Of a DNA stretch of 43,628 bases, positions 1 through 43,628 are shown in pieces. The translations under genes were made by a program, and so were the position numbers. The stretch spans positions 136,803-180,430 of the forward strand of contig JBBDPM010000006.1 of NCBI GenBank assembly GCA_040876345.1, read 5' to 3'. How positions within the stretch are numbered: position 1 is the stretch's first letter; each line of letters starts with the position of its first letter. Source of the stretch: Candidatus Woykebacteria bacterium. Its GTDB lineage: Bacteria > Patescibacteriota > Microgenomatia > Woykebacterales > RBG-16-39-9b. A model generated the notes under the pieces. It made no database searches. It was not told where the DNA came from and was given only the letters and a program-made list of their open reading frames with translations.

Positions 1-40
1 CCGCTGTAACACTACCCTATCATAGAAAGTAGTAAAGATC

Positions 41-487
41 ATGGATCCCTATCAACAAACTTCTGGCCCAAATCGGTTTTTAGTTCTTCTCGTTGGCTTG
101 GTAGTTGGAATACTAATTTCAATCGGTGTCTTTTACGTCCGTGCCGCCTTTTTCACAAAAGAGGAAGAGGTTCCCCAAACTCAATCGTTCAAAGTCACGC
201 CAACCAATGAGCTGACCCTTTCCCTCACGAGCCCCACAGATGGCGACACGGTCGCCACTGACAGTGTCAAAATTTCCGGAAGTACGGGAAAATCAAGTGT
301 TGTAATTGTTAATGGTGGTAGCGAAGATGTCATTGCTGAAGCAAAAGGTGGTATATTTTCCATCAATTACAATCTAGAGTTGGGCGAAAACATACTGACA
401 GTAGTAGCCTATGATGAGCAAAGTGGTGAATCAAGAACCCAAGATTTAAATATTCTCTATATTAATGAGAATCTAGAAACTTTATGA
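41..487 (+). CDS. membrane-anchored protein with Ig-like beta-sandwich ectodomain (function unknown)
   Basis: ATG ORF with an N-terminal hydrophobic helix (FLVLLVGLVVGILISIGVF). The beta-rich pattern SPTDGDTV..ISGST..ENILTVVAYD is typical of bacterial Ig-like domains. The stop overlaps the next start (ATGA at 484-487). Confidence 0.6.
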   Translation: MDPYQQTSGPNRFLVLLVGLVVGILISIGVFYVRAAFFTKEEEVPQTQSFKVTPTNELTLSLTSPTDGDTVATDSVKISGSTGKSSVVIVNGGSEDVIAEAKGGIFSINYNLELGENILTVVAYDEQSGESRTQDLNILYINENLETL

Positions 488-1254
488 AAAAAGTACTGTT
501 GGCTATTCTAATAATTTTTGCAGGAGTTGTCTTTGTTAGTACAGTCAATGCACAAAACAGAGAAGCGACTGATAGTCGGAAGAGTGAAGCTGCCAAAAGA
601 GCCAGAGAAAGAATTGAGCTCTTAAAAGACCGAAGAGCTTCTAAAGCAGCGGAGCTGCGGGACAAAAGAGATAAAATTCGCGATAAGGTAAGAAGAAGAG
701 CCCACGTTTCTGGGGAAATCACCGCAATTTCGGGTACAAGTATAACGATTGAGACCCGAAAAGGCGATGTTAAAACTATTTTTACGGATGACGAAACAAA
801 ATTCATCCAATTTGGTCAAGGCGGCAAAAAAGAAATCAAGTTAGCTGATTTTAAGATAGGCGACCGAGTAGCGGCGGTGGGAATTGCCAAAGATGAAGAC
901 TCAGGACTTGCCAAATATTTAGTGCGCTTTGTCAGGCCTGAAATTCGTAGACACGCCGTCTTTGGTGTGGTCGATGAGATTGGCGAAGATGAGTTGAAAG
1001 TTCTCCACATAATCCACCAAGACCGCCCGGCTACGACCGTAAAAGTAACAAATGATACTTTGATTAAATTCAAAGGAAAAGAAGGTGCAAAATTTTCCGA
1101 TATAAAAGTAGACGACAAAGTAGCTGCTTCCGGAACTGTTGATGAAAAAGGAGTCATAACCGCCAGAAGGATTTTTGTAATCCCTGGCAATTTCACCGAA
1201 GCTACTCCGAAGAACTCAACCAACTCCGCCACCCCTTCCTCTTCGACCGAATAA
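484..1254 (+). CDS. secreted/anchored protein: basic coiled coil plus two repeated beta domains (DUF5666-like, from memory)
   Basis: Signal-like N-terminus LLAILIIFAGVVFVSTVNA, followed by an Arg/Lys-rich helix. Two similar beta-rich repeats follow (GEITAISGTSITIETRKG.. and GVVDEIGEDELKVLH..), then a Ser/Thr/Pro tail. Confidence 0.6.
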   Translation: MKKVLLAILIIFAGVVFVSTVNAQNREATDSRKSEAAKRARERIELLKDRRASKAAELRDKRDKIRDKVRRRAHVSGEITAISGTSITIETRKGDVKTIFTDDETKFIQFGQGGKKEIKLADFKIGDRVAAVGIAKDEDSGLAKYLVRFVRPEIRRHAVFGVVDEIGEDELKVLHIIHQDRPATTVKVTNDTLIKFKGKEGAKFSDIKVDDKVAASGTVDEKGVITARRIFVIPGNFTEATPKNSTNSATPSSSTE

Positions 1255-1365
1255 TAACTCCTCTGGACTAGAAATCTTGCTTATCACCTCTACCCTGTGG
1301 TAAGTTAGCAAAACCGATCTTAGGATCCACCCACCCATGAACGGAGGATTGGAAGGAGGAAACCG

Positions 1366-2190
1366 GTGGGAACAACGCCAGAAAATGAACCGCAACTCTC
1401 CCCTCTTAAAGAAGGCGGTGAAAAAATAAGCCTCGGATCAGAGCACACACGTAGGATGAGGGCGCTTCTTCTGGAAGAGCACGACACCCAACTCGACATC
1501 TGCTTTTCTCTATGGCCACTTGCCGGCCGTGGGCAGGCGTCCCGACAAATGCTACGAGAACGGCTCAAAGTCACCAGAGCACGGGCCCTACCTATCATTC
1601 AAATAGTGTGGGAGCACCCCGAACTCGAAGCAGAGCTTCCGGAGGCAGAGCAGGTTTTCTACAAAGATCTGAGGGAACGGTTCGGATCATTCGAAAAGGT
1701 CCGCCAACGCGCTTACCGATGGAGGGCTGGGAACCCAAGAAGTGGTACCTTTCAAGCTAACCAACCCTCACCCACAATCGACCTGTCGCCGCAAGAAGGG
1801 TTGGATCAAAGAAGATCCAAAGTCCCACTAACACTGCAATCAGTGGGCTTACCGTCAACAAACCATGTTCTTGCCCACCTTCTGAAAGCAGCTCTGCTCT
1901 ACGGCGAACGCAACCGCTATCGTCTGGCTGCTAAATTCGCCGAATCGATCCAAAACATCAGCCGCCACTTTTCGGAAGTGCTGGAGATGTACCAAAGAGC
2001 CTGCGAACTCCCAAAGGAAGAATGGGACGAGGTTCTTGGTCCTGAGGTTGCCTCGGCCTGCCGTGAGATAAAGGCAAGGTGGGAAGATGCAAGCTTGGAG
2101 GACATTATTCGAAGCGGTCCAACAACAAGCAGCCCTATCATCGACCCCGAAACGCTAAAGGTGTGTCACGATAGGCCAAAAGAAGGGTGA
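1366..2190 (+). CDS. GC-elevated hypothetical protein with sigma-70 region-4-like HTH segment (islet gene P1)
   Basis: GTG start lies 5-6 nt after GGAAGGAGGA (1351-1360), and the ORF is visibly GC-richer than its neighbours. There is a possible TTGCTT-18-TAAGTT promoter at 1277-1306. The segment LWPLAGRGQASRQMLRERLKVTRARALPII aligns with RFGLDGQGRRSVRQIKDEAKVSSTSVRTYI of the ORF at 32272. Confidence 0.55.
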   Translation: MGTTPENEPQLSPLKEGGEKISLGSEHTRRMRALLLEEHDTQLDICFSLWPLAGRGQASRQMLRERLKVTRARALPIIQIVWEHPELEAELPEAEQVFYKDLRERFGSFEKVRQRAYRWRAGNPRSGTFQANQPSPTIDLSPQEGLDQRRSKVPLTLQSVGLPSTNHVLAHLLKAALLYGERNRYRLAAKFAESIQNISRHFSEVLEMYQRACELPKEEWDEVLGPEVASACREIKARWEDASLEDIIRSGPTTSSPIIDPETLKVCHDRPKEG

Positions 2191-2225
2191 GGAGGCTTTG
2201 TTGTCTCCCCACCCTTCCACTTCTC
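2185..2225 (+). terminator. hairpin after P1 stop
   Basis: GGGTG-a-GGAG (2185-2194) pairs with CTCC-c-CACCC (2205-2214) around a 10-nt loop. The following T/C-rich tail is a weak U-tract. Confidence 0.4.
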
Positions 2226-2370
2226 TAGTCTGCTAAAACAAACTTATGGACTACTTGACTTAATATTTTGTATTCAGACTAATTAGTTCCAAATTCGTAT
2301 TAATTCGTGTATTTTGATATAATGCTCGCATTACATGACAAGCATTGTATGCTTGGCATATAATTTTTAC

Positions 2371-3585
2371 ATGGCAAAAATAGAAGTACAAACCCCAAAA
2401 GGTTTTCGGGATTTTTTACCCTCATCCGCTGCAAGCCGGGCTTTTCTATTGAAGAAGATAAAGTCTACTGTTGAAAAATTTGGGTTTGAGCCCCTGGAAA
2501 CCCCAGCCATTGAATACGCTGAAACCCTGAATGGTAAATATGGCGAAGAGGAAAAGCTTATCTATGAATTTACAGATCGTGGCAACCGGCAAATTGCCCT
2601 GCGCTACGACCTAACCGTTCCTTTGGCTAGAGTCGCTGCCCAATACAAAGACTTAACAAAGCCTTTCAAGCGCTATCAAGCGCAAAGCGTTTGGCGAGCC
2701 GAAAACACCCAAAAAGGTCGTTTCCGAGAGTTTTTACAAGTAGATTTTGATACAGTTGGTGCAAAAGACCTACTTGCTGATGCGGAGGTTATCGCTTGTG
2801 CTCTAACCTTTATCGATAATCTTGGTTTTAAAAATTTTAATATGAGGGTCAACGACCGCTCCGTATTTCAAAATCTTCCCTTATCGGCGATTTCTTCAAT
2901 CGACAAGATTAAGAAAATCGGCGAAGATGGTGTGTTTCTTGAGATGCAAAATAAGGGCTTTTCAGCTGGTGAAGCAAGAAAAATCTTGGATCAAATTAAA
3001 GTTAACTCCACCACCCCCTTGATTGATGAGCTTTTCAAAAATCTGGAAGCTCTTGGCGTCTCTAAAGAAAATTTCGCTTTCGACCCCACACTAGCTAGAG
3101 GCTTGGATTATTATACCGGTGCAATTTTTGAGTTGGAGATTGAAGGTTACACTGCAGGAAGTGTTGGCGGCGGTGGACGATACGATAATCTTATTGGGAT
3201 GTTTTCTGAAGACAAAATTCCCGCCGTCGGTTTTTCTTTTGGGTTTGACCGACTTTTAGAGGCAGCCAACGAGCAAAACCTTGTGCCAGAATATTCTCCA
3301 AGCACAAAAGTCTTAGTAACAATTTTCAGCCAAGATCTAGTCCAAGACTCTCTCTCACTAGTCTCAACACTACGAAACTCTGGTATAAACACTCAAGTTT
3401 ATCTGGACCCGGAAGCTAAGCTAGATAAGCAAATAAAATACGCCGACAATAAAAAAATCCCCTACGTCGCTATTTTAGGCCCGGAAGAAAAAGAAAATGG
3501 CGTGGTTACTCTTAAAGATCTAAAGAAAGCTAGCCAAAAGCAAATTAAAGAAGCTGAGCTAATAAAAACCCTTCGCGAGCCTTGA
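2371..3585 (+). CDS. hisS: histidine--tRNA ligase
   Basis: Class II aaRS HisRS motifs are present: PKGFRDF, RYDLTVPLAR, FREFLQVDFD, GGGRYDNL, and a C-terminal anticodon-binding domain. I chose the ATG at 2371 (MAKIEVQTPKG), which has a TATAAT at 2359-2364 six nt upstream. The ORF-track start at 2335 is probably too long. Confidence 0.92.
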   Translation: MAKIEVQTPKGFRDFLPSSAASRAFLLKKIKSTVEKFGFEPLETPAIEYAETLNGKYGEEEKLIYEFTDRGNRQIALRYDLTVPLARVAAQYKDLTKPFKRYQAQSVWRAENTQKGRFREFLQVDFDTVGAKDLLADAEVIACALTFIDNLGFKNFNMRVNDRSVFQNLPLSAISSIDKIKKIGEDGVFLEMQNKGFSAGEARKILDQIKVNSTTPLIDELFKNLEALGVSKENFAFDPTLARGLDYYTGAIFELEIEGYTAGSVGGGGRYDNLIGMFSEDKIPAVGFSFGFDRLLEAANEQNLVPEYSPSTKVLVTIFSQDLVQDSLSLVSTLRNSGINTQVYLDPEAKLDKQIKYADNKKIPYVAILGPEEKENGVVTLKDLKKASQKQIKEAELIKTLREP

Positions 3586-3611
3586 CGATCTTCCATCCAA
3601 AACTATATAAT
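3582..3611 (+). promoter_or_regulatory. near-consensus sigma-70 promoter for the giant gene
   Basis: TTGACG (3582-3587, overlapping the hisS stop), an 18-nt spacer, then TATAAT (3606-3611). The ATG lies 10 nt downstream and has no SD, implying a leaderless or near-leaderless mRNA. Confidence 0.55.
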
Positions 3612-3621
3612 TTATCTACCT

Positions 3622-6600
3622 ATGCTCATCCCTGCCCAAGGAGTTGAATCAGGATTTACCACACAAACAGAATCTAGTAGTGGGGTTGGTCCCTCCTTCC
3701 CCTCCCCAGAAACTGCTCATCAATCCCCTCCTCAAACACCAGATAATGAAGACCAGATCCCCCATCAAGATAGAGGCCAAGGGGGAGATACTAAAAAAGG
3801 GGCAGATAGCCCCAATAGTGGTGGCCAAGGAGGACAAGAAATACAGTCTAAACCAGTTGAAGATGGTGGGCAAGTAGATGATGGTATTCTATCATTAACC
3901 CCAGCGGAAGAAGCAACGCCAGAAGTTATAACACCAGCTGCCCCAACACCAATAACAGAGTCCGCATCGCAAATCGAACTTGACTTGCTTGAGTATGATA
4001 CTAAATTACGAAACCACATTGGAGTGGGTAGAAGTAAGTGGAGAAAAGCAAGCGCTGCGCAACGATTAGCCTACTTAAGAGGTAGTGGGAAACAACCAGA
4101 AGGGTTGTTGGAGAGACTGGAAGGAACATCGGGCCACCGTGGACAAGCTCCCCAAGCCTCTAGGAGAGCTCCGTCTGGGTCAGCACCTACCCCGACTGAA
4201 GTACCCAACGCTGGGACAGAAGATAATTTTACACAACCAGAAGTGGGAGCTGGTGCTAAACTTCCAGATGTACCATCAGAAACCCAGCCTGCTACGGAAG
4301 CGGTAGCTGCTGTGTCCCCACCCCAAGGTCCTGAAACTCCCGCCCCACTTCCTCTTCCAACGGGAAGACGCGGGGATGATCTTGCAGAAGAAAGAGGTTA
4401 CCAACGCACCGGTCCACCAGTCGCTCGTAGCCGCCCAGCTGCCCGACAAACACCGCCAGCAGTTTCTGCGGGCGATGAGGCAGTAGTTCAACCCGATGAC
4501 TCCGAAGAACCAAATCCCGCAATCACAGAACCTGTTAAAAGTCCAGAACAAACAGCAACATCTGAGGTACCACCTGGGGCAGTGGTAATTGAAGCAGTAC
4601 CAAGAGGAGTTGCTGATTTCTGGAGTCTAGTTCACGAAGGGAAAGCGAAGGTGCCGTCGGGCAAAGTAGCCAAGCGAATCTCTGAAGACGTTGTAAAACT
4701 GGGAATCATGAGTCCGGAGGAGGTGGATCAGAAGCAAAGAACTATGGAAGGTAAAAGAGCAATACTCGCCGCTTGGCATAAAGAACTTGGCAATAGAATA
4801 CCGATACTAAAAGAAACACCAGATACCACCGTCAGGACTGACAGCGCACCTCCACCACCCAAAGGCGATGATAGCTCTGTAGCCCCAGCCATCGAAGAGT
4901 CAGCTAAAAGGCTTGGTTTAACAAATGGGCAATTCCTTGCTCTCCCTGAGGAAGAAAGAGTAAGACTCTTAAGTGAATCTCACTTAGCACGGGCAAAAGA
5001 ACAAGCAGATAGGCAACTAAGAATCGTTCGAGAAGAGGCAGAAACTGCTCTTAAGAGATTAAACGACGCCTTTGAAGAAAATCTACCTCCTACCGCGGCA
5101 GCATCAGCGGAAGTAGGGCCCAAAACTGCAGAACTTGGTCCTAGGCAGTTTAGTACTCTATCTAAAGCTTTAGATAAATACAACTCTGACGATCCTTCGA
5201 CTTTACCAGATTTAACTAATAGTGGTCTTAAGGGAGCTGTTCTAAAAGCCCGCCGCCAACTCGGAATTAAGCCCAACCCAACCAACCCCGCAGAAGTGTT
5301 GAATGAGCTTAAAGAGGCATTTAATAATGGTAGAATCAAGGGAAAAGCACCAATCCCTAGAGAATCAACACCCCGCCCTCCACAAAACCAAGGGCAAAAG
5401 GAATCAGACCAAGAGGCCAAACAAGGTTTTGCCGAGCGAATTACAAAGGGCGCCGCGAAAAAAGTCCGAGCTGGAGCCGAAAAATACTCTGGATTCGTAG
5501 CCGGCAGAGAAGAATCACTGCGCGCTAAGGCAGAGGCGTCTGAAAGTAGGATAAAGAGATTCCTCTTTAATTCAGCCGCTAATTTTTTAAATAATTACCA
5601 TGCAAGAGATAAGGAGGCCCCTTGGTATTACGGTGCTTTTGTAGTTAGCGGCGGCGCAAATGCCGCTCTTACTATCTTTGCTCCCTTCACTGCTGTCGGC
5701 CCTGGTCGTTTCCTGCGCTCCTTAGCTATAACCGGGACCACCCACGCCCTAGGTGCTGGTGTAAACCTAGGCAGAAGAGTTGTTATGGGTAGCGTTCTTT
5801 CGGGTTATATTGACTCTGATGAAGGTGCTAAAAACTTTAATTTTAGATCTGCAAAAGACGCTCGAAACTACTATGTAACTCAGTTTAATGAGGCGTTCCT
5901 TCTTAAAAGAATTGGTGAGGAAGAATTTGGTGCTCGTCTGCAGCAACTTTCCCAGGAAGTTTTCTTAAGGTTTGGTAAAACTGCTTTTGGCCATAATTTC
6001 TCGAAGGAGCTTGAAGAAGGAGGCCTTAGGCTTCTAAGAGAACGGATGATGGGCACCTTGGACCGCTACCATCAGTACAATAACATTGTTCGTAGTGTTG
6101 CGGCAGGCATGAAAGCAGGTGCTACAGTGACAACCATCGGCTTTGGAATCGACCAAGGATTATCAAAGGGTTTTGAAAAGTTAATGGGGCTTATTCACCA
6201 CCCCACGGCAGAAGTGCCCGGTCAGCCAGGACTTCCTTCTGGGCCCCCAGATTATTCCAAGGAGCTTCCGCTTGCTCCGCCAGAAGGTTCCAATGTTAAC
6301 CCGGAAGATTGGCGCCGTTTTGCTTCGGCCTACAACTCTTTAACTCCAGACCGTCGAGATGATTTTATTGAAATCATGGGTGACCCAAAAAGAGTTCAGG
6401 ATCTTATTGACTGGTCCGAAGCACACAATGTGGTTACTCCCCCAACGCCGGAAGCAATACCAATTGAGTTTCAGAGATTTCTGGACAACCAAAATAATTT
6501 TACTGAATTAGACATAAACAGAGGCGATACAGTTGGAAAACTAGCCTTTAACAGAGGGTATGATAATTTTTGGGATGCAAATCCAACGAGTGCGGCGGCT

Positions 6601-6858
6601 AAAGGTGCAACCATATTGGAAAATGAGGGGCTGTTAAGAACTTCAGCGGAAAATGCAGCAAGACAAGGATATGCTGCTGCCGACATGCCAACACATCAAG
6701 AGTTGATAGGTTTGATGAGGCAAGCAGCTGGTGGTAATGAAGCAGCCGATGCCGAACTAGACAGGGTCTTGCATTGGATTCCTCAAGGCCGTAAATTACG
6801 GTTATTAAAACTTGGATCGACTAGCGAAATTATTAAGGAGCTAGATTTAGCAGCTTGA
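3622..6858 (+). CDS. giant (1078 aa) protein: long Pro/Glu/Ala/Gln-rich disordered N-half, central hydrophobic hairpin, globular C-terminal part
   Basis: A single long ORF. Hydrophobic segments WYYGAFVVSGGANAALTIFAPFTAV and SLAITGTTHALGAGVNLG lie near residues 640-720. The C-terminal stretch ELDINRGDTVGKLAFNRGY is weakly LysM-like. I recognise no catalytic motif. Confidence 0.7.
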   Translation: MLIPAQGVESGFTTQTESSSGVGPSFPSPETAHQSPPQTPDNEDQIPHQDRGQGGDTKKGADSPNSGGQGGQEIQSKPVEDGGQVDDGILSLTPAEEATPEVITPAAPTPITESASQIELDLLEYDTKLRNHIGVGRSKWRKASAAQRLAYLRGSGKQPEGLLERLEGTSGHRGQAPQASRRAPSGSAPTPTEVPNAGTEDNFTQPEVGAGAKLPDVPSETQPATEAVAAVSPPQGPETPAPLPLPTGRRGDDLAEERGYQRTGPPVARSRPAARQTPPAVSAGDEAVVQPDDSEEPNPAITEPVKSPEQTATSEVPPGAVVIEAVPRGVADFWSLVHEGKAKVPSGKVAKRISEDVVKLGIMSPEEVDQKQRTMEGKRAILAAWHKELGNRIPILKETPDTTVRTDSAPPPPKGDDSSVAPAIEESAKRLGLTNGQFLALPEEERVRLLSESHLARAKEQADRQLRIVREEAETALKRLNDAFEENLPPTAAASAEVGPKTAELGPRQFSTLSKALDKYNSDDPSTLPDLTNSGLKGAVLKARRQLGIKPNPTNPAEVLNELKEAFNNGRIKGKAPIPRESTPRPPQNQGQKESDQEAKQGFAERITKGAAKKVRAGAEKYSGFVAGREESLRAKAEASESRIKRFLFNSAANFLNNYHARDKEAPWYYGAFVVSGGANAALTIFAPFTAVGPGRFLRSLAITGTTHALGAGVNLGRRVVMGSVLSGYIDSDEGAKNFNFRSAKDARNYYVTQFNEAFLLKRIGEEEFGARLQQLSQEVFLRFGKTAFGHNFSKELEEGGLRLLRERMMGTLDRYHQYNNIVRSVAAGMKAGATVTTIGFGIDQGLSKGFEKLMGLIHHPTAEVPGQPGLPSGPPDYSKELPLAPPEGSNVNPEDWRRFASAYNSLTPDRRDDFIEIMGDPKRVQDLIDWSEAHNVVTPPTPEAIPIEFQRFLDNQNNFTELDINRGDTVGKLAFNRGYDNFWDANPTSAAAKGATILENEGLLRTSAENAARQGYAAADMPTHQELIGLMRQAAGGNEAADAELDRVLHWIPQGRKLRLLKLGSTSEIIKELDLAA

Positions 6859-6859
6859 T

Positions 6860-7177
6860 ATGTCGGACTTAAACCAAGTAATAACAATTCTTCGCGAAAA
6901 CAAAGTCGCTGATGATGAAATCGCTCAGTTTGTTGTGAATTCTAACAATTTAATAGCTGAAAAAATGATGGTGGAAATTACCATGGCACTAGATGAGAGA
7001 GATGCTTCTGAGATTGATAAGATGAGCGATGCACAAGGCCAAGAGGAAGTTTATAAGCGTTTCAGGGAAAAAACTGGGAAAGATATTGAGGATGTGCGAT
7101 CTGAAGTAGTCGACGCTTTTGTCTCTGGTTTTCTCACCAAATACCACCAAGATAAACTCCAAGGAAAAAAAGAATAA
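6860..7177 (+). CDS. small acidic helical protein (105 aa), unknown function
   Basis: The ATG lies 1 nt after the giant gene stop, suggesting translational coupling. Composition is helical and acidic, with no TM segment. Confidence 0.55.
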   Translation: MSDLNQVITILRENKVADDEIAQFVVNSNNLIAEKMMVEITMALDERDASEIDKMSDAQGQEEVYKRFREKTGKDIEDVRSEVVDAFVSGFLTKYHQDKLQGKKE

Positions 7178-7181
7178 TATC

Positions 7182-8126
7182 TCATCTAATAGTTAGCCGT
7201 TTAAACACTGTGTAGAAAAACGCCCCAAAACCAAACCTGCCAAAACTCTTTTCGTTAACCTTATCAAAAGCATCTATTCCCCACTTTGCATCCAAAGCTT
7301 CCCGAAACTCGGCAACCCTTCCGTCGAAGTAAGCCCCATCAGCAATATTTGGCCCAACCACACGAGCCATTACTCCATAAGCTAATGCTCTTGGGAGGTA
7401 AAATGGGTTCATGATATTATAAATAAAACCTTCTTGGGACGCTGCCTGCCTGGCGTAATATTCAGTTGCCCCCTCATTAATAGGCGTATCCATAGCCCCT
7501 GCAGATGCTAAATGTAAATCTTCATGATACATGGTTCGCTTTACTAAAAATCTTGGCAATCCCCCATTAATAACTGTCTCAAAACTACCAAACGCCCACC
7601 CGGCTACCGGAAGTGGTAGAGTTTTAAGTATACTTACTAATCTCTCATTCATGACGTGAAATCTCTGTTTTAAGGCAAACTCATTAAAAGAATCTCGATT
7701 TGCTATAAAAGTGGTATCCTCAGCACCATCCAGTCTTTCGTTAATGTTGTAACCAGGAAAAGTTTCTTGCAGGTTACTTATCACCACACTTTGCATATCT
7801 TTTATTTCATCGATAGTATAACTATTAGACTTCTTTAATCCCAAATAGTTCATTCTACTTTCGTGTTCTTCTCTCGGGTTCAGTTGGTTACTTCCTTGTG
7901 CCGATGTAGACTGGTGAGTCTCCCGCTCCGCAACACTCCGACTCAGGTCAACTCGAATCTCTGCAATTCTTTCTTTATCTTCTCTCCTTTGCTTTTCACC
8001 ACTCTCTCTCAATTGTTCCTGTTTTCTATCACGACCTATGTGTTCCTGAACACTTCCAGTTTTTTCTTTCACAGTAATATTTTCCGGTTGAGACTCAAAT
8101 TTTGGGATTTCAGGGCTACCTTGCAT
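7182..8126 (-). CDS. putative gluzincin-type zinc metallopeptidase with disordered N-terminus
   Basis: HExxH motif (MYHEDLHLA) is followed 11 residues later by INEGATEYYA, a thermolysin-like position for the third ligand Glu. The first ~100 aa are charged and low-complexity. The ATG abuts the stop of the upstream ATPase (TAAATG). Confidence 0.6.
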   Translation of the reverse strand: MQGSPEIPKFESQPENITVKEKTGSVQEHIGRDRKQEQLRESGEKQRREDKERIAEIRVDLSRSVAERETHQSTSAQGSNQLNPREEHESRMNYLGLKKSNSYTIDEIKDMQSVVISNLQETFPGYNINERLDGAEDTTFIANRDSFNEFALKQRFHVMNERLVSILKTLPLPVAGWAFGSFETVINGGLPRFLVKRTMYHEDLHLASAGAMDTPINEGATEYYARQAASQEGFIYNIMNPFYLPRALAYGVMARVVGPNIADGAYFDGRVAEFREALDAKWGIDAFDKVNEKSFGRFGFGAFFYTVFKRLTIR

Positions 8127-10670
8127 TTACTGTCCTCCTGTTTGAGGATTTGGTGCAGGCGGGGCTGGCTGCACTGGTTGAGGAAAAGAAGACGAAGTGT
8201 TGGGGCTAATCTGCGACGGATAGTTTGGTTCTGGTGGAGCCCCTAGAACTGCATTTTTCTGCTCAGAAGGAACCAAGGGTTCATTTAAACCAGCTCTCTC
8301 TTCGATTTCGGCTTCTACAATCTCGCGATCACGACCATAGCGCAAGCGAGATAATTCCTTTATGGAACTTGCCACTTGCTGATCCCTTTTTGCCGCTTGC
8401 ATTACAGGCCAATCAGTCTGCATGGAAAAAGGCACGGTTGGCTGCCCGGTTACTAAAAGCCTCATGTAGGCTTGGCCCACGGGATTATTTATTAAATCTT
8501 GTTTTTTGAAGACAGGGTCGAACTGATGCTCAAGATACTCGGCATCATCCACGCCCACTCTGAAAGCCGAAAGTGTCCCCACGTTTCCAAAAACCGCTTC
8601 CCGTATATTTTCCTCCCGAATTTGGGCGATAAATTGGTTGGCGACTGTCAAATTAAGATGGTATTTACGTGCTTCAGACAAAATCTGCGCAAAATCTGGA
8701 GTGGCAAAGTTTTGGAATTCATCTACGTAAAGGTAGAAGTCCCTTCGCTGCTCCTCCGGCACATCCACTCTACTCATAGCCGCGACCATTAGTCTTGGAA
8801 CCAGCACCAAACCAAGAAAGTTAGAATTTTCCTCTCCTATCTTCCCTTTCGAAAGATCCACTAGCAAAATCTTACCCTCATCCATCACCCTCCGAAAGTC
8901 AAAGGCAGATTTACCCTGACCAATAATATTGCGCATCAGTTTATCGGTAACAAATCGATCAAACTTGGACACAAAATACCCCATTACTTCACTCTTGTGA
9001 AAAGCTGTTGTTTGGGCCATTTCATCAGTCCAGTAACGACGCACCAAAGGATCATTAAGCTTTGGCAGTTTTTCCTTGACAAAATTTGGATCTGTCAGAA
9101 GCCTCAGCACTTCAACCAAAGTGTTCTCCGGCTCACACATGGCAGTTAGCATTACGTTTCGGATAGCCCTCTCTAAGCGCGGGCCCATTATTCCGGTGCG
9201 ACGCGGATCGTACAATTTGTAGAGAAGATTGATAAAGTTGTTAACAATCATGTGTTTTTGCTCTTCAGTCTTGGCTTCAATAATATTTATCCCCAGTGGT
9301 CTTTCCGTATCCCCAGCATCAAAATAAATAACATCTTCGGCTCTCTCGGGTGGAACTTGCTGCAAGATATCTTCAATGGCCGGCCCATGAGGGTCAATAA
9401 AACAGATCCCTCTGCCCTCTTTAATGTCTTGAATAGCCATAAATTTCATATACTCACTTTTTCCAGTACCAGTCTGCCCGATTACATACATGTGACGACG
9501 CCGGTCATCCGGTAAAATATGCACCTTTGTCTCGACCCCGCGGAAAACGCTCTTACCCAAATAAAGACCCTGCTGAGGAACGGCAACTGGCGCAGCGGCT
9601 TTTTTGGAAAGAAGCCAATTGATATTTGGTGTAACGACGTTTTTATTTGGTAAATGAAAAATGGTTGCAAGCTCGGTGGAGGTGAGAACCATTTTACCAA
9701 AAACAGCCGGCACCATTTTGTTAACAAAGTGCTTAAGTGATAACTTTTTTGTAAGGGTCCAGGGCCAACGGCGAGGCCGGAAACCGTTACCCACTGGATC
9801 ACTAAATTGGCCAAAAGCCCCAACCATATTTTGAATATAATGAGAGGCGTTAACCTTACCGTTTGCCGAGACCACAAACCGAATAACAGTTTCAAACCCA
9901 GGCTTTGAGCATTTTTCTTCAATTTTTTTGTAAGGATCCCCGGTGATAGACTCGGTTCTTGCTGCTGGTTGCTCGGCAGCTGCCTGCTGTGAATTTTGCG
10001 ATGGCAAGTTAAACGGAGTAATTATCCCCAGAGCCCCACCCGTTTTAACGGTCTGGGATTTATGAATATATTTAAAACCCTTACTCTGCCAAGCGCTTCC
10101 TGCTGGCGCAAACAAAATTTGTAAGACGGCCGCTTCCCCTTGCTCTAATTTGGACAAAGCGGTCGTTATTGCGTTTAAAGAATCGATATTTTCGCCCATT
10201 TCTTTAAACCGCAATATTGGTTTGTAGACGGCCGAGCGCTGACTAAACTCAACAATATCTACATATTTATCGGGACGAAAGATGGAATACTCTGGTACCG
10301 GTTCAATCTCAGCTTCCGGATAATATGAGTTAATTTGTTTTTCGACTAGTTTTTGAAGGGCCAGGGGTGTGGTTACGTAAAAATTAATCTGACCGTCCTT
10401 AACAACAATTTCAAAGCCAATGTGATCTTGCCCCTTCATCAACCCGTGAATACCGTAGCGGAAAAGAGAATGGAAGGCGGTAAACATAGTTTCGGCTACC
10501 TCAATTTTAGTTTCGTTGTAGCGAGGAACCCGCACCAAAAGCTGACTGTAATATAGAGAGCGTTTCTCCCTTTGGGAATAACGAGACCAAAATATGGCCC
10601 CCAAGACTGCTCCGATGATTACTAAAATCGTGGTTAATACAAATATGAAAAGAAAGATAATTGCTAACAA
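8127..10670 (-). CDS. TraD/VirD4/TraG-family (T4SS coupling-protein-like) membrane ATPase
   Basis: N-terminal TM helix IIFLFIFVLTTILVIIGAVLGAIFW; Walker A VIGQTGTGKSEY; Walker B YLYVDEFQNF; SEARKYHLNLTVANQ resembles the TraG-D_C region. The tail is P/Q-rich. TTG start lies 8-9 nt after a GGAGG inside the upstream gene end. Confidence 0.8.
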   Translation of the reverse strand: MLAIIFLFIFVLTTILVIIGAVLGAIFWSRYSQREKRSLYYSQLLVRVPRYNETKIEVAETMFTAFHSLFRYGIHGLMKGQDHIGFEIVVKDGQINFYVTTPLALQKLVEKQINSYYPEAEIEPVPEYSIFRPDKYVDIVEFSQRSAVYKPILRFKEMGENIDSLNAITTALSKLEQGEAAVLQILFAPAGSAWQSKGFKYIHKSQTVKTGGALGIITPFNLPSQNSQQAAAEQPAARTESITGDPYKKIEEKCSKPGFETVIRFVVSANGKVNASHYIQNMVGAFGQFSDPVGNGFRPRRWPWTLTKKLSLKHFVNKMVPAVFGKMVLTSTELATIFHLPNKNVVTPNINWLLSKKAAAPVAVPQQGLYLGKSVFRGVETKVHILPDDRRRHMYVIGQTGTGKSEYMKFMAIQDIKEGRGICFIDPHGPAIEDILQQVPPERAEDVIYFDAGDTERPLGINIIEAKTEEQKHMIVNNFINLLYKLYDPRRTGIMGPRLERAIRNVMLTAMCEPENTLVEVLRLLTDPNFVKEKLPKLNDPLVRRYWTDEMAQTTAFHKSEVMGYFVSKFDRFVTDKLMRNIIGQGKSAFDFRRVMDEGKILLVDLSKGKIGEENSNFLGLVLVPRLMVAAMSRVDVPEEQRRDFYLYVDEFQNFATPDFAQILSEARKYHLNLTVANQFIAQIREENIREAVFGNVGTLSAFRVGVDDAEYLEHQFDPVFKKQDLINNPVGQAYMRLLVTGQPTVPFSMQTDWPVMQAAKRDQQVASSIKELSRLRYGRDREIVEAEIEERAGLNEPLVPSEQKNAVLGAPPEPNYPSQISPNTSSSFPQPVQPAPPAPNPQTGGQ

Positions 10671-10671
10671 A

Positions 10672-11229
10672 CTAATAACCTCCGCCAGGGAACTTTTCCA
10701 AACGCCTTGATATCAATCTCATCTGCTCTTCTCTTATATTCTTGTACGTTTGAACAGGCACTGTATAAGGAGAGATTTCGTTAATTAATTTCTGTCCAGG
10801 CTGCGGCCAACCTGGTGGATTAGGAATTTGAGTACTTGGGACAACAGTTTCCGCGATTTGACCATTTGCTGTTTGTTGGGTTGTTTCATGTCCTGGCCTT
10901 AAACCCTCAGTTTGACGCATCTCGGACTGTTTTTGTTCTTGCACTGGAAGTCTTTGAGCTTCCTGGACAAGACTAGAACCCCCTATCTGACCTTCTGTCT
11001 GACCTTCTGAATGTGTAAGGTTTGGATGTGTTTTTTCTTCTGGTTGAGGATTCGATATTTCCTTAACCCTCTTCTCTCCTGGTCTTGGATAATCTAAAGG
11101 TTCAGGCACTGGGGATCGTCCCTCACCAAATGGTTGACCCTGATTTTGAAAATCCTGAGCACTCTCAACCTCAGGAATTAAATGGGTTTCAGGAATAGAA
11201 GTAGTACCCTCTTGGGCAGGGATATTCAT
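10672..11229 (-). CDS. Pro/Gln/Glu-rich intrinsically disordered protein (185 aa)
   Basis: First gene of the minus-strand operon, with low-complexity composition. The N-terminus MNIPAQEG matches MLIPAQGV of the giant protein. Only the last ~40 aa look ordered (YTVPVQTYKNIREEQMRLISRRLEKF). Confidence 0.6.
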   Translation of the reverse strand: MNIPAQEGTTSIPETHLIPEVESAQDFQNQGQPFGEGRSPVPEPLDYPRPGEKRVKEISNPQPEEKTHPNLTHSEGQTEGQIGGSSLVQEAQRLPVQEQKQSEMRQTEGLRPGHETTQQTANGQIAETVVPSTQIPNPPGWPQPGQKLINEISPYTVPVQTYKNIREEQMRLISRRLEKFPGGGY

Positions 11230-11238
11230 AGTAATTCA

Positions 11239-11290
11239 ATTTTAACACCCTTGCTTTTTTGTTGCAATTTTTCTTAATAGAGGTTAGATT
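11239..11290. promoter_or_regulatory. back-to-back divergent promoters sharing one palindromic -35 hexamer
   Basis: TTGCAA (11262-11267) is its own reverse complement. On the plus strand it gives TTGCAA-17-TAGATT (11285-11290). On the minus strand it gives TTGCAA-17-TAAAAT (11244-11239, with a TGt extension), 9 nt before the ATG at 11229. Confidence 0.5.
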
Positions 11291-11333
11291 TTTAATGCGT
11301 CCTTATGACGGGGTGGGAGAAAGGAGTCTCCCA

Positions 11334-11669
11334 GTGAAAAAAAGCTCTTGGTTGGACATGATCGTGACGGAGGTTGAGGCTGAGGTTTGGAGATTGCGGT
11401 TCGACCCAGATCGCCTGTTAACCCAATCTCAAATAGCAGCTGAGACCGGTCATAAATCGGTAGGAAACCAACTAACCTCGGCTTTGAGAAGGCTCCAAGC
11501 ACGAGGTCCTGGTCTTCCACCAAGCTCGGAGGAGCAAGAGCTTATCGATCTGGCATTGCTTGCTACCGGGGCGAAGAATTTGGAACAAGCGTATCAGACC
11601 AGAAACGAGCAGGTAAGACGCCTCTCACTGGCAACCAGGCACAGGATCTTCCACGATTCGCAGCGCTGA
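11334..11669 (+). CDS. small GC-elevated HTH protein (islet gene P2), candidate divergent regulator
   Basis: GTG at 11334 is preceded by AAGGAG (11321-11326), which forms the loop of a 6-bp hairpin GGGAGA/TCTCCC (11315-11332). An alternative in-frame ATG lies at 11295. The HTH-like segment is LLTQSQIAAETGHKSVGNQLTSALRRLQ. A hairpin AGCGCTGA/TCAGCGCT (11662-11690) spans the stop. Confidence 0.5.
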   Translation: MKKSSWLDMIVTEVEAEVWRLRFDPDRLLTQSQIAAETGHKSVGNQLTSALRRLQARGPGLPPSSEEQELIDLALLATGAKNLEQAYQTRNEQVRRLSLATRHRIFHDSQR

Positions 11670-11695
11670 GAGTAGCCCCCTTTCAGCGCTAATTC

Positions 11696-11724
11696 TTTAC
11701 TAAACTCGAATCCTTTGGTATAAT
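11696..11724 (+). promoter_or_regulatory. extended -10 promoter upstream of rpmE
   Basis: TTTACT (11696-11701), 17-nt spacer, then TGgTATAAT (11716-11724). Confidence 0.5.
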
Positions 11725-11740
11725 CCGCACGAGGTGCGTC

Positions 11741-12058
11741 ATGCGGACTAAATCCTCGATTATGAAAAAAGAAATTCATCCAACATATTTTCCGGAGGCC
11801 CAGGTAGTTTGTTCTTCTTGTGGCAACCGTTTCACGCTAGGCTCTACCAAGCCGGAAATTCACGTGGAAGTTTGTAACAATTGTCATCCTTTTTACACTG
11901 GGGAGGCAAAATTTATTGATACCGAAGGAAGAGTCGAGCGCTTCCAAAGAAGGGCAACATCCAAACAGGAACCAAAGCTAAAAAAGACTCCCGAAAAGAA
12001 AGAGACAGAGAGACCTCAAAGCCTCAAAGAAATGCTTCAATTTATCGAAAAGGGTTAA
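11741..12058 (+). CDS. rpmE: 50S ribosomal protein L31 (Zn-ribbon type) with Lys-rich C-terminal extension
   Basis: [15 protein letters not shown]...[10 protein letters not shown]. The ATG at 11741 has GAGGTG 4 nt upstream. An alternative start at 11762 (MKKEIHP) matches the usual L31 N-terminus. Confidence 0.85.
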
Positions 12059-12075
12059 ACTCCAATCTAGCGAAA

Positions 12076-12993
12076 ATGGAATATCTTAAACGCCAAATCG
12101 AGGAAGTCGACAAAAAAATACAGGAAGCTAAAAAACTTCTGGATGACCCTTCCCTTTCTTCATTGGCCACCGAAGAAGTGAAAAAACTCTCTCAAGAAAA
12201 GGAAAATCTTGAAAAATCTATCAATCAAGAAGCGAAAAAACCCTCAGAAAATCTAGATGCCCACGATGTAATCATTGAGATAAGAGCAGCTGCCGGAGGC
12301 TCAGAAGCTGGTCTTTTTGCCTCTGATTTGTACAGAATGTATACTAGATTTGCTGAAGGTAAAGGCTGGAAAGTTGAACATCTCTCACTTAATGAGGGCG
12401 GTATTGGGAATATAAAAGAGGTCACTTTCAGAATTTCCGGCCAAGGCGCCTATGGAAACCTAAAGTATGAGTCTGGTGTGCACCGAGTTCAAAGAGTACC
12501 AACTACGGAATCAAGTGGCCGAATCCACACCTCCACTACCACAGTTGCGGTTTTACCCCAGCTTGAAGATAAAGAGTTTCACCTTGAGCCAACTGATATT
12601 AAACTTGATACTTTTCACGCTTCCGGGCACGGTGGTCAAAACGTTCAAAAGGTTGAATCCGCTGTCCGCCTTACCCACATCACAACTGGAATTGTTGCAA
12701 CTTGCCAAACTGAAAGAAGTCAGTTTCAAAACAAAGAAAGGGCTCTTTCAATTCTCCGTTCCCGAGTCTATGAGCATGAGCAAGCTCAAAAAAAGGAAAG
12801 TGTAGATTCAAACAGGAAGCTGCAAGTAGGCACTGGCGACCGGGCCGAAAAAATCCGCACTTATAACTTTCCCCAGGACAGAATTACTGATCACCGAATC
12901 AATAAAAGCTGGCATCATATCGAAGAAATTTTAGATGGTAATCTTGACACCATAAGCCACGATATCGAAAAATTCCAAAGTAATGACGATTAA
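12076..12993 (+). CDS. prfA: peptide chain release factor 1 (short form)
   Basis: [17 protein letters not shown] (RF1-type PxT tripeptide region) and the GGQ motif ([15 protein letters not shown]). At 305 aa it is shorter at the N-terminus than the ~360 aa I recall for typical RF1. Confidence 0.9.
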
Positions 12994-13720
12994 GGAGGCA
13001 CTTGCCGCCAATCCTATTGACAAAATTGAGGCAGAAATCGTCCTTTCTGGCTTACTAAGAAAAGACAGATCTTTTCTATACGCCCACCCTGAGTTTAGAC
13101 TATCAAAAACTAGAACATCTAAGTTAACAAGTAAGCTCAAGCGAAGAGAAAGAGGTGAGCCCCTTGCCTATATTTTGGGCTACAAGGAATTTTACGGCTT
13201 GAAGTTTTATGTTGATAAGAGAGTCTTAATTCCCCGTCAAGAAACGGAAGAATTGATTGAGAAAGTTTTCAACTGGATTAAGAAGAAAAATTTGACTGCT
13301 CCTAGCATTTGCGAAGTCGGTACCGGTAGTGGTTGTATTGCTGTTACGCTGGCAAAACTCGCGCCCAGTGCAAAAATCTATGCAATCGACATTGATAAGC
13401 ATGCTTTAGAAGTAGCCAAGAAAAATGCGAAACTTCACGGTGTTAGTGAAAAAATAACCTTTTTACAAGGCGACTTACTCACCCCTCTATCAGAAAAGGT
13501 TGACTTGATAGTTGCCAACCTACCATACATTCCCACAAAAAAAATCTCAAGCCTTCAAGGCGAACTCCGCGATTGGGAACCCAGAGTTGCCCTTGACGGT
13601 GGAACAGATGGTAAAGAACTTTATTTAAAGCTTTTTAAGCAAGCCATGAACTTTTTAAAACCAAGTGGAGTTATCTTTTACGAGGTTGACGGTCAGGTTT
13701 TCAAAAAATCTGGTATTTAA
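12983..13720 (+). CDS. prmC: release-factor glutamine N5-methyltransferase
   Basis: Follows and overlaps prfA by 11 nt. SAM-binding motif [11 protein letters not shown] is present. The catalytic motif reads NLPY (VANLPYIP) instead of the canonical NPPY. Confidence 0.85.
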
Positions 13721-13722
13721 CA

Positions 13723-14406
13723 TCAGGCCGTTGGCGGCTTATCCATCGGTACTTCCTCTGGCACGTAAACTTCATCTTTTCGAGACCTTTTTACCCAGTA
13801 TCGATAGCCAAAAAAGGCAACCGTCGCCACTATTATTATGTAGATAACTATTAAAATTATCCTACCAAAACTAGATTGACCTTTCGTGGTTGTCTCAGAA
13901 GTTGGTCCGCCCAAATAAAGCACTGATTCCCCTACTTCGGCTAGAGCGTCGGTGCCCTTTCCATGAGTAGCAACATTAGAGTCTACCGTGGAATCGTTTG
14001 TGAAGTCAATTTTAATTACTTCTTCTCCACCAAGCTTAGCCCTGAACTTGACAGTAGCGAAAATATCATTTCCTGAGAAATACGTTCCAGTGGCTGCAGA
14101 AAGGGCGGTTATGTTTATCTTACCCTCCCCCATTTCCTTAACGGGGTAGTTTGGATAAATTGTTCCTGGGGTGACATCGAGCGCTTCGAGCTTTTCAGGA
14201 TTATAGAGCAAACTCAAGTCTGCACCGTCAGTTGCTACCCCCTTTGTGTCAAGGTAGACATCCACGCTAAACTCCTGTCCTGCCTCAGTACTAATAACCT
14301 CCGGACTCAAGGAGAAAGACGCCGCCCAAGCCTTGTCGGCGACTATAAGTAGCAGCAGTACTCCTAAAATTGGGCCACCTAAGCCTAGGAAAATATTTCG
14401 CAACAT
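13723..14406 (-). CDS. cohesin-like domain protein, C-terminally membrane-anchored
   Basis: Signal peptide (ILGVLLLLIVADKAWA), then a beta-sandwich with a cohesin-like pattern (FSVDVYLDT..DLSLLYNPEKLEALDV..INITALS..FATVKFRAKLGG). A C-terminal TM helix (IILIVIYIIIVATVAFFGY) and a short basic tail follow. Confidence 0.6.
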   Translation of the reverse strand: MLRNIFLGLGGPILGVLLLLIVADKAWAASFSLSPEVISTEAGQEFSVDVYLDTKGVATDGADLSLLYNPEKLEALDVTPGTIYPNYPVKEMGEGKINITALSAATGTYFSGNDIFATVKFRAKLGGEEVIKIDFTNDSTVDSNVATHGKGTDALAEVGESVLYLGGPTSETTTKGQSSFGRIILIVIYIIIVATVAFFGYRYWVKRSRKDEVYVPEEVPMDKPPTA

Positions 14407-14408
14407 TT

Positions 14409-15533
14409 CTAACTTCCCACCTTTCCTAAATTCTTTATTAATATTGAATAGTCCAACGAATTAAGCACGCTGTCAAAATTCAAATCGTTCCGGCTACCTT
14501 CCGAAAAGTTCTCAAACATTATATCAACATCGGCGTTGGTTATTTTATTGTCTTTATTCAAATCCCCAAGATAGAGAGTCCCCGCCTTTATCGACGGCTT
14601 GTAATCCTTAGCCGTAAATTTGACTCTCCTAGTTAAAATTTTATCACCAGAGACTTGCAGAGTATAGGTCGCATTTTGCCTTAGGATCCCTCTCTTAACG
14701 CTGGTCCTTATCTCACCTGTTGTGTTATAAAGAGTCAGAGTCTCTTTAAACTTTGTCCCCTTGATTGAAATAGTAACCGGTAGACCACCTGAGAGCTCTT
14801 GGACGGGGTTGATAAGTATCTTAAGGAAGGTTATTGATTTATCTCCGGCTGGGGGTGGCACGGCGCTAGCACCCGAATTTGGAGAAACTATTCTTGGTGC
14901 CCGGGTGCGGGGCAGGTTTAGTGTGGGATTTGGGGTCGGCGTTGGTGTTGGTGAAGGTGGGGGTGGAACTGAAACTGTGATTGTCTTTGATTTTGACACC
15001 ACTCCTCCAGGACCAGTCGCCGTAAGAGTGTAAGTTGTGGTTGAGGAAGGTGTTACTGATCGCGACCCGGATTTTGCAACCGCCCCGATACCAGGTGATA
15101 TGCTAACCGTGTCTGCTCGATACGTTGTCCAACTAAGAGTAGTTGACTCTCCTCTTGTAATACTAGTTCTACTAGCCGATAAATTAGCGGTCGGTGGACA
15201 AGTCTCGCCTAAATGAGAATTTATTACTGCAACATCGGCACTTGTTACCGTCCCATCGCCATTAAGATCGTATTTTGGATCGTAATTTGGCTGTCCTTGA
15301 TAAATTCCAAAGTGATCAATTAGGAGATCGCGGTCTTTAGTATCAACCCGGCCATCGCCATTAAAATCGTAGCACGCTGCTGCCTGAGAAAAGCCTGTTC
15401 TTAATTGAAGAGCCGAATAAACAGTAAGGGGTATTAAGAAAAGTATTAATAATGTAGCCAGAGCTATAAAATTTTTTTGGGAGATAAGGCTTAAAAATTT
15501 ACCAACTTTTATCTCTCTGTTAGACCTGTGCAC
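14409..15533 (-). CDS. surface protein with N- and C-terminal dockerin-like modules and Ig-like middle domains
   Basis: Signal anchor followed by EF-hand-like repeats CYDFNGDGRVDTKDRDLL and YDLNGDGTVTSADVAVI bracketed by Cys. Then an Ig-like domain (GESTTLSWTT..TTTYTLTATGPGG), a Pro-rich linker, a beta domain, and C-terminal GDLNKDNKITNADVD / LNFDSVLNSLDYSILIKNL. The start codon (GTG 15533) is uncertain. Confidence 0.65.
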   Translation of the reverse strand: MHRSNREIKVGKFLSLISQKNFIALATLLILFLIPLTVYSALQLRTGFSQAAACYDFNGDGRVDTKDRDLLIDHFGIYQGQPNYDPKYDLNGDGTVTSADVAVINSHLGETCPPTANLSASRTSITRGESTTLSWTTYRADTVSISPGIGAVAKSGSRSVTPSSTTTYTLTATGPGGVVSKSKTITVSVPPPPSPTPTPTPNPTLNLPRTRAPRIVSPNSGASAVPPPAGDKSITFLKILINPVQELSGGLPVTISIKGTKFKETLTLYNTTGEIRTSVKRGILRQNATYTLQVSGDKILTRRVKFTAKDYKPSIKAGTLYLGDLNKDNKITNADVDIMFENFSEGSRNDLNFDSVLNSLDYSILIKNLGKVGS

Positions 15534-15578
15534 TCCATAATGTTATCAGTAAAGAGGCTCCCCGGTCAAAACCTAATA

Positions 15579-16577
15579 TCAATTACCTTTTCTGCCAAGA
15601 TTGGTAATTATTATGGAGTAATCTAAAGAGTTGATCACCCCGTCGAGGTTAACGTCAGAAGAGCCTTGAGCAAAGTTTGATGACAATTTTTCCAAATCAG
15701 TCTCATCAATTATGTTGTTTAAACTTATATCCCCAAGATAAATCTTTCCCATTTTTATGATTGGCTTGTAAGAAGCTGATTTAAACCTTACTTTCTTGGT
15801 TAGTATTTTTTCACCTGCTAAAACTATAGTGTAAATCTTATTTTTAACCAAAGTTTTGGCTTTAACCTTGAAGGAGAGCTTTTCCGTTTTACTAGTAAGA
15901 ATGACATTCTGCTTGAATTTAGTCTTTTCAATCAAAATTGAGGTCGTAAGATTTCCAGAAAGCTCGGGCAATGGCTCAAAAGTAAAGGTGAGAAAAGTGA
16001 TCGACGTTGAATCCACTGGCGGTGGGGCAGTTTGGGAAGACCCTGGTACAGTAGAGCTTGGCATGGCCACGGTTATTTTAACTGATTTTGTGATTACTCC
16101 GCCCGGGCCTCGGGCCGTAAGTAAATAAGTGGTTGTAGCCCCTGGCCGAACCACTTTTGATCCAGATTTAGCGACAGTCCCAAGGGAGGAAATTGAAACA
16201 CTGCCAGTGCGGGTAGTTGACCAACGAAGAGTTGAAGACTCTCCCTTATTTATTCTTGTTCGTGAGGCTCTAAAATCTGCAGTTGGCGGGCATGTATCCC
16301 CTTTATGAGCAGATATTATGGCAATATCGGCGCTTGTAATAACCCCGTCTCCATTTTGATCATATTGGGAAGGCTTTCCAAAATCCTTTTGGACTAAAGC
16401 TAGATCGTCTTCATCCACTACCCCATCGCCATTCAAATCATAGCAGGAGGCTGCCTCTGGCGCGGAAGGCCTGGCACTAAGTGTGGAGTAAACGGTCAGG
16501 GGTAAAAGCAATAAAATTAAAAAAAAGGGAATAATGAAATACTTGTTTTTCGGGGAGAGCTTTTTATCTGCCGCCAT
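15579..16577 (-). CDS. paralogous double-dockerin-like surface protein
   Basis: Same architecture as 14409-15533: CYDLNGDGVVDEDDLALV, YDQNGDGVITSADIAII, Ig-like GESSTLRWST..TTTYLLTARGPGG, and C-terminal DVNLDGVINSLDYSIIITNL. Confidence 0.65.
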   Translation of the reverse strand: MAADKKLSPKNKYFIIPFFLILLLLPLTVYSTLSARPSAPEAASCYDLNGDGVVDEDDLALVQKDFGKPSQYDQNGDGVITSADIAIISAHKGDTCPPTADFRASRTRINKGESSTLRWSTTRTGSVSISSLGTVAKSGSKVVRPGATTTYLLTARGPGGVITKSVKITVAMPSSTVPGSSQTAPPPVDSTSITFLTFTFEPLPELSGNLTTSILIEKTKFKQNVILTSKTEKLSFKVKAKTLVKNKIYTIVLAGEKILTKKVRFKSASYKPIIKMGKIYLGDISLNNIIDETDLEKLSSNFAQGSSDVNLDGVINSLDYSIIITNLGRKGN

Positions 16578-16589
16578 ATATTCTACTCT

Positions 16590-17738
16590 CTAATCTTGAG
16601 GAGCCTCTTCAAGCTTAACCTTGATCTTTAGGGTTTTTCCGTCTCTATCAACTTCAAGCTCTATTGTGTCACCAACTTTATATTTAGTTAAGATCGACGC
16701 TAAAGTATTTTCTTCATTTACCGCCTTGTCATCTACTTTAGTGATTACATCCCCAGATCTAAGACCGGCTTTATCGGCCGGTTTCCCCGGTACAACCTGA
16801 CGAACAAAAGCTCCTTGCGGTAAGTTTTGAACTTCGGCAACATCGCTGCTGATCATCTCATACGATATTCCGATAAAAGGCTTTACTATTTTTCCCAACT
16901 TTCGATATTGTTCGATTATTGGTTTTATTGTATTTATTGGAATTACGAAACCGATATTTTCAGCTGACTGAGAGACGGCAAAGTTCACCCCCACCGCGTT
17001 TCCCGAAAGATCAAGAAGCGGACCACCAGAATTTCCAGGGTTCAAGGCTGCATCAGTTTGAATAGCATTTTCTAAAGTTGCTTGAGCTACACCCAAGCCA
17101 GACGAAGCTGTCACTCCTCTACCAATACCAGAGACTACCCCAACGGTAACCGTGTTGGAAAATCTACCCAGCGCGTTACCAATAGCAACTACTTTCTGAC
17201 CAACTTTCAACGAGTCGGAATCCCCAAGCTTTATTGTCGGTAAGTTTTTCCCATCAATCTCCAAAACGGCAAAATCATTCCCGGGGTCGCGGTCGATTTT
17301 TTTAACAGCGTATTTTTTATTATCTTTAGTAAGCACTGTATACTTGATACTTTTATCTCCAACAACGTGATCATTTGTTATCACAATGCCTGAGCCATCG
17401 ATAATAAAGCCGGTACCGATGCCTTGTTCACTCTGGACGGGCCCTTTCTGAAAATCAAATTGAATAGTCTCGGCAAGTATTGAAACAACCGCCGGGGAAG
17501 ATTTCTCCACTACGTCAATGACGGCCGACTCTTCAACAGTTCTAATAACTTTTTGATCACCTTCAGCTACTACCCGTTCAGAAGTAGAGGGTTTTAGAAA
17601 AGCTGGGATAGAATCTTTGAATGGTAGGCTCTGATACCAAGAAGGATACGTCACCGCCCCAATTCCGCCAAAGAAGACAGAGAGAAACATGGCTAGAACA
17701 AATATCGCTTGTTTGTGGACCTGGGTGAGATTGGACAT
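16590..17738 (-). CDS. htrA: HtrA/DegP-family serine protease with PDZ domain
   Basis: Catalytic triad contexts ITNDHVV, DFAVLEI and GNSGGPLLD, plus a C-terminal PDZ (GLRSGDVITKVD). I chose the ATG at 17738 (MSNLTQ), which has a TATAAT (17752-17747, minus strand) 8 nt upstream. Confidence 0.9.
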   Translation of the reverse strand: MSNLTQVHKQAIFVLAMFLSVFFGGIGAVTYPSWYQSLPFKDSIPAFLKPSTSERVVAEGDQKVIRTVEESAVIDVVEKSSPAVVSILAETIQFDFQKGPVQSEQGIGTGFIIDGSGIVITNDHVVGDKSIKYTVLTKDNKKYAVKKIDRDPGNDFAVLEIDGKNLPTIKLGDSDSLKVGQKVVAIGNALGRFSNTVTVGVVSGIGRGVTASSGLGVAQATLENAIQTDAALNPGNSGGPLLDLSGNAVGVNFAVSQSAENIGFVIPINTIKPIIEQYRKLGKIVKPFIGISYEMISSDVAEVQNLPQGAFVRQVVPGKPADKAGLRSGDVITKVDDKAVNEENTLASILTKYKVGDTIELEVDRDGKTLKIKVKLEEAPQD

Positions 17739-17780
17739 TGTAAACAATTATACATACGAGGAACAAGGCGATCAAGTAAC

Positions 17781-17824
17781 AAAAGTCTACAAAAGAGGAA
17801 CGCCGAGCGCTAAATGTATCGGCG
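17781..17824 (-). terminator. intrinsic terminator after purC-purE
   Basis: On the minus strand, CGCCGA/TCGGCG form a 6-bp stem (17801-17806 / 17819-17824) with a 12-nt loop. It is followed by TTCCTCTTTTGTAGACTTTTGTT. Confidence 0.55.
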
Positions 17825-17922
17825 TACCATCCTTTTCGAGCAGGGACTCCTAGTCGAAGTAGACGTACGTGATACTTTTCCGATCAAATTTATCTGCCGT
17901 TAAGATGTGTTTATGATCAAAT

Positions 17923-19245
17923 TTACTCATTTGACTTAACTACTTTTCTTCTCAATTCCTTCTGAAACTTAAACAAATTAGCCCAGGTTAATAAATTATT
18001 CTCGGCGAAAATTTTAGCAGCTGCCACAGCTGCTGCTTCCGGTTCAATAACGGTTAATGCTCCTGAACCTGAAGGCAGCCGCAAGGATGAGTAGATATCG
18101 GCTCCAGCGTATTTTTCTGAATACGGTGGGCAACTAATCACCGGACTCGCTGTGGCGAAATCAAGATATGCTCCTAAAGCATTGGACCTTCCCGCAACCG
18201 CGATATAAACCAAATGAGAGTTTGTGGAATCAAGTTTCTTGACCCAATCGGACACATACTCAGGCGTTTTGTGAGCCGAAGCCACAATTTTTTGGACTTT
18301 GACAGTGGTAAATTGGCTCAGGTGCTTCTCGATTTTCTCAACCCACCCGGCATCACTTTCCGATCCCATGATAATTGCGCAAGTGCCCGATATAGTTTTA
18401 ATAAAGTCGCTTGTTAACTCGGCTACTGATTGATATTTCCGAGCAATCGCTTCAAGATCATCTTTACTAGCTGCTACTAGGTTTCGATAGACTTGTTTAT
18501 CCAGCATTGCCTCTTTTTTGCCAGAAGGCCAAAGCCGCCAGCTATCATTATCGATTACATCGGCCACCATCAACTTGCCTTTAGCATCTAAACCAAACTC
18601 AATTTTCAGATCTACCAACTGAATGTTGTGTGTGCTCCAAGCATGTTCTAGGACGATAAAAACTTCCTTGAGAGTAGAAAACATCTCTCCAACCGCCTCT
18701 GGATCTATGATATTGCCAGCTCGAGATTTGATCACCCGAGCAGTCTCTATAATCCCGACTCTTTTAGTTAGCTTTGCATCGTAAAAAACCCACTCTTTTG
18801 TTTGGGGATCATACTCAACCAAAGGATCATGCTTGGAATCATCTTTATAAAATAGTTCTGCCACAAGTTCGTCAAATCGGTGGCCCTCGGAGATTTGGGG
18901 GTTTCTCTTGAGGTAACTTCCTGTGGCGATACGACGAGCGACAACTTCCAAAGGAATCATATCTGCCTTTTTGACTATTTGTTCATTAGCCGATTGGCCT
19001 TGTTCAACGAAATGATTGGGGATTCCAGAGTCTGTCAAAAGTGTGAAACAATTATTAGACGTGGTCGCGGCCCAAGCTCCTTTACCAGACAAGATATCAT
19101 GCTTCGCCCCATCTCCAGCCGTAATATCATCTTTGTGAAATATTCGAACCAGAGAGCGGTCGCCGGGTACAGGAAAAATAACCTTAGTTTTACCTTCAGC
19201 AATCTTTCGCGTGTTTATTTTAGAGGAGACTTTAGCCCTTGGCAT
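17923..19245 (-). CDS. bifunctional SAICAR synthetase / class II AIR carboxylase (PurC-PurE fusion, PAICS-like)
   Basis: The N-half carries PurC motifs: EGKTKVIF, ARRIATGSYLKRNP, LVDLKIEFG, ADVIDNDSWRLWPSG. The C-half is PurE-like: IIMGSESD, ASAHKTPE, AVAGRSNALG, PVISCPP, SSLRLPSG. Confidence 0.85.
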   Translation of the reverse strand: MPRAKVSSKINTRKIAEGKTKVIFPVPGDRSLVRIFHKDDITAGDGAKHDILSGKGAWAATTSNNCFTLLTDSGIPNHFVEQGQSANEQIVKKADMIPLEVVARRIATGSYLKRNPQISEGHRFDELVAELFYKDDSKHDPLVEYDPQTKEWVFYDAKLTKRVGIIETARVIKSRAGNIIDPEAVGEMFSTLKEVFIVLEHAWSTHNIQLVDLKIEFGLDAKGKLMVADVIDNDSWRLWPSGKKEAMLDKQVYRNLVAASKDDLEAIARKYQSVAELTSDFIKTISGTCAIIMGSESDAGWVEKIEKHLSQFTTVKVQKIVASAHKTPEYVSDWVKKLDSTNSHLVYIAVAGRSNALGAYLDFATASPVISCPPYSEKYAGADIYSSLRLPSGSGALTVIEPEAAAVAAAKIFAENNLLTWANLFKFQKELRRKVVKSNE

Positions 19246-19315
19246 AAAAGTGTTAGAGCAGTATTGATAGACAATTTATCATAAAGTGATAAAAAGATAA
19301 AGTGTTTCCACAAAA

Positions 19316-20635
19316 CTATTTACTAAACCGGAGGAAAATTTTATCCATATATTTTAAATTCTTTTTCGGATCAAAAGCCTCGTCCAATTCTTTTTCCGAA
19401 ACAAAGCTCATCACCTTTTTATCAATCAAAAGCAAATTCTTCAAATCCACTTCTTCCTCCATTGCCTCAAAAGCATATTTTTTAACTAAATTATAAGCTT
19501 CTTCTGCTTTCATACCCTTGGAACGAAGCAGCGTTTGAACATTTTGCGAGAAAATTGCACCATGGGTTTTTTCCAAATTCTTTTTCATATTTTTAGGAAA
19601 AACTTTTAGACCATCGATAACACCAATCATTTCCAAAATCATGTAACCGGCTAAATTTGTGGAGTCCCCAAGCGTCAATCTTTCCGAAGCTGAATTGGCC
19701 AAATCTCTTTCGTGCCAAGTAGCAATATTTTCGTACATTGGCAAAATCTTTGATCGAAGAACCCGGGAGAGTCCGACGATTCTCTCTGATTTATGCGGAT
19801 TTCTCTTATGCGGCATAGCGCTGCTGCCGGTTTGATTAGGTTTAAACGGTTCCTGCACTTCCAAAATTTCAGTTCTGGCTAAGTTGCGAATTTCGGTTGC
19901 GATTCTTTCTAAAACTGAACCAATGACGACTAAATTGTGGACATAACATGCGTGAGGGTCTCTTGGCAAAATCTGAGTGGAGATTTTTGCCGGTTTTAAT
20001 CCTAATCTCTTACATACTAATTCTTCTACTTTAGGGTCAAGTGTATAGACTCCAACTGCTCCAGAAATTTTTCCGACCGAAACTTTTTCCTTTAACTTTC
20101 CCAGATCCTCGACCGCCCTTTCAACTTGATCAAGCCAAGAAAGTAATTTAAAACCAAAAGTAAGTGGCTCAGCGTGAATCCCATGGGTACGGCCTATTTC
20201 AACCGTATCTTTGTATTTAAAAGCTTTTTCTTTGATAATTTTTGAAAGTCTTGAGAGATCTTCCGCTAAAACTTCAACCGATTCCACCAGCATCAAAGCA
20301 TTGGCAGTATCCTCTACATCGTATGAAGTCAATTTGTAGTGTAAGAAATTACCGGCTGACTCTGATCCAAGGCGCTTCAACTCGGCTCTTACAACATTCA
20401 AAAAGGCGGTCAAATCATGGTCAGTTTTTTCTTCCTCTTTTTTTATTTTGGTACTATCTACTGATTTTACTTTTTGAATGGCAGCTGCAGCCCTCTTTGG
20501 GATTAAATCAATTTCAGCTTGTACCTGGGCCACTGCTTTTTCAACTCGCAGCCAGTAATCAAACCGGGCTTCCCCTTCACCAATCATCCATATATCCCAA
20601 AGCTTTGGGTGTTTGTAACGCTCAATTGCTGGCAT
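19316..20635 (-). CDS. purB: adenylosuccinate lyase
   Basis: Fumarate-lyase signature GSSAMPHKRNP; length and overall pattern match PurB. Confidence 0.9.
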   Translation of the reverse strand: MPAIERYKHPKLWDIWMIGEGEARFDYWLRVEKAVAQVQAEIDLIPKRAAAAIQKVKSVDSTKIKKEEEKTDHDLTAFLNVVRAELKRLGSESAGNFLHYKLTSYDVEDTANALMLVESVEVLAEDLSRLSKIIKEKAFKYKDTVEIGRTHGIHAEPLTFGFKLLSWLDQVERAVEDLGKLKEKVSVGKISGAVGVYTLDPKVEELVCKRLGLKPAKISTQILPRDPHACYVHNLVVIGSVLERIATEIRNLARTEILEVQEPFKPNQTGSSAMPHKRNPHKSERIVGLSRVLRSKILPMYENIATWHERDLANSASERLTLGDSTNLAGYMILEMIGVIDGLKVFPKNMKKNLEKTHGAIFSQNVQTLLRSKGMKAEEAYNLVKKYAFEAMEEEVDLKNLLLIDKKVMSFVSEKELDEAFDPKKNLKYMDKIFLRFSK

Positions 20636-20679
20636 AGTTAAAATTAATGGTCAGAAAAGGGAGAATATAGCACAAAACT

Positions 20680-20728
20680 TGGGCATTTTAAAGTGGACAG
20701 CGGTCCCGTAGTTTCCTTTTGGGACCGC
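20680..20728 (-). terminator. hairpin downstream of argB
   Basis: Perfect 9-bp stem AGCGGTCCC/GGGACCGCT (20698-20706 / 20720-20728) with a 13-nt loop. The downstream tract GTCCACTTTAAAATG is only moderately U-rich. Confidence 0.4.
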
Positions 20729-20757
20729 TCACACCTCCTTTCTGCTCACCTCTCACG

Positions 20758-21606
20758 TCACCATCTTTTTCCCTTGTTCCTTCGGACGAATTCTGTACCA
20801 ACTGGCTTACCCTCCACAAGCTGAGCTAGAATTGCTTGTTGAGTTGCTTCCAGTAAGTACACTCTCCCCACCCCACCCTCTAACGCTTGGATGCAAGCCT
20901 CAATCTTCGGTATCATCCCACCTTGGGCTATCCCCGTAGAAAGTAGTCTTTTGGCCTGATTGAGATTCAGGAGATGAACCAGCGAGCGCGGCGCAAGTGG
21001 ATTAATCATAACAGCTGGCACATCTGTAAGCTGCAGAAAACAATCAGCTTTCAGAGCGATTGCGACAGCTGCAGCTGCCTCATCGGCGTTGATGTTGTAG
21101 TCCTGTTTCCAAATCCAACCGACCGGCGAGACAACGGCAATCTCCCCTCGTGTTAGGGAACTGCGAAGAGAAGCACCCCTCACCTTCATCACATGACCAA
21201 CCAAGCCTAGGCTTTCATCCTCGTGGCGTTTGGCAGTGATGAGTTTATGGTGAGGAACGAAGCTGCGTGCTTTCCCACCCAAACCCCGGATTTGATCAAC
21301 CAAAATTTGGTTGGTTCTTTCCAGAGTTTTTGTGATAGCCACCATCATCTCAGCAGTGGTCCCCCGAAGTCCATTTTGAAACGATACGTGCAGGCCTGCT
21401 TTCTTGAGATCAGTGGTAATGGCCGCGCCTCCGCCGTGAACCAGCACAACCTGAACACCTCCCCTGGCAAAAAGCACAAGAACCTCAAGTACTTTCTGCA
21501 TGGTGGGAGATCCCAAAGCGCTACCGCCATACTTAGCGACGATTACCTTTCCCCGATTGGATCCTATGAAGGCTTGGGCTTTCCGCGTCGGATCTTCCCC
21601 TGACAT
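20758..21606 (-). CDS. argB: acetylglutamate kinase (amino-acid kinase family)
   Basis: Motifs VAKYGGSAL, VLVHGGGAAI, FQNGLRGT, YNINADEAAAAVA and GGMIPKIEA. ATG at 21606 lies 6 nt after AAGGAG; an alternative GTG is at 21609. The gene is visibly GC-richer than purB and ctpA on either side. Confidence 0.85.
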   Translation of the reverse strand: MSGEDPTRKAQAFIGSNRGKVIVAKYGGSALGSPTMQKVLEVLVLFARGGVQVVLVHGGGAAITTDLKKAGLHVSFQNGLRGTTAEMMVAITKTLERTNQILVDQIRGLGGKARSFVPHHKLITAKRHEDESLGLVGHVMKVRGASLRSSLTRGEIAVVSPVGWIWKQDYNINADEAAAAVAIALKADCFLQLTDVPAVMINPLAPRSLVHLLNLNQAKRLLSTGIAQGGMIPKIEACIQALEGGVGRVYLLEATQQAILAQLVEGKPVGTEFVRRNKGKRW

Positions 21607-21720
21607 CACTCTCTCCTTTATCTAGGACGAGGTGTACAACCGGGTAGCCGCTAGACCTTTTAGCTTTATCATAAACTATAAGATTATGTCAATTGGATGG
21701 GGGTATTTGAGAAAAATAAA

Positions 21721-22932
21721 TTACTGCAATGCCTTTAATGCCCTGGCAAGTTGGGGATCGGCTCCTTTTTCAAAATCTTTCTCGGTCATCTTCACCTCCA
21801 CGTCTGGAGAGAGACCTTTTTCGTTTACCCAAGTGCCAGAGGGTGTAAGCCATTTGGCCGTGGTGATGTGAAGGCCAGAGCCATCTTGAAAATCATCTAC
21901 TTTTTGAATTGTTCCTTTTCCAAATGTTTTTTCACCCAGAAGTTTAGTTTTTTTATTATCCCGAAGCGCCCCAGCCACAATTTCAGAAGCAGAAGCACTT
22001 CCTTCGTTTATAAGAACTATTAATTGAACCTCTCTCAACCTACCATCCCGATTTGAGGTTAGACTTGTTCTTCCACCCTTTGAATCTTCTTGAATTAACA
22101 CTACTGCGCCCTTTGGCAAAAATTCTCCAGCGATATATATTGACTGATCAAGCCTTCCTCCCGGATTATTACGCATATCTAATATCACCTTTTTATAATT
22201 ACCCGTAACAACTTTGTTAACAGCCTCATCCCAATCAGTGTTAGTATTATCCCCAAAGCGAGAGAGTTTTAACACTGCTACATCTTGCTTAATCGCAACC
22301 CTAACACTTTTTACCGATATCTTCTCCCTGGTCATTTCTATCTCAAAAGGACTCTTGCCTTTCCTTTGCAAAAGGAGTTTGACTTTTTTCCCAGCTTCCC
22401 CCCGGATAATTTGGACTGCTTCGGGAACAGTCATATCGGAAGTGTCTTCTCCGTCGATCGCTAAAATAACATCTCCGGCTCTGACGCCCGCTTTCTCAGA
22501 CGGAGTCCCCTCAAGGGGGGCAATTACCACTAATCTGCCTTCCCGCGATCCTAGCTCAATACCGACTCCCTCATATGTACCGGAGAGATTATCAAGAAAC
22601 GCCTGATTTTGGTCTGGGTCCAAGAAAACGGTGTAGGGGTCTCCAATTGCCCGCACCATCCCGGAAATTGCTCCGTAAAGAAGCTTTTGAGGATCAACCT
22701 TACCTTTATCTAGATACTCTTCTGAAGCCTTTTGCCAAACATCCCAAAATGGAGCAAAATCGACTCTTACGTTTGATGGGGTCTGGGTATTGGTAAGATT
22801 AAGAACAGGGCGACTACCACCGAAAGGCAAGACAACACTCTGCCCCACCCAAATTCCGGCTAGAAAAATAATTAATACACCCAATAATTTCGGTATGAAA
22901 CTTTCAAATCTTCCTTTAAATTTGTTTTCCAT
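21721..22932 (-). CDS. ctpA: S41 carboxy-terminal processing protease
   Basis: N-terminal TM helix, PDZ (GVRAGDVILAIDGE), catalytic Ser context NEGSASASEIVAGAL and Lys context TFGKGTIQ. The ATG overlaps the upstream stop (TAATG). Confidence 0.9.
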   Translation of the reverse strand: MENKFKGRFESFIPKLLGVLIIFLAGIWVGQSVVLPFGGSRPVLNLTNTQTPSNVRVDFAPFWDVWQKASEEYLDKGKVDPQKLLYGAISGMVRAIGDPYTVFLDPDQNQAFLDNLSGTYEGVGIELGSREGRLVVIAPLEGTPSEKAGVRAGDVILAIDGEDTSDMTVPEAVQIIRGEAGKKVKLLLQRKGKSPFEIEMTREKISVKSVRVAIKQDVAVLKLSRFGDNTNTDWDEAVNKVVTGNYKKVILDMRNNPGGRLDQSIYIAGEFLPKGAVVLIQEDSKGGRTSLTSNRDGRLREVQLIVLINEGSASASEIVAGALRDNKKTKLLGEKTFGKGTIQKVDDFQDGSGLHITTAKWLTPSGTWVNEKGLSPDVEVKMTEKDFEKGADPQLARALKALQ

Positions 22933-23987
22933 TATGCATCCACAATTTCTAGATTAGCGGAGGGTACCGTAATCTTTTTTCCGGTAAGAAATTTTACTGA
23001 AGCTACTTCGGCTACCAACCCTGAATTCAAAACTTCTCTCTCACTTAGCGCTTCAACCTTTCCAATCAGCTCCTGACTTCCTGGTCTAAAAACCCGAACT
23101 ATGTCCCCAACACTAAGCTTTCGCCAGTAGTCCTGCGCTGTCTTTAAGAACCGCTCCTGCTTCACAATTGGTATGAAAAAGGTTTTTGCTTCTCCAGATA
23201 AAAATGCAAAATTATTTTCAAGCTGCTTAGCTGCTTCAAAAATATCTAGACCGATCGGGGTAGTACCAAAACCTTCGGTTATTAAAACTGTTATTCCCAC
23301 ATCGGTTCCCACCCCCAAGCTCAAAAAATCTCGGTGATTAATCCCCCCAACCACAAAACCATGAACACCGATAGTCACTGCTTTTTCGATTGTGGATCTC
23401 TCAAGCAGTGAGCCCCCGACTAGTATTTTCCCAGCACAATCCCCGGTTATCATCTGCGGTATTACAAATTCATGCGGCTGAGCTATTATTTTAACTAATC
23501 CTTCCCTTTCTCTACCAACACCACTTACCCCACTTATCTTAGTACCACCAGTTTTGATAAAAATGCTCTCTTGTCCGACTTTAGTAACTTGGCCCTTTGC
23601 TCCGGCTACCAGGCGCACCGTTGTCGGCATAAAGTTAACAATTAAATCTCCATTCGTATCGACTTCGTTTATTACTCCATCTGCCGGAGACTTTACTTCT
23701 TTTTTCCCGACTCCAAAAATAAGCCCACGTCGGGCGATAATTTCACCCCGGTAAATACGATCTCCTAACTTTCGGAGAAGATATTTTTTTACGCTAGAGC
23801 CACTCACCCCAAGTTCGTGGGCAATTTTAACAAGTCTCTGTCCAGCGGAAACCTCGCAGTGACCAATTATAGATTCCGGGTTAACTTCATCACCAACACG
23901 GGCTGATACTTTACAAGACCCGGTAAATTTTCTTTCAAGTTCATGCTCAACGTTTTTTGTAATTCGTCTTATTACTGGTGAAATCAT
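22932..23987 (-). CDS. uncharacterised protein with barrel-sandwich-hybrid-like segments
   Basis: KVSARVGDEVNPESIIGHCEV and VKSPADGVINEVD resemble lipoyl/biotinyl-type hybrid-barrel hairpins. The C-half (GVHGFVVGGINHRDF..ITVLITEGFGTTPIG) is unassigned. It is translationally coupled on both sides. Confidence 0.5.
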   Translation of the reverse strand: MISPVIRRITKNVEHELERKFTGSCKVSARVGDEVNPESIIGHCEVSAGQRLVKIAHELGVSGSSVKKYLLRKLGDRIYRGEIIARRGLIFGVGKKEVKSPADGVINEVDTNGDLIVNFMPTTVRLVAGAKGQVTKVGQESIFIKTGGTKISGVSGVGREREGLVKIIAQPHEFVIPQMITGDCAGKILVGGSLLERSTIEKAVTIGVHGFVVGGINHRDFLSLGVGTDVGITVLITEGFGTTPIGLDIFEAAKQLENNFAFLSGEAKTFFIPIVKQERFLKTAQDYWRKLSVGDIVRVFRPGSQELIGKVEALSEREVLNSGLVAEVASVKFLTGKKITVPSANLEIVDA

Positions 23988-25030
23988 ATTTCGAAAAGCT
24001 CTACATTATCCAAAGCTTGCTGCCAACTTGATACTTGCGCTCGAGATCTTTCCTGGCCAAATTCTAAATTCAGGGGCTTTCTTCTACCGTCCAAAATAAT
24101 TCCCCACTTGCCACCAGAGACTGAAAACTTAACTTTCTGTTTGTAGTGAATCGTAAGATTCACTTTTTGGGATTCTTCTACTGGTATTAAAGCAATTTCG
24201 TTTTCCGTGATTACTACCTCTTGAATCTGGGCTAATCCGTAGTCTAGGCTCACCTTCCCCGCCCCACCAAGTGAAACTAAAACGCCCAAGTTTTTTAAAA
24301 TTGAGAAATCGATTCCCTTAAAATCCTTCTTTTGGCTTATCAAAGCCCCGTAAGAATTAAGAAAGGCTCTCTGATCCTGCAAAACCTGGACTACTTTACC
24401 AAAGGCCATTAAATCCAGCAAAAGAAGGGCTACTCTCGTGGGTTTCTGTTCCCAAGAAAAAAGTCCTCCAGTAACAATGACCGTGTTAAATTTAGTCGGA
24501 TTGTGGAGATCCGGATAGATACTAAACGCTGCTCTAAGTAATGCCTCATCAATCTCAAGATAATTTTTATTTTCTGGGATAGATTGACTAAAAAGAGCTT
24601 TATTCCCAATAAAATTTTCTAGTTCGATTTCGCTCATTCTGAAACTCAAAAAAGCTCCCACATCTGATACTCTAAAATTGCGCAAGTAATTACTTGCACC
24701 ACCATCTAGAAGAGTAGGGTTTACTAAGCTTTGCAGAGCAAACCAATCACTTAATTCCTTACTAACTATTTCTTTGCTGACGAATGTAGCTGAAAGTGGC
24801 TTTGCTAAAGCCTCTGCCTCGTTGAAAGTGGATGTTACTAATATTCTTGGGCTTTTTGCCTTGGAAGAAATTGCTTTAATAAGAGTCCCACTACTATAGC
24901 GAATATCTTCTTGAGAAGTGGGAAGCATGATCGCTTCCTTAATTAAACCCTGTGGCACCCCTGAAACAAGAAATGCTTTTGTCCAGGATGTACCTATATC
25001 CAAGATTAGATAGTCTTCGGCAGAAGTCAT
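23984..25030 (-). CDS. actin-like (ASKHA) ATPase of unknown role
   Basis: Phosphate-1 motif LILDIGTSWTKAF, phosphate-2-like LLDGGASN and adenosine-like VIVTGGLF. The 4-nt ATGA overlaps the next gene. Confidence 0.6.
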   Translation of the reverse strand: MTSAEDYLILDIGTSWTKAFLVSGVPQGLIKEAIMLPTSQEDIRYSSGTLIKAISSKAKSPRILVTSTFNEAEALAKPLSATFVSKEIVSKELSDWFALQSLVNPTLLDGGASNYLRNFRVSDVGAFLSFRMSEIELENFIGNKALFSQSIPENKNYLEIDEALLRAAFSIYPDLHNPTKFNTVIVTGGLFSWEQKPTRVALLLLDLMAFGKVVQVLQDQRAFLNSYGALISQKKDFKGIDFSILKNLGVLVSLGGAGKVSLDYGLAQIQEVVITENEIALIPVEESQKVNLTIHYKQKVKFSVSGGKWGIILDGRRKPLNLEFGQERSRAQVSSWQQALDNVELFEI

Positions 25031-25075
25031 AGGAATATAATTTCTTTAGATTTTACCTGAAAGCTTTAAACAAAG

Positions 25076-25300
25076 CTAGCTTACTCTTGCGCTGAAGGCA
25101 ATGAGCGCCATGTAACGGGCCCTTTTTATCGCTGTGGATAAGGCTCTTCCGTGCTTAGCACAAGCACCTGTTTTTACACGGGGAATTATTTTACCCTTCT
25201 CAGTAGTAAACTTACGAAAGATTGCGACTTCTTTATAATCGGGTTCCGTCTTGTCCTTACAAAACTGACAAACCTTTTTTCGATATTTTCCTTGAGCCAT
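25076..25300 (-). CDS. rpsR: 30S ribosomal protein S18
   Basis: [36 protein letters not shown] pattern; lies in the rpsF-ssb-rpsR context. Confidence 0.9.
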
Positions 25301-25309
25301 ATTAGTAGA

Positions 25310-25873
25310 TTAGAACGGTATGTCGTCTATATCAATTTCTTCTTCTTTTCCCTCTTCTTTTTCTGCTTTTTCCTCATCATTTTTCTTCTCTGATTTTTCC
25401 TTTTGACCTTTTACGTCTTTCTTGTCAGCCTTTTCTTTATCCTCACCCTCTTTTACATCTTCACTCTTTTCGGCTTTTTGCTCGACAGTTTCTTCGTCCT
25501 TACCCTCTTCTTTTTCTTCGCGGGGCCCATCCTTTCTTTGGTCAAGGATAACCATATCTTCGGCTACAATCTCAGTGGTCTGTCTTTTTTCACCATCACC
25601 AGTTTCCCAGCTTCGGGTTTGGAGTCTTCCTTCGACGTAGACTTTGCGACCCTTTGTCAGAAGTTGAGAGCAAAGCTCAGCTAACTTATTCCAAGCGACA
25701 ATTCGGTGAAACTCTGTTTCTTCCCTTCTTTCGTTTGAATCAGACGGCATCCAACTTCGATTGGTTGCTAGTCCAAAAGAGCAAACGGCGGTTCCAGAAG
25801 GCGTGTAGCGCAACTCCGGATCCCGAGTTAAATTCCCTATTAACATTGCTTTATTCAACGATCTAGATGACAT
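25310..25873 (-). CDS. ssb: single-stranded DNA-binding protein with long acidic/Lys-rich tail
   Basis: OB-fold N-terminus LNKAMLIGNLTRDPELRYTPSG and C-terminal DDIPF tip. A strong SD (AAAGGAGGTAACT) precedes the ATG. Confidence 0.9.
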   Translation of the reverse strand: MSSRSLNKAMLIGNLTRDPELRYTPSGTAVCSFGLATNRSWMPSDSNERREETEFHRIVAWNKLAELCSQLLTKGRKVYVEGRLQTRSWETGDGEKRQTTEIVAEDMVILDQRKDGPREEKEEGKDEETVEQKAEKSEDVKEGEDKEKADKKDVKGQKEKSEKKNDEEKAEKEEGKEEEIDIDDIPF

Positions 25874-25953
25874 AGTTACCTCCTTTAAATATTAACATTC
25901 AATTCTTAACCCTCTCTACGATTCCTAACCCCCTCCTTGATTTTGAATTCGGA

Positions 25954-26238
25954 TTACTCCTCTCTCAAGAGCATATACCTAAGTACATTTTCATCAATAG
26001 AAAGTTTCTTTTCGAGTTTTTTCGCTAGTGGCTCCGGTGCAAGAAAGTGGATGAGGAAGTAGTTTCCTTCTTTTTGTTTCTTTATTTCGTAGGCGAGGTT
26101 TCTTTTTCCCCAGTCTTGGCGCTTTTCGACCGTTCCTTTTTCGTCATGAATCAGTTTTTCTAGCTCCCCGGTTAAATTTTTTTGTTCGGCCTCGGAAAGA
26201 TCCCCTTTGCCCAAAACTAATAACTCGTATTCTCTCAT
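25954..26238 (-). CDS. rpsF: 30S ribosomal protein S6
   Basis: MREYELLVL...WGKRNLAYEIKK..G.Y pattern. TAGAAT lies 6 nt upstream of the ATG. Confidence 0.9.
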   Translation of the reverse strand: MREYELLVLGKGDLSEAEQKNLTGELEKLIHDEKGTVEKRQDWGKRNLAYEIKKQKEGNYFLIHFLAPEPLAKKLEKKLSIDENVLRYMLLREE

Positions 26239-26327
26239 GTGTAAATTCTATTTCGCATCGTGCTTAATTTAATTCGAAGGGAGTATATCATAAGCTTGCA
26301 ATATAGTTCAATACCTACACGTTATGA

Positions 26328-26356
26328 TTGAAATTTAATCCAACTAATGTTATTAT
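26328..26356 (+). promoter_or_regulatory. promoter of islet gene P3
   Basis: TTGAAA (26328-26333), 17-nt spacer, TATTAT (26351-26356). The architecture matches the promoter at 32207-32235. Confidence 0.45.
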
Positions 26357-26412
26357 AGGCCGATTAACTGGGCCGGCCTGTATTCACGTAAGGGAATCGA
26401 AAGGAGCGCACC

Positions 26413-26745
26413 ATGCGAAAACTCAACTTGAGGCAACATCTGCAATTCGTCAAGGGAGTACCAGCGAGCATCGGTCGAACCAGACGGAGGCGTGTCCTCA
26501 GAAGCATTGATGGCTATCCCACTGCCATCGGCTACATGGATGCCTTCTGCCACCAGCACTGCGGGGCTCAACATCACGCGAACACACGCCAAGCGGTCCT
26601 TGCCTGTATCGCGAAGACACTCGGGATCAACGAGACGAAGGTCAAAGGGATTGAGAGCAGGGTCAACAGGACTCGGTTCGACTGGCGCCCTCTTACCCTG
26701 TGTCAGGAGTTGCTTCTGCTGCCCAACAAATCGACCGCGGACTGA
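26413..26745 (+). CDS. small GC-elevated protein with HTH-like segment (islet gene P3)
   Basis: The ATG lies 7 nt after AAGGAG. By my hand count third-codon positions are about 70% G/C in this frame, higher than first positions. The HTH-like segment is RQAVLACIAKTLGINETKVKGIESRV. The strand call is uncertain because a longer antisense ORF exists. Confidence 0.45.
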   Translation: MRKLNLRQHLQFVKGVPASIGRTRRRRVLRSIDGYPTAIGYMDAFCHQHCGAQHHANTRQAVLACIAKTLGINETKVKGIESRVNRTRFDWRPLTLCQELLLLPNKSTAD

Positions 26746-26824
26746 CTTCAGCGAAGAACCGGCCCAGGCACAAGTGAGAAGAGATCGCTGGGTCGAGGAT
26801 TTGCCCACCTCGACCCCTCGGTCC

Positions 26825-27895
26825 TCACACATTGAACTTGAATAGAGCTCCATCACCATCCTGAAAAACGTAATCTTTTCCTTCCATCCTCACGAGACCC
26901 TTTTCTCTGGCCTTTTGCCAACCACCCGCTTCAACTAGTTTTTCCCAATTTATAACTTCGGCTTTGATAAAGCCCCGTTCAAAATCAGTATGAATTGTGC
27001 CCGCTGCTTGGGGCGCTTTTGTCCTGTCAGGTATAGTCCAACCGCGGACTTCTTTTTCACCAGCCGTGAAAAAGGTAATTAAACCCAAAAGTTCGTAGGA
27101 CGCCTGAATTAGTTTTTCCAACCCGCTTTTTTTCTCCCCAAGATCCTTCAAATACTCTTTTTGCTCTTCTTCCGAAAGTGCCGAAAGCTCGGCTTCAATC
27201 TTAGCGCAGAGATAGACACTTGGGGAAGATTCTTCCGGAAATTTGGCTAATTTCTCTGAATCCTTTAAATCTTCCTCAGCAACATTAAAAACGTAAATAA
27301 CTGGCTTATTCGTAATCAGCGGCAGTTTTTTGGCAAATTCAGCAAACTTCTCGCTTACCGCCACATCTTTAGAAAAAGTTTCTTCCTCGAGCCCATCCTT
27401 GATTTTTTCCAAGACCAAAACTTCCTCTTTTGCCTCCTTAGAAATTTTTGCTTCTCTTTCTTTACCATCAATAAGTTTATTTACAGTTTCCAAATCGGCA
27501 AGCATTAATTCAATATTAATAGTCTCGACGTCACTCTTGGGATCAAGCCCTGATCGCACAACATCAGGGTCTTCAAAAGCTCGCACAACATGAGCAATAG
27601 CGTCTACCTCACGGATATGAGAAAGAAAACGGTTTCCAAGCCCTTCCCCCTTGTGGGCATCTTTGACTAGACCAGCGATGTCAACAAACTCGACCGTGGC
27701 CGCAATGATTTTTTCGGTACTCACCACTTTGGCAAGTTTTTCTAAACGAAAGTCTGGCACCTCAACCACACCAACATTTGGATCAATTGTGGTAAATGGA
27801 TAATTTGCGCTCTGGGCTACCTGCTTTTTTAGCAGGGCGTTAAAAAGCGTAGATTTACCAACGTTAGGCAAACCAACAATTCCGATTTTGAGCAC
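26825..27895 (-). CDS. ychF: redox-regulated ATPase/GTP-binding protein YchF
   Basis: GIVGLPNVGKSTLFNAL, a coiled-coil insert and a C-terminal TGS-like domain (FFTAGEKEVRGWTI..GTIHTDFERGFI). Confidence 0.92.
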   Translation of the reverse strand: MLKIGIVGLPNVGKSTLFNALLKKQVAQSANYPFTTIDPNVGVVEVPDFRLEKLAKVVSTEKIIAATVEFVDIAGLVKDAHKGEGLGNRFLSHIREVDAIAHVVRAFEDPDVVRSGLDPKSDVETINIELMLADLETVNKLIDGKEREAKISKEAKEEVLVLEKIKDGLEEETFSKDVAVSEKFAEFAKKLPLITNKPVIYVFNVAEEDLKDSEKLAKFPEESSPSVYLCAKIEAELSALSEEEQKEYLKDLGEKKSGLEKLIQASYELLGLITFFTAGEKEVRGWTIPDRTKAPQAAGTIHTDFERGFIKAEVINWEKLVEAGGWQKAREKGLVRMEGKDYVFQDGDGALFKFNV

Positions 27896-27966
27896 TTAAA
27901 CCTACCTTTCTATAGTAAAATTTGATAATTGACTTGTATTATACTTGTTTGTTAGATTGTAGGTCT

Positions 27967-28233
27967 ATGGAAGAAAAAGACTTGGAAGCGATCGGAAATA
28001 TAATTGATAAAAAAATCAGTGAGAATCTGGTCCCAATAAATAGTAAATTGGAAAAGATTGAAGAAGATTTGGGTATCAATAACGCAAGTGTCATGAAAAT
28101 AGAAAAGAATATAGATGCAGCACTCGAATTTCGGCAAGATGTTCACGAAGTTAGGCAACAGGTCAAGGACCACGAGGAGAGGATTACCGATTTAGAAAGA
28201 TTTCCCTCAAAAATTTGGCAACTGAACGACTAA
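27967..28233 (+). CDS. small coiled-coil protein, paralogue of 33302-33520
   Basis: I chose the ATG at 27967 (MEEKDLEAI). The C-half SVMKIEKNIDAALEFRQDVHEVRQQVKDHEERITDLERF aligns with STMKIEEKIDKALELRIDVSDLRKQVKDRDERISQLEKF. Confidence 0.6.
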   Translation: MEEKDLEAIGNIIDKKISENLVPINSKLEKIEEDLGINNASVMKIEKNIDAALEFRQDVHEVRQQVKDHEERITDLERFPSKIWQLND

Positions 28234-28251
28234 ATTGGGATAATTTCAGTA

Positions 28252-28961
28252 ATGCCTGAACAAGTAAATCCCGCTACTCAAATTAATACTGTAAGTACAA
28301 CTCCTCAAACAAAGAAACCGCTCAACTAGTAGTTAATTGGAATCATTACTGCTGTCGCTGCGATTTTAATTGGCGGTGCAGGATACGCCGCCGTAGTCCT
28401 CAATGTGTTCGATAAGAAAGAAACATCTGTTGAAACTCCTAAAGTAGCAACGTCATCTACAAAAAACAAGAAAGAAGAACCCCAAGAATGATGAAACAGC
28501 AGGATGGAAACTGTACACGAATACGGCGGCTGGTTTCACCTTTAAGTGCCCACCAGAATGGGGAGAGGTTAAAGAAAGTTTGATTGAACCGAGCGATGTC
28601 GCTACAGGTTACAGTTTAACTCTAACTTTCTCTAACGCTAAGGACATTATTAAAGCGGGCGGTGCTGCTGATGGATTCCATTATCCTAGCGGTGGAACTT
28701 TTCAGTACTTAAATGCACAGGATTATTTGGACGAGATTGTTAAATCTGATTCCAAAGGATACGGTGAAAGAGCTTTATCCTTCCGCCGCAAAGTTTTGTA
28801 CAACAAGCAGTGATCTAGAAACATCTGTAGCGGAACAATTTGAGAAAGATATGCTTGATTTAGGAAAGAAGGTTGAATCAGGTGAAATTAAGTTGGACTC
28901 CGAAAGCTCAGCTAATTTGAAGAAAGTTGACCTAATAATCTCTACATTCAAATCTCTATGA
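28252..28961 (+). pseudogene. decayed gene for a membrane-anchored secreted protein
   Basis: The ATG ORF is interrupted by in-frame TAG TAG (28327-28332), yet the same frame continues into a TM helix (IGIITAVAAILIGGAGYAAVVL). The rest is split over two further frames (28580-28813 and 28713-28961), including a typical ectodomain start GWKLYTNTAAGFTFKCPPEW. Confidence 0.45.
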
Positions 28962-29238
28962 GCTAATTACGAAGGTATTGGTGGAATTGAATGTTTGATT
29001 CTACCAAGAGAATCCCTCTCAGAAATAATCCTCGATTTCCTAGGTAGTGGTATACGAAGTCTGAATTCAAAGGGTATTCTGACAGCCTTTCGACTTCGCT
29101 CAGGATTTATGACCTCAGCTTGTATGCTACTGTCCCATCTCTGCCAACCTTTAGAATGAGTGGGATTATACAGGAAATGGGCTATTTTACAATTAATCAA
29201 AGGAGTTAAATTTTTGTTTTAGGAGGTATGAGTCAATT

Positions 29239-30057
29239 TTAAATGCATTCTGTTATACCGTTGGGTACCAAACGAACAACTCCTTCACTAGAGTCCCAAC
29301 TCGCATACTGGATCGGTGAATTCGTAGTTGCTTCATAGACACAAATTTTGTTTGTACCAACTTTAATTGTTACTTCCGATGGCACAACTGATATATATTT
29401 ACTTTCCACTAAATCGTTTTGTTCTGCGCAACCACCTTTTCCAGTAGTCGCATTTATCACCTCTTTAGAGTAAATTACCTCCAAGGCGGTACCTTTAGAA
29501 GTTTGCTCGCTTATGCAAACATTAATTGCAGTACCAACCTCTCGCACTTCGCTGTTAACCATGTTGGCCTCAGATTCCCTTAATCTTTCAACTGGATTAA
29601 TTGCAACTAAAGTAGTCACAAGCAAAATAATTATTATTGGAGCAACCGTCAAGAACAGACCAATTACCACAAACCCAGCAATGGACCAATTTCTTTGGGT
29701 CCTGTTAAAATGCTCAGCACTATCCCATTTTTTGTTCTGCCAAGCCCATTTTCTCCCATTAATACCCAAAACAATCGCTATTATTAAACCCAAAAAAGGA
29801 ATTGGTAAAAAAACGAGAAGTGAGATCCAAACCCCATGAAAAATACCCCAAATCCACGTAAGCAAGAACGGCCCCCATCCCCATCCATCTATCCCAGGCG
29901 GAACAGAACTCGTATCACCGATCCCCGAGCTGCTTTGTTGATTTGAGTATGCTTGGGGTATCATTACGGGTGCGTTAGGAGTAGGTTGACTTGGCGACTG
30001 GATCTTCTGATTGGCTGTTTGGGAATCAAGAATCTGTTTATTTAGTTCTTCAGTCAT
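29239..30057 (-). CDS. membrane protein: Q/P-rich N-terminus, DUF2628-like TM core, pilin-like Cys-containing C-terminal domain
   Basis: I chose the ATG at 30057 (MTEELNKQ). The TM core is GWGWGPFLLTWIWGIFHGVWISLLVF..GINGRKWAWQNKKW. After the last TM helix, AINPVERLRESEANMVNSEVREVGTAINVC resembles the start of a type IV pilin globular domain, and four Cys follow. Confidence 0.55.
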   Translation of the reverse strand: MTEELNKQILDSQTANQKIQSPSQPTPNAPVMIPQAYSNQQSSSGIGDTSSVPPGIDGWGWGPFLLTWIWGIFHGVWISLLVFLPIPFLGLIIAIVLGINGRKWAWQNKKWDSAEHFNRTQRNWSIAGFVVIGLFLTVAPIIIILLVTTLVAINPVERLRESEANMVNSEVREVGTAINVCISEQTSKGTALEVIYSKEVINATTGKGGCAEQNDLVESKYISVVPSEVTIKVGTNKICVYEATTNSPIQYASWDSSEGVVRLVPNGITECI

Positions 30058-30193
30058 TAATGAGATTATGAACAAAGTGAAAAAGTGTGTCAATTGTCAA
30101 AAATATTAGTATACCGGTTAGTAACTTTTCCACAAGATCGCCAGACCGCTAGCGCGGGTTTTCATAATATTTGCAGATCAAATATACCCAGTT

Positions 30194-30619
30194 TTACGGG
30201 AGCATTGCAATCGCCCCGCTCATTGCTAATAATGCCACAAGCTGATATCCAGTGTTAATCCCAAAAAGCTGCCACTTTTTTTCTCCGAAAATCTGGTCAG
30301 TCAGCTGTACGGGCATGATAAATCCAAGCCACATCCAAAAGGCGGTAGTCAGCCCAACTTGAAGCCTTTCGTAACCATAAAACGCTTCAGATAATGTCAT
30401 TACGTGCGATAGTACATACGCAGTTACCAGTGCCAAGATAAAACTAAGACCATAGAGCTTCCCCATCTCTTTCTGAGCAGCTTTCAGGCTATCATCGGTG
30501 TAACCTTTCAGCTTCATCCAAGGTTTCCCTAAGACCATTGGACTGTACCAAGCAAAACCAATCGCCATGGAAACGACAGCTGCGACTAAAACAGCAACGT
30601 AGTTAACTTCTACATTCAT
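30194..30619 (-). CDS. DUF1761-like integral membrane protein
   Basis: NYVAVLVAAVVSMAIGFAWYSPMVLGKPWMKLKG pattern with four TM helices. ATG at 30619 follows GGGGAGGTGA. Confidence 0.65.
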   Translation of the reverse strand: MNVEVNYVAVLVAAVVSMAIGFAWYSPMVLGKPWMKLKGYTDDSLKAAQKEMGKLYGLSFILALVTAYVLSHVMTLSEAFYGYERLQVGLTTAFWMWLGFIMPVQLTDQIFGEKKWQLFGINTGYQLVALLAMSGAIAMLP

Positions 30620-30673
30620 TATATTCACCTCCCCTCATATAGATAGTATGATTATACCTCTTTCCAATAATAT

Positions 30674-30702
30674 TTGCTTTATTTCCCCACCTATGTTATA
30701 AT
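30674..30702 (+). promoter_or_regulatory. promoter with long leader upstream of the DEAD-box helicase
   Basis: TTGCTT (30674-30679), 17-nt spacer, TATAAT (30697-30702, preceded by TGt). This implies a ~150-nt 5' UTR before the ATG at 30858. Confidence 0.5.
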
Positions 30703-30857
30703 ACCCCATAGTTGAATTAGAACCCGAGCTATTGCATTGCTCTCCTTCAAGTTCCTACATTTAGTAGTTAGAAGGTTATCTTTGAAATTAGCTCCTAAGA
30801 TTTCAGGATAATTTTTTGACTGCCCAACCTTCTTAGCTTTCTCTTTCAATAAACATT

Positions 30858-32105
30858 ATGAATAGACATCGAAGCAGCGCGAGCTTTGGAAGCCGCGGCT
30901 CTCTTAACCATAGAAAGTTTAAAAAGTCCGGCAACGGTGGGCATTATAGTTATCCCAAAAGTTTCTCAAACGTGAGAAGGTTTTCTAATGGACCAAAAAG
31001 TGAACTTGGAGATGATATAAGTATCTTTATTAAAAAAGCAATCGAGGTTTCAGAGCAGGACACTTACACTCCGCACAACAGCTTCACCGACTTTGATATT
31101 GCACCCGCCTTGAAGCAAAATATCGCCAATAAAGACTACATCCACCCTACTCCAGTGCAAGATAAAGCAATCCAGCCCATTCTTGATGGTCGAGATCTAA
31201 TCGGAATCGCAAATACAGGTACGGGAAAAACCGCCGCCTTTTTGATTCCCATTATAGATAAAATTAATCGAGACCGATCTTACAGAGCTTTTATAGTCAC
31301 CCCCACTCGCGAACTAGCCGGGCAAATAAATGAGGAGCTTCACCTATTATCCCGCGGGATGGGTATGTACTCTTCACTTGTTATTGGTGGAGCCAATATT
31401 CATCGGCAAATAGAAGATATTCGCCGCCGCCCCAACGTGGTTATTGGCACACCAGGAAGGTTGAAGGATTTAATTGATCGCAAAGTTCTTCGACTAGACG
31501 ATTTTCGAATCTTTATACTAGACGAGGTGGACATGATGGTGGATATTGGATTTATCCAAACGATTAAATTCTTTATTTCCCTATTACCGCGCACTCGTCA
31601 ATCCTTGTTTTTCTCGGCCACAATACCACCAAAAGTGAGAGAAATTCTGGAAGCTTTTGTAAAAGACCCCGTTACAGTCTCTGTCAAACAGCAAGAGACC
31701 GCTGAAAACATAGATCAGGACGTGGTTAAAGTAAATGGCGGCAACAAAGTGGATAAATTGCACGATCTTTTGAACCAAGAAGAGTTTGAAAAAGTGCTTA
31801 TCTTTGGACGTACCAAACACGGTATTGATAAGTTAGACCGTCTACTCACCACCAGAGGCTTTAAGGTAGGCACTATTCACGGTAATAGAACGCAAGGCCA
31901 AAGACAGAGAATACTTAAGAATTTCAAGCAAGACCAAATTAAAATTCTTTTGGCGACAGATGTTGCCTCCAGAGGACTTGATATTGATAACGTTTCCCAC
32001 GTGATCAACTACGATCTACCAGAGACTTATGATGACTATGTTCACCGAATTGGCAGAACTGGACGTGCCAACAAGAAAGGCACTGCATTAACCTTCGTTG
32101 AGTAA
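30858..32105 (+). CDS. DEAD-box ATP-dependent RNA helicase (motif II reads DEVD) with basic N-terminal extension
   Basis: Q-motif F..F...PTPVQ, motif I ANTGTGKTAAF, motif II LDEVDMM, then SAT and HRIGRTGR. Confidence 0.9.
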   Translation: MNRHRSSASFGSRGSLNHRKFKKSGNGGHYSYPKSFSNVRRFSNGPKSELGDDISIFIKKAIEVSEQDTYTPHNSFTDFDIAPALKQNIANKDYIHPTPVQDKAIQPILDGRDLIGIANTGTGKTAAFLIPIIDKINRDRSYRAFIVTPTRELAGQINEELHLLSRGMGMYSSLVIGGANIHRQIEDIRRRPNVVIGTPGRLKDLIDRKVLRLDDFRIFILDEVDMMVDIGFIQTIKFFISLLPRTRQSLFFSATIPPKVREILEAFVKDPVTVSVKQQETAENIDQDVVKVNGGNKVDKLHDLLNQEEFEKVLIFGRTKHGIDKLDRLLTTRGFKVGTIHGNRTQGQRQRILKNFKQDQIKILLATDVASRGLDIDNVSHVINYDLPETYDDYVHRIGRTGRANKKGTALTFVE

Positions 32106-32206
32106 ATCGATAAACTTTATTCCGAAAATCCTTCGTAATTCTGCTTTCACCTTTTCGATATCTAGTGCAAAACTACCCAAGCTAAACTCATTTAATAAGC
32201 TATAGG

Positions 32207-32235
32207 TTGAACACCCAACCTGCATCTGCTATTAT
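32207..32235 (+). promoter_or_regulatory. promoter of islet gene P4
   Basis: TTGAAC (32207-32212), 17-nt spacer, TATTAT (32230-32235). Confidence 0.5.
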
Positions 32236-32271
32236 CCAATCGAGAAATTCCGCCGTGAAGGAAGGAGGGCC

Positions 32272-32730
32272 ATGGAGGAAACGGCTAAGACGTGTCGCAA
32301 CCCAAGGTGTGGTAAGCAAAGCCCTGCCGAAGCGCAACACTGCACTCATTGCGGGCTCTTGCTTAGCGGTAAGGTAACACGGCTCTGGGATAGTGATATC
32401 CTTGCGATCGTGGATGGCGCCGATTTTACCCCGCTTATCGAAGCTATATGGGAACCGGAGTGGCTCCAGCCGGATAGGCCCCGCTCGGTTTCCGCAGACC
32501 TAATCCGTTGGGCTTTTTCGGCTTTCCTAACCGAAAGGCAACAACAGGTGATGATCAGAAGGTTCGGTCTGGACGGGCAGGGTCGAAGGAGTGTCCGGCA
32601 GATCAAGGACGAGGCTAAGGTTAGCTCCACCTCAGTGCGCACATACATAACCTCATCGCTTATGAAACTGCGCTACCTTCGCACCCGTCTCGTCCTTTCA
32701 GGGAAGGAACCAAAACCCAAAAAATCGTGA
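32272..32730 (+). CDS. zinc-ribbon plus sigma-70 region-4-like HTH protein (islet gene P4)
   Basis: The ATG lies 4-5 nt after GGAAGGAGGG. The Zn ribbon is CRNPRCG...CTHCG. The segment LTERQQQVMIRRFGLDGQGRRSVRQIKDEAKVSSTSVRTYITSSLMKLR matches the sigma-70 region 4.2 pattern (RFGLDDG..T..EIG..FGVTRERIRQIE..AL.KLR). The ORF is GC-elevated. Confidence 0.65.
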   Translation: MEETAKTCRNPRCGKQSPAEAQHCTHCGLLLSGKVTRLWDSDILAIVDGADFTPLIEAIWEPEWLQPDRPRSVSADLIRWAFSAFLTERQQQVMIRRFGLDGQGRRSVRQIKDEAKVSSTSVRTYITSSLMKLRYLRTRLVLSGKEPKPKKS

Positions 32731-32752
32731 GCGGAATTTTTCGGCAAGCCAA

Positions 32753-32785
32753 GGGCCTCGAAGCCATCGAGGTCCTTTCGCTTTT
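32753..32785 (+). terminator. intrinsic terminator of P4
   Basis: A 9-bp stem (32753-32761 / 32767-32775, core CCTCGA/TCGAGG) with a 5-nt loop, followed by TTTCGCTTTT. Confidence 0.6.
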
Positions 32786-32820
32786 AGTTAAGTAGATTAC
32801 AATTGTGATAAAATTTAGCT

Positions 32821-33241
32821 ATGCAGAAAACTAAAACTTCACCAGACACTTACATTACCTCTCTCCCCGAACCGAAGCGAGATGATATAAAAAAGCTCGA
32901 CAGTCTGATTTCAAAAATAATGAGTGGCCACTCACGGGTAATGTGGGAAGGGGTTTTCTGGAGTGGTAGTGAGCAGAAAATCATTGGTTATGGCGATCTA
33001 ACTTACGTTAACTCAAAAAAGGAAAACATCGAGTGGTTTCTGATTGGTCTCACTTTGCAGAAAAACTATATAAGCGTCTATGTGAATGCGGTAGATAAAA
33101 AAACTCAACCTTGTGGACTATAAGGAAAAACTTGGCAAAGCAAAGGTGGGCCGAAGCAGCATTGGGTTTAACTCATTGCTAGATATAAATTTGGATGTGC
33201 TCGCAGAACTAGTCAAAAAAGCCAAAGGACTAGCGTCCTAA
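32821..33241 (+). pseudogene. DUF1801 (YdhG-like) gene with a frameshift in an A7 run
   Basis: Frame 1 stops at 33121-33123. Removing one A from A7 (33097-33103) restores ..DKKLNLVDYKEKLGKAKVGRSSIGFNSLLDINLDVLAELVKKA, which aligns with the intact paralogue at 38385-38837. Confidence 0.6.
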
Positions 33242-33301
33242 AGTAACCACGAACTAGAACGAGCAAAGTATGGTCTTTGGAACTCAAAAAGGAGACAAGT
33301 A

Positions 33302-33520
33302 ATGTTGGGCAAAAATGATCTGAAAGAAATAAAAGGTTTGTTAAGACCTCTAGAAAATGGGCAAAAGAAGTTAATAGAAAGACTTGATATCAACACAGTA
33401 AGTACTATGAAAATAGAAGAAAAGATAGATAAAGCCCTAGAACTGAGAATAGACGTCAGTGATTTAAGAAAACAAGTTAAAGATCGCGACGAACGCATTT
33501 CACAACTAGAAAAGTTTTAA
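33302..33520 (+). CDS. small coiled-coil protein, paralogue of 27967-28233
   Basis: The ATG lies 7 nt after AAAGGAG. Roughly 45% identity by eye to the 27967 ORF over the C-terminal 50 aa. Confidence 0.6.
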   Translation: MLGKNDLKEIKGLLRPLENGQKKLIERLDINTVSTMKIEEKIDKALELRIDVSDLRKQVKDRDERISQLEKF

Positions 33521-33563
33521 CTTTTTCCTCCCTCAAAAATCTGGTTCTGTTAGAATATAATTT

Positions 33564-33911
33564 ATGGTTACCTGGGTTTTGAGGATTGAAGGTTTGGCAG
33601 TACTACTTGCTTCTCTTTACTTTTACAATTATCTAAGTGGTGGTTGGTTAGTTTTCATTATCCTCATTTTAGCGCCAGATATCTCCATGATCGGTTATTT
33701 AAAAGATAAAATGCTAGGATCGATCACTTACAATCTAGCCCACAACTATATTCTTGCTTTGGTGATTATTTTCACTGGGATTTTCGCTGGTAACGAATTT
33801 TGGACTTCACTTGGGCTCATCCTTTCCGCCCACGTTGGCGCAGATAGATTTTTGGGTTTTGGGCTAAAGTATCCCACCAACTTCAAAGACACACATTTAC
33901 TAAAACTCTAA
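33564..33911 (+). CDS. DUF4260-like small integral membrane protein
   Basis: LRIEGLAVLLASLYFY..ILILAPDISMIGYL..YNLAHNY pattern. TAGAAT lies 7 nt upstream of the ATG. Confidence 0.6.
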   Translation: MVTWVLRIEGLAVLLASLYFYNYLSGGWLVFIILILAPDISMIGYLKDKMLGSITYNLAHNYILALVIIFTGIFAGNEFWTSLGLILSAHVGADRFLGFGLKYPTNFKDTHLLKL

Positions 33912-33914
33912 TTT

Positions 33915-33924
33915 CCCCCCCCCC
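33915..33924. repeat. C10 homopolymer in the intergenic region upstream of the TA promoter
   Basis: Ten consecutive C, read directly from the sequence in an AT-rich spacer. Confidence 0.9.
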
Positions 33925-33952
33925 TCAAAAAGCAAATTTTGGAAAATAAAAA

Positions 33953-33991
33953 TTGACAAATAATTATACATGTTATAACATTGTAATAACA
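33953..33991 (+). promoter_or_regulatory. TA promoter with tandem palindromic operator-like sites
   Basis: TTGACA (33953-33958) is followed by -10-like TATAAC/TAACAT (33974-33981). The perfect palindrome TGTTATAACA (33971-33980) is immediately followed by the near-repeat TGTAATAACA (33982-33991). Confidence 0.5.
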
Positions 33992-34194
33992 TGATTAGAA
34001 GAGTTATTAAAAGCGGCAATTCATTTGCTGTTACTATCCCCCAAAATATAGTTAAAGAAGGCAACATCCAAACGGGTGACTCTATCAATGTCACTTTTGA
34101 GCCGGTTTTTGCTGCCGACAAGGAAATTCACGATCTTACCCAAAAGTTAATTAAAGAATATCGTCCTGCCTTGGAAGAACTTGCTTCAAAGTGA
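33991..34194 (+). CDS. AbrB/SpoVT-fold antitoxin
   Basis: RRVIKSGNSFAVTIPQNIVKEGNIQTGDSINVTFEP is a SpoVT-AbrB domain pattern. The stop overlaps the toxin start (GTGA). Confidence 0.8.
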   Translation: MIRRVIKSGNSFAVTIPQNIVKEGNIQTGDSINVTFEPVFAADKEIHDLTQKLIKEYRPALEELASK

Positions 34195-34568
34195 TCTATC
34201 TTTCAGCCCAGAATGTTATCCAAATCCACTATGAGTTAGTTGATGCGACCGGTGGCTCTCAAGGTTTGCGGAACCTTGGACTTTTGGAATCGGCTCTCGC
34301 TCGCCCTCAACAAACCTTTGATGGTGAAGACCTCTACTCAACACTGGAGATAAAAGCAGCCGCCCTTGTCCACTCCTTGCTATTAAATCATATGTTCGTG
34401 GATGGTAACAAACGAACTGCGACTGTGGTAATGATAGAATTCTTAACATTAAACGGGAAGAAATTTAAAGCAGCGAACAAAGAAATCGTCGATTTTGCTC
34501 TTTGGGTGGAAAATCAAAAACCCTCTCTTGAAGAAATTTCCTCATGGATCCAAAAGCATACTAAATAG
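34191..34568 (+). CDS. doc: Doc (death-on-curing) Fic-family toxin
   Basis: Fic/Doc motif HMFVDGNKRTA; LLESALARPQQTF is typical of Doc. Confidence 0.85.
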   Translation: MIYLSAQNVIQIHYELVDATGGSQGLRNLGLLESALARPQQTFDGEDLYSTLEIKAAALVHSLLLNHMFVDGNKRTATVVMIEFLTLNGKKFKAANKEIVDFALWVENQKPSLEEISSWIQKHTK

Positions 34569-34573
34569 CAGAC

Positions 34574-35257
34574 TTAAACTAGTTTCCCGTCTCGAAGTTC
34601 GATTATCTTTTTGCACTGTTTGGCAATCTCTGGGTTGTGGGTAACAATCACAAAAGTTTGACCTTCTTTCTCGTTTAAATTTTTAAGTAAGTCGATTACA
34701 TCTTGGGAGTTTTTCGTATCCAGCTCACCCGTTGGCTCATCTGCCAATACAATTGCCGGTTTATTTACTAAAGCTCGGGCAATAGCAACCCTTTGCTTTT
34801 CTCCACCGGAGAGTTTGGTGGGTTTGTGATCTAGTCTTTCGGCTAAACCAACCATTGAAAGTGCTTCTTCAGCAGCTTTTTTGGCATTTACTTTTTTTCC
34901 GCTGTACTCGACTGCTAACATCACGTTTTCCAAAGCGGTCAAAGTGGGAATAAGATTATAGCCTTGAAAAACAAATCCAAGTTTTTGGCCTCTTATCTTA
35001 AATAAACCAGACAGTTTTTTCTTGGAAATATCCTCACCGTCCAAATGAACTTCCCCAGAGCTTGGCTTATCCAAAGCTCCTAATATATGCATAAGAGTCG
35101 ATTTCCCAGATCCAGACGGGCCAATGATCGCGATAAAATCACCTTTTTCGATATTTAAATTAATCCCTTGAAGAGCCCGGATCTCGTTGGGCTTATCTTT
35201 CTCGTAATATTTATATATTTCTTTTACTTCCAGAATATTTTCACTCATAAAAATCAC
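34574..35257 (-). CDS. ABC transporter ATP-binding protein (MacB/LolD-like)
   Basis: GPSGSGKST, LSGGEKQRVAIARAL, LADEPTGELD. GTG at 35257 overlaps the permease stop; an alternative ATG lies at 35248. Confidence 0.9.
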   Translation of the reverse strand: MIFMSENILEVKEIYKYYEKDKPNEIRALQGINLNIEKGDFIAIIGPSGSGKSTLMHILGALDKPSSGEVHLDGEDISKKKLSGLFKIRGQKLGFVFQGYNLIPTLTALENVMLAVEYSGKKVNAKKAAEEALSMVGLAERLDHKPTKLSGGEKQRVAIARALVNKPAIVLADEPTGELDTKNSQDVIDLLKNLNEKEGQTFVIVTHNPEIAKQCKKIIELRDGKLV

Positions 35258-36420
35258 TCGTTCCTTAAAGCTTCGATTGGATTAAGACGAGACGCAAACC
35301 AAGCTGGATAAAGACCGGCAACCGCGCCAAGTATTGTGGCAAACGCAACTGACCCAACAGCAAGCCTGGTTGTTGTTAGAAAAATAACTTGACCAGATGG
35401 CTCGGTAATTGCATTAATTATTCTAACTGTTAAATAACCAGCCCCAAGCCCCACTAAACCGCCAATAAAACCCATGATGGCTGCTTCCAACAAAAATTCT
35501 CTCATGATTCTAAAGTTGGAAGCGCCGATTGCTTTTCTGATCCCTATTTCCCGGATTCTCTCGGCAACTGACATAATCATCGTGTTGATAATGGAGAAAC
35601 TGCCCACTATTAAAGCAACCAAAGCACTACCCAAAATAATCAAGTTAAAAATCGCGGTGGAATTGGCGACTTGTTTCCTAAATTCATCGGGGGAAAGAGC
35701 TTCAACGTCCTTAACATTATCGTTTATTTTCTTAACTACTTCCTCGGGGTCAGAACCATCTATCACAAACACTTCAATGCTAGTGGCTAAATCTTCTTTT
35801 TTTACGCCGGCTCGGTAAGCAGCTGGTATATCCTCATAAAAAATCTCTTGCGCATCAGGAAGATTTACCAAGGCCATATTATCGGGAGCGGTAAAAGTTT
35901 TTTCCAAAATACCCACAACCTCAAAATCTTTATCGCGAAGTTTTATGGTATCACCCGCCTTAACTTCTAAGTTGTTGGCAAGATCGACTCCAAGAACCAC
36001 TTTTTTGCTATCCCCTTTTTCGATCGCTCTTCCTTTGGCATAGTTTAGTTCGAAAGTTTCATCGGCGGCAGAATCTGGATCTCCACCGCTAATCATTGAG
36101 GGTGGGCCAAAAGAGACAGCCGATCCACCATCAACATCTTTCATCACCGACACTGTTGGCCAAGCGGATTTTACTCCTTCAATATTTTTGATCTCGTCTA
36201 TTTTAGAAACTGAAACAGGATTTATTTGAAAAGAAAACAGAGAAGCGCTTTCTTGGACGATGATCCGGCTTCCATAGTAGTCCAAACCGCCTTCAATTAG
36301 CAAATTCAACTTTTCGGACATGGATCCCATCACCACAAAGGCAAAAATACCAATGGCAATGCCAAATACAGTAAGGGCCGCTCTTAATTTTTTCCTAAAA
36401 ATACTTCTTAAAATTTTCAC
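35254..36420 (-). CDS. ABC transporter permease, FtsX/MacB family with periplasmic domain
   Basis: TM1, then a large extracytoplasmic domain, then three C-terminal TM helices with a REIGIRKAIGA linker. I chose the GTG at 36420 (VKILRSIFRKKLRAALT); the track start at 36474 lies inside the promoter. Confidence 0.85.
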   Translation of the reverse strand: MKILRSIFRKKLRAALTVFGIAIGIFAFVVMGSMSEKLNLLIEGGLDYYGSRIIVQESASLFSFQINPVSVSKIDEIKNIEGVKSAWPTVSVMKDVDGGSAVSFGPPSMISGGDPDSAADETFELNYAKGRAIEKGDSKKVVLGVDLANNLEVKAGDTIKLRDKDFEVVGILEKTFTAPDNMALVNLPDAQEIFYEDIPAAYRAGVKKEDLATSIEVFVIDGSDPEEVVKKINDNVKDVEALSPDEFRKQVANSTAIFNLIILGSALVALIVGSFSIINTMIMSVAERIREIGIRKAIGASNFRIMREFLLEAAIMGFIGGLVGLGAGYLTVRIINAITEPSGQVIFLTTTRLAVGSVAFATILGAVAGLYPAWFASRLNPIEALRNE

Positions 36421-36429
36421 TGACTTATG

Positions 36430-36457
36430 ATTATACTGAAACAAGGAAAAATTACAA
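36430..36457 (-). promoter_or_regulatory. promoter of the ABC operon, leaderless-type spacing
   Basis: Minus strand: TTGTAA (36457-36452), 16-nt spacer, TATAAT (36435-36430), then 9 nt to the GTG at 36420. Confidence 0.5.
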
Positions 36458-36491
36458 TAGGATCGTTTTAACAAAAGTAGATCTGGAGTCC

Positions 36492-36544
36492 AAAAAATAA
36501 CGAAGGGCCGCGACGCAGAGAACGAATCCTCTGTGCTGCGACCC
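36492..36544 (-). terminator. strong intrinsic terminator of the high-GC gene
   Basis: In the minus-strand RNA a 16-position stem (36505-36520 / 36529-36544) forms 14 pairs, two of them G-U that would be mismatches on the plus strand. It is followed by UUCGUUAUUUUUUGG. Confidence 0.7.
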
Positions 36545-36578
36545 TTGGTGTACGCGCTTCGCCTGAGACCTTGTGGAT

Positions 36579-36890
36579 CTAGGCGGGCGCGGTGGTGGCG
36601 GCCAGGTTGTGCACCGTGACGCTGCCTTCGGTTTGGTCGATGAACTCCTGGAGCTCCGCTTCGGTGAGCGCCCAGAGCCGGCAGGCGTCGATCTTACCGA
36701 TGGTCATGATGGTGGCGTCGTCGAGCGTGGTTCCCAGCTTGAACAGCTGGTCGAGGTTGCCGCTGCAGGTCGCGACGACGGACCGGCGGCCCGTGGCGCG
36801 TTCGAAGACCGTAGTGAACCGCTCCCTGATCTCGCCGTCGCTGGCGCCATCGATCGGACCGTCCTCTTGGTCCCACTTCCTATGGAGCAT
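36579..36890 (-). CDS. hypothetical 103-aa protein with extreme GC3 (foreign-looking)
   Basis: By hand count about nine in ten codons of this frame end in G or C, which identifies the coding frame among the overlapping ORFs. The composition changes abruptly at both ends. The gene has its own terminator but no obvious SD. Confidence 0.55.
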   Translation of the reverse strand: MLHRKWDQEDGPIDGASDGEIRERFTTVFERATGRRSVVATCSGNLDQLFKLGTTLDDATIMTIGKIDACRLWALTEAELQEFIDQTEGSVTVHNLAATTAPA

Positions 36891-36921
36891 TTTTCTAGAA
36901 TAATTTGTTATAATTAAAATA

Positions 36922-38142
36922 GTGAAAAAACTTGCCCCCTACTTAGTCTTAATAATTATAGTAATAATAGGAATCGCTCTCTTTTTGGTGTGGGGAAGAC
37001 GCCCAACAATTACAGATACCTTTGACCTATCTACTAATACCCCCGCAAAATCCAACTCAACAAAACCGGCGAGAGTCGGCCTAACTCTGATCGCCACTAG
37101 CCTCGGCAGCCCAACTGCAATTGTTTCAACGCCAGATCAGAGTGATCAACGTTTGTTTGTAGTAGATCGCGCCGGGCTAATCAAAATCATCGGTGACGGT
37201 GGTAAAGTCAAATCTAAACCATTTCTGGATATTAGAAGCAAAGTCCAAGCCGGTGGAGAAATGGGTCTTTTGGGGCTCGCCTTTCACCCTTCTTACAAAA
37301 CAAACAGTCAGTTCTTCGTGAACTACACCGACAAAGACCAAAACACTATTGTCGCTCGCTTCAAAGCGTCAACCGACCCTAACAGGGCCGATGCAGCCTC
37401 AGAAGAAATATTACTCAAAGTAGCTCAACCCTATCGCAACCACAACGGCGGAGACATGGCTTTTGGGCCAGATAAATACTTATATATAGCTCTTGGCGAC
37501 GGTGGGAGCGGCGGTGACCCTCAAAATCGTGCCCAGAACATGAACGTTCTATTCGGAAAAATTCTGCGAATTGATGTGAGTAAGGAAAAGGGTTATTCAA
37601 TACCGACGGATAATCCGTTTGTTAAAGAACCAAATGCCAAACCAGAAATATGGTCTTACGGTTTACGCAACCCTTGGCGGTTTAGTTTTGACAAAGAGAC
37701 GGGAGATATGTGGATTGGCGATGTTGGCCAGGGTAAAGTTGAAGAAGTGAATTTTGAGAAAGCAGGAAGCCCAGGTGGTGTAAATTACGGCTGGCGCTGC
37801 TACGAAGGGGCACCACCCTACAATCCCTTAGGTTGCAAGGAGAAAAGCCAATACACTTTTCCAGTCCTTGAATACACTCATGAAGAAAGACGCTGTTCGG
37901 TAACCGGTGGTTTCGTCTATCGCGGCAGCCTCTACAAAAGCCTTGCAGGTAAATATTTCTACGGGGACTACTGCACGGGTGAAGTTTTTATGGCCGAGCA
38001 AAAAGATGGAGAATGGCAATCTAGCCTTGCAATCGACACACCTTATAAAATCAGCACCTTTGGTCAAAGCAGCAGTGGTGAACTCTACTTAGCCGATCTT
38101 GAAACTGGTAGCGTTTATCTTATCCAAGATATCGCTAATTAA
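36922..38142 (+). CDS. PQQ-dependent sugar (glucose/sorbosone) dehydrogenase family beta-propeller, membrane-anchored
   Basis: MGLLGLAFHP, NHNGGDMAFGPD..LYIALGDGGSGGDPQNRAQN, YGLRNPWRFSFD, YGWRCYEG. The GTG start lies 7 nt after TGtTATAAT (36906-36914). Confidence 0.85.
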   Translation: MKKLAPYLVLIIIVIIGIALFLVWGRRPTITDTFDLSTNTPAKSNSTKPARVGLTLIATSLGSPTAIVSTPDQSDQRLFVVDRAGLIKIIGDGGKVKSKPFLDIRSKVQAGGEMGLLGLAFHPSYKTNSQFFVNYTDKDQNTIVARFKASTDPNRADAASEEILLKVAQPYRNHNGGDMAFGPDKYLYIALGDGGSGGDPQNRAQNMNVLFGKILRIDVSKEKGYSIPTDNPFVKEPNAKPEIWSYGLRNPWRFSFDKETGDMWIGDVGQGKVEEVNFEKAGSPGGVNYGWRCYEGAPPYNPLGCKEKSQYTFPVLEYTHEERRCSVTGGFVYRGSLYKSLAGKYFYGDYCTGEVFMAEQKDGEWQSSLAIDTPYKISTFGQSSSGELYLADLETGSVYLIQDIAN

Positions 38143-38155
38143 CCCCACAAATTAA

Positions 38156-38383
38156 TTATTTTTCACTTGTCTTTGAAGCTATCCACTCAACTAAAACTGC
38201 AACCGAGACAAAATACGGAAATACTCCATAGAAAGTGTCGCTGACAGAGTGCGAGCTCCTATCTATCGCCCAAAAAACATTTACTATAAAAAGGGCCGCC
38301 AACACAAATATTGCCCAGCCTTGCCACGAAACTGGAATATGACACCAACCCCAAGTTTTAAACCAAATATTTTTCTGACTCAT
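38156..38383 (-). CDS. small two-TM membrane protein
   Basis: I chose the ATG at 38383 (MSQKNIWFKTWGW), 1 nt after the upstream stop. Two hydrophobic helices are present. Confidence 0.5.
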   Translation of the reverse strand: MSQKNIWFKTWGWCHIPVSWQGWAIFVLAALFIVNVFWAIDRSSHSVSDTFYGVFPYFVSVAVLVEWIASKTSEK

Positions 38384-38384
38384 T

Positions 38385-38837
38385 TCAGTGCTTCCTACTC
38401 TTTCTGCTTTCTTCATAACGGGCGATTAATTCGTTTGGAGTCACTATAGACACAGCCTTACCAATAACGTCAAGAGGGATGTCTTCTAGCTTCTTCGCGC
38501 GCACGCAGCTTTTACCCATGTCCAGCTTTTTACCTGCCTTTTCGTATTCCCTTTTAAACCACGCTTCTGTTTTTGGGTTTCCATACACGGTCATCAAATA
38601 AATAGAAATATAGTTTTTCTGTGAGGCTAAGGCGGCTATGCCTAAAGGCTGTTTATTGTAAGTATTAGGGTAGCGGGCAAGAGGGATGTGATAGACAATC
38701 ATACCGTACCCCATTCCTTCTTCGTAACCAACCGGTAAGTTTTTCTTTATCACTTCACGGATTTTACTAATCGCCTCTTTTCGGTCCAGCGGCAAACTAT
38801 CTATGTATTCCTCAACTGTTTTTGCACTACTTTGCAT
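38385..38837 (-). CDS. DUF1801 (YdhG-like) protein, intact copy
   Basis: VEEYIDSLPLDRKEAISKIREVI..QKNYISIYLM..GKSCVRAKKLEDIPLDVIGKAV. TGTATAAT lies 7 nt upstream of the ATG. Confidence 0.75.
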   Translation of the reverse strand: MQSSAKTVEEYIDSLPLDRKEAISKIREVIKKNLPVGYEEGMGYGMIVYHIPLARYPNTYNKQPLGIAALASQKNYISIYLMTVYGNPKTEAWFKREYEKAGKKLDMGKSCVRAKKLEDIPLDVIGKAVSIVTPNELIARYEESRKSRKH

Positions 38838-38844
38838 CTACCAC

Positions 38845-38866
38845 ATTATACATTATTGGATATAAT
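38845..38866. promoter_or_regulatory. face-to-face divergent -10 boxes in a 35-bp intergenic gap
   Basis: The minus-strand TATAAT (38850-38845) lies 7 nt from the ATG at 38837. The plus-strand TATAAT (38861-38866) lies 6 nt from the ATG at 38873. Confidence 0.5.
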
Positions 38867-38872
38867 AACCAC

Positions 38873-39418
38873 ATGGAAATTGGCAAGACCTTGTATTTAA
38901 CAAGCCGAAAGGGCTGGAGGGCGTGGCTTGAAAGTAACTATGATAAAGAAACAGAGATCTGGCTAGTTTACTACCGGAAAGATTCTGGAAAGCCACGGAT
39001 TCCATATGATGAAGCAGTCGAGGAGGCTCTTTGCTTTGGTTGGATTGATAGTATTGAAAAAGGAGTTGACAGCGAAAGATTTGCTCAGCGTTTTTCACCG
39101 CGCAAACCAAAAAGTACCTGGTCCGAGATGAATAAGGAAAGGGTCCGCCGGCTCATAAAACAAGGGAAAATGACCTCCGCTGGCCTCACTTTGTTTCCGA
39201 AAGACGAGAATCCGTTCAAAATCCCAGCCGACATTCTCAAAGAATTGAAGGAAGACAAAGAGACTTGGGAAAATTTTCAAAAATTTCCAGAAAGTTACCA
39301 AAGGATACGAGTTGGTTGGATAGATATGTCCAGAAGCCGACCAGATGAGTTTAAAAAGCGATTAAATTACTTCCTCAAAAAAACGAGGCAGAACGAAAAG
39401 TTTGGTATGGTGCAATGA
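38873..39418 (+). CDS. YdeI/OmpD-associated family protein
   Basis: WRAWLESNYDKETEIWLVYYRKDSGKPRIPYDEAVEEALCFGWIDS and the C-terminal pattern are typical of this family. I chose the ATG at 38873. Confidence 0.75.
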   Translation: MEIGKTLYLTSRKGWRAWLESNYDKETEIWLVYYRKDSGKPRIPYDEAVEEALCFGWIDSIEKGVDSERFAQRFSPRKPKSTWSEMNKERVRRLIKQGKMTSAGLTLFPKDENPFKIPADILKELKEDKETWENFQKFPESYQRIRVGWIDMSRSRPDEFKKRLNYFLKKTRQNEKFGMVQ

Positions 39419-39425
39419 GGTCAGA

Positions 39426-39635
39426 TTACTTCTTCTCCATTTGGAGCCAAGCTACCCAAACTGCACAAAGGCCAACAACTACATAGACAATATTCTCAAG
39501 TACTGGGATCGAACCAAGAATTAAATTTATAACGTTAAGATTAGTGTCTAGAAAATACCCAAGTCCGACTAAGCCCCAGTTGAGACCACCGATAACAAGT
39601 AGCCATACTCCCCATTTCTTTTCCATTTCACCCAT
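39426..39635 (-). CDS. DUF378 small membrane protein
   Basis: LLVIGGLNWGLVGL...LVYVVVGLCAVW pattern. SD AAAGGGGGTGA lies upstream. Confidence 0.75.
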   Translation of the reverse strand: MGEMEKKWGVWLLVIGGLNWGLVGLGYFLDTNLNVINLILGSIPVLENIVYVVVGLCAVWVAWLQMEKK

Positions 39636-39812
39636 CTGTTATTCACCCCCTTTCACTTCAACAAGCTCAGTGTAAACTTAGTTCAAGATGATTTTATCGA
39701 CTAGCACTACAAACATAAAAAGCACTTTAACTTTTGCAGTTTTTAAGAAATTTGTCAATTAGCCAGTTAAGGCCCTTACACCAACTCGTCATGTAGAAAA
39801 GGGATAATTTTT

Positions 39813-39847
39813 GTGTCAGCGCGCTGACACAGTTTTTAGGGTTTTTT
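39813..39847 (+). terminator. orphan plus-strand terminator-like hairpin
   Basis: The perfect 18-nt palindrome GTGTCAGCGCGCTGACAC (39813-39830) is followed by AGTTTTTAGGGTTTTTTG. No plus-strand gene ends nearby. Confidence 0.45.
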
Positions 39848-39924
39848 GAAGCTACTTTTTTAATTTCTTTGTCCTCTTACCTTACTAAGTAAGGGAGGAG
39901 CGAATTTTTGATATAATGAGTAGA

Positions 39925-39932
39925 CCCCCCCC
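39925..39932. repeat. C8 homopolymer in a 420-bp non-coding region
   Basis: Eight consecutive C lie just downstream of a TGaTATAAT-like box (39908-39916). Confidence 0.9.
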
Positions 39933-40060
39933 AGAAACAAAAAAAGATAACCTCAAAAGAAACAGAGAAACGCTACGCTAAAGACCCTAAAGAATAGAAC
40001 TCTACCAAACAGAAATAGAAAATAAAGAAGTAAATAAAGAGATTCGAAACTACCCAATAG

Positions 40061-40783
40061 CTACTTAAACGGATTTGGTACCCCAAGAGGATTGTTTGCG
40101 GGTTTCCCTTTAAATTTTATTCTTGTACTTAAGGACAAAAGTTTTTCCCGATCTGCAGAGCTTATAAAAAGGTCGTCGCTAAGTGTTGGGGCAAGATTAG
40201 ATTTTTCTACAGGTAACTCTAAAACTACGCTAGCGGTCAAATCTTCATCTTGACCTTTAATGGTAATATCACCTGCTCCTAATAAACGGTCTGTAAATTC
40301 AAGATTTGAGATGAATTTCAAGATATTTCTGAAACCCCCCTTGATCGTAATTTCGAGGGTATAATAGTTCCCCGAAGGAACAGCTGGGTTTAGGGTCGTA
40401 GTTGAAGTAGCAGGGGTTGATCCTCTCCCTGAAGCACTTGATCGCGCGGCTACATCCTCCATTTGAACTTTAGATGAGGCGGCTAAATTTTCTAAAATAC
40501 TTAAATCTCGCAATAAATCTTTTTCTGAAGGAATTAAGGAACTGACTATTGTGTAAAAATCCTCAATTTCCCCTCTATCTTGCCCTGCTAAGTTAGAGAT
40601 TTTCCCAGATAAGTCATCAATTTCCTTGATGAGTTCTTTGTTTTCCGGCTTCAAGCTCTGGTAGGAATTTAATCTGGGCAAACTTAGAAAATAGGTTATA
40701 AAAATTGTCATTAAAATAGTAAAAATAGCAGAGGCTAGTATAAAAATTATTGTCTTTTTCAAAAATATTTTTAGATACTTCAC
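40061..40783 (-). CDS. PilO-like bitopic protein (copy 2)
   Basis: N-terminal TM helix, a coiled coil with ..LIPSEKDLLRDLSILENLA.., a Ser/Thr linker and a C-terminal beta domain ending NNPLGVPNPFK. The start overlaps the pilN-like stop (GTGA). Confidence 0.55.
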   Translation of the reverse strand: MKYLKIFLKKTIIFILASAIFTILMTIFITYFLSLPRLNSYQSLKPENKELIKEIDDLSGKISNLAGQDRGEIEDFYTIVSSLIPSEKDLLRDLSILENLAASSKVQMEDVAARSSASGRGSTPATSTTTLNPAVPSGNYYTLEITIKGGFRNILKFISNLEFTDRLLGAGDITIKGQDEDLTASVVLELPVEKSNLAPTLSDDLFISSADREKLLSLSTRIKFKGKPANNPLGVPNPFK

Positions 40784-41334
40784 TTTATTTGCACCGTTAT
40801 TAAAAAATTATAAGATTCTTTTGAAGCCTTATCCACTTTAGTTAGATCGACTGAATCAAACTGGCTAGTTTGTCCTTGGAGAACGTTAAAAAATTGATAG
40901 ATTACGGCCGGATCTTTAGAAAAACCTTCTAAAGAAGCTCTCTTTTGAGTACTTAGTGTCAAACTATTGAGGTTTATTCCACCTGGCGTAACTTTAAGGA
41001 TTTTGTGGATCAACAAGTCCATTGGGGGGTGGGTGAGCTCGAAAGTATCGTGTATCGATATACCTGATTTAATTATCTTTGTCTGACTTGCAAGTGCAGA
41101 ATAAGCTTGAAGCTCTTGCTCTTTAGCCGCCTTCTGTTTTTCTAACCTGTCCCTAACCCCATCTTCGCTTTTTTCGGCCACCAAGAGAAAGGAAAAAAGA
41201 ACAAGCTCGGAAAACACCAAAACTACCGATGTTAAGAGCGTTGCAATCTTTATTTTGAAAACGCGGCTCTTCTGTTCTTCTTCTGGAATTAAATTTAACT
41301 CGCGCTCTTTTCCGCCAAAAAATCTAAAGGGCAT
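40780..41334 (-). CDS. pilN: PilN-like bitopic protein (copy 2)
   Basis: MPFRFFGGKERELNLIPEEEQ, then a TM helix, a coiled coil and a small C-terminal domain. The INL(I/L)P motif is typical of PilN. I chose the ATG at 41334. Confidence 0.6.
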   Translation of the reverse strand: MPFRFFGGKERELNLIPEEEQKSRVFKIKIATLLTSVVLVFSELVLFSFLLVAEKSEDGVRDRLEKQKAAKEQELQAYSALASQTKIIKSGISIHDTFELTHPPMDLLIHKILKVTPGGINLNSLTLSTQKRASLEGFSKDPAVIYQFFNVLQGQTSQFDSVDLTKVDKASKESYNFLITVQIK

Positions 41335-41415
41335 AGACTTATCAACCAAACTAATTTCTACTGAATCAATTTTCTTATCCTAACAAGAAAAAGTCAAACG
41401 CTACTACAGAGCAGA

Positions 41416-42231
41416 CTACTGAAATGGGTTTGATTTACCAAGAGGATTTCTCGCAGGTGAGGCAGAGTAAAGAATTTTGCTTTTAACTTCCTCAATAATC
41501 TTCTTCTCTTGATCCGTGAGGTTTATAAATTCATTAGAGGCCACTGTCGAGCTAGATTTCGAAAGTGGGAGTTGTACATCTAGAACCGCGATTAAATCAC
41601 TCCCCTCACCTAAACTAAGATCAACCTGGGAAAAGGCTGCAAATCTATCCATATTATCAAAGTTCTTGATGTAATTAATAACTGAGTTAAAAGGGCCGGT
41701 TACCGATATTTTTGTGCTGTAGGAAGAGGTGCTACTAACTTGGGGAGCCGGTGTCGCCGGAGAAGCTTGAGGTTGCGGTTGATCTTGAGCAAAAGCTTTC
41801 TTCACAAGACTTACCGGTTGCGAAGGAGTAGCCGGAGCGGGCGCTTGACTGCCAGAAGAGGCCGGAGTAGTCGGCGTTGCTGTTGCGCTAACAATCTGGG
41901 TATCCGTAATTTCAACTCCAGAAACTTGGGCCACTACCTCATTTAAAGTTAAAAATCTTAAGACATCTCGTTCTTCCGGAATCAAATTGTCAACTAAAGT
42001 TACTAAGTCCTTTATTTCCTCCGGATCAAGCTTTGAGTATGTAGTGATACTTTCACTCAGCTCCACAAGTTCTTTTTCGCTTTCAGAATTTTTTGACGAC
42101 AACTCTCTAAACGAAGATATTTTCGGAATAATAAGCAGACCCACTAGGGCAACAAAAATCATAAGCTCAGCAAGACCAACTGATATTCCCAAAATTAGTG
42201 GTTTCTTAAAAAATTTTATTAAAGATTTCAT
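41416..42231 (-). CDS. PilO-like bitopic protein (copy 1) with Pro/Ala/Ser/Gln-rich linker
   Basis: Same architecture as 40061-40783: ..LIPEERDVLRFLTLNEVVA.. and the C-terminal motif RNPLGKSNPFQ. The ATG overlaps the upstream stop (TAATG). Confidence 0.55.
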   Translation of the reverse strand: MKSLIKFFKKPLILGISVGLAELMIFVALVGLLIIPKISSFRELSSKNSESEKELVELSESITTYSKLDPEEIKDLVTLVDNLIPEERDVLRFLTLNEVVAQVSGVEITDTQIVSATATPTTPASSGSQAPAPATPSQPVSLVKKAFAQDQPQPQASPATPAPQVSSTSSYSTKISVTGPFNSVINYIKNFDNMDRFAAFSQVDLSLGEGSDLIAVLDVQLPLSKSSSTVASNEFINLTDQEKKIIEEVKSKILYSASPARNPLGKSNPFQ

Positions 42232-42773
42232 TAATTTTTAACCTTTGCCTCGATATTAAATGAATAGTCTGATCCAGAAATTTTATCCACGGATACCAAA
42301 GTTGGGGATTCAAACTCAGCTGACTTTTCTTGTAAAACCTCAAAAAATTGGTATACGCTCGCTACTTCCCCTTTACCAGAAATCTTCAGCTTTCCTTCCT
42401 TATCAACTGCAAGATTATCAAGAACAATGCCTTTTGGTACGGTTGACCTAATTTTCTCTATGTACTTATCAATAGATGAATTCGAAAGGTAAGTCTGGTA
42501 AACACTTAGCTTAGTTTTTACCTTTTTAAGATTAGATAATACAGGCGCAAATTGTTGCCACTGGGAGTTTTTCTCCTGAATCTCAGTAGAAAGCCTGCTT
42601 TGGGTGTTCTTGTCACGAGCCTCCAAAACAGCAAAAAAAGAATAGACTACTACCCCTAAACCGACCAAAACGGCAAAGCTAGAAATTATAATAATTGCAA
42701 TATTCCTATTGCGGGCGGCTCTCTCTTCTTCAGGTATTAAGTTAATATCTTTACTTTTACCAAATGGCCACAT
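42231..42773 (-). CDS. pilN: PilN-like bitopic protein (copy 1)
   Basis: MWPFGKSKDINLIPEEERAARNR followed by a TM helix and a coiled coil; paralogous to 40780-41334. Confidence 0.6.
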   Translation of the reverse strand: MWPFGKSKDINLIPEEERAARNRNIAIIIISSFAVLVGLGVVVYSFFAVLEARDKNTQSRLSTEIQEKNSQWQQFAPVLSNLKKVKTKLSVYQTYLSNSSIDKYIEKIRSTVPKGIVLDNLAVDKEGKLKISGKGEVASVYQFFEVLQEKSAEFESPTLVSVDKISGSDYSFNIEAKVKN

Positions 42774-42837
42774 GGCAGTTTATGTTAAAATAATCGTAAC
42801 AAAGTATCAGTTCAATTTGCAAACTTAGCTGATCATC

Positions 42838-43494
42838 TTAGGGTATCCGCTTCGGCTTTCCAGTCGGGTTAGAGCCTGGTGGTGAACTCCCACCTGAATC
42901 TCCTACTGAGTCTGACCCCCCGTCGTTTGAGCTGTCTCCTCCATCCCCACCACTTCCATCACCAGAGCCTTGCGTTGGGTCTTCATTATCGGCTTGCCCA
43001 TCGTTATCGTCATCGGAATCATCAGTATTATTTATCCCATCACCGTCAATATCAGAATCGTCTGAATCCTCCACACCATCATTGTCAAAATCATAGGGGT
43101 TTTGGTCAGAACTGTTTGCAACAGTGTCGTTATCACTATCGAAATCATTAGCATCGTTCACGCCATCATTATCATGATCATAGGGAAAAGTGTCGGAAGA
43201 GTCGCTCTTGCCATCCCCATCATCATCCAAGTCTTGAGAGTCGGCTTGTCCATCATTATCATGATCTTCTGGATATGTATCAGCGCTATTTAAAACCCCA
43301 TCTCCATCCTTATCATCGGCAGTTACTGAGGGATTTGGCTTCTGGTCTGACGTCTCCTCTTTAGGCTTCCCGCTTTCTGATTGCAAAAGTACCATCGAGA
43401 GAGCAAACAAAACTATCAGCAACATCGCCGCGCCGGCAACGATAACAATTTTTTTGTCCTCAGGAAGTTTTTTAAATTTCTTTAATATATTCAT
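42838..43494 (-). CDS. membrane-anchored protein made of thrombospondin type-3-like calcium-binding repeats
   Basis: A TM helix (IVIVAGAAMLLIVLFALSMVLL) is followed by repeated D-x-D-x-D-G-x-x-D units (DKDGDGVLNSAD, DHDNDGQADSQD, DDDGDGKSDSSD, DHDNDGVNDAND, DFDNDGVEDSDD, DIDGDGINNTDD, DDDNDGQADNED). ATG at 43494 overlaps the upstream stop (TAATG); an alternative GTG lies at 43509. Confidence 0.7.
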   Translation of the reverse strand: MNILKKFKKLPEDKKIVIVAGAAMLLIVLFALSMVLLQSESGKPKEETSDQKPNPSVTADDKDGDGVLNSADTYPEDHDNDGQADSQDLDDDGDGKSDSSDTFPYDHDNDGVNDANDFDSDNDTVANSSDQNPYDFDNDGVEDSDDSDIDGDGINNTDDSDDDNDGQADNEDPTQGSGDGSGGDGGDSSNDGGSDSVGDSGGSSPPGSNPTGKPKRIP

Positions 43495-43628
43495 TATTTT
43501 TCTTGCCACCCAAGAATACTATAATTGCCAATTTTTGGAAAATACGGAGGTGGTTCTAAAGTCAGGTTTTGATCGTAAGTTATCGTTCTATACTGATATC
43601 CGCTATCGCATGGATCCGAAAGAACCCA
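43494..43628 (-). CDS. 3' end of an unidentified upstream gene (partial, runs off the window)
   Basis: An open frame runs from the window edge (..SDPCDSGYQYRTITYDQNLTLEPPPYFPKIGNYSILGWQEK) to a TAA that overlaps the next ATG. Confidence 0.3.
   Translation of the reverse strand, partial: WVLSDPCDSGYQYRTITYDQNLTLEPPPYFPKIGNYSILGWQEK

Follow-up and report, generated by a model that had tools for sequence, protein, structure and literature searches.

Recognisable transcription regulators are very few in Patescibacteria, and the small ORFans of these bacteria are mostly dismissed as noise or as foreign DNA. In Streptomyces, bldA and TTA codons place regulator genes under rare-codon control. These two settings, together with sigma-70 factors, small HTH regulators and genomic islands, provide the closest points of comparison for the locus described here. 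The GC-rich islets of this locus resemble genomic islands or ORFan cassettes in having atypical GC and GC3, expression signals of their own and few or no detectable homologues, and in lying between conserved housekeeping genes.

The window, by which we mean the whole stretch of 43,628 nucleotides that was analysed, comes from a Patescibacteria (Microgenomates) genome and has a GC content of 0.429. Its 44 native genes set a baseline of mean GC 0.415 (sd 0.026) and mean GC3 0.379 (sd 0.037), and the housekeeping genes that neighbour the islets are AT-rich. Most native genes look leaderless. Hexamers resembling a -10 box lie 6-11 nt 5' of the start codon in 28 of 118 genes, where about 8 would be expected, and the SD duplex energy of native genes averages only -3.0 kcal/mol; the remark in the initial annotation that many native genes lack an SD is borne out by this typically leaderless layout. 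A literature search for a leaderless/SD dichotomy or for GC-rich regulators in CPR bacteria returned nothing.

The initial annotation had set four ORFs (P1 to P4) apart as GC-richer than their neighbours, each with an unusually strong SD, a stable hairpin after the stop codon and promoter-like boxes of its own. The compositional contrast with native genes is pronounced (GC z 4.1-5.7, GC3 z 3.7-8.3):

1366-2190, + strand: P1, GC 0.532 (z 4.5), GC3 0.516 (z 3.7)
11334-11669, + strand: P2, GC 0.524 (z 4.1), GC3 0.545 (z 4.5)
26413-26745, + strand: P3, GC 0.565 (z 5.7), GC3 0.685 (z 8.3)
32272-32730, + strand: P4, GC 0.545 (z 4.9), GC3 0.588 (z 5.7)

The SDs and hairpins are also as claimed, with duplex energies for P1 through P4 of -11.7, -8.2, -7.9 and -12.2 kcal/mol, and post-stop hairpins that beat shuffled sequences in stability at z -4.0, -3.8, -2.1 and -3.2, respectively. 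Among terminator-like sites, the P2 and P4 hairpins each rank first in their half-window. Promoter-like boxes were recovered for P3 and P4, both with an extended -10, and those proposed for P1 fail the scan. Two further islets on the - strand had been overlooked, P5m (36579-36890) and argB (20758-21609).

The first islet, at 1277-2214, is a genuine single-gene unit made up of a strong SD, an ORF for 274 aa and a hairpin terminator:

1351-1360, + strand: SD site GGAAGGAGGA of P1, 5 nt 5' of the GTG start codon, anti-SD duplex -11.7 kcal/mol
1366-2190, + strand: P1, a 274-aa LWP-module family protein, called as a gene by both NCBI and Logan
1426-1725, + strand: N-terminal helical LWP module (aa 21-120), AF2 pLDDT >90, present in 1-3 copies in relatives
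1846-2115, + strand: C-terminal helical domain (aa 161-250), alignments A1 and A4, AF2 pLDDT 82-96
2182-2217, + strand: GC-rich hairpin overlapping the P1 stop codon, -25.5 kcal/mol, z -4.0, a likely terminator
2335-2364, + strand: hisS promoter, 3' of the P1 hairpin, matching at 11 of 12 positions

A leave-one-out codon model prefers the P1 frame over all five alternatives. Judged by its sequence, P1 is a member of an undescribed, small and fast-evolving family that is known so far only in Patescibacteria. An exhaustive phmmer search over 1.84 billion representatives found 7 remote relatives (E 3.8e-30 to 6e-4), and the LWP-module family comprises 8 clusters among these 1.84 billion proteins (P0001, P0004-P0010). 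A word-based search with P1 retrieved the query itself only. With jackhmmer, 12 copies of the module were recognised, at E 1e-24 to 1e-49 per domain. Homology of P1 to the family extends over the module of about 100 aa, with conserved L35, W50, P51, R66, L75, L91 and F106; L35, R66 and L91 are invariant and W50 and P51 near-invariant in alignment A2, which is shallow at 8 proteins and 12 module copies. The module carries an LWP[D/E]E motif and occurs in 1-3 copies per protein, and an HTH-like C-terminal domain follows it in P1-type members and is absent from two-module forms. The family has no sequence relatives in Pfam, NCBIfam, PHROG or PDB, and a profile search of the PDB with it gave spurious TPR matches only.

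AF2 run on the 12-row alignment reached pLDDT >90 in both P1 domains, whereas single-sequence AF2 was uninformative (pLDDT 45). The model is all-helical, with two domains joined by a disordered linker, and each domain has a three-helix core in which a short turn precedes a long Arg-rich helix. The predicted core of the C-terminal domain is a helix, a turn of three residues and a second helix (H184-191 and H195-214). The label "HTH-like" for the P1 domains derives solely from this predicted helix topology. Foldseek comparison of the model with PDB and BFVD gave nothing significant, the best match being an ECF sigma factor at E 1.6; scattered HTH regulators are found in the non-significant list. 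Two more specific assignments were rejected. Sigma-70 region 4 gave no Pfam match to P1 at E up to 1 and none to the 12 rows of A2 at E up to 10, and comparing the family profile with the region 4 profile of the clade in hhalign gave P 0.03 with a spurious alignment (P 0.5 for the C-terminal domain). An OmpR/PhoB winged helix (Trans_reg_C) as identity of the LWP module had neither a Pfam nor a Foldseek match, and the all-helical AF2 model has no beta wing. P1 is probably a transcription regulator, with a predicted role in DNA binding or in association with sigma factors.

Orthologues from the P1 family hold the same slot 5' of hisS in four other lineages (L018, L022-24, L025-26 and L112). The order in L018 is DnaB, LactB, GlucodextranB, DUF5666, P1 orthologue and HisS, and in L112 the family member is followed by HisS. 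In L022-24 and L025-26 a sigma-70 gene, the family member and HisS follow one another, and in L022 this stretch also holds GerE and a second sigma gene. A sigma-70 gene adjoins the P1 family in two of the four lineages, with the family member directly downstream, and no sigma gene stands beside P1 in the window genome or in L018. Two-module paralogues lie between msrA and sodN in L109 and L111.

The P1 orthologues evolve much faster than the genes that flank them (34% vs 50-80% identity), and between the window genome and L018 four-fold sites are 0.30-0.38 identical vs 0.27-0.29 by chance, which is near saturation. Every relative with the slot nonetheless carries the gene there with elevated GC, which is not the pattern of a recently acquired gene. 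A conserved slot and GC elevation across near-saturated divergence argue against recent acquisition, and comparison of these loci indicates that P1 is an old gene that was inherited vertically. Because P1 orthologues are 30-38% identical and HisS is 57-73% identical, an alternative history is that the P1 slot may have been repeatedly replaced in place from a GC-richer gene pool.

The suggestion that the islets are kept at a distinct composition is supported for P1, since its orthologues and paralogues in six other lineages are all GC-elevated and SD-led while synonymous divergence is near saturation. P1-family genes have GC 0.48-0.54 and GC3 0.47-0.56, compared with about 0.37-0.45 and 0.28-0.46 in their flanks. 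A GGAGG-type SD precedes every family member examined and recurs together with GC elevation in seven lineages. This association extends to other genes. Among 119 genes, with orthologues counted separately, 7 of the 11 with high GC3 are SD-led vs 19 of the remaining 108 (Fisher p 0.002). GC elevation also marks the clade's genes for sigma factors, GerE and AsnC-type proteins, as seen for the sigma genes of L022, L025 and L004, and most of these genes are SD-led. The enzymes argB and CobB also belong to the GC-elevated set, so it is not a pure regulator class.

The composition of these genes follows a particular codon shift. Weak and mixed boxes change (TTC from 0.22 to 0.57, ATC from 0.25 to 0.57, TTA from 0.24 to 0.04), GCN, GGN and CCN do not, and ribosomal-protein genes are without the shift. 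In P1 and P2 the shift is confined to weak boxes, and the preference for C- or G-ending codons in weak boxes is present wherever measured (the window, L022 and L025). Elevated GC might instead be neutral, resulting from GC-biased gene conversion at recombination-prone, fast-evolving loci and not from selection. The rapid divergence of P1 orthologues relative to their flanking genes is consistent with this idea, as is the elevated GC of UTRs along with coding sequence. Gene conversion should lift GC at all synonymous sites, but GC3 is not raised in GCN, GGN, CCN or CGN boxes of P1, P2, the P1 family or the sigma genes, which makes this explanation quite improbable. A purge of internal -10-like TAnAAT motifs was also considered as a source of the GC content and rejected, as these motifs are not depleted beyond codon usage (z -0.7).

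GC elevation, the SD and, wherever measured, the codon preference recur across lineages in which housekeeping genes are AT-rich and largely leaderless, which argues that composition is maintained. The composition of P1 is most likely actively maintained, through selection linked to SD-dependent regulator expression. Regulator genes would be under a separate, SD-dependent mode of expression, and linked selection would maintain their composition. The explanation that best accounts for the data jointly, to which we assign a probability of roughly 0.6, is that P1 is an old, vertically inherited, regulator-like gene of the LWP family with a maintained composition, and that the other islets are unrelated to it. 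More tentatively, the genomes of this Microgenomates clade could have a two-tier design, in which AT-rich leaderless housekeeping genes are set against SD-led regulators recoded to C- and G-ending codons, and the LWP proteins could be new sigma-associated factors. The SD-led class would span sigma factors, the LWP-module family and small proteins with an HTH or with region 4 only, and the translation of regulators, perhaps also the stability of their mRNA, would be controlled apart from the rest of the genome.

What are the remaining islets? The initial annotation had offered that the four ORFs form a paralogous set of regulators consisting of sigma-70 region 4 only, with P1 and P4 aligning position by position over an HTH and with similar stretches in P2 and P3. 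Sigma-70 region 4 is demonstrable only in P4:

32207-32235, + strand: promoter-like TTGAAC-17-TGnTATTAT 5' of P4
32272-32730, + strand: P4, a 152-aa ORFan, called as a gene by Logan and not by NCBI
32293-32352, + strand: N-terminal CxxxxC...CxxC zinc ribbon of P4, with weak zinc-ribbon Pfam matches
32512-32676, + strand: C-terminal sigma-70 region 4 of P4 (aa 81-135)
32751-32777, + strand: top-ranked terminator-like hairpin 3' of P4 (the 65 nt at 32731-32795 fold with -24.9 kcal/mol, z -3.2)

P4 passes the codon test. Its C-terminus matches Pfam Sigma70_r4 at E 2.2e-4 (21.1 bits, under the gathering score of 24.1), PHROG_351 (sigma factor) at E 1e-5 and TIGR02997 at E 3.8e-6; its top PDB matches are mostly region 4 of RpoS or RpoD, and hhalign against the sigma region 4 profile of the clade gave 93.5% and E 2.3e-7 over 55 columns. 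These profile matches identify a sigma-70 region 4 in P4. P4 cannot be a sigma factor because it is without regions 2 and 3: neither Sigma70_r2 nor Sigma70_r3 gave a match, and the N-terminus is the zinc ribbon. P4 could serve as a mimic of region 4 or as an HTH regulator.

Besides P4, common descent of the four ORFs would be in line with hhalign placing aa 58-84 of P3 in register with the region 4.2 HTH (P 0.007) and aa 8-40 near the N-terminus of P2 weakly in register with region 4.1/4.2 (P 0.09), and with sigma and GerE genes adjoining P1-family genes in relatives. The likeness of both stretches to an HTH is weak at most. All-against-all BLASTP of the four proteins gave no significant pair; the best, P2 and P4 (E 0.05, database size 8 sequences), vanishes when the true P2 start is used. 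The islets share no DNA similarity in an all-against-all comparison, the P1/P4 alignment is no better than chance, and Pfam at E up to 1 offers neither a Sigma70_r4 nor an HTH match for P1, P2 or P3. Together with the spurious profile alignment of the P1 family, these results make a single paralogous family very unlikely, and for P1 that reading is largely refuted.

P2 and P3 have no match in Pfam, PDB or viral sequences, and the features of these islets are as follows:

11334-11669, + strand: P2, a 111-aa ORFan with SD AAAGGAG, called as a gene by NCBI and positive in the codon model
11662-11690, + strand: terminator-like hairpin at the P2 stop codon, top-ranked, -17.2 kcal/mol, z -3.8
26328-26356, + strand: promoter-like TTGAAA-17-TGnTATTAT 5' of P3, 10 of 12 positions, extended -10
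26413-26745, + strand: P3, a candidate ORF of 110 aa within GC-rich sequence inserted between ychF and rpsF, SD -7.9 kcal/mol
26790-26817, no strand assigned: 9-bp GC hairpin between the stop codons of the convergent genes P3 and ychF, z -2.1

P3 raises the question of whether some islets encode proteins at all. Some islets, above all 26340-26830, could be non-coding or structured RNA, or decaying pseudogenes, with ORFs that are by-products of a low density of stop codons. The coding frame of P3 is ambiguous by codon LLR, NCBI calls nothing in the islet, Logan calls the opposite strand, and three overlapping ORFs of at least 110 aa are present. Just outside the window, moreover, lies an ORF-free GC-rich block of 1.1 kb with excess folding stability. 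Folding of the P3 islet itself is not significant (z -1.3 and -0.3 on the two strands), Rfam returned no structured RNA for any islet, whether at the gathering score or with the limit relaxed to E 5, and scans of the islets for tRNA and tmRNA found none. A consensus promoter, an SD and a correctly spaced ATG accompany P3, and the fraction of C in its two-fold pyrimidine-ending codons is 0.72, which is islet-like, compared with 0.38 in the antisense ORF. The non-coding reading, unlikely overall, does not extend to P1, P2 and P4, which pass the codon test.

A possible but doubtful account of the islets as a whole is that they are foreign cassettes, acquired recently and repeatedly from GC-richer phage, plasmid or host donors and not yet ameliorated. 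It is most persuasive for P5m and argB:

36579-36890, - strand: P5m, a 103-aa ORFan without an SD, GC 0.657, GC3 0.894 (z 14), on the strand called by NCBI
36505-36545, - strand: intrinsic-terminator-like hairpin with U-run 3' of P5m, -32.5 kcal/mol, z -2.8
20758-21609, - strand: argB, acetylglutamate kinase, SD-led, GC 0.514, GC3 0.489

P5m is GC-shifted in every codon class, the pattern of a high-GC genome, and its C-terminus is weakly thioredoxin-like. The assignment of argB is supported by TIGR00761 (164.9 bits, with a cutoff of 151.3) and by a Pfam AA_kinase match, and no homologue of it is found among 113 related loci. The GC shift is likewise uniform in argB, P3 and P4, and neither these nor P5m have a homologue in the related loci fetched. 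In word-based searches of 5.8 billion proteins, P4 and P5m match only themselves. The ychF-rpsF junction, in which P3 sits, is just about 50-150 nt in most relatives, and the hisS-rpmE interval of L022 and L025 is without P2. Atypical composition also reaches the UTRs and hairpins. On the other side, no integrase, flanking repeats, mobility genes or donor homologues were found for the islets, IMG/VR scans with P1, P2, P3, P4 and P5m gave no match, and neither did a tblastn search of plasmids and phages with P5m. Scans of metagenomes and genomes that took ychF and the DEAD helicase as anchors found no relative close enough to compare P2-P5 synteny. The restriction of the P1 and P2 shift to weak boxes is unlike what a simply GC-richer donor would bring, and the P1 slot is conserved and GC-elevated in each of four other lineages. 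Foreign origin, which the initial annotation had offered as an alternative for its four ORFs, is contradicted for P1 by conserved synteny and is plausible for P5m, argB, P3 and P4: P5m and argB look foreign, and P3 and P4 perhaps do too. As far as the sequences can tell, P2-P5m and argB are unrelated to P1, P2 and P3 are at most HTH-like, and P5m and argB look horizontally acquired.

With P1 as an old gene of maintained composition, what looked like a compositional "island" proves to be an ancient, positionally fixed gene, and the undescribed family to which it belongs is linked to genes for sigma factors. The family adds a candidate to the regulator families of Patescibacteria, and the conserved pairing of elevated GC and C-ending codons with an SD in largely leaderless genomes hints that codon choice and mode of initiation set regulators apart. 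GC outliers need not mean horizontal transfer, and genes such as P4 are missed by NCBI annotation.

Compared with sigma-70 factors, P4 is similar to RpoD and RpoS in that aa 81-135 span regions 4.1 and 4.2 (PF04545), including the RFGL motif and the HTH, and it differs from them in having an N-terminal zinc ribbon, no region 2 or 3 and a score under the Pfam gathering threshold. P1, P2 and P3 give no significant match to region 4; the P1 family shares with sigma-70 its genomic context, its genes adjoining sigma-70 genes in relatives. Small HTH regulators (OmpR/PhoB, LuxR/GerE, DtxR/MntR) offer a second comparison. Like them, the P1 domains are modelled with a three-helix core and a long Arg-rich helix, the non-significant Foldseek list for P1 is enriched in ParB DBD, DtxR, MntR, BrxR, Lrp and ArdK, and P1-family members lie 5' of plausible target genes (sodN, hisS). 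Unlike them, P1 has no significant sequence or structure match and no predicted beta wing, and the LWP[D/E]E motif and tandem modules are foreign to those families. The likeness to genomic islands ends with P1, which is syntenic and compositionally distinct over deep divergence, is shifted in weak boxes and is not accompanied by mobility genes or repeats. By analogy with bldA and TTA codons, mostly regulatory genes would use codons that are rare in the genome, here those ending in C or G against an AT-rich background; many codons are shifted here and not one, and the link to regulation is the one we infer from composition and SD use.

The GC-rich islets of the window are real, and they are more widespread than first noted. 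The 44 window genes of ordinary composition (hereafter native genes) have a mean GC of 0.415 (sd 0.026) and a mean GC3 of 0.379 (sd 0.037), and the GC of the whole window is 0.429. The initial annotation described four ORFs, P1 to P4, as GC-richer than their neighbours; their GC and GC3 values lie 3.7 to 8.3 standard deviations above those of the native genes, and two additional islets, P5m and argB, were found:

1366-2190: P1, GC 0.532, GC3 0.516
11334-11669: P2, GC 0.524, GC3 0.545
26413-26745: P3, GC 0.565, GC3 0.685
32272-32730: P4, GC 0.545, GC3 0.588
36579-36890 (-): P5m, GC 0.657, GC3 0.894, additional islet
20758-21609 (-): argB, GC 0.514, GC3 0.489, additional islet (TIGR00761 above cutoff)

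The long ORF at 3622-6858 also contains a GC-rich stretch, yet its GC3 is only 0.34, and the stretch is therefore attributed to amino-acid composition. The window's DEAD-box helicase is most similar to those in MAGs of Woykebacteria, Woesebacteria, Daviesbacteria and Levyibacteria, and the genome belongs to the Patescibacteria (Microgenomates). Elsewhere in the same genome, an AsnC/Lrp-type ligand-domain gene about 6.3 kb to the left of the window (L015 3298-3618, -) has a GC of 0.523 and a GC3 of 0.589, and a CobB/SIR2 deacylase gene (L113 3750-4517, -; local GC about 0.54) is adjoined by 530 nt of uncalled GC-rich DNA. The related locus L025 carries two GC-elevated small ORFans, 8185-8577 (-; 130 aa, GC3 0.54, SD-led) and 20817-21299 (-; 160 aa, GC3 0.53), neither similar to P2-P5; such ORFans may thus characterise the clade as a whole.

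The strong SD sites proposed for the four ORFs are evident in their duplex energies, which range from -7.9 to -12.2 kcal/mol versus a native mean of -3.0 kcal/mol. Hairpins were likewise confirmed at the end of every islet; all are more stable than their shuffled counterparts (z -2.1 to -4.0), and the P2 and P4 hairpins are the top terminator-like sites of their half-windows. Promoter-like boxes had been proposed for each ORF, and promoters with an extended -10 were found upstream of P3 and P4. Many native genes indeed lack an SD and have a -10-like box 6-11 nt before the start. Such a leaderless layout, with the start 6-11 nt downstream of a TAnAAT box, occurs in 28 of 118 genes (about 8 expected) and in the SD-less majority of housekeeping genes in the window and the related loci L018, L022 and L025, which suggests that leaderless mRNAs are widespread in this Microgenomates clade. 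Examples in the window lie at 2335-2371 (hisS), 32805-32821, 33550-33564 and 36905-36922, and similar starts occur in the three related loci.

A word-based search with P1 returned the query alone, and an exhaustive phmmer search of 1.84 billion representatives yielded seven relatives (E 3.8e-30 to 6e-4). The building block of the family is a module, about 100 aa long, in which an LWP[D/E]E motif is conserved; there are 12 complete copies overall, one to three per protein. In P1-type members a linker leads to a C-terminal domain, roughly 90 aa in length, that two-module forms lack, and a coiled coil is found at the N-terminus of longer members. No member matched Pfam, and the family profile had no relative among PDB sequences; the family is new to the databases covered here. 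An AlphaFold model of P1 from a 12-row alignment (pLDDT >90 in both domains) is all-helical, each domain having a three-helix core in which a short turn leads into a long Arg-rich helix.

The genomic slot of P1 is conserved. P0004, a full-length relative with 34-35% identity to P1, occupies an identical slot in L018 (DnaB, LactB, GlucodextranB-like, DUF5666, [P1], HisS), and the flanking proteins are 50-80% identical. In L022-24 and L025-26 a sigma-70 gene (regions 1.2, 2, 3 and 4) precedes the family member, which is followed by HisS, L31 and RF1; in L022, HisS is also preceded by GerE and by a second gene for sigma-70. In L112 the family member is followed by HisS. The two-module paralogues, at L109 926-1840 and L111 181-1239, have a divergent msrA on one side and sodN-sodX, for Ni superoxide dismutase and its peptidase, on the other, a possible sign that they regulate genes of the oxidative-stress response.

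One explanation offered for the islets was repeated acquisition of foreign cassettes. For P1 this fails. In every lineage the family genes have a GC of 0.48-0.54, a GC3 of 0.47-0.56 and an upstream GGAGG-type SD, and their flanking genes have a GC of about 0.37-0.45 and a GC3 of about 0.28-0.46; neighbouring sigma, GerE and AsnC-type genes are GC-elevated too, as is the L004 sigma gene. Between the window genome and L018, four-fold sites at conserved residues are 0.30-0.38 identical, versus 0.27-0.29 by chance. Since these sites are almost randomised, a foreign composition that was neutral would be expected to have faded in that time, and the conservation across lineages indicates that P1 is not a recent import. 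The codon shift is selective: TTC, ATC, TAC, AAC, CTG, TCG, AGC and ACC become more frequent and TTA collapses, and in P1, P2, family members and sigma genes no change is seen in GCN, GGN and CCN. The shift is not found in ribosomal-protein genes or EF-P. Such selectivity weighs against a donor that was merely GC-richer and also against GC-biased gene conversion. It points to selection that acts either on codons or against runs rich in A and T; a search for purging of TAnAAT motifs in particular gave a negative result. Across 119 genes pooled from five loci, with orthologues counted separately, 7 of 11 high-GC3 genes were SD-led versus 19 of 108 others (Fisher p 0.002).

The islets were also proposed to be a set of sigma-70 region-4 paralogues, and this unifying idea fails. 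Region 4 is established only in P4, which aligned with a region 4 profile built from the clade's own sigma factors (hhalign 93.5%, E 2e-7) and matched TIGR02997 (E 4e-6), a PHROG sigma factor (E 1e-5) and, under the gathering score, Pfam Sigma70_r4 (E 2.2e-4); its PDB matches are mostly RpoS/RpoD region 4. Profile searches found no region 2 or 3 in P4, and its N-terminus is a CxxxxC...CxxC zinc ribbon; P4 is therefore a zinc ribbon-region 4 fusion and not a sigma factor. Among 5.8 billion proteins it matched itself alone; it is called by Logan and lacks a gene in the NCBI annotation. The alignments of P3 to the region 4.2 HTH (in register, P 0.007) and of P2 to region 4.1 (P 0.09) are weak. 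The P1 family gave no region 4 signal, and the position-by-position HTH alignment of P1 with P4 was not supported. Pairwise comparisons revealed no DNA similarity among islets and no significant similarity among their proteins, which rules out a repeat family.

Searches also spoke against structured RNA: Rfam (gathering score and E up to 5) and ARAGORN gave zero matches on the islets, and islet 3, the GC-rich DNA around P3, folds no better than shuffles. Between yqeY and corA, immediately to the right of where the window ends, a GC-rich block some 1.1 kb long (L113 1190-2300, GCA_040903525.1 JBBDVF010000006.1; GC 0.48-0.57) has ORFs of at most 60 aa and no Rfam, tRNA or tmRNA match. Both of its strands form more stable folds than shuffled sequence does (z -3.8 and -3.3), and the block is a candidate large structured RNA of unassigned type.

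For P5m, argB, P3 and P4 the foreign-cassette idea fares better: GC is shifted in all codon classes, and horizontal acquisition is the simplest reading. P5m is an SD-less 103-aa ORFan with its own textbook terminator, a GC3 of 0.894 in a 43% GC genome and a codon periodicity like that in high-GC genomes; no homologue was detected in the protein, plasmid, phage and viral databases searched, and its C-terminus weakly resembles thioredoxin. The SD-led argB is a lone acetylglutamate kinase gene without a counterpart in related loci. In a CPR genome, poor in biosynthetic genes, this is out of the ordinary, and argB was therefore probably acquired. Islet 3 (26239-26824) is an insertion in the widely conserved ychF-rpsF junction. 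It has no NCBI gene, and Logan calls a 166-aa ORF on the strand opposite to P3; the promoter, SD, ATG and C-ending codon index (0.72 for P3 versus 0.38 for the antisense ORF) favour the plus strand, with P3 as the candidate gene. P2 passed the codon test and is called by NCBI. In L022 and L025 the hisS-rpmE interval lacks it; the corresponding interval of the window holds a 7.6-kb block (3622-11229) with a 1078-aa low-complexity ORFan, several other ORFans and, at 8127-10670 (-), a coupling ATPase of the VirD4/TraD-like kind. As the block, too, is missing from L022 and L025, it may have been inserted as an element related to conjugation or type IV secretion. At 33991-34568 (+), a MazE-like antitoxin gene (67 aa) overlaps a Fic-domain gene (125 aa); from these Pfam matches the two look like a toxin-antitoxin pair.

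The best-supported reading is that the islets are a heterogeneous set, comprising regulator genes that form a conserved class, SD-led and recoded (P1, sigma genes in relatives and possibly P2), and a few foreign-looking ORFans; for the P1 family we infer both the function and the cause of the composition. The sigma, hisS and msrA/sodN neighbourhoods mark P1 as a putative transcription regulator. Foldseek searches of the P1 model against PDB and BFVD gave no significant neighbour, and HTH DNA-binding proteins and sigma factors were over-represented in the non-significant list. Together, context and fold class suggest that P1 regulates transcription, possibly with sigma.

Follow-up and report, generated by a model that had tools for sequence, protein, structure and literature searches.

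What does a coupling-type membrane ATPase do when it is encoded with no secretion apparatus beside it, between a gene for a disordered protein and a gene carrying an HExxH motif? The question is raised by an operon in a 43,628-nt stretch of a Candidatus Woykebacteria genome (referred to throughout as the window), whose three minus-strand genes were originally predicted to form a dedicated export or surface-assembly module, with two convergent plus-strand genes beside them. The genes are as follows:

10672..11229, minus strand: 185-aa ORF, a P/Q/E-rich disordered protein coupled translationally to the ATPase
8127..10670, minus strand: 847-aa ORF with a TTG start, the membrane-anchored ATPase
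7182..8126, minus strand: 314-aa ORF, downstream of the ATPase in a variable slot
6860..7177, plus strand: 105-aa ORF converging on the operon, encoding an acidic helical protein with no Pfam family
3622..6858, plus strand: 1078-aa largely disordered protein with a conserved C-terminal region (~490-1062) that includes a weakly hydrophobic glycine-rich segment

The tight packing of the operon was confirmed, and its ORFs, junctions and motifs are all real. The stop codon of the 185-aa gene and the TTG start of the ATPase are 1 nt apart, with GGAGG 7 nt upstream of the TTG, and the ATPase and 314-aa genes meet at TAAATG, preceded by AGGAGG. The convergent stops are separated by 4 nt (7178-7181), as had been described. 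GC content is uniform at the locus, and no Sec-type hydrophobic N-terminus was found in the three proteins except for the ATPase anchor. A search of the immediate neighbours gave no match to T4SS or relaxase genes, and just two of the window's ORFs are longer than 450 aa, such that no VirB4-sized gene is present. The claim that the ATPase has no such partner beside it thus held for the window, as it did for the conserved neighbours of 160 related loci (two sets of 80), among which no T4SS or relaxase genes were found; PilN/PilO-like genes do occur in the window, ~30 kb from the operon.

A single promoter-like site precedes the 185-aa gene:

11239..11267, minus strand: consensus match (TTGCAA, 17-nt spacer, TG-TAAAAT) ending ~10 nt before the 185-aa start codon

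The promoter scan overall was not above chance (12 sites versus 9.0 ± 3.3 expected). The proposal that the operon shares a promoter with a small HTH gene (11259..11669) found no support: domain searches returned no HTH match for that gene, tblastn returned no match in the relatives searched, and its TTG start leaves only 29 nt for a shared element.

The ATPase comprises a transmembrane helix, a DUF8128 N-domain, an intact VirD4/TrwB-like P-loop domain interrupted by an all-alpha insertion, and a P/Q-rich tail that is disordered, with the anchor and both Walker motifs located as predicted:

10575..10667, minus strand: N-terminal transmembrane helix, residues 2-32 (Kyte-Doolittle 3.33; AlphaFold helix 2-32)
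9651..10553, minus strand: DUF8128 (PF26449) alpha/beta N-domain, residues ~40-340, with a disordered loop at 209-243 in the AlphaFold model
9456..9479, minus strand: Walker A, GQTGTGKS; G398, T400, G401, G403 and K404 invariant in 26 homologues
8706..8729, minus strand: Walker B, YVDEFQNF, residues 648-655, invariant in the 26 homologues
8130..8276, minus strand: C-terminal P/Q-rich disordered tail, residues 799-847 (pLDDT <50)

A basic stretch follows the transmembrane helix, and the remainder of the protein is predicted by the positive-inside rule to lie in the cytoplasm. In the AlphaFold model (pLDDT 81) the helical insertion spans residues 465-598. The TraG-D_C profile scored 25 bits against a 22-bit Pfam cut-off, TraD and CD1115 profile models matched weakly, as did the sequences of TrwB and DotL, and Foldseek aligned the model with TrwB (TMt 0.62) and Cag-beta (0.58). 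The TraG-D_C score, the weak TrwB and DotL sequence matches and the Foldseek TrwB match identify the protein as a VirD4/TrwB-like membrane ATPase, and the coupling-protein hallmarks noted earlier are borne out.

Like VirD4, TrwB, TraD, DotL and Cag-beta, the window ATPase has an N-terminal membrane anchor, a Walker A/B P-loop domain and an inserted all-alpha domain, and it shares a C-terminal extension with DotL and TraD. It differs from VirD4-type coupling proteins in having one transmembrane helix rather than two and in carrying the extra 300-aa DUF8128 between anchor and ATPase domain; moreover, T4SS-DNA_transf and TrwB_AAD_bind fall below their Pfam cut-offs, and in none of the loci examined does it adjoin virB4, virB6 or a relaxase gene, its context there being core chromosomal. 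A resemblance to VirB4/TrwK (including VirB3-VirB4 fusions) was also seen: these proteins are likewise ~800 aa with an N-domain and an ATPase domain, and TrwK gave the best full-length Foldseek E-values (8.5e-17, alignments running over the whole length, 838-924 columns). However, the TM-score was only 0.29, VirB4 sequence models scored very low (17.8 and 13.6 bits), the N-domain has no CagE_TrbE_VirB Pfam match, and no VirB3, VirB6 or VirB8 neighbours are present.

The ATPase has 5,485 relatives, nearly all with Patescibacteria as source name; DUF8128 is a precomputed Pfam match in every listed homologue, and no other Pfam link of DUF8128 was found. The ATPase is near-universal and sits in a syntenic core flanked by HisRS, L31, RF1 and PrmC, and in most Patescibacteria it is followed by housekeeping genes (XerC-like, FtsB-like, ATP-grasp, MFS). 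The orphan status that had been presented as a peculiarity is instead the rule for the phylum and is already published (Quinonero-Coronel et al. 2025, PMC12102498): T4CP homologues are ubiquitous (5,713 in 2,918 genomes, only 148 near virB4), relaxases are rare, and exaptation of the homologues for another function is raised explicitly. These homologues resemble the window protein in phylum, ATPase class and distance from virB4, and the DUF8128 family is presumably included in the 5,713. The available text of the paper describes neither the DUF8128 architecture nor the small protein conserved upstream nor a variable slot with effector-like genes.

Among the 160 related loci, the small upstream disordered protein is the only positionally conserved partner of the ATPase. 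A same-strand ORF of 70-260 aa ending no more than 120 nt from the ATPase start was found in 45 of 69 genome loci and 41 of 61 metagenome loci, and an iterated profile built from Microgenomates copies retrieved the upstream ORF in 32 loci. The 185-aa window protein (59% P/Q/E/G/S/T, no hydrophobic segment) is the positional equivalent of this small protein across Patescibacteria, while sequence homology between it and the Microgenomates family of 32 loci is not demonstrable. The suggested co-occurrence of ATPase and disordered gene therefore stands as a matter of position.

The same is not true of the 314-aa gene. Its product consists of a charged, disordered and long-helix N-region (1-85), a family-specific middle and a C-terminal zincin-like domain:

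7212..7559, minus strand: zincin-like effector domain, residues ~190-305
7512-7526, minus strand: HEDLH, inside the zincin-like domain
7458-7478, minus strand: NEGATEY, inside the zincin-like domain

The HExxH/Glu site is real and conserved: H201, E202, H205 and E218 were at least 90% conserved across 95 sequences, and within the close family the motif residues do not vary. The family of full-length relatives is tiny, at about a dozen sequences; of the five distinct members whose context is known, four follow the ATPase, all in one Woykebacteria subclade. About 90 profile matches cover only profile positions 200-305 and are mostly protein C-termini, with trafficking domains fused to the zincin-like domain in several (eCIS_core in nine, WXG100 in three, PAAR in two, RHS in one). 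Because the domain recurs C-terminally in RHS, PAAR, WXG100 and eCIS-core proteins, we predict from sequence that HExxH…NEGxTEY marks a polymorphic-toxin-type zincin. The 314-aa product is consequently more likely cargo than a processing enzyme acting on its disordered neighbours, contrary to the role first assigned to it.

The likeness extends to the longer pattern HExxH…NEGxTEY(F/Y)xR…AYFxG, a domain with which polymorphic toxins (RHS, PAAR, WXG100/LXG, eCIS-DUF4157) end, and both motif and spacing resemble the HExxH-x(n)-EGxTEY pattern of M1/M61 gluzincins. Unlike those toxins, the window domain is fused to a charged disordered N-region instead of a known trafficking domain, and no immunity gene candidate lies behind the 314-aa gene. 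Unlike gluzincins, the putative zincin domain matches no Pfam family, peptidases included, and has no significant PDB sequence or fold match: its best PDB profile matches, to gluzincins of families M48, M61 and M1, were weak, and a structural search with the 314-aa model (pLDDT 66) gave no peptidase match.

In this window's Woykebacteria lineage, the stretch immediately behind the ATPase gene is a slot whose content varies. Searches of both sets of 80 ATPase loci recovered no homologue of the 314-aa protein; the sole exception is a weak match in the distant locus L065, to a zincin-like ORF lying second after the ATPase. As a conserved three-gene module, the operon thus fails for the peptidase; ATPase homologues largely occur without it, whereas the upstream disordered gene is positionally conserved beside them. 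In sister lineages the slot holds a HopA1-domain protein (L061), mosaic proteins of unknown fold, or nothing (the close relatives L085 and L088), and L089 encodes a PP2C-domain protein three genes downstream of the ATPase. The mosaic proteins have N-terminal modules in common. Module shuffling is also seen: residues 34-171 of a 564-aa protein in L093 are shared with the L089 PP2C protein, and residues 208-549 with a 344-aa protein in L091. A leader-like N-terminal pattern common to the slot proteins is not individually significant and is possibly purely compositional.

The convergent pair is retained more locally. Homologues of the 105-aa protein (40-47% identity) were found in L061, L081-L083, L085, L086, L088 and L091, always paired with the large protein and kept beside the ATPase cluster in Woykebacteria; homologues of the 1078-aa protein were found in L061, L081, L085, L086 and L091. 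The latter had been called a mostly disordered membrane protein. It is largely disordered, and the membrane part is tentative, since its one hydrophobic segment (residues 671-689) scores weakly, at Kyte-Doolittle 1.38. The ATPase of L090 is followed in the same direction by a gene for a 776-aa protein, whose start overlaps the ATPase stop, and then by one for a 114-aa acidic protein; L087 has a comparable layout (991-aa and 110-aa proteins). Neither pair matched the window proteins significantly; the 776-aa protein has one 86-aa segment in common with the L061 homologue of the 1078-aa protein.

These data bear on whether the operon is, as originally predicted, a self-contained module in which the ATPase exports or assembles the 185-aa and 1078-aa proteins and the HExxH protein processes them. 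The tight translational coupling of the three genes, the phylum-wide position of the upstream protein, the persistence of the large protein and its 105-aa partner in most Woykebacteria loci, and the co-oriented L087 and L090 pairs (with only partial homology to the 1078-aa family) would fit such a device. We nevertheless regard it as improbable, given that almost every lineage retaining the ATPase and disordered partner lacks the peptidase-like gene, that the slot can be empty or hold a HopA1 protein, and that its domain type is a toxin end. A role of the ATPase in anti-phage defence or conflict, within a HerA- or MADS-like system that has the zincin as effector, is far harder to credit. While the PADLOC model mad8 matches the ATPase domain (56.5 bits, E 7e-16), HerA defence models match weakly and the slot resembles a variable island with toxin-type domains, no further MADS or defence component was matched in the neighbours, and a near-universal ATPase with core synteny and uniform GC is unlike a defence island.

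The ATPase could also be a DNA translocase, acting either like FtsK to resolve chromosomes at division or as a motor for DNA uptake or transfer, with the 314-aa gene an unrelated neighbour. DNA is the ancestral substrate of the FtsK/HerA/VirD4 superfamily to which it belongs, and HerA and CedD/CedB match weakly. In 31 of 75 loci, the first four genes downstream include those for a XerC-like recombinase and an FtsB-like protein, the context is core or housekeeping in every lineage examined, and no downstream partner is conserved phylum-wide. Against this, the Xer and FtsB genes lie on the strand opposite the ATPase and do not occur in the window or the Woykebacteria loci, the ATPase has neither an FtsK gamma nor a winged-helix domain, there is no relaxase, and its sequence and fold are nearer TrwB, DotL and Cag-beta than FtsK. 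A DNA motor, which we consider unlikely, would also leave the effector-like mosaic genes downstream unexplained.

We tentatively favour, with a probability of about 0.4, a locus that combines a coupling-type ATPase with adjacent exchangeable effector cargo. In its favour are the coupling-protein architecture of the ATPase family, its conserved upstream partner, the variability of the slot, the toxin-type domain, the shuffled modules, the second zincin-like ORF in L065, the lack of Sec-type N-termini apart from the ATPase anchor, and the ubiquity of T4CP homologues in a phylum where relaxases are rare (PMC12102498). In concept such a locus resembles VirD4 effector systems (Xanthomonas X-Tfe/XVIPCD; Dot/Icm with IcmSW on DotL), in which a coupling ATPase serves diverse enzymatic effectors through a common recognition module, and the 105-aa protein resembles adaptors or chaperones in size and charge, by analogy only; no homology to XVIPCD or IcmS/IcmW was found. 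Several points count against it. T4SS substrates usually bear their signals at the C-terminus, where X-Tfe and Dot/Icm effectors carry their common module, whereas the parts that the slot proteins share are N-terminal, and one transmembrane helix per protomer is insufficient alone for a channel. The adjacency and start/stop coupling of ATPase and downstream gene, seen in one family-level clade, could reflect shared ancestry alone. The housekeeping genes downstream in most Patescibacteria, the insignificance of the leader-like motif, and the missing peptidase match and immunity gene weigh in the same direction, as does Southlakia, where a T4CP homologue was reported to be non-essential for epibiotic growth and other T4SS genes essential (PMC12102498).

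At its core the locus pairs a small disordered protein with a DUF8128/VirD4-like membrane ATPase, a combination spread across Patescibacteria, and the ATPase is a member of a very large family that has been noticed before yet is uncharacterised. In the cargo model, this ATPase would function in the manner of a type IV coupling protein: as a hexamer tethered to the membrane, it would spend ATP on recruiting proteins and on unfolding them or feeding them to a membrane conduit. Candidates for the conduit are the VirB4-type T4SS, which most Patescibacteria carry at another site in the genome, and the large protein next to the operon together with the acidic 105-aa protein. The downstream slot genes would encode its exchangeable cargo, recognised via common acidic, proline-rich N-terminal regions, and the 314-aa protein would be a delivered zinc-protease-like effector and not a maturation peptidase.

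Three minus-strand ORFs are packed together as originally predicted, and they face a convergent pair of genes:

10672..11229, minus strand: 185-aa disordered protein
8127..10670, minus strand: 847-aa ATPase, TTG start
7182..8126, minus strand: 314-aa HExxH protein
6860..7177, convergent: 105-aa protein
3622..6858, convergent: 1078-aa protein

A single nucleotide separates the stop codon of the 185-aa gene from the ATPase TTG, which has GGAGG 7 nt upstream, and the junction between the ATPase and 314-aa genes reads TAAATG with AGGAGG ahead of it; both junctions fit translational coupling. The last stop codon of the cluster lies 4 nt from that of the 105-aa gene, itself separated from the 1078-aa gene by a 1-nt gap. 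On translation the claimed motifs were present (Walker A GQTGTGKS, Walker B YVDEFQNF, a strong N-terminal transmembrane (TM) helix, HEDLH and NEGATEY). P/Q/E/G/S/T residues make up 59% of the 185-aa protein, which lacks a hydrophobic segment. Description of the 1078-aa product as a membrane protein is weak, as it contains a single mildly hydrophobic segment. The gene at 11259..11669 had been read as an HTH gene sharing a promoter with the cluster; it gave no HTH match and has no counterpart in the relatives searched, and the shared promoter is unsupported, there being no HTH match and the promoter scan being at chance level overall, though one promoter-like site precedes the 185-aa gene. Three small or medium-sized putative regulators are encoded in the window (1366-2190, 11259-11669 and 32272-32730), including a 152-aa protein with a zinc ribbon and a sigma-70 region 4-like match, and a 274-aa protein with an acidic, proline-rich N-terminus (MGTTPENEPQLSP). 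The window contains no tRNA gene or Rfam family and no sign of a mobile element, its GC being uniform and its housekeeping synteny kept.

The ATPase scored 25.0 bits against TraG-D_C, above the Pfam cut-off of 22, and 24 bits against DUF87. It fell below the cut-offs of TrwB_AAD_bind (18.7 versus 20.5) and T4SS-DNA_transf (15.5 versus 20.1), and NCBIfam matches to TraD, CD1115 and CedD were all far under theirs. TrwB and DotL were its only sequence matches in the PDB. An AlphaFold model with 26 homologues as input (mean pLDDT 81) predicted four regions.

Predicted organisation of the ATPase (AlphaFold)
Residues 2-32: TM helix
Residues 40-340: alpha/beta domain, with a disordered loop at 209-243
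Residues 365-795: P-loop domain, with an all-alpha insertion at ~465-598
Residues 799-847: disordered P/Q-rich tail

The FtsK/HerA-superfamily P-loop has intact Walker A and Walker B (YVDEFQNF) motifs that are invariant in the 26 homologues, so the ATPase is presumably active. In the model, helices 469-597 form a TrwB-like all-alpha insertion between core strands. Foldseek aligned the predicted structure with TrwB (TMt 0.56-0.62, rmsd 5.4-7.4 Å, E ~1e-11), Cag-beta (TMt 0.54-0.58) and HerA, and these matches identify the modelled ATPase half as similar to T4SS coupling proteins (T4CPs). In the N-terminal membrane region, where T4CPs typically have two helices, one strong helix (2-32) precedes the 300-aa DUF8128. 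The predicted N-domain may resemble that of VirB4, and it was with VirB4/TrwK that Foldseek gave its best E-values (8.5e-17), in long alignments of low TM-score (838-924 columns). Membership of the VirB4 family was not supported, with 13.6 bits against TIGR00929, 17.8 bits against NF045971 and the low-TM full-length alignment as sole support. No Pfam match to CagE_TrbE_VirB was found for the N-domain in nine homologues, nor did the domain give an informative match to other Pfam families.

A search of 5.8 billion proteins yielded at least 5,485 ATPase relatives among 8,000 candidates scored, and where the source names the organism it nearly always belongs to a lineage of Patescibacteria. Among the matches listed, the nearest relatives are from Woykebacteria (65-79% identity), and every one carries PF26449 (DUF8128) at its N-terminus; literature searches for PF26449 and DUF8128 found no mention.

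Eighty genome loci and 80 metagenome loci encoding ATPase relatives were fetched and their neighbours clustered, the metagenome loci being compared only with this cluster's own proteins. Recurrent neighbour families in the genome loci were housekeeping genes (XerC-like recombinase, FtsB-like, ribonucleotide reductase, cobalamin adenosyltransferase, SmpB and others). As predicted, neither a T4SS channel gene (VirB4, VirB6 and the like) nor a relaxase lies beside the ATPase in the window, and none was among the neighbour families conserved in the 80 genome loci. [quoted passage not shown] 2025, PMC12102498); by these counts the orphan status of the ATPase is known and typical. The patescibacterial T4SS has been described as essential for epibiotic growth (2025 review, PMC12857230). 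The orphan ATPase and its operon are real, and the ATPase belongs to a kind that is already known, spread across the phylum and uncharacterised. In one relative (L070:1170-6469) two ATPase paralogues of 819 and 858 aa lie in tandem with overlapping stop and start codons, in line with a published mean of roughly two T4CP homologues in each patescibacterial genome.

Only one partner of the ATPase is conserved in position, a small ORF (70-260 aa) on the same strand that ends no more than 120 nt from the ATPase start; 45 of 69 genome loci have it, as do 41 of 61 metagenome loci. In 32 Microgenomates loci these ORFs are demonstrably homologous, their products having common motifs (KE·EP, PEV··AGV and LPLT) and a C-terminal amphipathic W(L/W)··W··R··K helix. 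The 185-aa protein of the window matches this partner in position, size and disorder; no sequence similarity to the Microgenomates family was detectable, iterative profile searching from the Microgenomates copies did not recover those of Woykebacteria, and the Woykebacteria copies align poorly with one another.

The 314-aa protein is far more narrowly distributed than a conserved three-gene module would require: tblastn and profile searches found no homologue in the 80 genome and 80 metagenome ATPase loci, the sole exception being a weak match to the profile of its C-terminal HExxH…NEGxTEY domain (hereafter zincin domain) in a distant locus. There, a 494-aa ORF with HEIFH…EEALTELW (L065:9874-11358) lies two genes after the ATPase; a zincin-like gene may have become linked to the ATPase independently here. 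A word-indexed search returned only nine homologues, in all of which HE·LH and EGATEYYARQAA are invariant. Conservation of the HExxH site was borne out, since H201, E202, H205 and E218 are invariant in 10 close homologues; in a wider set of 95 sequences H205 is invariant and the other three residues are each at least 90% conserved. Context was recovered for five distinct members of the family. The gene directly follows the ATPase in the window, in P0127 (loci L081-L083) and in P0128 (L084), lies one gene further on in P0131 (L093/L094), and has no adjoining ATPase on the 3.4-kb contig of P0133 (L092, 32% identical).

A profile of the 314-aa protein searched against 1.84 billion representative proteins gave 98 matches, of which only about six were full length. 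In about 90 the match is confined to profile positions 200-305 and mostly falls at the C-terminal end of the protein, whose length ranges from 110 to 5,293 aa. Pfam domains among the 95 zincin-domain proteins include eCIS_core/DUF4157 (nine proteins), WXG100 (three), PAAR (two) and RHS (one). Such C-terminal recurrence behind diverse trafficking domains is characteristic of the C-terminal domains of polymorphic toxins, and on sequence grounds the zincin domain is of this type. No cognate immunity gene lies directly downstream of the 314-aa gene, where the next gene is the convergent 105-aa gene, conserved also in loci lacking the zincin gene. The active-site pattern is similar in sequence to that of M1/M61 gluzincins. 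Pfam, NCBIfam and PDB sequence profiles gave no significant peptidase match to the 314-aa protein, and Foldseek searches of the PDB and BFVD with its full-length model (pLDDT 66) returned no match. Against the PDB the 95-sequence profile gave sub-significant best matches to M48 (E 0.034) and M61 (E 0.041), with M1 peptidases and an NleC-like protease also among the weak top matches; one of the 95 relatives matched SprT-like at 2e-4. The model contains a three-stranded sheet, then the HExxH helix, then a second helix bearing the Glu, a predicted fold that is compatible with, and not proof of, a minimal zincin.

Across the Woykebacteria, synteny is kept at family level: RF1 and L31 on the opposite strand, then the small disordered protein and the ATPase, then a variable slot directly 3' of the ATPase gene, and, converging on it, the 105-aa gene, the large-protein gene and HisRS. 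The slot itself differs between loci.

Content of the slot 3' of the ATPase gene in Woykebacteria
Window and its subclade: zincin protein
L061: HopA1-domain protein (PF17914, 6e-7)
L086: 283-aa acidic protein
L091: 344-aa and 232-aa proteins, plus a 380-aa protein on the reverse strand
L093: at least three consecutive genes
L085 and L088: empty

L089 is more distant and lacks the flanking synteny; there, genes for a 58-aa, a 426-aa and then a PP2C-domain protein come after the ATPase in the same orientation. Residues 34-171 of a 564-aa protein of L093 are common with the N-region of this PP2C protein, and residues 208-549 with the 344-aa protein of L091 (44% identity each); by sequence, the slot proteins are mosaics. 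Arrays of two to three same-strand genes follow the ATPase in some Woykebacteria (L093:98-4015, L094, L089:10089-11414 and L091:4560-6314), with common N-terminal modules and differing C-terminal domains (zincin, PP2C and an unknown 340-aa domain). These arrays resemble polymorphic effector cassettes. The slot proteins begin alike, with acidic and proline-rich N-termini (MSGETPGPSPE, MQETPEVPQPD, MQGSPEIPKFE). Many ATPase-adjacent proteins in relatives have a similar start, and the 185-aa and 1078-aa proteins of the window begin nearly alike (MNIPAQEG versus MLIPAQGVESG). The similarity could be a signal or merely composition. With a held-out leader profile, cluster proteins ranked near the top of 1,431 N-termini at individual E-values above 1, so a leader as a statistically supported signal was not established; the profile probably picks up P/E-rich composition.

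Two further loci, L087 and L090, encode a large disordered protein with a hydrophobic C-terminal segment and then a 110-114-aa acidic protein, co-directional with the ATPase. In L090 the start of the large-protein gene overlaps the ATPase stop, and an 86-aa segment of the large protein recurs in the homologue of the 1078-aa protein from L061. This layout hints that the ATPase is linked to the pair of large and small acidic proteins. The small acidic proteins of these loci showed no significant similarity to the 105-aa family; for the 105-aa protein the word-indexed database returned only itself, and relatives were recovered by tblastn in the fetched loci.

Elsewhere in the window, two tandem PilN-like/PilO-like gene pairs (40061-42773; one Pfam PilN match at 1e-6) are followed by a gene for a 223-aa Asp-rich repeat protein (42838-43509); this group resembles part of a cluster for type IV pilus assembly, ~30 kb from the ATPase cluster. 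At 13723-16577 a 227-aa protein adjoins two paralogues (332 and 374 aa) with N-terminal DxNGDG motifs, and syntenic genes in L085-L088 gave Cohesin and faint Dockerin Pfam matches; the region may encode a surface system of cohesin-dockerin-like type that Woykebacteria conserve. Two stretches, 26353-26859 and 36573-36917, have long ORFs overlapping on opposite strands, the latter within one of the window's higher-GC regions; neither matched an Rfam family or tRNA.

From gene context we infer that the 'peptidase' gene is exchangeable, effector-like cargo in a lineage-specific slot. Narrow spread, a toxin-type domain and a variable slot led us to put this in place of the processing peptidase of the original prediction, although the self-contained assembly module proposed there, joining an orphan VirD4-type ATPase, that peptidase and disordered substrates for export or surface assembly, is still a live alternative. 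So is a DNA-translocase role for the ATPase, favoured by the presence of a XerC-like recombinase and an FtsB-like gene nearby in 31 of 75 loci. In many Microgenomates (L005-L063, for example L035:14859-15725) both genes lie just 3' of the ATPase, the recombinase usually on the opposite strand; this adjacency could reflect inherited gene order or point to a role related to division or DNA. A defence system of the MADS/HerA type is unlikely. Although the ATPase domain matches the mad8 and HerA models of PADLOC, the neighbours have no PADLOC match to the rest of the gene set (methyltransferase, other mad genes, NurA/Sir2-type partner), and the chromosomal context is core; lack of partner genes and core context led us to reject this role.

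Returning to the cargo reading, the ATPase would act as a coupling motor for the slot proteins, whose N-terminal regions would be the recognition element, and either a distal T4SS or the large protein next to it would be the conduit. Generalised, the DUF8128/VirD4-like ATPases of Patescibacteria would serve as the recognition motor in a route that delivers exchangeable effector proteins (zincin, HopA1-like, PP2C and others). They would recognise these via an acidic, proline-rich N-terminal leader and common N-terminal modules and not a C-terminal T4SS signal, with the small disordered protein encoded upstream and the acidic 105-aa protein as adaptors. We regard this joint reading of delivery motor, leader and adaptors as speculative, with a probability of roughly 0.2. 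If true, it would represent a distinct mode of substrate selection that supplies the arsenal which ultrasmall episymbiotic bacteria direct at their hosts.

Patescibacteria account for a large part of bacterial diversity, and their life is mostly one of attachment to host cells; in the one genetically tractable case their T4SS is essential for this lifestyle. We know of no secreted substrate of a patescibacterial T4SS and, to our knowledge, thousands of 'stray' coupling-protein homologues have no assigned role. Judged from gene context, exchangeable cargo in the slot is a fresh variant on a known theme: a clade in which the ATPase is followed by exchangeable toxin- or effector-type genes offers concrete candidate substrates and a recognition feature open to testing. 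Should the link not be real, the locus is a typical phylum-wide ATPase beside lineage-specific genes; if it is, an annotation puzzle would become an experimentally addressable hypothesis on how ultrasmall episymbionts act on their hosts.
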